Shown: positions 1 to 45,309 of the stretch, one piece after another
Layout of the letters: the number at the start of each line of letters is the position of its first letter
Numbering within the stretch: position 1 is the first letter of the stretch
Sequence record: SRR22947727_28
Length of the DNA: 45,309 bases
Reading direction: 5' to 3' (one strand)
Program-made: the position numbers and the translations under genes
The notes under the pieces: model-generated
Databases searched by the model: none
Told to the model about the DNA's origin: nothing
Seen by the model: the letters and a program-made list of their open reading frames with translations, nothing else

Positions 1-450
1 CCAATCATGCCAACCGTGATAACCACAAAACGCAACATTTTTTTTTTTAGTAAAAGATCTTGCAATTCTTATTGCTAATGCATTTGCTTCTCCTCCACCT
101 CTTGTAAATTTTGCCATCGAAGCCCAAGGATGTTGTTTGATTATTTGTTTTGCTAAAAAAACTTCTTCAGGACAATTTAAAGTTGTCATATTCCCTTTTG
201 CAATATTATTTAAAACAGATTTGTTTACTTTAGTATTATCATATCCCAATATACTTGTTCCAACAGCACAAAGCATATCCAGGTATTTATTTCCTTTTAA
301 ATCCCAAACATTTATCTTTTTTGCTTTTGTAAAATAAGCAGGCCATTTATTTGGCAAATGAAGTTCTGACCTTTTAGAAAACAAGGTTGTACCTCCAGGA
401 ATTAAGGTTTTTGCATATTTGTAGAAACTTATACCGTTTTTGATTTTCAT
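1..450 (-). CDS. Class III PLP aminotransferase (glutamate-1-semialdehyde aminomutase-like, glycan-cluster type); 5' part only, runs off the window edge
   Basis: Not in the ORF track. Hand translation from the ATG at 450 gives MKIKNGISFYKYAKTLIPGGTTLFSKRSE...WDLKGNKYLDM...LGY...FTRGGGEANALAIRIAR...FCGYHGWHDW, open to position 1. The IPGG, WDxxGNxYLD and GYHGW motifs are typical of the family. Confidence 0.9.
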   Translation of the reverse strand, partial: MKIKNGISFYKYAKTLIPGGTTLFSKRSELHLPNKWPAYFTKAKKINVWDLKGNKYLDMLCAVGTSILGYDNTKVNKSVLNNIAKGNMTTLNCPEEVFLAKQIIKQHPWASMAKFTRGGGEANALAIRIARSFTKKKNVAFCGYHGWHDW

Positions 451-451
451 T

Positions 452-1312
452 TTATTTCCAATTTCTTGGATCTATCAGTTTTGTATCACTAATATTAAAA
501 TTTATCATTTTGTTTTTAGTTACAGTCTTAAAGTTTATTATTTCTTTTAAATTTTCAGAATTATTGATCCCAATTATAATTTTATCAAAGTCATAATTCA
601 TTAAATCACTTAAACAATAATCAATTGGAGAAATATTGTTTTTTTCTAAACTTTGAAACCAATTGATAAAATGTTTTTTCCATTTTTTAAAATAATTCTT
701 TTTATAAACTAATTTATTAACTAATAACCCCTGTAAAAATATAGACCTTACGTGAATTTCTATTCCTTGATTTTTAAGCTTATCATACCACCCCGTAGTT
801 ATTATTCTTTTATCCAAAATATTGTATGGGCATTGCACAGCATCAAATTGATAATTTAAGTTTATATAATTTAAACAATTTGTGTCATAAATTGATATTC
901 CAATCTTTTTAAAAAATTTCTTTTTTTTTAAAACCTCTAAATTTTTAAATATTTTGATTCCTTTTTTGGTAAATAAAATCTTAATATCATGAAAAAATAA
1001 TGTCTCGATCTTATTAGTATTAAAGTTTTTGAAATGGTCTTCCAATTGTTTTTGACAAAATTCTAATGAAACCCATCTAGAGTCTGACATTATTTTTGTA
1101 GAAAATTTAAATTTTTTATCTATGTTTGAAAAAGTACCTTTATTTATTATATAAGCTTCAGCCGTATCAATTTCATAAATGCCATTATTTTTTGCTAAAT
1201 TAAGAATTTTTCTGTTTTCTCTTTGATTTAATTTAATTGGATCAGCTCCATATTTTTGTGAAAAATTTGCTGATCCAATCACAATACGGCTTTTTAACTT
1301 AGTTTTATTCAC
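452..1312 (-). CDS. Aldo/keto reductase
   Basis: GSANF..YG, IDTAEAY, STK, LFFH, KIGISIY, QCPYNILD, RSIFLQGLL and the C-terminal IDPRNW match the glycan-cluster AKR subfamily. Confidence 0.88.
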   Translation of the reverse strand: MNKTKLKSRIVIGSANFSQKYGADPIKLNQRENRKILNLAKNNGIYEIDTAEAYIINKGTFSNIDKKFKFSTKIMSDSRWVSLEFCQKQLEDHFKNFNTNKIETLFFHDIKILFTKKGIKIFKNLEVLKKKKFFKKIGISIYDTNCLNYINLNYQFDAVQCPYNILDKRIITTGWYDKLKNQGIEIHVRSIFLQGLLVNKLVYKKNYFKKWKKHFINWFQSLEKNNISPIDYCLSDLMNYDFDKIIIGINNSENLKEIINFKTVTKNKMINFNISDTKLIDPRNWK

Positions 1313-1313
1313 A

Positions 1314-2030
1314 CTATCTTTCTTTTATATTAATTAAAGATTTTTTATATTTTTCTGCTTTAATTAAATCTTTCCAAGAAAAAAAAATATTTTTAGAAAA
1401 ATGTCTAGCAACTTTTTTTAAAAAAGAATAATCTTTTAAGTCGTCTAATGTCCATCGTCTATTTGAGTAATTTTTAATATTTTTACAGTTATATTTTTTA
1501 AATAATTTTGATCTTTTTATAAAAGAAGTTACATGCTCTTTATTATATTTACTTTTGGAAATTTTTTGAGACATTATTAATTTATCTAAATTAATTACTT
1601 CCACATCCAAACCATCTGGAAAAGAAAGTTCTAATGTATTTGAAGTATAATCACTTTTTTTATTAAAATGTAATTTAATGCAATCGTCAATGAGTTTTGC
1701 ATCAATTATAGGACAATCTGCAGTTATTCTTATAATTGTTTTTATGGTGTTTCTCTTTGCACAATCAATAATTCTTTTTGCAACATTATTTGTACTTCCT
1801 CTAAATAATTTGATCTTATGTAATTTACAAACATCTTTGAATTTATCATCTTCTTTTTTTTTTGTAGTACACAAAAATATTTTATTAACTAATCTTGTTT
1901 TTTTTATTCTTAAAATACATAGGTCTATTACTCTTAATTTAGAACTTATTTTTAAAAAATGTTTATTTGGTAATCTTTTAGACCCTGATCTTGCTGCAAG
2001 CAAAATTGCAACACTATTTTTTTTTTCCAT
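1314..2030 (-). CDS. spsF: SpsF-type cytidylyltransferase (CMP-sugar synthetase family)
   Basis: ARSGSKRLPNK, FRGS, IRITADCP, DYTSN, FPDGLDVE, EHVT and RWTLD motifs. Confidence 0.85.
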   Translation of the reverse strand: MEKKNSVAILLAARSGSKRLPNKHFLKISSKLRVIDLCILRIKKTRLVNKIFLCTTKKKEDDKFKDVCKLHKIKLFRGSTNNVAKRIIDCAKRNTIKTIIRITADCPIIDAKLIDDCIKLHFNKKSDYTSNTLELSFPDGLDVEVINLDKLIMSQKISKSKYNKEHVTSFIKRSKLFKKYNCKNIKNYSNRRWTLDDLKDYSFLKKVARHFSKNIFFSWKDLIKAEKYKKSLINIKER

Positions 2031-2274
2031 TTTTTATAATTAATAAATTATCAAATAATCGTTCAGAATATTTACCATAATACTATATTTCTTCGCAAAT
2101 TTTTATTTAAATACATTATAAATATAATAATCACATAATATTGATACCATAGGTAAGAAAAAATTAATTTTTAAATTAGAAGATTAATGGATGTTCAAAG
2201 TATAATATAGTACTTAAATAACAATAGCTTATATAAAAGTTTTTAATTTATAATTGTATATGTTATTTGTTTTT

Positions 2275-2814
2275 ATGACTTTGAGATTTAAGAAAAATAA
2301 TAAATATACTCTAAAATCTGTCATTTCAGAAAAACTTACAAAAAAAGAAATTAGAAAAATTTGTTTATTGAAGGATAAACAATGGAAATTTGGAATAAAG
2401 TCTCAGCTTATATGGTTTAAAAGTAATGTTAAAAATTATGATATTCATAATATGTTTTATATTAAATCTAAACTTGTGGGATATACACTCCTAAGAAAAA
2501 GAACTTGTGAAAACAAAAAATTAAATAAAAAAACTAAATATCTTTTATTTGACACTTTGGTTATTGATAAAAAATATAGAGGTATGAAATTATCAAATTT
2601 ATTAATGAGTTTTAACAATATAATAATTAAACAGTCTGGTTTTTTCTCTTTTTTAATTTGTGACAACAAATTAGTTCATTTTTATGAACAATATAATTGG
2701 AAAAAAATTGATAAAAAGTTTTTTAAAATAATAGATTGCCCATTTAAGTTTAATGGCATGATTTTTAATAAATTAAATTTTTATAAAAATTGTGTTATTA
2801 ATATAAATAAATAA
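2275..2814 (+). CDS. GNAT-family acetyltransferase
   Basis: Motif A LVIDKKYRGMKLSNLLM and motif B LVHFYEQYNWK. The ORF is open from TTG 2254; ATG 2275 was chosen as the likely start. Confidence 0.7.
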   Translation: MTLRFKKNNKYTLKSVISEKLTKKEIRKICLLKDKQWKFGIKSQLIWFKSNVKNYDIHNMFYIKSKLVGYTLLRKRTCENKKLNKKTKYLLFDTLVIDKKYRGMKLSNLLMSFNNIIIKQSGFFSFLICDNKLVHFYEQYNWKKIDKKFFKIIDCPFKFNGMIFNKLNFYKNCVININK

Positions 2815-2849
2815 AATATAATAAATTTTTAAAAATTAAATTTATACTT

Positions 2850-3074
2850 ATGAAAAAAAATTCAAAAGAAATTAAAAAGGGATTAAAGTTTATAAATCAG
2901 ATACAAAGTATCAGATCAAAAAATAATAAAAATTGGATGGATTTATTAAGGTTGTCTCTTAAACTTGACTTCAATTCAACTTCAAAAATTCTTAAAGAAA
3001 TTTGTAAAGATGATAAGAGAATTTCCAATCTTGCTCAAAAAATATATAGATTAAATAAAACTAATGAAAAATAA
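2850..3074 (+). CDS. Small helical hypothetical protein (74 aa) overlapping the pseI start
   Basis: ATG start, amphipathic pattern IQSIRSKNNKNWMDLLRL, and an 11-nt overlap with pseI. Confidence 0.75.
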   Translation: MKKNSKEIKKGLKFINQIQSIRSKNNKNWMDLLRLSLKLDFNSTSKILKEICKDDKRISNLAQKIYRLNKTNEK

Positions 3075-4083
3075 AGTTTTTTTCATAGCAGAAATTTCTG
3101 CAAATCATTGTGGAAATTTTATCTTGGCAAAAAAATTGATTAAATGTGCCCATGTAAATGGAGCTGATGCTGTTAAGCTCCAAACTTATACAGCGGATAC
3201 AATGACGATTAAATCCAATAAAAAATATTTTAAAATTAAAGAAGGCTTATGGAAAGGTTTCGGGCTATGGGATTTATATAATAAAGCTCAAACACCTTTG
3301 AAATGGCATAAGGAACTTTTTAGATATGGAAAATCTTTAGGTATAAAAGTATTTAGTACCCCATTTGATGATACAGCAGTAGATTTTTTAGAAAAACTTA
3401 ATTGCCCAATTTATAAAATTTCTTCATTTGAAATGACAGATTTAAATTTAGTAAAGAAAGTATCTCAAACTAAAAAACCTATTATTATTTCTACTGGTAT
3501 GGCAAATTTAGAAGAAATTGAAACTACTGTTAAAACTTCAAGAAAATACGGTGCTAAAGATATTACTCTTTTATATTGTGTAAGCAATTATCCTTCATCA
3601 ATTAATGATTTTAATTTAAATAATATCAAAATATTAAAGGATAAATTTAAATGTAAAGTGGGTATATCGGATCATTCAAAAGATAATAGAGTTGCTATAG
3701 CTGCTATCGCTAGCGGGGCCGAAGTTATAGAAAAACATATAGCATTAGATAATCAAAAAAAAGGTTTGGATATTGATTTTTCTTTAAAAGGTAAAGAAAT
3801 TAAAAAACTAAGAGATGATGTTAATGTTGCTTTCAAACTTCTAGGTAAAAGTTTTTTTTTTAGAAATAAAAGTGAAAATAAATCTAAAATTTTTAGAAGG
3901 TCAATTTTTTCAACTAAAAATATAAAAAAAGGTGAAAAGTTTTCTAAAGATAATATTAGGGTTATTAGACCTGGTTATGGTTTAGCACCAAAATATTATA
4001 ATAAAATTTTAAATAAAAAATCTCCAATAAGTATATTAAAAGACGAACCTTTAAAATCCTTGGTATTTAAAAACTTAAAGTAA
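3064..4083 (+). CDS. pseI: Pseudaminic acid synthase (NeuB family with C-terminal SAF domain)
   Basis: AEISANHCG, GADAVKLQTYTADTMT, FSTPFD, STGMA, CVSNYP, GISDHS and EKH motifs; SAF segment RRSIF..IRPGYGLAP. SANH/QTYTADT are PseI-type, and the gene is adjacent to pseB. Confidence 0.93.
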   Translation: MKNKVFFIAEISANHCGNFILAKKLIKCAHVNGADAVKLQTYTADTMTIKSNKKYFKIKEGLWKGFGLWDLYNKAQTPLKWHKELFRYGKSLGIKVFSTPFDDTAVDFLEKLNCPIYKISSFEMTDLNLVKKVSQTKKPIIISTGMANLEEIETTVKTSRKYGAKDITLLYCVSNYPSSINDFNLNNIKILKDKFKCKVGISDHSKDNRVAIAAIASGAEVIEKHIALDNQKKGLDIDFSLKGKEIKKLRDDVNVAFKLLGKSFFFRNKSENKSKIFRRSIFSTKNIKKGEKFSKDNIRVIRPGYGLAPKYYNKILNKKSPISILKDEPLKSLVFKNLK

Positions 4084-4179
4084 GTATCTAAACTTTACTT
4101 CTTGAATAACATCAAATTAATTTTTCAAAAATGTGATATTTCTCTCTTATAATTCTGTGAAAAATATCAATATTGATAA

Positions 4180-5166
4180 TTAGCTTTTATTATCATTAAT
4201 CCAATTTTGAAGTTCAGATTTTTTCATCCATTCTTGATTGTTATCACTGCTGTAAATAAACCCTTCGGGTACTTTTACTCCATCTTTTATTCGTAAATCA
4301 TCTTTTTCCCATCGATTGATCTGTGGCAAAATTTTATAATAATTATTATATTCATAAGTTGAGTAACTATCGTCACTGCTAATCATTTGCTCATGTAATT
4401 TTTCACCAGGGCGAATACCTATGACTTTTTGCTTTGCATGTGGTGCAATTACGTCAGCTATATCAGTAATTTTCATAGATGGAATTTTTTTAACGAAAAT
4501 TTCACCCCCTATCATATCATCAAAAGTTTGCCACACCAACTCAACACCTTGTTCAAGTGAAATCATAAAACGTGTCATACGTTGATCGGTAATTGGCAAT
4601 TCTCCCTGATCTTTTATTGACATAAAAAATGGAATTACTGAACCTCTTGAGCCCATTACATTGCCATATCTTACAACAGAAAAACAAGTTTTATGACCAA
4701 CAGCATAAGATGAGTTGCTAGCTATAAATAATTTATCAGATGCTAATTTAGTTGCACCATAAAGGTTGATCGGGCTACTTGCTTTATCAGTTGAAAGAGA
4801 TACAACTTTTTTTACTTTTTGGTCAATACAAGCATCAATTAAGTTCATGGCTCCATTAATATTAGTTTTTATACATTCAAATGGATTATATTCTGCGGTT
4901 GGTACAATCTTAGTTGCTGCTGCATGCACAACAAAATCTACATTATGTAAAGCACGATAAAGCCGATCTTTATCTCGCACATCCCCAATAAAAAAACCTA
5001 CTCTTGGATCATTTTTAAATAATTTTTGCATTTCCCACTGCTTCATTTCATCTCGTGAGAAAATTATTAAACGTTTTGGATTATATTTTTTTAACGTAAG
5101 AGGTACAAAGCTATTACCAAATGAACCTGTGCCACCAGTAATTAATATAGATGAGTTTTTTAACAT
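4180..5166 (-). CDS. pseB: UDP-N-acetylglucosamine 4,6-dehydratase (inverting)
   Basis: ITGGTGSFG, SRDEMKQ, GDVRD, HAAATKIVPTAEYNP, STDKA, NLYGATK, RYGNVMGSRGSV and RPGEKLHE motifs. Confidence 0.96.
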   Translation of the reverse strand: MLKNSSILITGGTGSFGNSFVPLTLKKYNPKRLIIFSRDEMKQWEMQKLFKNDPRVGFFIGDVRDKDRLYRALHNVDFVVHAAATKIVPTAEYNPFECIKTNINGAMNLIDACIDQKVKKVVSLSTDKASSPINLYGATKLASDKLFIASNSSYAVGHKTCFSVVRYGNVMGSRGSVIPFFMSIKDQGELPITDQRMTRFMISLEQGVELVWQTFDDMIGGEIFVKKIPSMKITDIADVIAPHAKQKVIGIRPGEKLHEQMISSDDSYSTYEYNNYYKILPQINRWEKDDLRIKDGVKVPEGFIYSSDNNQEWMKKSELQNWINDNKS

Positions 5167-5305
5167 ATTTTTTAGTAGTTAATAGCATGTATATGAAAGT
5201 TTTCATTAACTTTTATTATTCTTATAAATAACTTTTGTATCAAGTGTTATATACTGACATCTGATTTTTTAGTAATATTTAAATTATAATCTAAACATTT
5301 TGAAA

Positions 5306-6790
5306 TTAAAAAGAATGCTCTCCAGAGGCATTTCCACTTGTTTTATGATAATGAAATGAATCTGCTTGTAAGTCAGCTCTTTTTGACTTTGCGAAGTACC
5401 AAATAAACTCATTTGGAGCTTTAATTTTTTTAAAAAAAACACTATCAAAAATTAATGAATGATTTGGATCTAAATTATATTTTATTGATTTAAACAAACC
5501 TGACTTGCTATAAAAATCAATTGTAACTATATCAGAAGCTCCAGAATTATTCATAAAACATATTCCAAGTCTACTTTCATAGGATTTATTGACTAATACT
5601 TGTCCCCAAGTTAATCCTGTTTTTTTGGGAGGAATAAAAATACTTTCATTTAAAAGACTTAAATTAATTGAACTATAAAGTTTTGAAGATGTATCATTTT
5701 TTCCATAAATTAATTGGTGATTAACTCTTGTTGGAATTTTACCACTTGAACTTTGAGCTACAACTTTAAACAAATTTACATTATCAAAACCTGATTTTTT
5801 TACTATTTCATTAATATCAAATAAAATTGGATTGTTAGAAGGTGATTTTATTTTTTTTAAATCACTTTTAAATGTTTTGTTGTCGCTATAAATTTCAATA
5901 AATACTTCAAGCAAAGATGGGCTCATAATTGGATACATTACTATTTTGTTAAGACAATTATTGAAGAATGGATAAGTACGCATGCTAACATTATTTTTGA
6001 AATATTCTTTAGTTGAAGAACTGTCATAATATGAATGATTAGCAGAAAAGGATTTTGTTTTTTTATTTATCCTGCCAGTTAGCAAGCGACCATAGAAAAG
6101 AGTCTGCTCAGGTTGTAAGACTTTTAATAAAGTTTTACTATTAATATGCTTCTTATAAAAATTTGAAACAAAAATATTTTTATTGCTGAGCCTAGCAATC
6201 TCAATTGGAATTTTATAATTTTTCTTCCCTTGTTTTATAAGTGATAACTGTAAATTACTTCTAACTTTAAATGGTCCTGAAGCAAAATTAAAAAAAGTAT
6301 CGTAATCTTTATCTATCTCTACATCAATAGAAGACTCAAAAACTTTTTGTAAATTTACTTTATCATCTTCAAAAACATCATTTAATACTCTATTAAAAGA
6401 ATGAACTGTATTAATAAAATCATTGCCTTTATGATTTATCATAACTGCAGGAAATGGTATAAAGAGATTTTTATCTGAATAAAATTCAACTAAATATTCT
6501 TTTATTTTTGATGATTTATTAAAAAGATTTTCTAAATCTAAAGAATAAACTATGGGTTCATTAATTTCGAATGATATAGAGTCTTCTAAGATACCAGCAT
6601 CATTTATAGCTGTTATTTTTAACACTACGTCTCTATTATTTCTTTTTAGAAAGAAATGGTTCAAAAATGAAATATTAGAAACTGCTTGATTAAATCTCGT
6701 AACAATTAAAGAGCTTCTATGTACAGTATTGGTTTTGGTCGATTTGTGGTATCTTATTCTATTTTTTTCAACATCTAAAAAAGGTTTCAT
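5306..6790 (-). CDS. Hypothetical beta-rich protein, probably four ~120-aa repeated domains
   Basis: 494-aa ORF with no recognised family. The HS[F/Y] motif recurs at residues ~130, ~252 and ~492. Confidence 0.8.
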   Translation of the reverse strand: MKPFLDVEKNRIRYHKSTKTNTVHRSSLIVTRFNQAVSNISFLNHFFLKRNNRDVVLKITAINDAGILEDSISFEINEPIVYSLDLENLFNKSSKIKEYLVEFYSDKNLFIPFPAVMINHKGNDFINTVHSFNRVLNDVFEDDKVNLQKVFESSIDVEIDKDYDTFFNFASGPFKVRSNLQLSLIKQGKKNYKIPIEIARLSNKNIFVSNFYKKHINSKTLLKVLQPEQTLFYGRLLTGRINKKTKSFSANHSYYDSSSTKEYFKNNVSMRTYPFFNNCLNKIVMYPIMSPSLLEVFIEIYSDNKTFKSDLKKIKSPSNNPILFDINEIVKKSGFDNVNLFKVVAQSSSGKIPTRVNHQLIYGKNDTSSKLYSSINLSLLNESIFIPPKKTGLTWGQVLVNKSYESRLGICFMNNSGASDIVTIDFYSKSGLFKSIKYNLDPNHSLIFDSVFFKKIKAPNEFIWYFAKSKRADLQADSFHYHKTSGNASGEHSF

Positions 6791-6989
6791 TACAATTCAA
6801 TAAATTGATTCATTTAAAAAAAAATATACTATGATTTAAGTAACTTTTTCAACAAAATTACTTCAATTATTAAAAAAAGATATATAAGATTAAATTTATC
6901 TTTGTAATTAAAAAATTTTTTAAATGTTTTATTTGTATTTAAATTTTACAATTAATATTAATTAGATTGTTAAGTTAACTCCAAACAAC

Positions 6990-8279
6990 TCATTCATTTG
7001 CTTTAATCAATTTATGAAACTTAAGATCTTCAATAATATCATATAAATCCCACATAGGTAAATTTAGATATTCTGCAATTTGAAGTAATGAGCTATCACC
7101 ATCACAAAGACTAATAAAGTTCATCATAAGCCTGACTTTCTCTCTGTTTATTTTTTCAAAAGGACTTGCATAAAGCCCCCTCTTTTCCATTTGAGGCTCA
7201 CATAAAACAGTAACCTTATATTTTTTATTTTTTTCAATTGCTTCAATAGCTTTTCTTATTATCCAATAGCCTCCATTAAGACCTTGGGGTGTGACTACAT
7301 TTTCTAAATCATCTAATGATGTATGATACTCTGGATATTCTCCGTATTTAGTTCTTAAAATTGATGCAATTGGTAGATCAATTCCAGGTGCGCAGTACTG
7401 CCTTTCATCACTTCCTTTATCAAGCCAAGTATATTTTATGAAATTTGAGTCAGTCCATTTGAGAATATGTTTTGCTATCAAATCACTTAATGTATTACCT
7501 TTTCTGGAAGGAAGATAAGAATAGGCTCTATCATCTCCAATGCAAGTTATATTAAAACCTGCAAAAATTTTATTCTTCATAACTTTATAATTGCGGCTAA
7601 GATAAGCAATAGAACCGATTGTTTCAGGAATAAAGATTATGCGATAACTATAATCTGTCTCTTTAAGTTCTTGCAACCATTTTGCAATAAATGTCAGCAC
7701 TGTTGGACCAGACAATTCATTGTTTGCCATTGAAGGATGACAAATATATGTGCTTAAAAATATTTCTCTTTTACTTTTTCCTTTAATCAGAAGTTCACCA
7801 TAATTCAACTCACCTTTCAGCAAGCTTGATTTTATTACAATTTTATAAATCCCTGGTTCTAAAATATCATACTGCTCTTTTGTAAGGCAAAATCCCCATT
7901 TTTCTTCAAAGTAACTAGTTACATATGGAATTGCTTTTGGATTATCTGGCAGTGTGTAAAAATGTTTTTTTAATTCATCAAGACTAAGTCTGCCTTCAAA
8001 CGGGATACTATATCCAACTAAATGAAGATTATTTTTCGAATAATCACATATTTTTTCCCCACTTGGTGTTATTATAAAAGCCTCTGTTACATTCCACTCT
8101 TTTGGAACAATCCAATCAAAAACTTGGGTGCCTGAAGGCACCGATTTAATTTTTAGTTTTGTTAAATGTTCTGATATTCTTTTAAGTGTTTCTCTCAACC
8201 CTTTGCCAGTTAGACTTCTATTGATAGGCCACAGTTCTCGTGCAAAATTATGTATTTCATTGCCAATCATTTCAATCAA
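6990..8279 (-). CDS. DUF4910-family M28 aminopeptidase-like protein with C-terminal winged helix
   Basis: LWPINRSLTG, FDWIVPKEW, NNLH, PYVTSY, YICHPSMANNELSG, PETIGS, SDERQY, YPEYHTSLD and CEPQ motifs. Alternative start ATG 8270. Confidence 0.9.
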   Translation of the reverse strand: MIEMIGNEIHNFARELWPINRSLTGKGLRETLKRISEHLTKLKIKSVPSGTQVFDWIVPKEWNVTEAFIITPSGEKICDYSKNNLHLVGYSIPFEGRLSLDELKKHFYTLPDNPKAIPYVTSYFEEKWGFCLTKEQYDILEPGIYKIVIKSSLLKGELNYGELLIKGKSKREIFLSTYICHPSMANNELSGPTVLTFIAKWLQELKETDYSYRIIFIPETIGSIAYLSRNYKVMKNKIFAGFNITCIGDDRAYSYLPSRKGNTLSDLIAKHILKWTDSNFIKYTWLDKGSDERQYCAPGIDLPIASILRTKYGEYPEYHTSLDDLENVVTPQGLNGGYWIIRKAIEAIEKNKKYKVTVLCEPQMEKRGLYASPFEKINREKVRLMMNFISLCDGDSSLLQIAEYLNLPMWDLYDIIEDLKFHKLIKANE

Positions 8280-8341
8280 AATTTTTAGATAAATTTTTAA
8301 AATTCAAAAAATATTTCATTTATTTAATTAAAATTGAGACT

Positions 8342-9472
8342 TCATACATCTTCTATTATTTCATACACTGCGGATGAATTAGGTAAATTGAGACTTTCTA
8401 CAGTTGAAAAATCATCAGAAATAAAATTTATTGATGCTTTTTTTGCAAAAGGAACTTTATCCCGAATAAAATTATTTTGTCTTCGAATTTCACTACATCC
8501 CACAAAGTATCCTGTAGGTACTCGACAAAGACCTCTAGTATAACCATATAGTTTCGCCTTCACTCTTGAACCTACTATTAAAGTTCTCTCTTGTGACTCA
8601 CATATTGCAGTTTGAGAAGGATCTATCAAAACTGAATGTGGTTGTCGAAGTCCAGTAGAAATCAACTCCACATCATTCATTGAACTTGAGTCTAGTGGGA
8701 TACGCCCAATACATCCATCATTCCATATACCTAGTCGCCAAATACCCTTAAAACTAAAAGCAGAAAAATAGAGATAATCATCATGAACACAAAGTGAATT
8801 TATATGGTGTTGATCTCGTCCCATATTACCTAATTTAAGTCTTTTCTTTTCACTAAAATCTTTACCACTAAGAAATATAATTGAGTCAGAGTATGTTTCA
8901 GAAACTATAAACTGATCAACATGATCAACATAAACCATACTGTGAAGATTTTTATTTTCTATACTTTTGATTAATTCAAAACCATTTGGCCCTATAAAAC
9001 CTAAGCCTAAATTTTCATCAACTCCATATAAATCATTTTTCTTAAAAGCAATTCCCCTTATCTGACCACTACAAAGACGATCTAATCTTTTATTATCATG
9101 TTCCCATATTACTCTGTATGCGCCTCCACTTTCATCTTTTTCATGACAAGAAGCGATCAAACGGTATGAACTTATTTCATCATTTACTGTAATAGTGTCA
9201 GAAATTTTTATCGATAAGGAAGTATCAGGGCTTAGTTTTTTTAAATAATTCTGAATCTGCTTATAATCTAATGAGCAAATTATTATATCTCCTTTTTTTA
9301 ACAAATCAGTGTTTTCAGTAGGGTTTAAAACTGTAAAGACATGGTTGTTAATTTTTATTTTCTTGCCGTGATCATACGTATCAAAAAGAAGATCATTTTT
9401 TTTAGGAAAACCATGCTTAGCTATATGAGTTTGAAACGTTGGTCCAACTCCATAAAAAATATTGTAAAACAT
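8342..9472 (-). CDS. N-terminal Rossmann-like domain fused to a beta-propeller (DUF4915-like)
   Basis: Propeller blade motifs IRGIAF, NLHS, DQHHINSL, LRQPHSV and YTRGL; N-terminal IFYGVG...IIICS pattern. Confidence 0.65.
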   Translation of the reverse strand: MFYNIFYGVGPTFQTHIAKHGFPKKNDLLFDTYDHGKKIKINNHVFTVLNPTENTDLLKKGDIIICSLDYKQIQNYLKKLSPDTSLSIKISDTITVNDEISSYRLIASCHEKDESGGAYRVIWEHDNKRLDRLCSGQIRGIAFKKNDLYGVDENLGLGFIGPNGFELIKSIENKNLHSMVYVDHVDQFIVSETYSDSIIFLSGKDFSEKKRLKLGNMGRDQHHINSLCVHDDYLYFSAFSFKGIWRLGIWNDGCIGRIPLDSSSMNDVELISTGLRQPHSVLIDPSQTAICESQERTLIVGSRVKAKLYGYTRGLCRVPTGYFVGCSEIRRQNNFIRDKVPFAKKASINFISDDFSTVESLNLPNSSAVYEIIEDV

Positions 9473-9519
9473 AAACTACCTTTTTAATATTAATCTCTGT
9501 AAAAATTCCGAAAAAAAAA

Positions 9520-9759
9520 TCAAAATTTTATTTTGTATTTTTTTAAAATCTCTATCCCCTTCTTATAAGAACTGTAATCTACAATATCATCTGTTTCAAA
9601 TGATATTGAAAACTCGTCTTCAAGTGCAGAAATTAAACTCATATGTCCAATAGAGTCCCATTCGGGTATTTCATTGTATGCTAAATTATCACTAAATGTC
9701 TTTTCATTTACATTTAAAGAACTTTTGAATATTTTTTTATATTTTTCTAAATTGCTCAT
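9520..9759 (-). CDS. Acyl carrier protein
   Basis: 79 aa with WDSIGHMSLISALEDEF, which contains the phosphopantetheine attachment Ser. Confidence 0.92.
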   Translation of the reverse strand: MSNLEKYKKIFKSSLNVNEKTFSDNLAYNEIPEWDSIGHMSLISALEDEFSISFETDDIVDYSSYKKGIEILKKYKIKF

Positions 9760-10708
9760 AAATTGTATTTTCTATATTTTTTGCATCTAATTTAAAATGT
9801 TCTTTCAAGTAATCATAATCTCCTCCTTGACTGTAGCTATCATTTATTCCTATAAAAAGCTGAGGTGGAGAGTTTTTTATTTTTGATTTAACTTCCGAAA
9901 TAGAGGACCCAAGACCACCTATTATATTGTGTTCTTCAACAGATACTATCATTTTGCTATGCTTGCATTCATTTATTATCATTTCTTCATCAATAGGTTT
10001 GATAGTATGAGTATTAATTACACTACAGTGAATATTTTTTTTTTTCAACATTTCAGAGGCTTCTAAAGCATTTCTTACCATAGTTCCAGTAGCAAAAATT
10101 GATACGTCCTTACCGTTAATTATTTTGTGCGCTTTACCTATGTCAAATTTATAATCATTTAAATAAACAGGTTTGTTGTTAGACCCTCCAGTAAGTCTTA
10201 TATAAACACTATTTTTATGTTCAATTGCTGCATAAATACATTTTGCGGTTTCCCCACAATCCGCTGGAGATAATATTGTAAGATTAGGAATAGATCTTAA
10301 AACTCCAATATCCTCGATACTACAATGTGTATATCCCAAATTACCAAGTATTAATCCACTAGCTAAACCAACCATAATTACCTTTTCTTTCATATAGCCT
10401 AGGTTCACTTTTATTTGCTCACAGCATCTTAATGTTTGAAATGGTGAAAAAGTTGTAGTAATCACATCAAATCCTTCACTTGCCATCCCAGCTGCTACAC
10501 CTATTAAGTTTTGTTCTGCTATACCCACATCTAGATAATTTTTACTATAATTTTTTCTGAATCTATCTAAACCTGCTGATGTTGAAACATCAGAAGTTAA
10601 AATCATCAAATTTTTTTTATCCTTAACTAATTCTAAAGCTGTCATTCCAAAAGTTGCTCTAGATCCAATAGAAGAAAAAAGTTTTATATTTTTATCATTT
10701 AAAATCAC
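9737..10708 (-). CDS. Transketolase-family C-terminal subunit (pyrimidine-binding plus C-terminal domains)
   Basis: DVGIAEQN, EQIK, GYTH..ED, YIRL, IKPID and VEEH..GGLGS motifs. Confidence 0.92.
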   Translation of the reverse strand: MILNDKNIKLFSSIGSRATFGMTALELVKDKKNLMILTSDVSTSAGLDRFRKNYSKNYLDVGIAEQNLIGVAAGMASEGFDVITTTFSPFQTLRCCEQIKVNLGYMKEKVIMVGLASGLILGNLGYTHCSIEDIGVLRSIPNLTILSPADCGETAKCIYAAIEHKNSVYIRLTGGSNNKPVYLNDYKFDIGKAHKIINGKDVSIFATGTMVRNALEASEMLKKKNIHCSVINTHTIKPIDEEMIINECKHSKMIVSVEEHNIIGGLGSSISEVKSKIKNSPPQLFIGINDSYSQGGDYDYLKEHFKLDAKNIENTIYEQFRKI

Positions 10709-11513
10709 TATTCAACTCCTCAATCGATTCATCATAAAGCTTCTGAGTTAAAACAGAATGATGCCAATTATTATTGTTTTCAAATAATTTTACACCTTTC
10801 CCTTTAGTTGTTTTTGCAATTATTAATGATGGCTTTTGCGCTTTTTTAATTTTATTAAAACAATCAATAATGTCCCTAATATTATGTCCATTAATTTTAT
10901 AAACTTCCCACCCAAAAGATTTCCATTTTGTAGATAAATTTCTGTTACTTAATATCTCATCTAATGATCCTGTTTGTTGAAAATTATTATTATCTACTAT
11001 TGCAACTACATTCTTTAAATTTAAATTTGGTACCAACATTGCAGATTCCCAAACAGATCCCTCATTACACTCTCCATCACCAAGAACAACATACACATTT
11101 CGATTAATATTTTTTTTTTGTAATGAAATAGCTACACCTGTAGCAAGAGAAAGTCCCATTCCCAAACTCCCAGTTGAGAAATCTATACCAATTTTTTTAT
11201 TCTTCACCGGGTGACCAAGTAGATCACTTCCTGATTGTTCAAAAGTTTCTAGATGTTTTTTTTCAATATAACCTTTTTCATAAAGAACCGCATATAAAGC
11301 AAGACATGCGTGGCCCTTGCTCAGTATAAACCTATCTCTATCATCACTATTTTTATTAACATAAAAATAATTGTTAAATAAAGTTGCTAACACATCTACA
11401 ATTGAAAACGCTCCACCTATATGAGCAGCGTGAGAGCCGCCAATTTTTGCCATAAATAAAATATTCTTTCTAAATATTTTTGATTTTTTTTTTATATTCT
11501 CTATTTGTGACAT
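10695..11513 (-). CDS. Transketolase-family N-terminal (TPP-binding) subunit
   Basis: HIGGAFS, RDRFILSKGH, GHP, STGSLGMG, GDGECNEG..WE, NGH and KGKG..WH motifs. Confidence 0.93.
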   Translation of the reverse strand: MSQIENIKKKSKIFRKNILFMAKIGGSHAAHIGGAFSIVDVLATLFNNYFYVNKNSDDRDRFILSKGHACLALYAVLYEKGYIEKKHLETFEQSGSDLLGHPVKNKKIGIDFSTGSLGMGLSLATGVAISLQKKNINRNVYVVLGDGECNEGSVWESAMLVPNLNLKNVVAIVDNNNFQQTGSLDEILSNRNLSTKWKSFGWEVYKINGHNIRDIIDCFNKIKKAQKPSLIIAKTTKGKGVKLFENNNNWHHSVLTQKLYDESIEELNSDFK

Positions 11514-11519
11514 TAAATC

Positions 11520-12281
11520 TTAAATTTCTTCGTTTCCAAGACCACCATCTACTCGTATATCTTGTCCTGTTATATAATTTGATAATTTGCTACATAGAAA
11601 AAGTGCCACATTTGCAACCTCTTCTGGTGTACCTTTTCTTTTTAGTATGACTCTTTTTAATGTCTTTTCAATATTTTCATTAGTTGTATTTTCATTAAGC
11701 ATTTTTGTATCGATAAGGCCTGGTGAAATTGTATTTACTTTTATTTGAAATCTTCCCAATTCTTTAGCTAAAATTTTAGATCCTGTTGCTAATGCTGCTT
11801 TGCTGGTTGAGTAAGAAAATCTTCCATAATTAGCTTCAATTGCTGATGTTGACGATATATTTACTATATTTCCTGAACCATTTTTTATCATTTTTTTTAC
11901 AATTTTTTGAGTAAATAAAAAAGTGTTAACGAAATTAACTTCAAAAATTTTTTTTAAATTTTTACCTGATGTCATTTGAAAAATTCCATTTTCGATAATG
12001 CCAGCATTATTGATTAGGTTATCTACAGTAGTTGAATTATTGTCAATTTCTTTATAAGCATTTTTAATTGAGTTTTCATCCTCTAGATCTAGCTTTATAG
12101 GGTAAATTTCAACTTCATTTTTTTTAGATAGAAATTTAATTGTTTTTTCAAAATTATCATTCATATTTCTATAACATGCAAAGATTTTTGATGAGTTTTC
12201 AGAAAATTTGCTCAATATAGATAAGCCAATACCATTACTTGACCCTGTAATTACTGAGACATTATCCTTAAGTAATTTCAT
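11520..12281 (-). CDS. FabG-like short-chain dehydrogenase/reductase
   Basis: TGSSNGIG, NNAG, YSTSK, PGLIDT and ITGQDIRVDGG motifs. Confidence 0.9.
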   Translation of the reverse strand: MKLLKDNVSVITGSSNGIGLSILSKFSENSSKIFACYRNMNDNFEKTIKFLSKKNEVEIYPIKLDLEDENSIKNAYKEIDNNSTTVDNLINNAGIIENGIFQMTSGKNLKKIFEVNFVNTFLFTQKIVKKMIKNGSGNIVNISSTSAIEANYGRFSYSTSKAALATGSKILAKELGRFQIKVNTISPGLIDTKMLNENTTNENIEKTLKRVILKRKGTPEEVANVALFLCSKLSNYITGQDIRVDGGLGNEEI

Positions 12282-12310
12282 TTTAAGTCTTGGATAATTA
12301 TCACTCGCTA

Positions 12311-13369
12311 CTAGACAAAATCTTCTTTAGAAAAAATTTCCTCAGCAAGAGCTGGTTTAAAAATACTTTGGCCTGATTTAGTCATAAATTTACTTATAAA
12401 GTTTTTATCTTCTCCTGCCAAACATAGATCACTATGATTTTTAAAATGTTTGATTCTGAATCCATAATCAACAATTTCCTTTAAAGGATTTTTAAAAATA
12501 TTTCCTATCTTAATATGTACATATGGGCAAACTAAAACATCACCTATGGGAGTTATGTAAAGTCTATTAACAGTAGTACACCCAAGAATTTTTTCATGGT
12601 TTTTATCAAACGGATTCCAAACATTTCTAACAATATTTTTATATTCTTTTCTAATTTTTCGAAGATATTCCCTGTCATTATCATCACAAATTATATCTTC
12701 AGCATTTTGCCACATTCCAGAGGGAACAGCTACATTAAGGAGTGTCTTGTATCTTTTTTGTTTTGAGTAATCTAAGAGTTGTTTAAAATGCTCTGTATTT
12801 GCATTGTAATGCCCTACTGTAATATTTAAGTATGGATCCATCCCAGCATTCTTAACATGTTCCAATGCTTCTATTGCACGCCTCCAAGAATCTTTTCTTC
12901 CTCTAATCTCGTCATGTATTTTTTCATCCATACTATCTATGCTGACAGAAACCCTACTTACTTTAAATTCCGCAAGTCGTTTTGCCATTTTTTCATCTAA
13001 ATAATATCCATTTGTTGTTAAATACATATAAAATCGTTCAGGTTTTATTGCTTCTAAGACTTGAAATAATTTTTTTGGCTGAAGGAGCAGTTCGCCTCCT
13101 TGCAAGTCAAATTCAAAATATCCTAATTCATCTGCATCATCAGCTAATTTTCTTATAGCATTTATATCAAGATATTCTTTAACATGGTCACCTTTTGGAG
13201 AGTTTGTAAAACAATATTTGCATCTTAAGTTGCAAGCATTATTAAAATTCAAATCAATACCTCTGGTTTTGGTACCAACTTTTCCATCATTTTTTTGAAC
13301 ATAAGTATAAAAATCTTTTAATTTTTTTACCAATCTGGGCTTATCAAGTAATGATGAGGCTATAGGCAT
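12311..13369 (-). CDS. Radical SAM protein with SPASM/twitch-like C-terminus
   Basis: CNLRCKYC, GGE, TTNG, VSIDS, HDEIRG and C-terminal GC..LYITPIGDVLVCPY...C motifs. Confidence 0.93.
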   Translation of the reverse strand: MPIASSLLDKPRLVKKLKDFYTYVQKNDGKVGTKTRGIDLNFNNACNLRCKYCFTNSPKGDHVKEYLDINAIRKLADDADELGYFEFDLQGGELLLQPKKLFQVLEAIKPERFYMYLTTNGYYLDEKMAKRLAEFKVSRVSVSIDSMDEKIHDEIRGRKDSWRRAIEALEHVKNAGMDPYLNITVGHYNANTEHFKQLLDYSKQKRYKTLLNVAVPSGMWQNAEDIICDDNDREYLRKIRKEYKNIVRNVWNPFDKNHEKILGCTTVNRLYITPIGDVLVCPYVHIKIGNIFKNPLKEIVDYGFRIKHFKNHSDLCLAGEDKNFISKFMTKSGQSIFKPALAEEIFSKEDFV

Positions 13370-13833
13370 TAATTTTTACTTATATATTGATTTAATGTAT
13401 CAGGTAATATCAAAGTAAAATCAGCACTACAAGCAAAATCTTTTTTAACATAACCAACCCCTTCACATTTTGCCATACCTCTTTTAAAAGAAATAATTTT
13501 AGTCTTAATTTGAAGAATATCTCCAGGTATAATTTTTTTTTTAAATTTAAGATTTGTAGCATTTACTAAATATAAAATTTTTCCTTTATTTCCTGGTAAT
13601 GTTAAAATTGCTAAAGAGCTCATTTGAACCATTGCTTCAACCTGTAACATACCTGGCATATTAGGATCAGATGGCCAATGAACTTTAAAAAACCATTCTT
13701 TTTTTGTTAATTTTTTATATCCTATGGAGCTCACACCAGGAACAACCTCTGTGGCATGATCAATCATTAAATAAGGATCTCTATTTTGCTGGTAATTTTC
13801 AATCTCTTTTTTGTCTAACGTAAGTTTTATCAT
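13369..13833 (-). CDS. FabZ-like beta-hydroxyacyl-ACP dehydratase
   Basis: RDPYLMID, FFKVHWP..PNMPGMLQVEAM and PGD motifs (hot-dog fold His/Glu). Confidence 0.9.
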   Translation of the reverse strand: MIKLTLDKKEIENYQQNRDPYLMIDHATEVVPGVSSIGYKKLTKKEWFFKVHWPSDPNMPGMLQVEAMVQMSSLAILTLPGNKGKILYLVNATNLKFKKKIIPGDILQIKTKIISFKRGMAKCEGVGYVKKDFACSADFTLILPDTLNQYISKN

Positions 13834-13838
13834 ATCAA

Positions 13839-15044
13839 TTATTTTATAATAACACTTCTAGATAATGATGAAATAATATCATAACCATCCCAATCTAAAT
13901 CCATATTTAGTGCTTGACCAAAAGGTACAATTCTATCAACCCCTTGAATGTTGTTATCTCTTATAAATTTTTCTAATTTATTTTTTGAAAAACCAAAGTA
14001 CGTAAGTGTTTGAAATTTTTTATTTATTATATCTTTTAATATCAATAAATCATTTAACTGATATTCATAAAAATATCCCCACTTACCTCTAAGATTTTCA
14101 AGTCCGCTTTTAATTTTTTTTAATCTTATTGTCTGCAAACCATTACTGTAGTTTTTATACCCTAAAATATCTTCATTTATTGCAAAATCTTTACAAAGTT
14201 TCGTATATTTATCTATGATTGCAATTTCTGGTAAAACATAATCCTGTTTAGTTTTTTTTGAAAGTTCGACCCAAAACTTTTCAATAGTTTTTTCAATATT
14301 TTTATGACTATACCAAAGAACAATATGTGGTGATGAGCAAGCATTTTGATCAGCTGTATAAGTATCATTAAAAAAATTTTTTACCAAAATTTTCAAATCA
14401 TTATTCCGTAATTTGCTGACTTTATTTGCATTTATGATGCTGAAAGAGTATCTGTCTCCAAATGTGACGTCAGTTGCGTGCGGTTTAATTTTAAACTCTC
14501 GTAGAGTATTAATTGTTTTGTCACCTCCCCAAATTATTCTCATGTCACAAATTTCTGAGATTTTTTCCGAAATACAATTTTTATCATTATCTTGATATCG
14601 TATAATGGTAATAAGATCTTTAATGCTTGAATATTCTTTTTTTGATAAAATTTTTTTAATTTCCTTACAAATCATGTCTATTTGAGGAAATTGTTTGGAT
14701 GGAACCTTAACAATATTGGAATTTCCAGAGATTAAACCAAACAATAAAGAATAAATAAAATTAGTAGGAACATTTGATGGTGTGATATGAAAAATTAAAC
14801 CTCTTCCAAATCTAATTTGGGAGTTTTTATATTTTTTTTTAAGTTTTGATAAATTGCTAGAACTACACCAAAAAGCTAACGCAACAAGGTCTGTGTGTTT
14901 TCTGTATGTTTTATTCTTTAGTAAATTTTTTGAAAGGTTTTCAAGAAAACTACAAACAATATTCTCAAATGGCTTTAAGGTCTTTGATTGTACAATATTA
15001 TTTCCAACTAGATATTTTATATCCTTTAATTTTAAACTATACAT
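13839..15044 (-). CDS. LuxC-family acyl-CoA/acyl-protein reductase
   Basis: GRGLIFHITPSNVP, WGG, DRYS, DQNACSSP (catalytic Cys) and DRIVPFG..WDG motifs. Confidence 0.9.
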   Translation of the reverse strand: MYSLKLKDIKYLVGNNIVQSKTLKPFENIVCSFLENLSKNLLKNKTYRKHTDLVALAFWCSSSNLSKLKKKYKNSQIRFGRGLIFHITPSNVPTNFIYSLLFGLISGNSNIVKVPSKQFPQIDMICKEIKKILSKKEYSSIKDLITIIRYQDNDKNCISEKISEICDMRIIWGGDKTINTLREFKIKPHATDVTFGDRYSFSIINANKVSKLRNNDLKILVKNFFNDTYTADQNACSSPHIVLWYSHKNIEKTIEKFWVELSKKTKQDYVLPEIAIIDKYTKLCKDFAINEDILGYKNYSNGLQTIRLKKIKSGLENLRGKWGYFYEYQLNDLLILKDIINKKFQTLTYFGFSKNKLEKFIRDNNIQGVDRIVPFGQALNMDLDWDGYDIISSLSRSVIIK

Positions 15045-16089
15045 TTGCGCAACCTCTAATTTCTGAATTTTTTACTCTTCCTTTAATTGTAAAACATTTA
15101 CCTTTAAATCCACAATTACATTTAGCTAATTTCCCCAAATCTTCAGTTAAAATATTATGACCTGGATAGCTTTTTGGTAATAAAGAGATCAATTGTACTA
15201 TACCCTCCTCATTTTCAATTTGATTAAAATTTTTATCTCTTATTATTACGTCAGAGAAATTAGAACACATAAAAACATTACATTTAGGGCATTCAAAAAA
15301 AATTGAACCAACTTGCTCAACTAGTCCATAATAATTTATTATTTTTTTGACATTGTATTTATTTAAAAAATTTTTCTTAAATAGATGATTTGATATTTTT
15401 TTATTTTCTAATTTTTTCCATCCACCTCCATGAATCAAAATAGAATTTTTTAAATCTATCTTCTCTTTAAAATTTGAATTCTCAAAAAAAGCTGAATACA
15501 CATCACTAGTGAACCCAAAAATTAAAAATTTTTTTTTTCCAAATTTTTCGACAAAATTAAAAAGCACTTCTTCATTTATTTTATTAGAGGAATTTAAAAG
15601 ATAGTGATGATTTTTACCAAAAATTGAAAAACCTCTTATTGCTGCAGATTTTGCATCAAATTTATTTTTTTCAAAATTTATATCTTTATTAACAATAAGC
15701 ATCGGTAATCTATTTTTTCCAATAAAATGAGATACAATTTTTGAAAGTGCGAGTCTTTGAGATGTAGCGTTCTCCTTATCAAGAAAAATTTTTGATTGTG
15801 ATGAACCAGAGGTACCAGAAGAAAGCAAAGTTTTAAAAATTTGATTAGATGAAATACTTTTTAAATCTAACTCTTTAAATATGCTAGTTGTTAAAAAAGG
15901 AAGTTCAGAAACCTCATAGTTTTTATTATATTTATAATCAAAACCACTTAAAATTTTTTTGTATAAATTTGATTTTGAATAATGATATCTAGTTAAGTCA
16001 TTTAAATATTTTTTAAATAATAAGTCTTTATCCTTACTATCAAGACTGAATGGATCAAGTTTAAATAAATCTAATTTTTTTTGAATCAA
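15037..16089 (-). CDS. LuxE-family acyl-protein synthetase
   Basis: SSGTSG, FGFT, HGGGWKK, YYGLVE, SYPGHNILTEDLG and C-terminal GR..SEIRGC motifs. Confidence 0.9.
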   Translation of the reverse strand: MIQKKLDLFKLDPFSLDSKDKDLLFKKYLNDLTRYHYSKSNLYKKILSGFDYKYNKNYEVSELPFLTTSIFKELDLKSISSNQIFKTLLSSGTSGSSQSKIFLDKENATSQRLALSKIVSHFIGKNRLPMLIVNKDINFEKNKFDAKSAAIRGFSIFGKNHHYLLNSSNKINEEVLFNFVEKFGKKKFLIFGFTSDVYSAFFENSNFKEKIDLKNSILIHGGGWKKLENKKISNHLFKKNFLNKYNVKKIINYYGLVEQVGSIFFECPKCNVFMCSNFSDVIIRDKNFNQIENEEGIVQLISLLPKSYPGHNILTEDLGKLAKCNCGFKGKCFTIKGRVKNSEIRGCANV

Positions 16090-17459
16090 TTTAAAATCTT
16101 TTTATTTAGGAATTTTTTAACATATTTAAATTCAATGTAATTGATGTTTAATTTTAATTTTTTAGACAACATATTTTTAACCTTATCTAAAGAAACATTT
16201 TTGCCTGTATGCTGTATACACAATTTATTATCAGATATATCACATTTTACTTCATATCCATTTTTTTTTAAAAGGAACTCAACATCTTCTAAATCTATTC
16301 TTACACCAAAGACTTTTGATATTCTTTTGATTCTACCAACTATATAATAAAAACTATCTTTATCGTATTTAGCTAAATCTCCAGTAAATAAAATATTATT
16401 ATTTTCATCATTTTTAATTAGATCTTTATAAGAATTCGAGTATCCCATAAAAACATTTTTACCTTTAAAAACAAGTTCTCCTTGAGTATTTGGTGTAATA
16501 ATTTTTTTTCCTTGTTTATCTCTAATGTAAAAAAAATTATTGTTAATTGCCTTTCCTATACTATTTGTTTTTTTTTTTATAAATTTATAATCCAGCACAG
16601 ACATTCTTGGTGAAGCTTCTGTTTGACCATACATTGAATAAAATTTTATTTTATTTTTTTCAGAAAAATTTACAATTTTTTTAATTAAATTTTTATCCAA
16701 TTTGCCGCCCGCATTAGCAAAGAATTTAAGGTTTTTATTATAAAAATTTTTAAAATTTAGTTTATCAATTAACTCAAATATGTATGGAACACCATAAAAG
16801 CAGTTGGGTTGAAATTTTTTATATTTATCCCAAAATTTTTTTTCTAAAATTGAGTGGTTATTCAAAATTATTTTTCCACCAGAAATTAAATGAGTATTTA
16901 TAACCGAAATTCCATAAGTATAATTAAATGGCAATGTTGTTATTACGCTTTTGTTTCTAAGATGTAATGATGAAATTATGTCTTTTGAATTAGTTAAATA
17001 ATTTTCATATGAAAGCCTAACTAATTTTGGGCTACCTGTTGTTCCAGAAGTTGAAAGCAGTAAAGCTAAATCATCATTCATTAATATTTTTTTAATAAAT
17101 TTTTGTTTAGTACAAATATAATCTTTAAAATTAAATATTTTTTTGTATCCTTTAATTATATTTAAGCTCTTAGGTTGGATAATATAATTTGGTTTATATT
17201 TTAAAATTAAATTATTTAAATATTCTTTTTGAATATTTTTTTCAAATATAGCTACTACTGATTTCTGCCTAATTAGTCCAACATACGATGCTATTGACTC
17301 AATATCATTTTCAGCTAATAAAAAAACAAGTGATCTTTTATTAATTTTTGATGCTAGTTTATCTGATAAGTTTGTAAATTTTTCAAAAGTTAATTGATCA
17401 TTTTCATTAATAATACATATTTTATTATTGAATGCTGATAAATTTTTAAATAAAGACAT
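16086..17459 (-). CDS. AMP-dependent acyl-CoA/acyl-ACP ligase
   Basis: TSGTTGSPK, YGQTE, TGDLA, GR..R and GVRIDL adenylation motifs. Confidence 0.92.
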   Translation of the reverse strand: MSLFKNLSAFNNKICIINENDQLTFEKFTNLSDKLASKINKRSLVFLLAENDIESIASYVGLIRQKSVVAIFEKNIQKEYLNNLILKYKPNYIIQPKSLNIIKGYKKIFNFKDYICTKQKFIKKILMNDDLALLLSTSGTTGSPKLVRLSYENYLTNSKDIISSLHLRNKSVITTLPFNYTYGISVINTHLISGGKIILNNHSILEKKFWDKYKKFQPNCFYGVPYIFELIDKLNFKNFYNKNLKFFANAGGKLDKNLIKKIVNFSEKNKIKFYSMYGQTEASPRMSVLDYKFIKKKTNSIGKAINNNFFYIRDKQGKKIITPNTQGELVFKGKNVFMGYSNSYKDLIKNDENNNILFTGDLAKYDKDSFYYIVGRIKRISKVFGVRIDLEDVEFLLKKNGYEVKCDISDNKLCIQHTGKNVSLDKVKNMLSKKLKLNINYIEFKYVKKFLNKKILN

Positions 17460-17476
17460 TTTTTGTATGCAATAAA

Positions 17477-18367
17477 TTAAAAATTTGCTCTAAGTGTTTG
17501 CATTACAACTATATCCCTTTTATCATTTTTAGAAACTTTTTCTCTTCCATGTAAAAATCTATTATTATCAATCATAAACAAATCATTTTTTTTCCAATTA
17601 TGCTTATAAGTAAAAGAATCTGATTTTGATTTTATTTCATTAATTATTTTTCTTGGAATTTTCTCACCATTGCTAAGAGACCTACTTAAGATTTGAGGTT
17701 CAGATTTTAAAGTTACAATTAAATGATTTGCAAATGACAACCTATTTATAAATCTGACTTTATTTACTGCATATTTGTGATAGTCAAATTCAATGTTTGA
17801 TTTTTTAAAATCAATTATACAATTTTCAACTCCTGTATGAGGCAAATACCAATTCTTTTTGTTTTTTTTATTTTTATTTTTGTCAATAAAAGGAATTCTA
17901 AGACTAAATTTTATTAAATTCTTTAAAAAAAAATTTTTTGTTGAAAGTTTCAAACTATCCCAAAGCTTAACACCATCACATATAATTGTTTCTCCTCCCT
18001 CTTTGTTTGGTGGGGTAATGCAAGTAAACCAAATTATTTCTGGTGTAGATGGTGAAAAGCTTGCCTCACTATGCAAATCAATCTTTTGCAATCCACTATC
18101 AACATTTCTAATGTTATCTTTATTAAATCTTTTCTTTCTTCTTAAAGCATCATTAGCATAAGTAGTTGTAAATTTATCTGTAAATTGTCCAATTTTATCA
18201 ATACTCAAGTTAAAATTTCTGAACAGTATGATGCCCTTCTTATTAAATTCTTTTTTGATATTATTTACACTAATTCTGGTTATATTATTTTTTTTATTTT
18301 TATTAAAATAAATAACACCAAAATCATTAATTTTTTCTGATAATTTTTTTTTTATTAAGTGTGACAT
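17477..18367 (-). CDS. TauD/TfdA-family Fe(II)/2-oxoglutarate dioxygenase
   Basis: GIILFRNF, LHSE (HxE), GGET...DG and W...D...IDN.RFLHGR motifs. Confidence 0.88.
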   Translation of the reverse strand: MSHLIKKKLSEKINDFGVIYFNKNKKNNITRISVNNIKKEFNKKGIILFRNFNLSIDKIGQFTDKFTTTYANDALRRKKRFNKDNIRNVDSGLQKIDLHSEASFSPSTPEIIWFTCITPPNKEGGETIICDGVKLWDSLKLSTKNFFLKNLIKFSLRIPFIDKNKNKKNKKNWYLPHTGVENCIIDFKKSNIEFDYHKYAVNKVRFINRLSFANHLIVTLKSEPQILSRSLSNGEKIPRKIINEIKSKSDSFTYKHNWKKNDLFMIDNNRFLHGREKVSKNDKRDIVVMQTLRANF

Positions 18368-18368
18368 T

Positions 18369-19190
18369 TTAAAATTTTGGTATATTTTTTAACAAATAAT
18401 AACAATCTTTTTGAAGTTTTACTTTTAAAAACTTAAAAAGTTTTTTTGTTTCAATTAAATACAATTTTTTTTTATTATATATAGTTGTTTTTAAAAGATT
18501 TTTTTGTGAAAATTTTTTATTATTTCCTTCAATATCATTAATAATTTTATTATTACTATATTTAACAAAGCTTATTATTGGTAAATTTATTCTTTTGCCA
18601 TTTTTAATTATTTTTCCTTCATGGAGTTTAAAATATCTATGAGGAACACCGACTCTTTGCTCGACATAATGTACGTAAGTCATATATCTAAGATCAACAC
18701 CAAGAAATAACATTTTAGCATTTAAATTTGTTAAAATATCAAAAGGTGAGTCTATTCCATATGCAGAAGCTGTTTTATTATTGCATATTATTTTTGCATT
18801 TTTTCCTAAAGCAGCAATTGAAGCAATCGGATTAAGACTTCTAATTGATTTTTTTAAACCAGAAATATATCTAGAATAAATACCAATATTTAAATTAAGT
18901 GATGATTTTTTATTCAATTCGAAAACTTTCTTTTTATTAAATTCCCAATAAAAAGATGGAACACATATAGTTCCATTATCTCCAATAACAGTGCACAAAG
19001 ACTTATGCAAAATATTTATAGATGTTTTTAAATCGATGTCAGTAAAACCAATATCACTTATATTTGAATGAACTAAAACAGTATCATTTTTTTTTAAACC
19101 CAATTTCTTCAAATGTTCAATTAATTTTTTGCTTTTTGAATTAAAATAATCAGGTGATTTAGTTTTTAATATAGTCACAGACAAATTCAA
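18369..19190 (-). CDS. AAC(3)/YokD-family N-acyltransferase
   Basis: VLVHS, GTICVP, RSLNPIASIAALG, YGIDSPF, LFLGV and TYVHYVE motifs. Confidence 0.88.
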   Translation of the reverse strand: MNLSVTILKTKSPDYFNSKSKKLIEHLKKLGLKKNDTVLVHSNISDIGFTDIDLKTSINILHKSLCTVIGDNGTICVPSFYWEFNKKKVFELNKKSSLNLNIGIYSRYISGLKKSIRSLNPIASIAALGKNAKIICNNKTASAYGIDSPFDILTNLNAKMLFLGVDLRYMTYVHYVEQRVGVPHRYFKLHEGKIIKNGKRINLPIISFVKYSNNKIINDIEGNNKKFSQKNLLKTTIYNKKKLYLIETKKLFKFLKVKLQKDCYYLLKNIPKF

Positions 19191-20078
19191 TTATTTTATT
19201 TGAAGTTCATTTTTTACATTATTATTTCTTAGCATTTTTAAAATTGTACTTGAAGTTTTTATTGGCTTAAATCCAAATTTAAGTGCTTTTGAAAAATCAA
19301 TTATTTTATTTCTATTGGTAGTGACTATATATCTGAGTTTAATTTTTTTGTTATAGAAATTTTCATAAATAGAAATTATTTTTTTCAAATTAATAGGAAT
19401 TTTAGAACCTAAAACAAAAACTTTATAATAATAATTTGTTTTTTTATTAATCATTATTCTTATAAAATTAAAAATTTCTTCTGCATGTATTGTGTTATTA
19501 TATAAATCTTCTTTATTATTAATTGTTACTAAATCATCTTTATTTTTTTTATATACTACCATAAGTTTTGATATAAAATTTGAATGTGAGTTAATTCCTA
19601 CTGCAGCGGGTAGCCTTAATACCAAAATATTTTTTTTTTTTCTTGAAAATTCTTTTAATATTTTCTCACATTTAATTTTTGATTTACCATAATAATCATT
19701 AGCATTTAATCCTGTTTTCTCATCTATTTTCAATTCATTAAAACTTCCATAAACTGAATTTGAAGACATAAAAACAAAATTATTAAAACTAAATTTATTT
19801 AAAATTTCTTTTAGTGAATTTACATTATTATTATACAAATTTTGATCATTTTTGGTATTTACTCTTGTTTTTGATGCACAATGTATAATTAAATCATAAT
19901 GGTCTTTAAAATTTATGTGTTTAAGGTCAGTTTTAATCAGTTTAGTTATTTTCTTTAAACCTTTTGGTTTATTTTTGTTATACAGCGCAAATAATTTTAT
20001 TTTTTTATAATTTTTTTCAAATAACTTTAAAAGATTGAAACCAAGAAATCCGCTTGATCCAGTAACTAAAATTTTCAT
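19191..20078 (-). CDS. NAD-dependent epimerase/dehydratase (extended SDR)
   Basis: ILVTGSSGFLG, HCAS, SS.SVYG and YGKSK motifs. ATG 20078 preferred over GTG 20084. Confidence 0.88.
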   Translation of the reverse strand: MKILVTGSSGFLGFNLLKLFEKNYKKIKLFALYNKNKPKGLKKITKLIKTDLKHINFKDHYDLIIHCASKTRVNTKNDQNLYNNNVNSLKEILNKFSFNNFVFMSSNSVYGSFNELKIDEKTGLNANDYYGKSKIKCEKILKEFSRKKKNILVLRLPAAVGINSHSNFISKLMVVYKKNKDDLVTINNKEDLYNNTIHAEEIFNFIRIMINKKTNYYYKVFVLGSKIPINLKKIISIYENFYNKKIKLRYIVTTNRNKIIDFSKALKFGFKPIKTSSTILKMLRNNNVKNELQIK

Positions 20079-20204
20079 GTGCAATTCGATTTTTAATATT
20101 ATTAAAAATATTTTCTAGAAATCTTATATATAAATTTTCAAATTCTGTTAAACAAATATTGTATTTACAGGTTATTAATTGTTGATATTATATTAACAGA
20201 ACTT

Positions 20205-21020
20205 ATGAAATCTACTTATTTTATTAAAAAACCAACATATAAAGGTAAAAAGTTTATTGAAAATTTTTTTATTAAAAAGGGTCTTGGAACTTTAGTAGAT
20301 TTATCTAAAAAAAAAATGCCTTCAGTAAATGAAATGATTTCAGACGAAGCATATGTTCCTGAATTAGAAGATTTATTTAATTTGTATCAATATGTATTAA
20401 ATAACAAAAGGATTACATTATTAGAGTTTGGTTCTGGATGGTCAACACTTATATTTAGTTTGGCATTGAAAGAGTTAAAAGATAAATTTTTTCAAGATGT
20501 AAAACTATTAAGAAGAAATAATCCTTTTGAATTATTTGTTGTAGACAATGAAAGAAAATATTTGAATATTACCAAAAATAGAATCAAGCAATTTAATAAA
20601 TCCTTAAATATTAAGAATCCAATTAAAATTAACTTTTGCTTTTCGGATGTAGAGATGACAACTTTTCAAAATAGGATCTGCACTCAGTATAAAAAATTGC
20701 CACTATGTAATCCTGATTTTGTTTACTTGGATGGGCCCGATCAATTTAATGTGAAGAGAAGGATAAATGGAATTAACACTGGGCATAAAGACATGATGCC
20801 AATGGTTTGTGATATTTTAAAATTTGAGTATTTTTATACTCCTGGAACTATTATAGTTTGTGATGGAAGGTCTGCTAATGCTAAATTTATTAGAGATCAT
20901 TTTAAAAGAAAATGGAAATATATTAATGATAAAAAAAATGATCAACATATTTTTTGTCTAGTAGATCCTGTTCTAGGCGAACCCAATGAATTACAATTGA
21001 AATTTTACTCAAAAAGTTAA
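20205..21020 (+). CDS. Class I SAM-methyltransferase-like protein
   Basis: Motif I LLEFGSGWST, then VVDN, DFVYLDGP and PGTIIVCD. Confidence 0.65.
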   Translation: MKSTYFIKKPTYKGKKFIENFFIKKGLGTLVDLSKKKMPSVNEMISDEAYVPELEDLFNLYQYVLNNKRITLLEFGSGWSTLIFSLALKELKDKFFQDVKLLRRNNPFELFVVDNERKYLNITKNRIKQFNKSLNIKNPIKINFCFSDVEMTTFQNRICTQYKKLPLCNPDFVYLDGPDQFNVKRRINGINTGHKDMMPMVCDILKFEYFYTPGTIIVCDGRSANAKFIRDHFKRKWKYINDKKNDQHIFCLVDPVLGEPNELQLKFYSKS

Positions 21021-21065
21021 ATAAATAATGTGTACTTTGTGTATCAAATAAATTAAAAGAATATT

Positions 21066-21899
21066 ATGTCAATATTTATCATTGCTGAAATAGGTATAAA
21101 CCATAACGGCGATATGAAAATATGTAAACAGTTAATAGATCTAGCTTCAGAGTCTGGGTGCGATGCTGTGAAATTTCAAAAACGAGATATAGAGAGTGTC
21201 TATGACAAAGAATTATTAGACAGTCCAAGAGAAAGTCCATGGGGCAAAACTCAAAGAGAGCAAAAATTAGGACTTGAATTTGATGAAAATCAATATCAAG
21301 AAATTGATAAATATTGTAAAGAAAAAAATATAGAATGGTTTGCTTCAGCTTGGGACCTTAAAAGCCAAGAATTTTTAAGAAAGTTTAATTGCAAATATAA
21401 TAAAATTGCTTCAGCAATGTTAGTTAACGAAAAGCTATTAAGAATGGTCTCAGAAGAAAAAAAACATACTTTTATATCCACTGGTTTGAGCACCATGGAT
21501 GATATTGAAAAAGCCGTAAAAATTTTTAGGGACAATAACTGCCCATTTGAATTAATGCATTGTGTTTCAACTTATCCAATGAAGGATGCGGATGCGAACC
21601 TTAGAACTATTCAAACACTTAAAGAGAAATTCAATTGTAATGTTGGTTATAGTGGTCATGAATCGGGTTTGACAATATCTTATGCTGCTGCTGCTCTAAG
21701 TATCTCGTCACTAGAGAGACATATAACTCTTGATAGAGCAATGTATGGTTCTGATCAGGCTGCATCATTAGCACCTCCTGGAATAAGAAAAATAGTTCCA
21801 GAAATTAGAAAAATAGAAAAAGCTTTAGGAGATGGTATTAAGAGAGTAATAGAAGACGAGGTGCCAATAGCAAAAAAATTAAGGCAACACTTAAAATAA
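21066..21899 (+). CDS. neuB: N-acetylneuraminate synthase family protein lacking the C-terminal SAF domain
   Basis: AEIGINHNG, DAVKFQKR, WFASAWD, KIASA, STG, HCVSTYP, GYSGHE and ERHITLDR..GSDQ motifs; only 277 aa. Confidence 0.92.
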   Translation: MSIFIIAEIGINHNGDMKICKQLIDLASESGCDAVKFQKRDIESVYDKELLDSPRESPWGKTQREQKLGLEFDENQYQEIDKYCKEKNIEWFASAWDLKSQEFLRKFNCKYNKIASAMLVNEKLLRMVSEEKKHTFISTGLSTMDDIEKAVKIFRDNNCPFELMHCVSTYPMKDADANLRTIQTLKEKFNCNVGYSGHESGLTISYAAAALSISSLERHITLDRAMYGSDQAASLAPPGIRKIVPEIRKIEKALGDGIKRVIEDEVPIAKKLRQHLK

Positions 21900-21902
21900 A
21901 AA

Positions 21903-23426
21903 TTAAAGAAAACTTCCTTTTTGGAACCTTTCCGAAGGATTTCCTGCTAACACTCTATTTCTATTTTTTTTCCAAACACATCTTTTAATTCCCAGAGCAG
22001 ATTTAAATTTTTTATTTTTCTTCGAAGCTAATTCGAAAATATAATTTTTAAAATTTTTTATATTATCCTCTAAATCTTTATCACAAGGGATTTTTTTTAC
22101 TTCACTAAATTCATCTAGAAGACTTATATAATTTGCTCTTTTGCTTATCATCTCTTCTAAAGTATGATTATCTTTATCTTTTCTCTTTAAAGTAACTTCA
22201 GGCTTTATATCAAGATAAAAAAATCCATCCGGCAAAGGAAAAAATTGTTCTAAAGGTAAAAATTTATTATTTTTATTCGGAAATTCTCCTCTTAATTTAT
22301 CTGTAATGTATCTTTCAAAAATAGTAATACCATATCCTGAATCAGCATATGCCATACCAATCTTATATTTTATATACTGATCAAATATATCAATTGCTTG
22401 ACCAAGAAATAAAAATATTTTTTTGAAAATTAAGATATTTTTTATTACTGAAAATTTTAATATTTTTCTTATAAATTTTATCAAATATCTAGTAATAGGC
22501 ATTATAGGAGCATCTGATTTCATATTTATAAAAGCAGGATCTAATTTATAGTAATTCTTAATTACATAATCACAAATTGTTGTCTTGCCAGCACCATCGT
22601 TACCCACAATTGCTATTGCAGGCATAGGGCTATGATTTTTAGACCACTTGGCCCAAGATCCAAATATCAATGCATTGATAAATTCTTTTGACTTAAGTAA
22701 ATTTTTTATTTCTAATTTTCCAGCAAATACTTTTCTTTTATTCTGTCGAATAATTCTTTTTTTAATCCAAAAATTTTTAATATCTTTATCTTGTTCGAAT
22801 TTTTCAAAATCATCATCAATTAATTTTTTTATCCAAATATTTTCCTTGGGTAAATTTTTTGAGGTTAAATGTAAGATATAGTCTAAATCATTATTGTCTA
22901 AAGAATTTAATAATTTTTTAAGTTTATACAATTGTTCGTATGAGAAAACAATTCCCTGAGAAAAATACTTAACTATTTTATAATAAATTATTGATTTTAA
23001 TTGAAAATGTTTCAATCCAGTTTTATCACAATAAATAGCCTCCTTTAAATGGATTTCATTCTCCTTTTTTGTCTGTGGAGCAAAAATTGTTAAATCTTCT
23101 ACATCTAAATTAATAAATTCTGTGCTTTCTTTGTGATTAATTAAAAATCTATATGAACCTTTTTCTCTTTTATTTAAAATAACGTCTTCTTCATTATCAA
23201 TATTTAAAAATTGATTATTTGAAAGATAAAAAGTGTCAACATCTCTCCCACTAAAATCTTGAAAATTTTTACATTCTTGCATTAGTACTGCACTATTAGA
23301 TTTAACTATCTTTTTAATCGTTTCTTTAACGTTAACAATAACTTCTTTATTCAAACTATTTTTTTTTTTTGAGGATAAAAAATTGTTATGATAAGGAACT
23401 AATTCATATTTTTTTTTATCAATCAT
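21903..23426 (-). CDS. Nucleotidyltransferase-like N-terminus fused to a thymidylate-kinase-like P-loop domain
   Basis: N-terminal GRDVD (DxD); Walker A GNDGAGKTT, FERYITD and YLDIKPEV..KRK, typical of the TMPK fold. Confidence 0.65.
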   Translation of the reverse strand: MIDKKKYELVPYHNNFLSSKKKNSLNKEVIVNVKETIKKIVKSNSAVLMQECKNFQDFSGRDVDTFYLSNNQFLNIDNEEDVILNKREKGSYRFLINHKESTEFINLDVEDLTIFAPQTKKENEIHLKEAIYCDKTGLKHFQLKSIIYYKIVKYFSQGIVFSYEQLYKLKKLLNSLDNNDLDYILHLTSKNLPKENIWIKKLIDDDFEKFEQDKDIKNFWIKKRIIRQNKRKVFAGKLEIKNLLKSKEFINALIFGSWAKWSKNHSPMPAIAIVGNDGAGKTTICDYVIKNYYKLDPAFINMKSDAPIMPITRYLIKFIRKILKFSVIKNILIFKKIFLFLGQAIDIFDQYIKYKIGMAYADSGYGITIFERYITDKLRGEFPNKNNKFLPLEQFFPLPDGFFYLDIKPEVTLKRKDKDNHTLEEMISKRANYISLLDEFSEVKKIPCDKDLEDNIKNFKNYIFELASKKNKKFKSALGIKRCVWKKNRNRVLAGNPSERFQKGSFL

Positions 23427-23521
23427 TTTTTTTATTATAATGTTTTTATTTTAGAGTGATATATATAGAAATTACATATATAACTAGACATAATATATTT
23501 CATTATTTAATAATAAATTTA

Positions 23522-24721
23522 ATGTTAAAAAAATTTAGAATACCATGGAGTCCAAGATCACATTTTTTTTCTTCAAGAGAAAAAAGCGAAATTATAAAAG
23601 TATTAGATAAATCTGAATGCTTAACTCAAGGAAAATGGTTAGAAAAATTTGAAAATAAATTTCTAAAATTTTTAAATTCTAAGGGTAAAGCTTATGCTGT
23701 AACAAGTGGCGCAAGTGCAATTGAACTAGCTGCAAGTGTTTTAAAACTTAAATCATCAGATGAAATAATTATACCTTCCCATACTTATTGTGCTTCAGCA
23801 TTACCATTTGTTCGATATAATACAAAAATAAAATGGGTTGATATAAATAAAGATGATTTTACTATTGATATCGATCATTTAAAAAAAATTATAAATAAAA
23901 ATACTAAAGTAATATTTGCAGTTCATTTATACGGATTACCTTGTGAAATAGTAAAAATCAAAAAACTTTGTAATAGAAAAAAAATAATTTTAATTGAAGA
24001 TTGTGCTCAATCACTAGGTTCAAAGATTAAGGATAAGTATGTCGGAACTTTTGGAGATATGTCAGTATTTTCTTTTCATCAGCAAAAAAATATGACCACT
24101 CTCGGTGAAGGTGGAATGCTAGTTGTGAATAATAAAAAATTCCAAAAATATATTCCAGGATTAAAACATAATGGTCACAGACCTTATAAAAATAAAAAAA
24201 AATATTGGAAACCTGCTATGGTTGATGTTTATGAGGATCTAAAAGAAGTTACCCCATTTAACTTTCCTATGACTGAAATACAAGCATGTGCAGGATTTTA
24301 CTTGCTTGATAGAGTTAGAAGCTTAAACAATTTAAGAAATAAAAGAGCAAAAAAATTAATTAATTCGTTAAAAGAATTTAAATTTATTAAATTTCAAAAA
24401 ATTAAAAAAAATTTTTACAACTCTTACCATTTACTTCCTGCATATTTTGATAAATGTAAACTTAATATTACAAGAGATAAGTTTATAGACATTATAAGTA
24501 AAAAATATGGTATTCAGCTTATAATTCAATACCATCCACTTGATAAGTATCATTTTTTTAGAAAAAAATATAAATCCAATAATGATTTAAAAAATACATA
24601 CTACTTTTATGATAATATGTTTTCTATACCTTCTTACGTTTGGATGTCAGATAAAGATTTTAATTATTTAATTTCAAGCTGTAAAAAAGAACTTAAAAAA
24701 ATTAGATATCTTGAAAAATAA
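23522..24721 (+). CDS. DegT/DnrJ/EryC1/StrS sugar aminotransferase
   Basis: VHLYG, EDCAQS and SFHQQKNMTTLGEGG motifs. ATG 23522 chosen; the ORF is open from GTG 23456. Confidence 0.92.
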   Translation: MLKKFRIPWSPRSHFFSSREKSEIIKVLDKSECLTQGKWLEKFENKFLKFLNSKGKAYAVTSGASAIELAASVLKLKSSDEIIIPSHTYCASALPFVRYNTKIKWVDINKDDFTIDIDHLKKIINKNTKVIFAVHLYGLPCEIVKIKKLCNRKKIILIEDCAQSLGSKIKDKYVGTFGDMSVFSFHQQKNMTTLGEGGMLVVNNKKFQKYIPGLKHNGHRPYKNKKKYWKPAMVDVYEDLKEVTPFNFPMTEIQACAGFYLLDRVRSLNNLRNKRAKKLINSLKEFKFIKFQKIKKNFYNSYHLLPAYFDKCKLNITRDKFIDIISKKYGIQLIIQYHPLDKYHFFRKKYKSNNDLKNTYYFYDNMFSIPSYVWMSDKDFNYLISSCKKELKKIRYLEK

Positions 24722-25427
24722 AATTTGCTTAATTTGCTGTAGAGGTGGTTCAAAAACCATAAAAAATAAAAACATTAAAAAATTTGCAGGAAAACCACTA
24801 CTAAGTTGGATTATAGAAGAAGCTTTAAAAAGTAAAGTATTTGACAAGATAATATTGTCAACGGACTCAAAAAAAATCCAAAATATTGGAAATAAATATA
24901 ATATTTTTATACCAGGATTAAGACCTAAAAATTTAGCTAAAGCAAAATCAGATCAATTTGAAACACATAAATATATTTTTAAAAAATTGAATATTAATGA
25001 TGATAATTCAGTTGTTTGTGTTTTAAATAATAATCCATTCATAAATTCTAAGTTAATAAAAAAGAGTTATGAAATATTCAAAAAATATAATTATAAAAAA
25101 ATTATAGCAGACTATTCTAAAGTTGATGGAGATTATATAGCTTTTAAACAACTATTCATTAATAATGAAAAAATTAAATTTATAAATAAAAATAAATTTT
25201 TAAACTTGAAGCTTAATAGGCAAGAATTAAAAAATTTTTATACATTTATATTCAATATAAGGTGGGGTCGTCCATCTGATCTTATAAATTATAAAATATT
25301 TAAAAGAAATTTAGTTAAAAACGGTTATGGATTAGAATTATCTAAATTAGAGAATTTTGATATAGATGATATGGAGGATTGGAAAATAGCAATCAGTGTT
25401 TTCAAATCATTACGAAATGTTAGATAA
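24711..25427 (+). CDS. Acylneuraminate cytidylyltransferase (NeuA-type)
   Basis: CRGGSK.IKNKN, GKPL, STDS, RP..LA and FDIDD.EDW motifs. Confidence 0.88.
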   Translation: MKNKICLICCRGGSKTIKNKNIKKFAGKPLLSWIIEEALKSKVFDKIILSTDSKKIQNIGNKYNIFIPGLRPKNLAKAKSDQFETHKYIFKKLNINDDNSVVCVLNNNPFINSKLIKKSYEIFKKYNYKKIIADYSKVDGDYIAFKQLFINNEKIKFINKNKFLNLKLNRQELKNFYTFIFNIRWGRPSDLINYKIFKRNLVKNGYGLELSKLENFDIDDMEDWKIAISVFKSLRNVR

Positions 25428-26259
25428 AAAAAAATTTAAAAAAAATCTTTCAATTACTCAAGGAAGACACTTAAAAATAATTAATAAAAGAATTCAGATA
25501 TTTCCTGGGAAAAATTGGCATCATGAGCTTAAATTATTTAAAATTACTAAATTAAAATTTATAGAATGGGTTGTTTCAGGGGATAATTTTAAAAGTAATC
25601 CAATCTGTCAAATTAATGGTTATAAAATTATAAATAAATATTTAAAAAAAAATGGAATAAAATGTAGATCAATAGATTTAGATTTTATAGTAAAGGATAA
25701 CCCATTAAAATATTCAGAAAAAAAAATTAGATCATTTAAAGAAAAAATAAAAATTATTTCATTAAATGCATCTAAAATTGGTGTCAAACATTTGATATTT
25801 CCATTTCTAGAAAATTCTTCACCTAATGGAAAATTAAAACAAAATAAACTTAATTTAATATTGAGTGAAATAAGGAAAGAAATTCCAAAAAATTTATTTA
25901 TATTGATAGAAACAGACTTAAAACCAATTGAATTATTAAAAATAATAAAAAAGATGAAAAATAAAATTTTTATAAATTATGATTTGGGAAATAGTGCTTC
26001 AAAAAATTATAAATTTAATGAAGAAAAAAGATATTTTAAATTTGTAAAAAATATACATTTAAAAGATAGAGTCAAAAATGGATCTACAGTTAGGTTTGGT
26101 CATGGAAACGCTGACTTTAAAAAAATGTTTACTTTTTTATTGAAAAATAAAAATAACTATGACTTTAATCTCCAGCCAGCTAGAGCTAAGTTGAATAAAG
26201 ATATTAAAGAAATTAAAATAAATTTGGAGTATATAGATAGTTTATTGATGAATTTATGA
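25417..26259 (+). CDS. Xylose-isomerase-like TIM-barrel sugar (phosphate) epimerase/isomerase
   Basis: QGR...IQIFP..W, IEW, IETD, NYDLGN, HLKDR and G.G.ADF motifs. ATG 25417 chosen as start. Confidence 0.8.
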   Translation: MLDKKKFKKNLSITQGRHLKIINKRIQIFPGKNWHHELKLFKITKLKFIEWVVSGDNFKSNPICQINGYKIINKYLKKNGIKCRSIDLDFIVKDNPLKYSEKKIRSFKEKIKIISLNASKIGVKHLIFPFLENSSPNGKLKQNKLNLILSEIRKEIPKNLFILIETDLKPIELLKIIKKMKNKIFINYDLGNSASKNYKFNEEKRYFKFVKNIHLKDRVKNGSTVRFGHGNADFKKMFTFLLKNKNNYDFNLQPARAKLNKDIKEIKINLEYIDSLLMNL

Positions 26260-26954
26260 AAAAAAAAATAGTGATTGTTGGTTCCTCAGGAAACCTTGGA
26301 AAATATATCTTCAAAGAATTAAAAAAAACTAATAACTTACTGGGTATAGAAAGAAAAAAAAGTCATAATAATTATGAGTGTATAGATCTTTCAAATTCTA
26401 AAATGAATTTTGATACATTTAAATTGATAAAAAAAAAAAATTCATTATTAGATGCTATAATAATTTGTACTGGCAAAAGCAGTAAAGATCCTAGCATAAA
26501 TATTGATGAGAAATTCTTAAATTCTTTTAAATCAAATTTGTTAACTGTTTCAAATACAATTGAGTCATATCAAAAAATATATAAAAATAAACCAACTAAA
26601 ATAATTGTTATTTCTTCTATAGCTGCGATAAAAATAATGGAAGCACCAATTGAATATTCAATAAGTAAATCTGCTCTAAATCATTATTGTCAAATAAAAG
26701 CAAAAGAATTATCAAAATTTAAAATTAAACTTAATATTATTTCACCTGGAAATATTTTAAATAAAAATAATAATTGGTATTTAAAAAAAAAAACTAATAA
26801 TAATAAAGTTAAAAATTATATTAAAAAAAATGTTCCATTAAACTCTTTTTGTGAGCCAAAACAAATTTTGGCTTTATGCAAATTACTAATAAGTAATGAT
26901 GGAAATTTCTTTCAGGGTTCAAATATTGTAATGGATGGAGGTCAGATTTTATGA
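26256..26954 (+). CDS. Short-chain dehydrogenase/reductase
   Basis: GSSGNLG, YSISK, SPGNI and GSNIVMDGGQ motifs. Confidence 0.87.
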   Translation: MKKKIVIVGSSGNLGKYIFKELKKTNNLLGIERKKSHNNYECIDLSNSKMNFDTFKLIKKKNSLLDAIIICTGKSSKDPSINIDEKFLNSFKSNLLTVSNTIESYQKIYKNKPTKIIVISSIAAIKIMEAPIEYSISKSALNHYCQIKAKELSKFKIKLNIISPGNILNKNNNWYLKKKTNNNKVKNYIKKNVPLNSFCEPKQILALCKLLISNDGNFFQGSNIVMDGGQIL

Positions 26955-27727
26955 TCTCTAAAAAAAAAATATTAATAACAGGGGCAGGAGGTTATTTAGG
27001 TAGCAATCTTTGCTATTTATTTTCAAAATTAAATTATGATTTAATTTGCTTAGACATAAATAAAAACAAACTAAATTTATTAAAAAAAAAATTGTCAAAT
27101 TTTAAGAATAACCAATATTATTTTTCAGTTGATATAACTGATGAGAAGAAAGTAATTAAAGTTTTTAATTCTTTAAAAAGAAAGAAATGTACTATTAACG
27201 TAATAATAAATAATGCTGCAAATAATCCCTCTGTTAAGAAAACAAAAAAAATTAAATTAATGGACATAGTAGATTATAAAAAAGATTTAAATGTTGGTCT
27301 TGTAGGCACATATATAATTACAAAAACATTTGTAGACAGTATGAAAAAAAATAAAGGAGGAAGTATTATAAATATTGGGTCTGATTTGACTGTATTGTCC
27401 CCAAATCATGAAATTTATAAATCTGGTAAAGAAAATTTTTTAAAGCCAATTTCATACTCTGCAACTAAACATGGTTTAGTTGGTTTAAACAAATATTTTG
27501 CAACGCTGTATGCTAAAGATGGTATAATATCAAATATTATTTCTCCAGGTCCAATAGATGTTAATATTCCTAATTACTTAAAGAAAAGATTGTTATCAAA
27601 CACTCCTATGAAGAAGTTATGCTCTATTGATGAAATATTTAAATTAGTAATATTTTTTTGTGACACCAACAAAAGACACATTACAGGTCAAAATATTTTA
27701 GTTGATGGTGGAAAAAGCTTAATTTGA
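26951..27727 (+). CDS. Short-chain dehydrogenase/reductase (PtmA-like)
   Basis: TGAGGYLG, NNAA, YSATK, SPG and ITGQNILVDGG motifs. Confidence 0.88.
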   Translation: MISKKKILITGAGGYLGSNLCYLFSKLNYDLICLDINKNKLNLLKKKLSNFKNNQYYFSVDITDEKKVIKVFNSLKRKKCTINVIINNAANNPSVKKTKKIKLMDIVDYKKDLNVGLVGTYIITKTFVDSMKKNKGGSIINIGSDLTVLSPNHEIYKSGKENFLKPISYSATKHGLVGLNKYFATLYAKDGIISNIISPGPIDVNIPNYLKKRLLSNTPMKKLCSIDEIFKLVIFFCDTNKRHITGQNILVDGGKSLI

Positions 27728-27777
27728 GTACAATCTATTAACTTAGAATTACATCAGCAAAATAAATTAATTACTAC

Positions 27778-27908
27778 ATGCAAAATATAATTAAACAAAC
27801 AAGTTATAAGGTTTTTTATATTTCTCCAAATATTGTAAACATTGCATTTCTCCGTCAGTTCGTTGTAATAAGACTCAATTTAATTCATCAACATTACAGT
27901 TGAGTTGA
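27778..27908 (+). pseudogene. Frameshifted, truncated 5' remnant of a paralogue of the gene at 28072-28701
   Basis: MQNIIKQTSYKVFYISPNIV, then after a frameshift near 27840 HCISPSVRCNKTQFNSSTL. This aligns by eye with KVFYIHPNKVNYCIFPSKFCDYTQFNLSRI of the downstream gene. Confidence 0.75.
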
Positions 27909-28075
27909 TATCACATTCTACTAATATAATTCAGGAGATTATAAAAATGAAAAATTTGATTTTATATCATATTCAAAAAAATAAAAAAAATATTAGAATG
28001 ATTTGGAAAAAAAATTATAATAGAAATTTAGCTGGTAAAAGTTTAGATAGATCACAAAAAGAGTCTTTTTTTTGA
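27899..28075 (+). pseudogene. 3' remnant of a homologue of the NTase/P-loop gene at 21903-23426; could still encode a 42-aa peptide from ATG 27947
   Basis: VELISHSTNIIQEIIKMKNLILYHIQKNKKNIRMIWKKNYNRNLAGKSLDRSQKESFF* aligns with the C-terminus VKKIPCDKDLEDNIKNFKNYIF...RCVWKKNRNRVLAGNPSERFQKGSFL*. Confidence 0.78.
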
Positions 28076-28701
28076 TAAAAATAGTTAATAAAATTAATAG
28101 TAAAGTTTTTTATATTCATCCTAATAAGGTAAATTATTGTATTTTTCCTTCAAAATTTTGTGATTATACCCAATTTAACTTAAGTAGAATACATCCACAT
28201 GCTGGAGTTAACAGAGGTGTTTTTGATGAAAACCCTGATGGAAATATTAAATTTAATTCACAAGATTGGGATAAAAAACCAGGTGTAAAATTTACTAGAC
28301 TTTTAGAATTTATAGCTTTGGAAGATCATTACACTGGAAAAAAAAATTGGAAAAAGTCTAATTTTGCAAAAAGAAACGTTAATTTTATCAAATCCAATAA
28401 TAATGTAAGAGGTTATAGTGATTATAAAGATTATTTATTAAATAGAGAGAAAGAAATAGATAGCCTATTTAATTCAATTATCAAAAAAGGTATTTATCCA
28501 AATGAAAACTTAAAAAAAAAGAATTCATTTGCGGATAATGTTTCAGTTGTTTTAACAAAAAAAAAACAATTATATTTCAATAATGTTGGTCATCATAGAC
28601 TTTCGATAGCAAAAATATTAAATTTAAAAGAGATTCCTGTTAAAATAGTTACAGCAAAATCAGAGAAAATATTAAATAAATTTTATTTAATTAATGGATA
28701 G
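28072..28701 (+). CDS. ParB/sulfiredoxin N-terminal-like domain protein (glycan-cluster type)
   Basis: LFNSIIKKGI followed by GHHRLSIAKILNLKEIPV, a variant of the ParB/Srx G-x-H-R motif. TTG start overlaps the upstream remnant's TGA. Confidence 0.7.
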   Translation: MIKIVNKINSKVFYIHPNKVNYCIFPSKFCDYTQFNLSRIHPHAGVNRGVFDENPDGNIKFNSQDWDKKPGVKFTRLLEFIALEDHYTGKKNWKKSNFAKRNVNFIKSNNNVRGYSDYKDYLLNREKEIDSLFNSIIKKGIYPNENLKKKNSFADNVSVVLTKKKQLYFNNVGHHRLSIAKILNLKEIPVKIVTAKSEKILNKFYLING

Positions 28702-28839
28702 CAAATAGAGTATTTTATAGAATTTCCTAGAATAAAAAATATATTGATGTTAAACAACCATCTTATTTTAAAAAATTAACTTAGATTGAATATATAAGTT
28801 AAATGTTAATTGAATAATTAAGTATTAAATTAAAAATCA

Positions 28840-30117
28840 ATGAAAAAATATTTTTCTTTTCTAAAAAGGCAGGTGTTTCATTTTTTAATTTCTATATCAT
28901 GCTATTTAAATATTCCTTCTTTTTGTGCTTATTTAATAAAAAAATCTCTTTTCAAGCCCAAAATTTATAAAAAAAAAGAAAACAAAAAAATTTTTATTGT
29001 TCTATATCGAGAGATTGGCATAAGAGATATCGAAATAATACATAAATCAGCAAATTACAATTTAGAATTTTTATTCTTGAGACGAAGCATCACAAAAGTA
29101 ATTTTATTTTGCTTCTCTAATAGAAAAAAATTTTTTTTTAATTATTTAAATCATCCTGTAAACAAAGATGATTATTTTGATCAAAACTCAATTAACAAAA
29201 AAAATCATGAAGAGTTCTGGAAAGCAGTTATTTTAAATTTAAAAAAATATTTTAATAATAAAACTATAAATCTTATTACTTTTAATTTTGATTACTTGGC
29301 AGAGGCTGCACTTTACATAGGTTGTAAAGAGAATAATATACCTGTGAAATTATGGCACAAAGAAGGTATTCAAACTGATTTGGATTTAGATCATCGAATG
29401 AAAACATCTTTTTTAAAACTACGTCATATGTTTCAATACTTTACTGATATTTCTGTATACAATGAGCGAACCAAAAAAAAATTTATTAGATTAGACAAAA
29501 ATAGTGCAAAAAAAATTAGTGTAAATGGGTGTCCAAGAATAGAAGATTTTATATCAAAAAAGAAATATTATAAACAACCAAGAACCATCTTATTTCTAGC
29601 TTTTGATGTAAGAAGAGGAATTACTAAAATTAAAAGTAATAGTCATTTAAATTTTAATTTATCATTTAATACGGTTGTTAAAATGTTAAATAATCTTGCT
29701 AATAACAAAAAACTTAAGATCATAATAAAATATAAACATAATTCTGGTGATAAAATTGATAATAAAATTAGTAAAAAAATTAAAATATTTAAAACTGGCT
29801 CAGCCGAAAAATTTATTAACAACGCAGATATAATTATAGGTCATAATTCATCAGCAACAATTGAAGCTTTGGTTAGTGGAAAGTGTGTAATGGTTCCTTT
29901 TATAGAAAAAAATTTGAAACTTCGAAAATATTTACTTAATTTTGATAATGATATTGTTTACACTTCAGAGACCCAGATGAGAAAAAAAATTTTAAATCTT
30001 ATAAATAAAAAAGTTATGTTTCCTTTAAATAACAAAAAATATGACAAGACTATTCAATATTATTTGGGAAATCCTAAAAATATTACAGAAAGATATTTAA
30101 AATTTTTAAATAATTAA
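28840..30117 (+). CDS. GT-B-fold protein, putative glycosyl/nonulosonyl- or glycerophosphotransferase
   Basis: HKEG, VNGCPRIE, IIKYKH and ADIIIGHNSSATIEALVSGK motifs resemble the C-terminal GT-B lobe of TagF/capsule-type transferases. Confidence 0.6.
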   Translation: MKKYFSFLKRQVFHFLISISCYLNIPSFCAYLIKKSLFKPKIYKKKENKKIFIVLYREIGIRDIEIIHKSANYNLEFLFLRRSITKVILFCFSNRKKFFFNYLNHPVNKDDYFDQNSINKKNHEEFWKAVILNLKKYFNNKTINLITFNFDYLAEAALYIGCKENNIPVKLWHKEGIQTDLDLDHRMKTSFLKLRHMFQYFTDISVYNERTKKKFIRLDKNSAKKISVNGCPRIEDFISKKKYYKQPRTILFLAFDVRRGITKIKSNSHLNFNLSFNTVVKMLNNLANNKKLKIIIKYKHNSGDKIDNKISKKIKIFKTGSAEKFINNADIIIGHNSSATIEALVSGKCVMVPFIEKNLKLRKYLLNFDNDIVYTSETQMRKKILNLINKKVMFPLNNKKYDKTIQYYLGNPKNITERYLKFLNN

Positions 30118-31907
30118 TGAAAAAAATTAAAAAGATTTTATCTATTTTAACATTAAGTGAACGTAAAAATGCATTTTTGTTGATGATAATGATCTTAATA
30201 ATGGCCTTGCTAGATATGATTGGTGTGGCATCAATCTTGCCTTTTATGTCAGTGATTAGCAATCCAAGTCTTATTGAGACAAACTTCTTTTTAAATACTA
30301 TGTTTGAGGCCTCAAGCATTTTTGGAATTAAAAATAATCAAGAGTTTCTTTTTGCCCTAGGTTTAGGAGTATTTATAACACTAGTTGTCTCAATCGCTTT
30401 CAAAGCTTTTACAACTTACGCTCAAGTTCGATTTATTGAAATGAGAAATTACAGTATTTCTAAACGTTTAATTGAGGGCTATCTGCATCAGCCTTATAGC
30501 TGGTTTTTAAATCGTCATAGTGCTGATCTTGGAAAAACTATCTTATCAGAAGTAAATCAAGTAGTAAGAACTTCTATAAAAGCATTGATAGATTTAATAG
30601 CCAAAAGTATGGTTACGATTTTACTTATAGCTTTATTAATTGCAGCTAACCCAAAACTTGCGCTGATAGTTGGTTTTACAATTACTGGAGCTTATGGACT
30701 TTTTTACTATTTTATACGTAACTATCTTAATCAAATTGGAGTAGTTCGTTTAAAAAATAATGAATATCGGTTTTTAGCAATTAGTGAGGCATTTGGTGCC
30801 GCAAAAGAAGTCAAAGTTGGAGGATTAGAACAAACTTATATTAAGCGTTATGCTGATCCTGCTAAAATTTTAGCTCTCAAAAATGCAGCAGCATCACTTA
30901 TAGCTACACTACCTCGATTTTTTCTTGAAGTAATAGCCTTTGGAGGAATTATATTAATGATACTTTATATAATGAAACAAACTGGTAACTTTAACCAAGC
31001 TTTGCCCATTATTAGTTTATATGTTTTTGCTGGCTATCGCTTGATGCCAGCGATACAACAGATATATTCTTCTTTTACTAACCTTGCTGTTGGTGCTCCT
31101 TCACTTGATAAGTTACATGAGGATATTAAAAACCTTAGACCATTTAAAATAAATAGAGAAGAAGATATTTTGTCATTTGAAAAAAAAATCAGTCTAAAAA
31201 ATATTTATTATAATTACCCAAATGCATCCCGAACAGCTCTGAAGAATATATGTTTAGATATTCCTGTAAAATCTACTGTTGGTTTAGTAGGAGCCACTGG
31301 TAGTGGCAAAACTACAACTGTGGATATTATTTTGGGATTACTTGAGGCTCAAAAAGGAACTTTAGAAGTAGATGGAAAAATTATAACAAACCAAAATTCA
31401 AGATCTTGGCAACGATCCATTGGTTATGTTCCACAGCATATTTTTCTTGCTGATGATACAATTGCAAGCAATATTGCTTTTGGGGTAGATCGTAAGTATG
31501 TTAAACAAGAAACTATTGAAAAAGTATCTAAAATTGCAAATTTACATGATTTTATTGTAGATGAATTGCCTAACCAATATCAAACAACAATAGGTGAGCG
31601 TGGAGTTAGATTGTCTGGTGGACAACGACAACGTATTGGAATTGCACGGGCTTTATATCATAACCCTCAAATACTTATTCTAGATGAGGCGACAAGTGCA
31701 TTAGATAATAAAACAGAAAAAGCAATAATGGATGAGGTAAATAATTTAGGTAATAATATTACAATCATCATAATTGCCCACCGTCTAAGTACTGTAAAAA
31801 AATGTGATCAAATCTATTTGCTTGAGAAGGGTGAGTTAAAAAATCAAGGTACATTTAACGAATTATTGAAAACAAGTGAAAATTTTCGTATAAATGCAAA
31901 TAACTAA
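30117..31907 (+). CDS. ABC transporter, fused permease/ATPase (PglK/Wzk-like lipid-linked glycan flippase)
   Basis: N-terminal TM helices, YRLMP, Walker A GATGSGKT, YVPQ, LSGGQRQR, ILDEATSALD and IAHR motifs. Confidence 0.93.
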   Translation: MKKIKKILSILTLSERKNAFLLMIMILIMALLDMIGVASILPFMSVISNPSLIETNFFLNTMFEASSIFGIKNNQEFLFALGLGVFITLVVSIAFKAFTTYAQVRFIEMRNYSISKRLIEGYLHQPYSWFLNRHSADLGKTILSEVNQVVRTSIKALIDLIAKSMVTILLIALLIAANPKLALIVGFTITGAYGLFYYFIRNYLNQIGVVRLKNNEYRFLAISEAFGAAKEVKVGGLEQTYIKRYADPAKILALKNAAASLIATLPRFFLEVIAFGGIILMILYIMKQTGNFNQALPIISLYVFAGYRLMPAIQQIYSSFTNLAVGAPSLDKLHEDIKNLRPFKINREEDILSFEKKISLKNIYYNYPNASRTALKNICLDIPVKSTVGLVGATGSGKTTTVDIILGLLEAQKGTLEVDGKIITNQNSRSWQRSIGYVPQHIFLADDTIASNIAFGVDRKYVKQETIEKVSKIANLHDFIVDELPNQYQTTIGERGVRLSGGQRQRIGIARALYHNPQILILDEATSALDNKTEKAIMDEVNNLGNNITIIIIAHRLSTVKKCDQIYLLEKGELKNQGTFNELLKTSENFRINANN

Positions 31908-31962
31908 TAACTAAATTAAAGCATTGTAGATATCCCAAATATGCATTTGATTAATCATTTAA

Positions 31963-32127
31963 ATTAATAAAAAATTAACTGTTAATAAATTATGGAAAAA
32001 TTACGATACTAAAGAAGCATACGATGGTTATTTTACTAAAGATAAAAAACTTAGAAAACATGCTTCAGTAATCTCAAGTATACTAGAAAGATATGGAAAA
32101 AATAAACTACAAAAAAAATTTAAATGA
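31963..32127 (+). pseudogene. Start-less N-terminal fragment resembling a circularly permuted type 2 ATP-grasp protein
   Basis: Open frame INKKLTVNKLWKNYDTKEAYDGYFTKDKKLRKHASVISSILERYGKNKLQKKFK*. The W..Y.....YD.YF......R.H pattern recalls that family's N-terminus (recognised from memory). No ATG in frame. Confidence 0.5.
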
Positions 32128-33317
32128 CTTTTAAATTCCCTCCACGAAATGCACTTGGTGCTAAAGAGAAGAAAGCCATTAAACAGGTAGTTGAGTTTTA
32201 TAAAAAAAAAAAAGTTGATCCAGGATACCAAGGTTATTTTGAGGACAAACTTTGTAAAAAATTTTCTTCAATGATGGGAGGTGGTTATACCGATGCTTGT
32301 TCCTCTGGTACTGCAGCCACATTTATAGCTATTAGTGCATTAAATTTGAAAAAAGGAAGTGAGGTATTAATTTCACCTGTCACGGACAGTGGACCATTGA
32401 ATGCATTGATATTACTTGGATTAAAACCTAAACTAATCGATAGCTCTCCTAATAATTACAATGTAAGTGCGGCTCAATTTTTAAAAAGAGTTTCAAAAAA
32501 AACTAAGGCAGCAATTATAATGCATATTGGAGGAGAAACTTCAGATATTCATAAAATCTGCATAGAAGCTAAAAAAAGAAAAATTAAAATTATAGAAGAC
32601 TGCAGTCAAGCTCCATTTGCAAAAAGTATTTGGTCAAAAAAATATTTCAAAAAATGTAATAATAAATTTGTTGGAAGTTATGGAGATATAAGTTTTTTTT
32701 CAACAATGTTTTCTAAAACAATTTCATCATGTGGGAGTTCAGGATTAGTTTTTACGAAGAGTAAAAAATTATATCATAACGTTTTAGCGCATGCTGACAG
32801 AGGCAAACCAGTATGGAAGCAAAATCTTAATTTAAAAGATCCTTCAACAGCATTATTTCCAGCTTTAAATTTTAATACAAATGAATTTTCATCAGCTATT
32901 ACTTTTGCTTCTCTTAGTAGAGTTAAAGAAACAATTAAAAATAGAATTAATTTTTTGAGAAAATTAAATTCTTATTTAGCTAAATCATGTATTTGTTATA
33001 TAAAATATAGAAATTTTTCTTTATTTTCACCATTTTATATATCAGTTAGCTTAAGAACAAATTTATTAAAAGTTAATAAACTGAAATTTGTAGATGAAAT
33101 TCAAAAAGAAGGTGTACCTCTTTTAAATTCTTATGGATGTGTAATTTCTGAGTGGAAATGGGCAAAAAAGTATCTTGCGGATAAATTTGTAACAAACAAT
33201 GCCATAGATTTTAAAAATAAATCATTTAATTTGTTTTTGAATGAAAATTATGGATTACGAGAAGTAAAATATATTATCAAAAAAATTTTGAAAGTAGAGA
33301 AGAAATACATAAAATAA
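32124..33317 (+). CDS. DegT/DnrJ/EryC1/StrS sugar aminotransferase (divergent)
   Basis: SSGTAA, EDCSQA, VGSYGDISFFS and SKTISSCGSSG (Lys retained; GEGG replaced by GSSG). Confidence 0.87.
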   Translation: MTFKFPPRNALGAKEKKAIKQVVEFYKKKKVDPGYQGYFEDKLCKKFSSMMGGGYTDACSSGTAATFIAISALNLKKGSEVLISPVTDSGPLNALILLGLKPKLIDSSPNNYNVSAAQFLKRVSKKTKAAIIMHIGGETSDIHKICIEAKKRKIKIIEDCSQAPFAKSIWSKKYFKKCNNKFVGSYGDISFFSTMFSKTISSCGSSGLVFTKSKKLYHNVLAHADRGKPVWKQNLNLKDPSTALFPALNFNTNEFSSAITFASLSRVKETIKNRINFLRKLNSYLAKSCICYIKYRNFSLFSPFYISVSLRTNLLKVNKLKFVDEIQKEGVPLLNSYGCVISEWKWAKKYLADKFVTNNAIDFKNKSFNLFLNENYGLREVKYIIKKILKVEKKYIK

Positions 33318-33347
33318 TTAATTATATTTTTTTAATAATTTACCAAA

Positions 33348-33914
33348 TTAAATATTTTTAGAAAAAAATAAAAAATCTTTTATTTTTGTGTTCCATCCAT
33401 CTTTTAAAAAATTTAAGATAATTTGTGATTCCTTTTTGCTTTTATAATGTTGGTTGTTATCATCTTTTATTTCAATAGAACTATCATTTAAAAAATAATT
33501 TTCAAAATTTTCACAAAAATCATATTCTGCAGCATTAGTTATGTTTACAAATAATTCCTTAAACGTATTATTTTCATCATAAGCAATTTCTTTTTGAGAA
33601 TATATAAGGCCTTCATCAATTCTACTTGTATTGATTTGATAAATTGTATAACCAATTGGATGTTTGTTATAAATTGACCAAACTATCGGATATATTCCTC
33701 TCCCATAAGGTAAAATAGATGGATGAAGATTAAATATTTTTTTTTTTAAAGCATCATTTTTAAATATTTTTCCATAACCATATGAGATTATATAGTCCAC
33801 TTCATGAAGATATTTTTGATAATCTTCAAATTCATCTATAAATTTGTATTTATATTTTTTAAATTTTTCTATGTTTAGATTTTTGCAATATTTTCCAGCA
33901 AAAATTATGTTCAT
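33348..33914 (-). CDS. Sugar N-formyltransferase (formyl_trans_N)
   Basis: ISYGY, NLHPSILPYGRG and GYTIYQI...IDEG (Asn/His/Asp triad). Confidence 0.87.
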   Translation of the reverse strand: MNIIFAGKYCKNLNIEKFKKYKYKFIDEFEDYQKYLHEVDYIISYGYGKIFKNDALKKKIFNLHPSILPYGRGIYPIVWSIYNKHPIGYTIYQINTSRIDEGLIYSQKEIAYDENNTFKELFVNITNAAEYDFCENFENYFLNDSSIEIKDDNNQHYKSKKESQIILNFLKDGWNTKIKDFLFFSKNI

Positions 33915-35074
33915 TATATTTTAAATTCTTCACCCATGACAGGACCAGTCCATAGATTATTCTCAATATCTTTTTTAATTAACATTGCTTGATATATGCA
34001 ATCATCAATATCAACTTCATATCTATAACTTCCAGCTCTTCCAATTGAATAAGTTCCAGGTACAAATTTTTTAAAATATTTCTTAGCTTTTTTTTGTTCT
34101 GATTTTATAGGTACTGGATAATATCTTCCATTTGTTGAAGGAATTTCTAATCCTATTAAAGTTGTATTTGACTTGTGTTTTGTAAATTTTTTATACTCGA
34201 CTAACCTTGTAAATTTTTCTTTGTTTGGGTAATATAAAAAGAAAACATCTTTGGGAAACACTTCTTTTACGGGCAAAACAATTTTATGAAAGTCTCTTCC
34301 AATAAATCCTAGTTTACCATGTTTAAAATTAAAAATTTCATCTGGTGAAATTGTATTAATTAAAACATCAAACTTTTCTTTTTTATTATTAATGTAAGCT
34401 ACTCTTTTTTTTAGATTTATGTTTTTTACAATAGATTTAAAAAAAATTTTTACATTTCTTATTTTCTTAATATGATCAAAATATTTATTATATCCATCTG
34501 AAGCATATGGATAACAAGATATGTGATCATCAAAAGCTGCTCTAGATCCCTTTTTAATTGTATAACCTTTTGGTGACCAATTAAATGTATCTAGCTTTTT
34601 ATTACTATCAACTAACCACATCTTTTTATTATAATTATCAATAATTTTACTGTAAAGAGTTGGCCCTATTGATTTAAGCCAAAACTCTTCTAAATTCTTG
34701 GCTTTAATTTTTTTATTTGAATTTTTTTTTAGTTCTTTTTTTATCAATTTTTTATCAGGCATTTGTTCAATATCATTGGTATTGATAGGATAATTATAAA
34801 ATTGATTATCTTTTTCGACATAGCTTTTAAACTGATGATAGTTACAATTCCTTAATTTAATAAACTTATTTAAATAATCGTATGTTTCTTTTTTTGTTGT
34901 AAGAAAATGTCTTGGACCAAAAGTATAAGGATGACCGCCATATGTAAAAGTTCTGACACCAGCTCCTAAAAAATTAGATTTTTCAACAATTTTGACATTA
35001 ACACCTTTTAATTTAGAAAGCATTTCTGCAGACGCGCATCCGGCAAAGCCACCTCCGATAATTAAAATTTTCAT
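33914..35074 (-). CDS. UDP-galactopyranose mutase-like FAD-dependent pyranose-furanose mutase (divergent)
   Basis: IIGGGFAG, FGPRHF, YNYP, YNKKMW, YP..DGY, FTRLVEYK, YYP and GRAGSYRY motifs. Confidence 0.82.
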   Translation of the reverse strand: MKILIIGGGFAGCASAEMLSKLKGVNVKIVEKSNFLGAGVRTFTYGGHPYTFGPRHFLTTKKETYDYLNKFIKLRNCNYHQFKSYVEKDNQFYNYPINTNDIEQMPDKKLIKKELKKNSNKKIKAKNLEEFWLKSIGPTLYSKIIDNYNKKMWLVDSNKKLDTFNWSPKGYTIKKGSRAAFDDHISCYPYASDGYNKYFDHIKKIRNVKIFFKSIVKNINLKKRVAYINNKKEKFDVLINTISPDEIFNFKHGKLGFIGRDFHKIVLPVKEVFPKDVFFLYYPNKEKFTRLVEYKKFTKHKSNTTLIGLEIPSTNGRYYPVPIKSEQKKAKKYFKKFVPGTYSIGRAGSYRYEVDIDDCIYQAMLIKKDIENNLWTGPVMGEEFKI

Positions 35075-35125
35075 GAATTTAACTCTTCTATTTAATATCT
35101 TATAAATTACAAGTAATAAATTAAT

Positions 35126-35992
35126 ATGAAAAATCTTGTCCTAGGAGTTTCTGGAGGAATTGGCAGATATTATTTGGAAAGATCTAAAAATAAATTCAAT
35201 ATTTATTCCTCAAGAAAAGTAAATATTAAAAAAAAAATTATTAAGATTAATCCCAATCCGAAAATTATTGAAAAAATATTAAAAAAAGAAAATATTTCCT
35301 CGGTTATAATATTTACAGCTATAAGCAAACCAGAAGAATGTAAAAAAAATAAAAAACTAAGTAGAAAAATAAATATAAATTTTATTAAAAAATTAATAAA
35401 AATTTTGATTAGATATAATATTTATTTTATTTTCTTTTCATCTGAATATGTGTACTCAGGACAAAAAAAATCAAATAGAAAATATAGTGAGAGTTCAAAA
35501 ATTAATACAAAGATGCTTTATGGGAAACAAAAAATTGAGATAGAGAATTATTTAAAACAAATAAACTATAGAAATTATTCTATACTGAGATTAGCAAAAA
35601 CTTTTGGAGATATTTCTAATGATGGATCTCTTTTTACTGATATCCTAGATAAATACAAAAAAGGTATACGAAAATTCAAAGTTGCCTCAGATCAATTTTT
35701 TTGTCCTCTTTTTGTAAATGATTTAATAAAAATCATTGACATTTTTGTTAAAAAAAAAATTTACGGCACTTACAATGTGTGTGGAGATTCTTTTAAAAGT
35801 AGATATGATTTTATTAAATATATGTTTAATTTTTTTAATATTAAAGATGTTGAATTAAAAAAATGTACAATTAATGAATTTGATCATGGTATTTATTATC
35901 CTAAAAAGTTAAATTTATCTAATGCAAAAATAAAAAAAAAAATAAAATTTAAATTTTTAAAACTTAATAATTTTTTTAAAAAAATAAAATGA
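35126..35992 (+). CDS. RmlD-like NDP-4-keto-sugar reductase
   Basis: LVLGVSGGIG, SSEYVYSG, YGKQK..E, ILRL and DQFFCP.FV.D motifs. Confidence 0.82.
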   Translation: MKNLVLGVSGGIGRYYLERSKNKFNIYSSRKVNIKKKIIKINPNPKIIEKILKKENISSVIIFTAISKPEECKKNKKLSRKININFIKKLIKILIRYNIYFIFFSSEYVYSGQKKSNRKYSESSKINTKMLYGKQKIEIENYLKQINYRNYSILRLAKTFGDISNDGSLFTDILDKYKKGIRKFKVASDQFFCPLFVNDLIKIIDIFVKKKIYGTYNVCGDSFKSRYDFIKYMFNFFNIKDVELKKCTINEFDHGIYYPKKLNLSNAKIKKKIKFKFLKLNNFFKKIK

Positions 35993-36429
35993 ATTATCAA
36001 TTTGTAAAATTTGCTAAATCTATAACTTTAAAAAACTTTTTAAAAAAGAAAATGCCAGCAAATACAAATGTGTTTCGTTATAACTTTCATAAGGATAATA
36101 ATGATAAAGATCAGCTAATGATGATATGGCAAATTAAAAATTATTTCTTCCCTCCAAAAAAATTTTTAGATACATCAAAAACTTATTTTTTACTTAAAGG
36201 AAAGTTAAATATTTTTATATTTAATTCTAAAGGAAAAGTTATTCAAAAGCATTATCTTAATAACTCAAATCCTATATGTAAAATAAAAAAAAATATTTAT
36301 CATGCAGATGTTGCTAAAACAAAAATAGCTATACATTGTGAAATTACTAATCATTCATTTGTTAAACGTAAAATCAAATTTTTAGATAAAAAATATTTAT
36401 CTAAAATTAAAAAAAAAATAATAAATTGA
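35989..36429 (+). CDS. WbuC-like cupin protein (degenerate)
   Basis: RYNFH....D..QLM, YFFPPKK, YFLLKG, IFNSKG and IYH pattern of WbuC cupins. Confidence 0.6.
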   Translation: MNYQFVKFAKSITLKNFLKKKMPANTNVFRYNFHKDNNDKDQLMMIWQIKNYFFPPKKFLDTSKTYFLLKGKLNIFIFNSKGKVIQKHYLNNSNPICKIKKNIYHADVAKTKIAIHCEITNHSFVKRKIKFLDKKYLSKIKKKIIN

Positions 36430-36460
36430 ATTTAAATAAAATAAAGTATAGCTCTCTATA

Positions 36461-37990
36461 ATGAAAAAAATTTATAATAGCTTAAGGGAATTTTCAAAAG
36501 AGAACTTAAAATTAAAAAAATCCAAAAAAAAAGTAGTTTTATGCCATGGTGTTTTCGATTTATATCATGCGGGGCATCTAGATTATTTTGAAGAAGCTAA
36601 AAAAAATGGGGATATACTAATTGTAAGTCTAACTACAGATAAATATGTAAAAAAAGCTCCAAATAGACCTTATTTTAAATTTTCTAATAGAGCCAAAGTT
36701 ATCTCAAGTATTGGATTAGTTAATTACGTAATTAAAAGTGACGATGAAACAAGTATAGAGGTAATTAAGTTTTTGAAACCAAATATATATTTTAAAGGTC
36801 CAGATTATAAAGATCATAAAAAAGATCCAACAGGAAATATTAAAAAAGAAATTCAGAATGTAAAAAAATTTGGAGGCAAGGTTATGTATAGTTCTGGTTT
36901 GACTTTCAGCTCAAGTAAAATTTTAAATGAGTTTAATGAGTACGATTTATTGCAAAAAAAAACAATTTCATACATTAAAACTAATTATAACTTTGAATAT
37001 ATTGAAAAAAATATTTTTGATAAATTACTAAAGGATCAAATCTTAGTAGCTGGAGATACAATTATTGATAGATTTGTATTTTGTAAAAATATTGGAATAT
37101 CTAGTAAAGAAGCAATTAGGACAGTGGAAAAAATTTATGAAAAAAAATTTGTTGGTGGCTCAATAGCTGTTGCAAATAATATTTCTAATTTTGTTAAAAA
37201 AGTTTATCTAGTAACAGCATTAGGTGATCGTGTGCCAGATCAAAATTTTTGCAAAAAGAATTTGAATTCTAACGTTAATTTAAAAAATATAATAATAAAA
37301 AATTCACCTACAACTCAAAAAACTAAAATTGTAGACATTGACACTAATCAAAAATTACTTGGAATATATAATTTTAAAGATGAAGAGATAAAAGGAACCA
37401 ATCATAATAAATTGATAAAAATTTTTAAAAAAAGTGTTAGAAATATTGATTTAGGTATAGTGCTTGACTATGGACACGGCTTATTTAATAGAAAATTTGC
37501 AGACTTAATCTTGTCATATAAGAAAAAAAACTTTTTTTTTAATACTCAAATAAATGCAGCAAATTTTGGGTATCATACAATAGGTAAATATAAAAAAGCA
37601 CAATTTGCTATTATAAATGAAGTAGAACTTAGACATGAAATGAGAGATAGAATTTCTGAAATAGAAATTCTAATTAAATTGATGTCAAAAAAACTGGAAA
37701 TTAATACTTTAGTTGTAACTGCTGGAACAAAAGGTTCTTATGCTTATTCGAGAAAAAAAAATAAAGTGTATCATTGTGCTTCATTTGCAAAAAATGTTGT
37801 TGATAAAATTGGAGCAGGAGATAATTTTATGTCAATTTTTTCTTTAGTTTCAAATTATTCTAAAGGAGATTTAATGTTACCTTTGTTTATTGCTTCCTTA
37901 TCAACAATTGATGTTTTATCAGGGTATGGCAATCAAAATAGTTCAAATCTAAGCAGTTTAAAAAAAAGAATAATGTATATTTTAAAATAA
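36461..37990 (+). CDS. Bifunctional nucleotidyltransferase / PfkB sugar kinase (HldE domains in reversed order)
   Basis: N-terminal HGVFDLYHAGH, KGPDY and SSS; C-terminal GDTIID, GG..VANN, DYGHG, NEVE and DKIGAGD. Confidence 0.9.
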   Translation: MKKIYNSLREFSKENLKLKKSKKKVVLCHGVFDLYHAGHLDYFEEAKKNGDILIVSLTTDKYVKKAPNRPYFKFSNRAKVISSIGLVNYVIKSDDETSIEVIKFLKPNIYFKGPDYKDHKKDPTGNIKKEIQNVKKFGGKVMYSSGLTFSSSKILNEFNEYDLLQKKTISYIKTNYNFEYIEKNIFDKLLKDQILVAGDTIIDRFVFCKNIGISSKEAIRTVEKIYEKKFVGGSIAVANNISNFVKKVYLVTALGDRVPDQNFCKKNLNSNVNLKNIIIKNSPTTQKTKIVDIDTNQKLLGIYNFKDEEIKGTNHNKLIKIFKKSVRNIDLGIVLDYGHGLFNRKFADLILSYKKKNFFFNTQINAANFGYHTIGKYKKAQFAIINEVELRHEMRDRISEIEILIKLMSKKLEINTLVVTAGTKGSYAYSRKKNKVYHCASFAKNVVDKIGAGDNFMSIFSLVSNYSKGDLMLPLFIASLSTIDVLSGYGNQNSSNLSSLKKRIMYILK

Positions 37991-38091
37991 ATATAATCAT
38001 TTAATTTAAATTTAATATTTTAATAAAATAATTGTTTAATAAATATTTATTGTTATAAGCAATTTTAGTAACTTTTTTTTAATTTAAAATC

Positions 38092-39087
38092 ATGCAAAAA
38101 AAATTTTTAATAACTGGTGCGGCAGGTTTTATAGGCAGCCATTTAGCTGATTATTTATTAAAACAAAAAGAAACTTCAAAAATAATTTTAATTGATAATT
38201 TAGAAGATGGAACTCTTCAAAATCTTAAAAATACATTAAAATCTAGAAAAGTAAAATTTTTTAAAAGAGATATTAGAGAATATGACAAAATAAAAATTCT
38301 ATTTAAAGATATTGATGTTGTTTTTCATCTAGCCGCACTGTCAGATGTTGTTCCTTCAATTGAAGATCCTATAGATTATTTAAATACTAATATTATGGGT
38401 ACTGTGAATATTTTAGAAGCAATGAGAAAAAATAATGTAAGAAAAATTATTTATGCAGCATCATCTTCATGCTATGGAATACCAAAAACATATCCAACAA
38501 ATGAAAATGAGAAAATAGATCCTCAATACCCTTATGCTTTTTCAAAAAATTTAGGTGAACAAGCAATTAATCATTGGTCAAAAGTTTATAAAATTGACTA
38601 TGTTTCATTAAGACTATTTAATGTTTATGGAACAAGATCAAGAACTAATTCAGCATATGGTGCAGCTCTTGGAGTTTTTCTTAAACAGAAATTATCTAAT
38701 CATCCATATACAGTAATAGGAGATGGAAAACAAAAAAGAGACTTTATCTATGTAGAAGATGTAGTCAAAGCTTTTTATGCGTCGTCCAAAAAATCTGTAA
38801 AAAATAAAATATTGAATATAGGAAGCGGAAATCCTAGGTCAATAATAGATATGTTAAAGATTTTGAAAGGTAAAAAAATTTTTATACCCAAAAGACCTGG
38901 AGAGCCTGACATAACTCATGCAAATATAAGTGCTGCAAAGCGTATATTAAAATGGAAACCGAATATTTTATTAGAGATTGGTTTAGATATTGTATTAAAA
39001 AATATTTTTTACTGGAATAAGGCTCCATTGTGGACTAAGAGTAAAATCAAAACTGCAACAAAAAATTGGTTTAAATACTTAAAATAA
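38092..39087 (+). CDS. NAD-dependent nucleotide-sugar epimerase/dehydratase
   Basis: ITGAAGFIGSH, HLAA, YAFSK, LRLFNVYG, DGKQKRDF and RPGE motifs. Confidence 0.92.
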   Translation: MQKKFLITGAAGFIGSHLADYLLKQKETSKIILIDNLEDGTLQNLKNTLKSRKVKFFKRDIREYDKIKILFKDIDVVFHLAALSDVVPSIEDPIDYLNTNIMGTVNILEAMRKNNVRKIIYAASSSCYGIPKTYPTNENEKIDPQYPYAFSKNLGEQAINHWSKVYKIDYVSLRLFNVYGTRSRTNSAYGAALGVFLKQKLSNHPYTVIGDGKQKRDFIYVEDVVKAFYASSKKSVKNKILNIGSGNPRSIIDMLKILKGKKIFIPKRPGEPDITHANISAAKRILKWKPNILLEIGLDIVLKNIFYWNKAPLWTKSKIKTATKNWFKYLK

Positions 39088-40107
39088 ATGAGCAATTTAT
39101 TAATAACGGGCGGTTCAGGATATGTTGGTTCTAGGTTAATTTATAAACTTTTAGAGGAAACAGATCATAATATTGTTAATTATGATATATCGTTATTTGG
39201 AGATAGTCATCTTCCAAAAAATAAAAAGTTTTTTTATCACAAAGAAGATATTACAGATGCTAAAAAGTTTGAAGAATCGATTGTAAAAAATAATATTGAT
39301 ACAGTCTTACATTTAGCATGTATATCTAATGACCCTACATACGAACTTAATTCAGAATTATCTAAAAAAATAAATTATGACTGTTTTGAAGATCTGGTTA
39401 AGGTTTCAAAAAAAAATAATGTTAAAAAATTCATATATGCATCAACTTGCTCTGTTTATGGTATTTCTGATAGTCCAAATGTAATTGAAACTAACGAATT
39501 AAAACCAATCACAGACTATAATAAATATAAAGCTCTATGCGAACCAATTTTACTAAAATATTTAGATGATAATTTTAATGGAATTATTATTAGACCTGCA
39601 ACTGTATGTGGCTTTAGTGAAAAAATGAGATTTGACTTAACAGTTAATATTTTAACAAATTATGCATATAATAAAGGTTTTATAAGAGTTTTTGGTGGTA
39701 ATCAGTCTAGACCTAATTGTCATATAGATGATATGTGTGATCTGTATAAAAAATTAATTCATAATGATATTTCAAAATTCAATGGAGAAATATTTAATGT
39801 TGGAACAGAAAATTTAAAAATTATTGAAGTAGCTGAAAAAGTGAAGTCAGTAATAAAAAATAAACTCAACAAAAATGATATTGAAATTAGAGTAGAAAAA
39901 AGTGCAGATATAAGATCTTATATGATTAATTCCGATAAAATCAAAAACATTTTTGGGTTTGAATTTAAAAAAACAGTAACCAATGCTATTGAAGATTTAT
40001 GTGATGCGTTTGAGAAAAACATAATTAAAGACAGTTTCTCAGACGAATGGTCAAATATAAAAGTTTTGACCAAGATAGAAGAAAATAAAAACCAAAACAA
40101 ATTGTAG
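39088..40107 (+). CDS. NAD-dependent nucleotide-sugar epimerase/dehydratase
   Basis: ITGGSGYVG, HLACISNDP, YNKYK and RPATVCG...RFDLTVN motifs. Confidence 0.9.
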   Translation: MSNLLITGGSGYVGSRLIYKLLEETDHNIVNYDISLFGDSHLPKNKKFFYHKEDITDAKKFEESIVKNNIDTVLHLACISNDPTYELNSELSKKINYDCFEDLVKVSKKNNVKKFIYASTCSVYGISDSPNVIETNELKPITDYNKYKALCEPILLKYLDDNFNGIIIRPATVCGFSEKMRFDLTVNILTNYAYNKGFIRVFGGNQSRPNCHIDDMCDLYKKLIHNDISKFNGEIFNVGTENLKIIEVAEKVKSVIKNKLNKNDIEIRVEKSADIRSYMINSDKIKNIFGFEFKKTVTNAIEDLCDAFEKNIIKDSFSDEWSNIKVLTKIEENKNQNKL

Positions 40108-40907
40108 TGAATAAAATACAAGAAAAATTTGAAAATAATGGTTATGTAATTGTTCCTGGAAATAAAGAACTGCTTAATAAAATTAGAAAAATTATTTTTA
40201 ATATCATCAAAAAAAATAAAAAAATAAAAGATAAAAGTGATAATGAAGAAAATATAACTAAAATTTTTAATAATTTTCATCATTATGTTAGTTTAAAAAA
40301 ACTAAATTCTTTAAGATTTAATATTTATAAGAATATTAATATTGGAAGTATATTTAGTGAAATCTATTATAAAATAGCTAAAGATTATTTAGATGAGCTA
40401 GTTGGAAATGAACTAGCCATGCAGAAAAAAATTAATTTATCAATTCAAATGCCAAATGATAAAGACTCATTGTTAGATCTGCATTCAGATATTTATGCTG
40501 GGGAAAGTCCATTTCAAGTGGTTGTGTGGATACCCTTGGTTGATGCTTATAACACAAAATCAATGTTCTTTACCAAACCGAGCTTTAATAAAAAAATGAA
40601 TGAAAAATTACTTAATACTGACGATTTTACGACTAAAGAAATGTATAATAAAAATAAGAAAAATTTTAAATTTTTAAATATTAAATTTGGAGATATTTTA
40701 ATTTTTTCTCCAATAATATTACACGGAAATACAATAAACAAAACAAAAGAGACTAGGTTTTCTCTTAATTGTAGATTTAAAAATTTACTTTCACCTTATG
40801 ATGTTACTGTGAAATCTCACAGAAATATCCCTAATTTTTATAGACCTTTAAATATAAAACCAATGACTAAAATTGGTTTTAATTATTTAAAAAAATATTC
40901 GAAATAA
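40107..40907 (+). CDS. 2OG-Fe(II) oxygenase, sporadic carbohydrate cluster type (TIGR04324-like)
   Basis: VGNELAMQ..INLSIQ.P, LHSD (HxD), SPF.VV.W.P, LHGN..N and TRFSLNCRFK motifs. Confidence 0.85.
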   Translation: MNKIQEKFENNGYVIVPGNKELLNKIRKIIFNIIKKNKKIKDKSDNEENITKIFNNFHHYVSLKKLNSLRFNIYKNINIGSIFSEIYYKIAKDYLDELVGNELAMQKKINLSIQMPNDKDSLLDLHSDIYAGESPFQVVVWIPLVDAYNTKSMFFTKPSFNKKMNEKLLNTDDFTTKEMYNKNKKNFKFLNIKFGDILIFSPIILHGNTINKTKETRFSLNCRFKNLLSPYDVTVKSHRNIPNFYRPLNIKPMTKIGFNYLKKYSK

Positions 40908-40910
40908 ATT

Positions 40911-41363
40911 ATGAAGAAATTTGCTGGTTATATTAATCTTAAAAATTTAAATGGTGTTCTTTATCCATCCTCAATTCAAAATATTATGATGAAAGATTAT
41001 ATACAAAATGTACTAAAGGGGATTTTTTATTTATCACCAACTGAAGTTTTGCAGGCAAAATTTCCAATCACATTAAAAACTCTTATAGGAAAAGAAACAA
41101 AAGTTGATGGTATTGTGATGTTATCAAGTTTTTATTTACCAGAAAATTATTTTGTTAGAAAAAAGATATATAAAGAAATTACTAAAATGAAAAAATCAGT
41201 ACATTTTATTTTAGATGAGTTGGTATTAAGATCAAATAAAGATATTGAAAAAATTGAAGAATATTTGATATTTAATAACGACTTTTTTACAAATACAAAA
41301 GCAAAACTAAATAAAGAAGAAAAATCTTTTATGAAAAATTTTAGTAAAGTTAATTTTGTATAA
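40911..41363 (+). CDS. Sporadic carbohydrate cluster protein (TIGR04323/LIC12192-like)
   Basis: GYI......G..YP..IQN.MM.DY, LS.TE, DGIVMLS...LP and VHFILDE motifs; directly follows the 2OG oxygenase, as is usual for this pair. Confidence 0.75.
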   Translation: MKKFAGYINLKNLNGVLYPSSIQNIMMKDYIQNVLKGIFYLSPTEVLQAKFPITLKTLIGKETKVDGIVMLSSFYLPENYFVRKKIYKEITKMKKSVHFILDELVLRSNKDIEKIEEYLIFNNDFFTNTKAKLNKEEKSFMKNFSKVNFV

Positions 41364-41383
41364 TAATCTAATTATCAAAACTT

Positions 41384-42046
41384 TTATTCAAAATAAATAA
41401 ATTCATAATCTCCAGTGTATTTTGATTGTTTTAATAACCAAATCCACTCTTTTTTTGATAAAAAAGATTCACATGTTAGCGCCCAACACTGAAGATTAAA
41501 AAGCTCCTTCTCATTCCTATAACTTTCGGAGCAAATAAAATGTTTTTTTCCAATTCTTTGGATTTCTTTAATGGCTCGAGATAAATAATTAATTTCTAAA
41601 TTATGTAGTGTATTAATTGAAAAAACAAAATCAAATTCTTTAGATTTAAATTTTAATTTTTTTTTTAAATCTCCTTTAAATAAAAATTTACTAATTTCTT
41701 TTTTTGAATTTTTAAGTCCATAAGTTGAAATATCTACTCCCTTAATCTTAATTTCTGGAAGAATCTTTTTTATTTCATACAATAAAAAACCCTTGCCACA
41801 ACCTAAATCTAAAACTTTTGAATTATTGTTAAGTTTATATCTTTGAATAAATTTTTTTGCTACCTGTTCCCATCTACCAGGTATATATTTATATCCTCCG
41901 TAACCAAATTTTCTATTTCCATCCCAATAATCATAACCATATTTTTTTGAAACAGTCATACATTTAACTTTTTTATTAATCATTCTTTCAATATAATTTC
42001 TCTTAGTTTTGGTATGAAGTGATGTAATTATATTGAGTTCCTTCAT
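41384..42046 (-). CDS. Class I SAM-dependent methyltransferase
   Basis: YWDG.R.FGYGGY, VLDLGCGKG, GVDIS and FDFVFSINTLHNL motifs. Confidence 0.9.
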   Translation of the reverse strand: MKELNIITSLHTKTKRNYIERMINKKVKCMTVSKKYGYDYWDGNRKFGYGGYKYIPGRWEQVAKKFIQRYKLNNNSKVLDLGCGKGFLLYEIKKILPEIKIKGVDISTYGLKNSKKEISKFLFKGDLKKKLKFKSKEFDFVFSINTLHNLEINYLSRAIKEIQRIGKKHFICSESYRNEKELFNLQCWALTCESFLSKKEWIWLLKQSKYTGDYEFIYFE

Positions 42047-42050
42047 AATT

Positions 42051-42542
42051 TTACCAATTCTTATTTAGATCAGCATCATTCTTTAAACTTATGAATGTAG
42101 GCCCATTTATTTTGTAAGTTTTTTTAACAAATTTTTCAGTTTCTGATCCATTTTTAGGATAAAAAGATTTTATATTTTTCATTAATGACATTAACTTCTT
42201 AGCATCTAGTTCACTATGAGTAGGTCCCAAAGAAGGATAATCTGCAAAACCAACTAGATTTACATTTGCTTTTTGTTGATCTATGTCTAATTTAACTTGT
42301 TCAAAAGGTCTTTCGATTAGAAAGGGAGTAATAGTATAAACCCAGGGTTTTAATCCTTGTAATGCTGCTCCCGCAGCAATTCCGATAATGCTTTGCTCAC
42401 ATATACCTAAATTATAAAATCTATCAGGATGTTCTTTTCTAAAACTATCAAAAATTCCATATCCAATATCACCTACAATCAAAATAATTTTTTTATCTTT
42501 TCTTGCAAGTTCTGTAATTATTTTTCCGAATGTTCTTCTCAT
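42051..42542 (-). CDS. Short transketolase beta subunit (pyrimidine-binding domain only)
   Basis: MRRTF, GDIGYG, NLGICEQ, PFLIERPFEQVKLD and GPTH motifs; 163 aa, with no C-terminal domain. Confidence 0.87.
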   Translation of the reverse strand: MRRTFGKIITELARKDKKIILIVGDIGYGIFDSFRKEHPDRFYNLGICEQSIIGIAAGAALQGLKPWVYTITPFLIERPFEQVKLDIDQQKANVNLVGFADYPSLGPTHSELDAKKLMSLMKNIKSFYPKNGSETEKFVKKTYKINGPTFISLKNDADLNKNW

Positions 42543-43303
42543 TAAAAACCTAATCTTTTTTTAGCTATAACTAGTTCCTCTTTACTTAACTTTCTTGCAT
42601 GCCAAACTGGATCATTTTCAAACTCCTTAACACCCTTGCCCTTGATAGTATTAAAAATAATTGCAGTTGGTAATTTTTTTTTATTTTTAAATTTAAAAGA
42701 TTTTAATATTGATGAAAAATTATGGCCATTTTTAACGTCTACACAATTGATATTAAATGATTGAATTTTTTTAACTAAATTATGTAGTGGCAAAGCATCA
42801 TTTAATTTTGAGAGAGCTTGAATTTTATTGTAATCAATAAGTATTATCAAATTTTCTAATTTATGCTTAGCTGCAAACAATAGCGTTTCCCAAGTAGTTC
42901 CTTCTTGACACTCACCATCACTAATTAAAACATATATCTTATCTCTTTTTTTTAAAATTTTATTTGCAAAAGCCATGCCTGCAGCAATAGGAAGTCCATG
43001 ACCGAGGCTTCCCGTCGTAGAAAAAATTCCATTTTTTTCATCAATTTCTAAATGCGTTGTAATTTTAGGTTTAAGACCTTTTTCTCTTAACAAAATACAA
43101 AGAGGAAATGATGCATGTGCTTTACTTAAGATAAATTTATCTTTTTTTTTTAATATTTTTGAGTAAATAGCCACAATAATCTCTATCATGGAAAAGCTAC
43201 CACCCAAGTGAGCTTCCTTTTTTTTTTGAAACATAGTTAAAGTATCTTGACGCAATTTTAATGCTTTCAACTTTAATTTTTTTATTTCATTACTCGAGAA
43301 CAT
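42542..43303 (-). CDS. Transketolase-family N-terminal (TPP-binding) subunit
   Basis: HLGGSFS, FILSKAH, TGSLGHG, SDGECQEG..WE, NGH and KGKG...WH motifs. Confidence 0.92.
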   Translation of the reverse strand: MFSSNEIKKLKLKALKLRQDTLTMFQKKKEAHLGGSFSMIEIIVAIYSKILKKKDKFILSKAHASFPLCILLREKGLKPKITTHLEIDEKNGIFSTTGSLGHGLPIAAGMAFANKILKKRDKIYVLISDGECQEGTTWETLLFAAKHKLENLIILIDYNKIQALSKLNDALPLHNLVKKIQSFNINCVDVKNGHNFSSILKSFKFKNKKKLPTAIIFNTIKGKGVKEFENDPVWHARKLSKEELVIAKKRLGF

Positions 43304-43355
43304 CTTAATATTGTATATTATTTATATTATTTGATATATTTAAATTAAACTTTTT

Positions 43356-44534
43356 ATGAAAAATTACAAAATATATTTTAAACTTTTTATTTTAATGCCA
43401 TTAATATTAATATTTTTTATTATTAGAATTTTTAAAAAATTTAATATTAATAGAATCATTTCACACAAAATAGGACATATGACAACACCAATGGAAATCT
43501 ATATTTGTGAAAGTAAAAGTGATCTAAAAAAAATTCCTACGGTTTGGTTTTTTGATAGAAAAATAGCTAATTTATTTTTGAAAAAAAAATTGTCACAAAA
43601 ATTATTTATTTTACCTCAGCAAATTTTAGAACCGATTTATATTTTATTTAATAAGTTTAAATTTTTTAAGTTTTTTCTTGTTGATTTTAGCAAAGAAACT
43701 AATGAGGTCAAAAAAGCAATTTATAAAGGTATAAAGCATATAGACAATAAAGATGTATTGTTAAAGTATAAACCATCGATTCAATTTGATGATAAAGAGG
43801 AGGCAAAAGGACAACATTACTTAAAAAAAATAGGTGTCCAAAATGAAAAATATTTTGGTTTTGTTTCTAGAACTTCAGAATTTCATAATGAAAAATATGA
43901 AGTTACTAGAAACTCAAATATTAATGATAAAATTGAAGGAGTAAAATTCTTGGTCTCCAAGGGCTATAAAGCAATAAGAATGGGGAAATATGAAACAAAA
44001 AAAATAAATTGGAATGACTCCAATATTGTAGATTATGCCACTTCTACTGATAGATGTGATTTTTTAGATATCTATTTAACCTCAAAATGTGAATTTTTAT
44101 TATCAGACTCTACTGGCAATACTTCTGTATTAAGCTTATTTAGGAAAAAATGTTTACTTGTAAACGAATGCTCCATTCATTCATTATCACGACACCCAGA
44201 AAAATTAATGATATTAATTAAAAAATTTAAAAACTTGTATACTGATAAACTTATTAGTTTTGAAGAAGCTTATAAAAAAAAATTAAACTATATTGGTTCA
44301 CCTAATGAGTTAAAAGAATTGGGATATGAAATAATTGATAATAGTAAAATTGAAATAAAAGAAGCCACTGAAAGCTATTATGATTTAATTAATAATAATT
44401 TGAATTTAAATGAAATTTATCAAAAACAAAAAAATTACTGGCAAAATGTAGAAAAATATATTGGAGATAGAAATAAATACAAAACAATTATTTGTCCTAA
44501 TTTTTATTCAAAAAATAAAAATTTGTTCGAGTAA
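43356..44534 (+). CDS. TIGR04372-family putative glycosyltransferase
   Basis: KIGH, IAN.FL, RNSNI, GY..IRMG, DYA....R.DFLDIYL..KC.F....STG and IIDNS..EI motifs. Confidence 0.8.
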   Translation: MKNYKIYFKLFILMPLILIFFIIRIFKKFNINRIISHKIGHMTTPMEIYICESKSDLKKIPTVWFFDRKIANLFLKKKLSQKLFILPQQILEPIYILFNKFKFFKFFLVDFSKETNEVKKAIYKGIKHIDNKDVLLKYKPSIQFDDKEEAKGQHYLKKIGVQNEKYFGFVSRTSEFHNEKYEVTRNSNINDKIEGVKFLVSKGYKAIRMGKYETKKINWNDSNIVDYATSTDRCDFLDIYLTSKCEFLLSDSTGNTSVLSLFRKKCLLVNECSIHSLSRHPEKLMILIKKFKNLYTDKLISFEEAYKKKLNYIGSPNELKELGYEIIDNSKIEIKEATESYYDLINNNLNLNEIYQKQKNYWQNVEKYIGDRNKYKTIICPNFYSKNKNLFE

Positions 44535-44597
44535 TATTAATAAATTATCAAGTAAAAATCCTAAAATAATAAAAAATTATAATAATTTGCTAAATTA

Positions 44598-45185
44598 TTA
44601 TAAAATAATATTTTTTTTATTTTTAATAAATTTTAAACGTATGCTTTGGCTTAACATATGCATAATAATTTGAAACAAGTCTTCGGAAACTCCATAGTTT
44701 TTTACCTCTAAGTTTAAATTAAGATTTGCTTTTTTTTGGATATTCTTTTTTGCAAAACCTGTAATACTTATGGTGAAAATTTTATTTTTTTTACAATATT
44801 GTAGTGTGTCAATTATATTTGGAGATGAGCCTGAGCAGCTTAATAAAATCACTATATCGCCTTTGGTATAGTAATTATCTAACTGAAAAGAAAAAACTTT
44901 ATTAAAAGAAATATCATTTGATACAGCTAAAATTGTCTCCATATTATCAGATAAAGAAACAATTTTTGGTTTTAATCTATTTTTTGAACTTAACTTTATC
45001 CCTTTGTTAAAATCGCATAAAAAATGATTGGCAACTGATGCTGAACCACCGTTACCACAAACGAATATTTTTTTGTCATCTCTGATTTTCTTATAAATTA
45101 TATCCTCAATCCTTTGTAGTTTTAAAAGATCAAGTTTATTAATTCCAGATTTAAGATAACTAAGATAGTTTGTAATATTTTTCAT
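44598..45185 (-). CDS. gmhA: SIS-domain phosphoheptose isomerase-like protein
   Basis: CGNGGSASVANH..CD, A.SND, F..QL, LS.SGSSPNI, ITGF and SED...MH motifs. Confidence 0.85.
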   Translation of the reverse strand: MKNITNYLSYLKSGINKLDLLKLQRIEDIIYKKIRDDKKIFVCGNGGSASVANHFLCDFNKGIKLSSKNRLKPKIVSLSDNMETILAVSNDISFNKVFSFQLDNYYTKGDIVILLSCSGSSPNIIDTLQYCKKNKIFTISITGFAKKNIQKKANLNLNLEVKNYGVSEDLFQIIMHMLSQSIRLKFIKNKKNIIL

Positions 45186-45309
45186 TTCTCAAATGATTAA
45201 ATTTTCTTAAAAATTAACTTACGTTTTTTTGGAAACTTTGAAATAAGTTTTTTTATAAATTAGTAAATAATATCATATAAATAAAAATTTTTTTCAGTGC
45301 ATAAATCAA

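Follow-up and report, generated by a model that had tools for sequence, protein, structure and literature searches.

What would a set of acyl-handling enzymes, furnished with its own carrier protein, a split transketolase, and a radical SAM enzyme, make among genes for surface sugars, if it has no ketosynthase? The question is raised by one stretch of DNA of 45,309 nucleotides (sequence record SRR22947727_28; hereafter, the window), in which twelve co-directional open reading frames occupy the minus strand from 9520 to 20084. (An end previously placed at 20078 corresponds to an ATG in the same frame, two codons into the gene, which starts with TTG at 20084.) Their junctions are overlaps of 23, 14, 1, 8, and 4 bp, and gaps of 6, 29, 5, 17, 1, and 0 bp. 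An earlier note, made from the sequence letters, described same-strand, tightly packed genes with intact motifs and lacking a ketosynthase. Both points stand: the open reading frame listing, junctions, Pfam domains, and motif conservation agree on the first, and the 48 open reading frames scanned in the window encode no ketosynthase, enoyl reductase, or lipoyl/E2 domain.

All features described here lie on the minus strand. The run opens with three genes: an NAD-dependent epimerase/SDR-family protein (19191–20084; 297 residues; Pfam Epimerase, E 4.5e-21); an AAC(3)-fold acyltransferase, a candidate N-acyl transferase (18369–19190; 273 residues; Pfam Antibiotic_NAT, 110 bits against a cut-off of 25); and a TauD/TfdA-family Fe(II)/2-oxoglutarate dioxygenase (17477–18367; 296 residues; Pfam TauD, E 1.2e-28). 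Nine collinear core genes follow: an AMP-forming ligase (16086–17459; 457 residues; Pfam AMP-binding, E 4.9e-41); a LuxE-family acyl-protein synthetase (15037–16089; 350 residues; Pfam LuxE, E 1.1e-40); a LuxC-family acyl-thioester reductase (13839–15044; 401 residues; Pfam LuxC, E 3.2e-32); a FabZ-like 3-hydroxyacyl-ACP dehydratase (13369–13833; 154 residues; Pfam FabA, E 3.7e-19); the radical SAM enzyme (12311–13369; 352 residues; Pfam Radical_SAM and SPASM); a FabG-like short-chain reductase (11520–12281; 253 residues; Pfam adh_short_C2, E 3.5e-53); the split transketolase, comprising TktN, the ThDP-binding (PP) subunit (10695–11513; 272 residues; Pfam Transketolase_N, E 9.4e-42), and TktC, the Pyr plus C-terminal subunit (9737–10708; 323 residues; Pfam Transket_pyr and Transketolase_C); and a dedicated acyl carrier protein, ACP (9520–9759; 79 residues), whose gene overlaps that of TktC by 23 bp. 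Every domain named in the run exceeds its Pfam cut-off except that of the ACP (PP-binding, 20.0 bits against a threshold of 20.8).

The same strand continues with a DUF4915-like gene 47 bp downstream of the ACP (8342–9472; 376 residues; 33.1 bits against a cut-off of 35) and a DUF4910/DUF2172/HTH_47 gene of the Cj1295 / CA_C2195 family (6990–8279; 429 residues; Pfam DUF4910, E 5.9e-99). Next comes a 494-residue protein without a Pfam or NCBIfam match (5306–6790), which the Atlas assigns to unannotated families that are widespread and about 490 residues long. The run is closed by PseB, the inverting UDP-GlcNAc 4,6-dehydratase (4180–5166; NCBIfam TIGR03589, 529 bits against a cut-off of 408), which marks the sugar pathway served.

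Is the block a unit? Gene presence was scored by tblastn (E at most 1e-10) in 83 related marine loci. Each of the 31 contigs that extend far enough on both sides of the radical SAM gene (upstream by at least 4.6 kb, downstream by at least 3.2 kb) carries all nine core genes, and the order FabG-TktN-TktC between the radical SAM enzyme and ACP recurs in 53 of 58 loci. This arrangement is far from chance, and the predicted co-occurrence as a block in other DNA is borne out. The conserved unit is nine genes, not twelve as first supposed. The leading SDR gene is private to this window, with no match at that threshold in any of the 83 loci, and the DUF4915-like gene was not found in them either. The optional members are TauD, DUF4910, and the AAC(3)-fold transferase. 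TauD reaches at least 80% coverage in 11 of 83 loci and changes position: of 41 loci, 3 have it immediately before the ligase, and of 50 loci, 5 have it immediately after the ACP, a slot that in 9 of those 50 belongs to a PhyH dioxygenase. Of 41 loci, 12 have the AAC(3)-fold gene directly before the ligase and 29 do not, so it is not the sole transferase, as the earlier note's assignment of N-acylation to it would have implied. (DUF4910 in turn directly precedes AAC(3) in L001, L052, L057, L062, and L069.) Other arrangements include a hexapeptide transferase between TktC and ACP (L137), and an AAC(3)-like protein together with ACP and a LuxE-LuxC fusion (L146).

The acyl enzymes keep their catalytic equipment and sit at a distance from typed families. 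Across 32 complete cassettes, all retain the LuxC active-site cysteine motif Q..C.SP, the LuxE SSGT loop and C-terminal RGC cysteine, ligase motifs A3, A5, A7, and A8, the FabZ His and Glu motif, and the FabG Y-x3-K; the ligase pocket motif LP..Y.YG varies. The ACP serine motif E33-W34-D35-S36-I37 is invariant, and a profile built from 53 cassette ACPs matches eight solved acyl carrier proteins (best E 5e-7). NCBIfam scores fall below cut-off for LuxC (42.9 bits against 750), LuxE (equivalog, 54.5 against 550), FabZ (105.5 against 113), and FabG (3-oxoacyl-ACP reductase, 193 against 298). The sole solved match to LuxC is LuxC 7xc6 (E 8e-4). The AAC(3)-fold protein, whose closest solved chains are AAC(3)s, YokD, and FrbF, scores so far below its AAC_3 cut-off (89.9 against 270) that it cannot be called a typed resistance enzyme. 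The private SDR weakly matches thioester-reductase domain TIGR01746 (E 2.6e-11).

The sugar context is consistent. Around the cassette, the window carries PseB, two NeuB genes, and PseC/PseF-like genes, and the surrounding DNA looks like a SAR11 hypervariable surface-glycan island. The block is always found among genes for pseudaminic or legionaminic acid. The cassette is common in SAR11-type ocean bacteria, where its most frequent recognisable neighbours are NeuB, PseB, PseC, or PseF-like genes. The same is true of a simpler five-gene module elsewhere. LuxC-family matches occur in 31 of 401 sampled genomes of the phylum; among the twelve of these examined, seven place ACP-FabG-ligase-LuxE-LuxC beside pse or aminotransferase genes, and two add a split transketolase, with FabZ in just one of the two. 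In the available text of the reports, the same five genes (ACP, FabG, AMP-ligase, LuxE, and LuxC) occur in the flagellin glycosylation islands of Aeromonas and enterobacteria, and a role in tetronate synthesis is assigned, by homology, to the related Vibrio cholerae genes VC0248-0252. The precedent in glycan loci thus holds, and the cassette, first put forward as a candidate for an undescribed system, is instead an enlarged form of a described module, whose own function is predicted. A literature search found no publication that assigns the full gene set, in line with the earlier note. The DUF4910 family likewise has a sugar precedent: as far as the accessible literature goes, it is linked to modified-sugar clusters, and di-O-methylglyceroyl-pseudaminic acid requires Cj1295.

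How might a chain grow without a ketosynthase? The transketolase may offer an answer. Its subunits most closely match solved chains of a split transketolase: TktN matches 6yak, the N-chain of the Carboxydothermus hydrogenoformans enzyme (E 2.4e-60), with which its GDG...NN motif and His residues align, and TktC matches 6yaj (E 4.8e-55). In all 57 SAR11-type copies of TktC, the His of reference motif 'tHaG' is Ala or Gly, the Asp of 'GeDG' is Leu or Phe, and the Arg of 'GRS' is Gly, Ser, or Ala; the first two changes also occur in L136 and L137. Residues were placed on Escherichia coli numbering through a HMMER alignment to two other transketolases and a motif that we take to be that of the E. 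coli enzyme. In E. coli transketolase, according to the published excerpts, R358, S385, H461, and R520 are ligands of the substrate phosphate, and D469 of sugar hydroxyls; a transketolase-like enzyme without those ligands is described as using non-phosphorylated substrates. By this alignment, the cassette enzyme appears to have lost two phosphate ligands and to carry Leu or Phe for the sugar-hydroxyl ligand Asp469. Such a channel would fit a plain aldehyde acceptor, such as the LuxC product, and lends indirect support to the earlier suggestion that a ThDP enzyme extends that aldehyde.

This leads to a general model, to which we assign a probability of roughly 0.55: the nine-gene core uses its own ACP to build an acyl group that is short, oxygenated, and not acetyl, destined for amide linkage to a 5,7-diamino nonulosonic acid (pseudaminic or legionaminic) of a SAR11-like surface glycan. 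The sequence of steps is one that we infer, and their order is a guess. The AMP-ligase would load a small acid onto the ACP, plausibly a dicarboxylate (malonate, succinate, or malate, the starter being a guess). LuxE would adenylate the free carboxyl for reduction to an aldehyde by LuxC, and the split transketolase would attach a two-carbon ketol unit. FabG would then reduce the new ketone, and FabZ would remove the beta-hydroxyl created by the addition; the radical SAM enzyme would contribute one further conserved redox or dehydration step. TauD or PhyH, where present, may hydroxylate the chain. The finished acyl group would pass to the sugar amine through the AAC(3)-fold enzyme, or through a hexapeptide-repeat transferase in other cassettes. 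The model draws on the nine-gene conservation, the sugar context, the embedded or adjacent transferases, the simpler five-gene forms, the transketolase channel, the conserved motifs, and the V. cholerae and Cj1295 precedents. A weak hint of expression also favours it: two metatranscriptome runs from one study contain exact short contigs, some crossing gene junctions, for which DNA carry-over is possible. Against it stand the 29 loci in which AAC(3) is not beside the ligase, and three loci (L036, L066, and L079) whose short contigs encode the radical SAM enzyme and ACP yet carry no transketolase gene, indicating that the radical SAM step is not strictly dependent on the ThDP step.

The settings of distant radical SAM relatives also count against the model, and would fit two sub-pathways in one operon: ACP, ligase, LuxE, LuxC, and FabG would assemble a simple hydroxyacyl group, presumably also the task of the five-gene module elsewhere, whereas the transketolase and radical SAM enzyme (perhaps with FabZ) would remodel a nucleotide sugar or nonulosonic-acid precursor into a branched, extended, or deoxygenated sugar. 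No other gene of the block is nearly as conserved as that of the radical SAM enzyme (median identity 89.8% to the 83 loci; pS 0.69, pN 0.065, dN/dS about 0.04). Cassettes are about 90% identical in this protein and 40–64% in the others, which would fit a constant sugar substrate. Its CxxxCxxC motif (C46/C50/C53) is invariant in 66 aligned relatives, as are C264/C281/C316, a putative three-cysteine auxiliary-cluster site. The AF2 model (pLDDT 93) finds SkfB, SuiB, anSME, MoaA, BlsE, and viperin as best folds, at TM scores of only 0.55–0.61; among its sequence or fold neighbours, MoaA, viperin, and BlsE act on nucleotides or nucleotide sugars. Seven of ten examined full-length relatives (27–37% identity) lie in sugar clusters without any LuxC, LuxE, or ACP: two near PseB/PseC genes and five in other clusters, three of which lack transketolase and have an ALS-type ThDP enzyme where annotated. 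(The remaining three have no glycan genes nearby; one is in a B12-radical SAM cluster.) In L097 and L099, the radical SAM gene adjoins an ALS/YerE-type ThDP enzyme, a sugar C-methyltransferase, NUDIX, and NDP-sugar dehydratases. Judged by these settings, a sugar-nucleotide substrate would fit equally well. The cassettes are moreover mosaic gene by gene, the ligase/LuxE/LuxC side being weakly coupled to the FabG/Tkt side. However, the transketolase and ACP genes overlap, with ACP coming second in 53 of 58 loci; FabZ, an acyl-thioester dehydratase, occurs only in cassettes with transketolase; a GMC oxidoreductase takes the radical SAM slot between FabZ and FabG in L137; and the altered channel speaks against a sugar or sugar-phosphate acceptor. 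A division into two sub-pathways therefore seems unlikely, if worth keeping in view. The earlier note's alternative, in which the product becomes the side chain of a branched higher-carbon sugar, may likewise be kept in view.

Alternatively, the acyl group may be made as proposed for another acceptor: a 4-amino-6-deoxyhexose or bacillosamine-type amino sugar, a hydroxyl (as an ester), or a non-sugar. The window contains a second DegT aminotransferase, a formyltransferase-like protein, RmlD-like enzymes, and heptose genes. The related V. cholerae O1 genes serve perosamine rather than a nonulosonic acid, in the portion of that work available, and Aeromonas AH-3 carries a separate 102-Da moiety of undefined nature besides its 376-Da pseudaminic derivative. 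The gene immediately before the ligase encodes DegT in 3 of 41 loci but NeuB in 12, and with pse-type genes the commonest neighbours and PseB closing the run, a different acceptor is rather improbable.

LuxC and LuxE are named for the luciferase fatty-aldehyde system. A free product, whether aldehyde, alcohol, or ketol, that serves as a lipid, signal, or osmolyte (as with the LuxCDE fatty-acid reductase) would suit those names and the 'fatty acid synthesis' and possible lipid component of the Aeromonas and enterobacterial papers, in their available text, but is very improbable, given a glycan island around every examined copy, scores far under the LuxC and LuxE equivalog cut-offs, the lack of LuxD, LuxAB, ketosynthase, or enoyl reductase among the window's scanned open reading frames, and a dedicated ACP with embedded N-acyltransferase genes, which indicate transfer rather than release.

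Together, these comparisons bring out two new points: the altered transketolase channel and the exceptional conservation of the radical SAM enzyme. TktN and TktC distances co-vary (rho 0.80), and the AMP-ligase has diverged furthest of the core genes (mean pairwise distance 0.58) and is the least coupled to the others. A fast-diverging ligase within a gene-by-gene mosaic suggests that the product varies between strains.

Between 9520 and 20084 the minus strand carries twelve open reading frames (ORFs) arranged head to tail, overlapping by 1–23 bp or separated by gaps of 0–29 bp. In order of transcription, the genes with their Pfam assignments are: an NAD-dependent epimerase/SDR (gene 1); an AAC(3)-fold acetyltransferase (gene 2); TauD (gene 3); an AMP-binding ligase (gene 4); LuxE (gene 5); LuxC (gene 6); FabZ (gene 7); a radical SAM/SPASM protein (gene 8); a FabG-type reductase (gene 9); transketolase N, the PP domain (gene 10); transketolase Pyr plus C (gene 11); and a small carrier protein (gene 12), the only one of the twelve below the Pfam threshold. 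The last is an acyl carrier protein (ACP), since a profile built from 53 family members matches eight solved ACPs; its predicted phosphopantetheine site, D35-S36, is invariant. The co-directional run of twelve genes with these domains, as described in the earlier note, is borne out. No cassette enzyme reaches an NCBIfam equivalog cut-off, and all are therefore taken as family members of unassigned specificity. The DNA is very AT-rich, with a GC content per kb of 18–32% in the window and 19–30% in the cassette.

The 48 window ORFs scanned include no ketosynthase, as had been noted, and no enoyl reductase or lipoyl/E2 domain; the first and second of these would mark a type II fatty acid synthase. 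The AAC(3)-fold protein belongs to that fold by Pfam only: it scores 89.9 bits against a cut-off of 270 (NF033082), and lower still with the AAC(3) subtypes. A typed AAC(3) aminoglycoside resistance acetyltransferase is thereby ruled out, as the NCBIfam AAC_3 cut-offs are not reached. PDB sequence searches with the radical SAM, TauD, AAC(3), and LuxC proteins returned distant family members only. Operon boundaries could be read neither from predicted promoters (116 sites between 3900 and 21100, versus 122 expected) nor from terminator-like sites in the same interval (8 versus 3.9 expected, every one inside a gene). Inside the FabG gene, near a T8 run (12118–12125), one contig from each of two DNA runs has an extra T behind position 12132; strain variation, a contig of a different organism, or an error could each account for it.

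Downstream on the minus strand follow, in order: a DUF4915-like gene; a DUF4910/DUF2172/HTH_47 gene (6990–8279); a gene for a 494-aa protein (5306–6790); and PseB, which passes its NCBIfam equivalog cut-off. Among the remaining genes of the window are two for NeuB, two of the CMP-transferase family, others resembling PseC, PseF and PtmA, genes for heptose and an ABC exporter, and those of a second split transketolase. The second NeuB-family gene (21066–21899, plus strand) encodes 277 aa, lacks the SAF domain present in the first (3064–4083), and scores under both the NeuB and PseI equivalog cut-offs. Two minus-strand genes belong to no family. The 494-aa protein is placed by the ESM Atlas in widespread, unannotated families of about 490 aa from several phyla; a 507-aa protein (21903–23426) has only a weak thymidylate-kinase-like stretch. 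Either could be one of the glycosyl or nonulosonate transferases that the window otherwise lacks.

Scanning species genomes for LuxC yielded three loci, all in single-cell genomes labelled Pelagibacteraceae or Alphaproteobacteria, and all with the cassette genes in the window's order. A scan of metagenome contigs for the radical SAM gene confirmed at least 539 of 600 candidate stretches; the best 80 of these, all marine, were joined with the three genome loci in a comparison set of 83. Wherever a contig is long enough, nine genes recur in one order: AMP-ligase, LuxE, LuxC, FabZ, radical SAM, FabG, the transketolase subunits TktN and TktC, and ACP. All nine are present in each of the 31 loci whose contigs extend 4.6 kb or more upstream and 3.2 kb or more downstream of the radical SAM gene. 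FabG-TktN-TktC lies between radical SAM and ACP in 53 of the 58 loci that show both the radical SAM gene and a downstream ACP, with NeuB inserted after the radical SAM gene in three of the 53. ACP precedes the transketolase in L032 and L070, and the short contigs of L036, L066, and L079 carry radical SAM and ACP with no transketolase anywhere. A second FabG-TktN-TktC set was seen in L012. TauD occurs in 11 of the 83 loci and DUF4910 in 5 (at 80% coverage or more); the AAC(3)-fold gene is likewise variable, and no other locus was found to carry the SDR that opens the window's run.

The nearest gene on each side of the cassette was also surveyed. Directly upstream of the ligase, in 41 loci, stand AAC(3)-fold genes (12), NeuB (12), TauD (3), DegT (3), and other or no genes (11). 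Directly downstream of ACP, in 50 loci, stand a PhyH dioxygenase (9), TauD (5), a CMP-transferase (4), and an ORF of 412–423 aa (about 14). This last ORF lies on either strand (L014 11044–12294, L040 6012–7274, L060 7152–8423, and about 11 more) and is of a type absent from the window; it has only a sub-threshold Radical_SAM/Fer4_12 signal, with Radical_SAM in five of the 14 and a PglD_N-like start in one.

The gene set is thus a real, abundant, and conserved unit, and its predicted recurrence as a block in other genomes has been confirmed. The earlier interpretation is supported in part. The unit is not one of twelve genes, as first proposed, but of nine fixed genes plus options. Nor is the transferase always the AAC(3) protein, whose gene stands beside the ligase in 12 of 41 loci.

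Within this unit the radical SAM gene stands apart. Its median identity to the window is 89.8% across the 83 loci (the best 80 of at least 539, plus three), compared with 40.6–63.6% for the other eight core genes; in a comparison of 32 complete cassettes it has a mean pairwise distance of 0.10, and the others 0.35–0.58. Recent transfer would explain such identity, but is ruled out by saturated synonymous sites: median pS is 0.69, pN 0.065, and dN/dS about 0.04 (from the 71 of 79 comparisons with finite dS). These rates indicate deep purifying selection. Pairwise distances of the nine genes correlate weakly (0.11–0.60), except between TktN and TktC (rho 0.80), and the ligase, whose pocket motif varies, is the most divergent and least coupled core gene. 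The weak correlations also speak against a clean split into two co-inherited halves at the radical SAM gene, which L004–L007 had suggested. By these distances, the cassette recombines gene by gene around a nearly fixed radical SAM gene, which fits strain-to-strain variation in its product.

The host is most likely of SAR11 type. The radical SAM gene was found (E ≤ 1e-60) in 27 of 401 sampled genomes from the order of the Pelagibacteraceae single cell, five of which align collinearly with the window cassette at 65–76% nucleotide identity. Seventeen marine or estuary runs, belonging to 13 studies, contain near-identical DNA. According to a Pelagibacter preprint, genes for surface polysaccharides predominate in the hypervariable region HVR2, where GC averages 25.3%, and an earlier paper describes it in similar terms; the window therefore most likely derives from a SAR11-type hypervariable island. 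The preprint makes no mention of radical SAM, transketolase, or nonulosonic acids. Two metatranscriptome runs from one study contain short contigs identical to the cassette, some bridging the ligase/LuxE and TauD/ligase junctions. More than 90% of contigs matching the window do so only in part, as short AT-rich stretches from other organisms. The exact contigs weakly hint at transcription of the cassette, with DNA carry-over as the alternative. In viral contigs, none of eight candidate stretches for the radical SAM gene was confirmed; the ESM Atlas places the protein in generic clusters, one of the nearest of which lists Uroviricota among its few recorded taxa.

A simpler form of the cassette has been described. 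Flagellin glycosylation islands of Aeromonas group II and of enterobacteria contain contiguous genes for ACP, 3-oxoacyl-ACP reductase, AMP-dependent synthetase, LuxE, and LuxC beside pse genes; a possible lipid component was proposed there (PMC7874193, PMC4875605). The window has all five families on one strand (9520–17459), with four further genes interleaved, and shares the location among pse/neu genes (PseB, two NeuB, PseC-like, PseF-like). In 15 of 41 related loci the ligase has NeuB or DegT as its upstream neighbour. Unlike the five-gene module, the window form adds FabZ, radical SAM, and the split transketolase as fixed members, with TauD, AAC(3), and DUF4910 optional. What the earlier note took as a candidate for an undescribed system is thus an enlarged form of a module already described. 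The open-access papers searched include none assigning a product to either the five-gene or the nine-gene form. The SAR11-like host presumably lacks a flagellum, so the target would be a surface glycan other than flagellin. Aeromonas strain AH-3, which has the five-gene module, is reported to make a pseudaminic derivative of 376.14 Da. Subtracting 316.13 would correspond to an acetyl replaced by a C4H6O3 acyl group, which we treat as a coincidence of mass only.

Loci in other Pseudomonadota connect the two forms. LuxC-family matches occur in 31 of the 401 genomes of a phylum sample, and 12 of these loci were examined. Seven have the exact five-gene module beside pse or aminotransferase genes, and three have a fused LuxE-LuxC. 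One locus (L136) adds a split transketolase and a second FabG to the module. In another (L137) the additions are FabZ, a split transketolase whose TktC is separated from ACP by a hexapeptide acyltransferase, and a GMC oxidoreductase; the last occupies the slot held in SAR11 by the radical SAM gene, which was found in none of the 12. In pairwise alignment the window LuxC has 25–35% identity to LuxC of nine five-gene-type loci, with the same partial Pfam profile. The forms make up a modular family in which the five genes may or may not be joined by a transketolase, FabZ, an oxidoreductase or radical SAM enzyme, and a dioxygenase. As none of the 12 loci has the radical SAM gene, the window cassette is the most elaborate known form.

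Vibrio cholerae O1 provides an assigned precedent. There, VC0248–VC0252 (rfbK-O / wbeK-O) are assigned to 3-deoxy-L-glycero-tetronate, the N-acyl substituent on perosamine; that pathway is described as 'based solely on homology', with RfbL proposed to load 2,4-dihydroxybutanoate onto CoA or RfbK. The precedent cited in the earlier note for LuxC, LuxE, ACP, and ligase is therefore sound, but is itself assigned by homology. Common to both sets are a carrier protein, an AMP-ligase, and LuxC/LuxE-type genes within a glycan locus. We take the V. cholerae genes to include a LuxE-LuxC fusion and an iron-dependent alcohol dehydrogenase. The window differs in having LuxE and LuxC as separate genes, no iron-dependent alcohol dehydrogenase domain, and FabZ, FabG, radical SAM, and transketolase in addition. 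One of the fused LuxE-LuxC loci (L146), which also has an AAC(3)-like gene, ACP, Fe-alcohol dehydrogenase, and ligase, matches the description of VC0248–0252.

Two further systems invite comparison. The window gene at 6990–8279 has all three domains (DUF4910-DUF2172-HTH_47) of the Cj1295 / CA_C2195 family, which is linked by gene neighbourhood to modified-sugar clusters with ACP and aminosugar N-acetyltransferases. Cj1295 itself is reported to be required for di-O-methylglyceroyl-pseudaminic acid, with the adjacent Cj1296/7 listed as an N-acetyltransferase; the Cj1295-type gene is optional in cassette loci (5 of 83 at 80% coverage or more). As in luciferase LuxCDE, the window LuxC and LuxE are Pfam members with the LuxC active-site Cys and the LuxE C-terminal Cys conserved. 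In contrast, they score far below the equivalog cut-offs (LuxC, 42.9 bits versus 750; LuxE, 54.5 versus 550), lie in a glycan context, and are accompanied by no LuxD or LuxAB domain in the window. The most likely product of the cassette is an N-acyl group that decorates a nonulosonic acid.

What might a transketolase contribute? The best solved relative of both cassette subunits is ChTK, the split-gene enzyme from Carboxydothermus hydrogenoformans (6yaj, E 4.8e-55; 6yak, E 2.4e-60), with which they share the two-chain architecture. Scores with the transketolase equivalog PRK05899.2-5 are 192.7 bits (C) and 237.2 bits (N) against a cut-off of 488, but the model was built for the unsplit protein, which makes the shortfall weak evidence. 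ChTK is reported to be active with hydroxypyruvate and various aldehydes, and to be free of the substitutions at R358, S385, D469, and R520 that are known to change specificity. Aligned with 6yak/6yaj and human transketolase, the cassette enzyme keeps the ThDP motif (GDG...NN), the PP-subunit histidines, and the activating Glu (GI[AS]EQN in 56 of 57 TktC copies). Three substrate-channel motifs of ChTK and human transketolase are altered in the window: tHaG becomes lAsG; GeDG becomes GnLG; and GRS becomes GGS. All 57 SAR11-type TktC proteins, as well as those of L136 and L137, have Ala or Gly for the His, and Leu or Phe for the Asp; in the 57, the second Arg (in GRS) is Gly, Ser, or Ala.

In E. 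coli transketolase, R358, S385, H461, and R520 bind the substrate phosphate, and D469 hydrogen-bonds sugar hydroxyls and sets stereoselectivity (PMC11387542). Of the four phosphate ligands, the cassette enzyme keeps the first Arg and the Ser; the aligned His and second Arg are altered, as is the residue aligned with Asp469. The assignment of the motifs to H461, D469, and R520 is partly presumed. If the mapping is right, the enzyme would retain half a phosphate site and place a hydrophobic residue where the acceptor 2-hydroxyl would bind. Such a channel would fit an aliphatic aldehyde, such as the LuxC product. Ketol addition to a 3-oxo-type aldehyde on a thioester would create a β-hydroxyl, which may be why FabZ accompanies the transketolase.

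There are precedents for recruiting such enzymes. QncN/QncL/QncM and SclQ1-4 comprise a transketolase-like E1, a lipoyl/E2 component, and ACP, and make glycolyl-ACP from ketose phosphate, thereby delivering a C2 unit into an acyl-carrier pathway (PMC6335953). Like them, the cassette encodes a split ThDP enzyme (PP; Pyr + TK_C subunits) beside a small ACP; unlike them, it lies in a window with no Biotin_lipoyl or 2-oxoacid_dh domain among the 48 ORFs, and the Qnc/Scl route needs lipoyl-attachment and acyltransferase (E2) domains. AniP, of anisomycin biosynthesis, is likewise a transketolase relative recruited to a specialised pathway, by description: it uses non-phosphorylated substrates, lacks the phosphate ligands, and has a bulky hydrophobic residue at the D469 position (PMC11387542). 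Unlike the cassette enzyme, it is a single chain, takes an aromatic keto acid as donor, and is associated with neither an ACP nor a glycan context. The second split transketolase of the window (minus strand) consists of an N subunit (42542–43303) and a 163-aa Pyr-only subunit (42051–42542) with no C-terminal domain. It is 29–37% identical to that of the cassette, also lacks the aligned His/Asp motif, and is followed directly by a SAM methyltransferase (41384–42046, minus strand) among heptose and epimerase genes.

The radical SAM enzyme has few close relatives. A library of 1.8 billion representatives contains only 145 at E ≤ 1e-30, and identity among the full-length ones falls from 66% to 39–42%, and then to 36% and below. 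Six cysteines are invariant in 66 sequences: the CxxxCxxC triad (C46, C50, C53), and C264, C281, and C316. A SPASM domain has a seven-cysteine motif for two auxiliary clusters. In place of the seven, only C264-x11-G-x4-C281 and C316 are invariant, and three Cys ligands would suit one auxiliary cluster of twitch-like type that leaves a site open. The structure model (pLDDT 93) retrieves only generic twitch/SPASM folds (TM 0.55–0.61), with no functional assignment, and the best score for a predicted complex with ACP, from runs without controls, is 0.23 against a mark of 0.34, which speaks neither for nor against an interaction.

All ten more distant relatives (27–37% identity) in the phylum sample were examined. 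Two lie about 5 kb from PseB/PseC and an aldo-keto-reductase/CMP-transferase/class-III-aminotransferase trio also present at the left end of the window. Five lie in other sugar clusters; in the annotated ones (L097, L099) the neighbours include an ALS-type ThDP enzyme, a sugar C-methyltransferase, NUDIX, and B12-rSAM. The remaining three share no nearby genes with the window, and one of them is in a B12-rSAM cluster. The closest non-SAR11 relative in the sample (L095, 36–37% identity) is surrounded by five B12-rSAM genes and no glycan genes, and offers no functional lead.

Several of these neighbourhoods deserve description in their own right. The trio occupies 1–2030 (minus strand) in the window as an aldo-keto reductase, a CTP_transf_3 cytidylyltransferase, and a class-III aminotransferase, and adjoins PseB/PseC in two unrelated high-GC Pseudomonadota loci (L096 11720–13776; L098 215–2280). 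Aeromonas group I islands likewise list aldo/keto reductase and class-III aminotransferase. In L095 (4701–16972, from a 49% GC Pseudomonadota), which has no bearing on the cassette, seven radical SAM genes, five of them B12-binding, lie beside an LPG_synthase_TM protein. L097 (4328–14903) and L099 (4685–16140), from other Pseudomonadota, share a conserved deoxysugar cluster with a relative of the cassette radical SAM enzyme at about 28% identity: NDP-sugar dehydratase, DegT aminotransferase, sugar C-methyltransferase, NUDIX, 480-aa epimerase, ALS/YerE-type ThDP enzyme, B12-rSAM, GT2, and a NeuB-cupin fusion.

Our best guess for the radical SAM reaction is a redox or dehydration step on a hydroxylated intermediate, given the GMC oxidoreductase in the same slot of L137 and the repeated company of ThDP enzymes. 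L036, L066, and L079 have the radical SAM gene with no transketolase on their short contigs. Roles for the transketolase and radical SAM enzymes in acyl synthesis are what we infer from the cassette; alternatively, the two enzymes may remodel the sugar itself.

In the boldest reading of this evidence, acyl synthesis would proceed as follows. LuxE and LuxC would make an aldehyde on or beside the dedicated carrier protein; the transketolase, with its reduced phosphate site and Asp469 replaced by Leu or Phe, would add two-carbon ketol units to it; and the constrained radical SAM enzyme, with its putative three-cysteine auxiliary cluster, would act after ketol addition. This joint reading, in which acyl chains grow independently of a ketosynthase through a re-tooled transketolase, undergo a radical SAM step with no known counterpart, and end as polyhydroxy or deoxy acyl groups on SAR11 nonulosonic acids, varied among strains by recombination within the cassette, is tentative; we give it about three chances in ten.

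If the joint reading is true, the nonulosonic acids of the ocean's most abundant bacteria bear a polyhydroxy or deoxy acyl decoration. The SAR11 hypervariable island is thought to set the cell-surface structures recognised by phages and grazers, and the cassette is a fixed, recognisable unit inside this otherwise strain-specific region. In V. cholerae, loss of the ligase of the tetronate genes is reported to change the O antigen and confer resistance to phage ICP1; susceptibility to phage can therefore hinge on such an acyl decoration. The cassette is of interest to enzymologists too, for its natural transketolase with an active-site change like that engineered for non-sugar aldehydes, and for its radical SAM enzyme under extreme constraint. 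Moreover, its product, once worked out, would also explain the five-gene module of the Aeromonas and enterobacterial flagellin islands.
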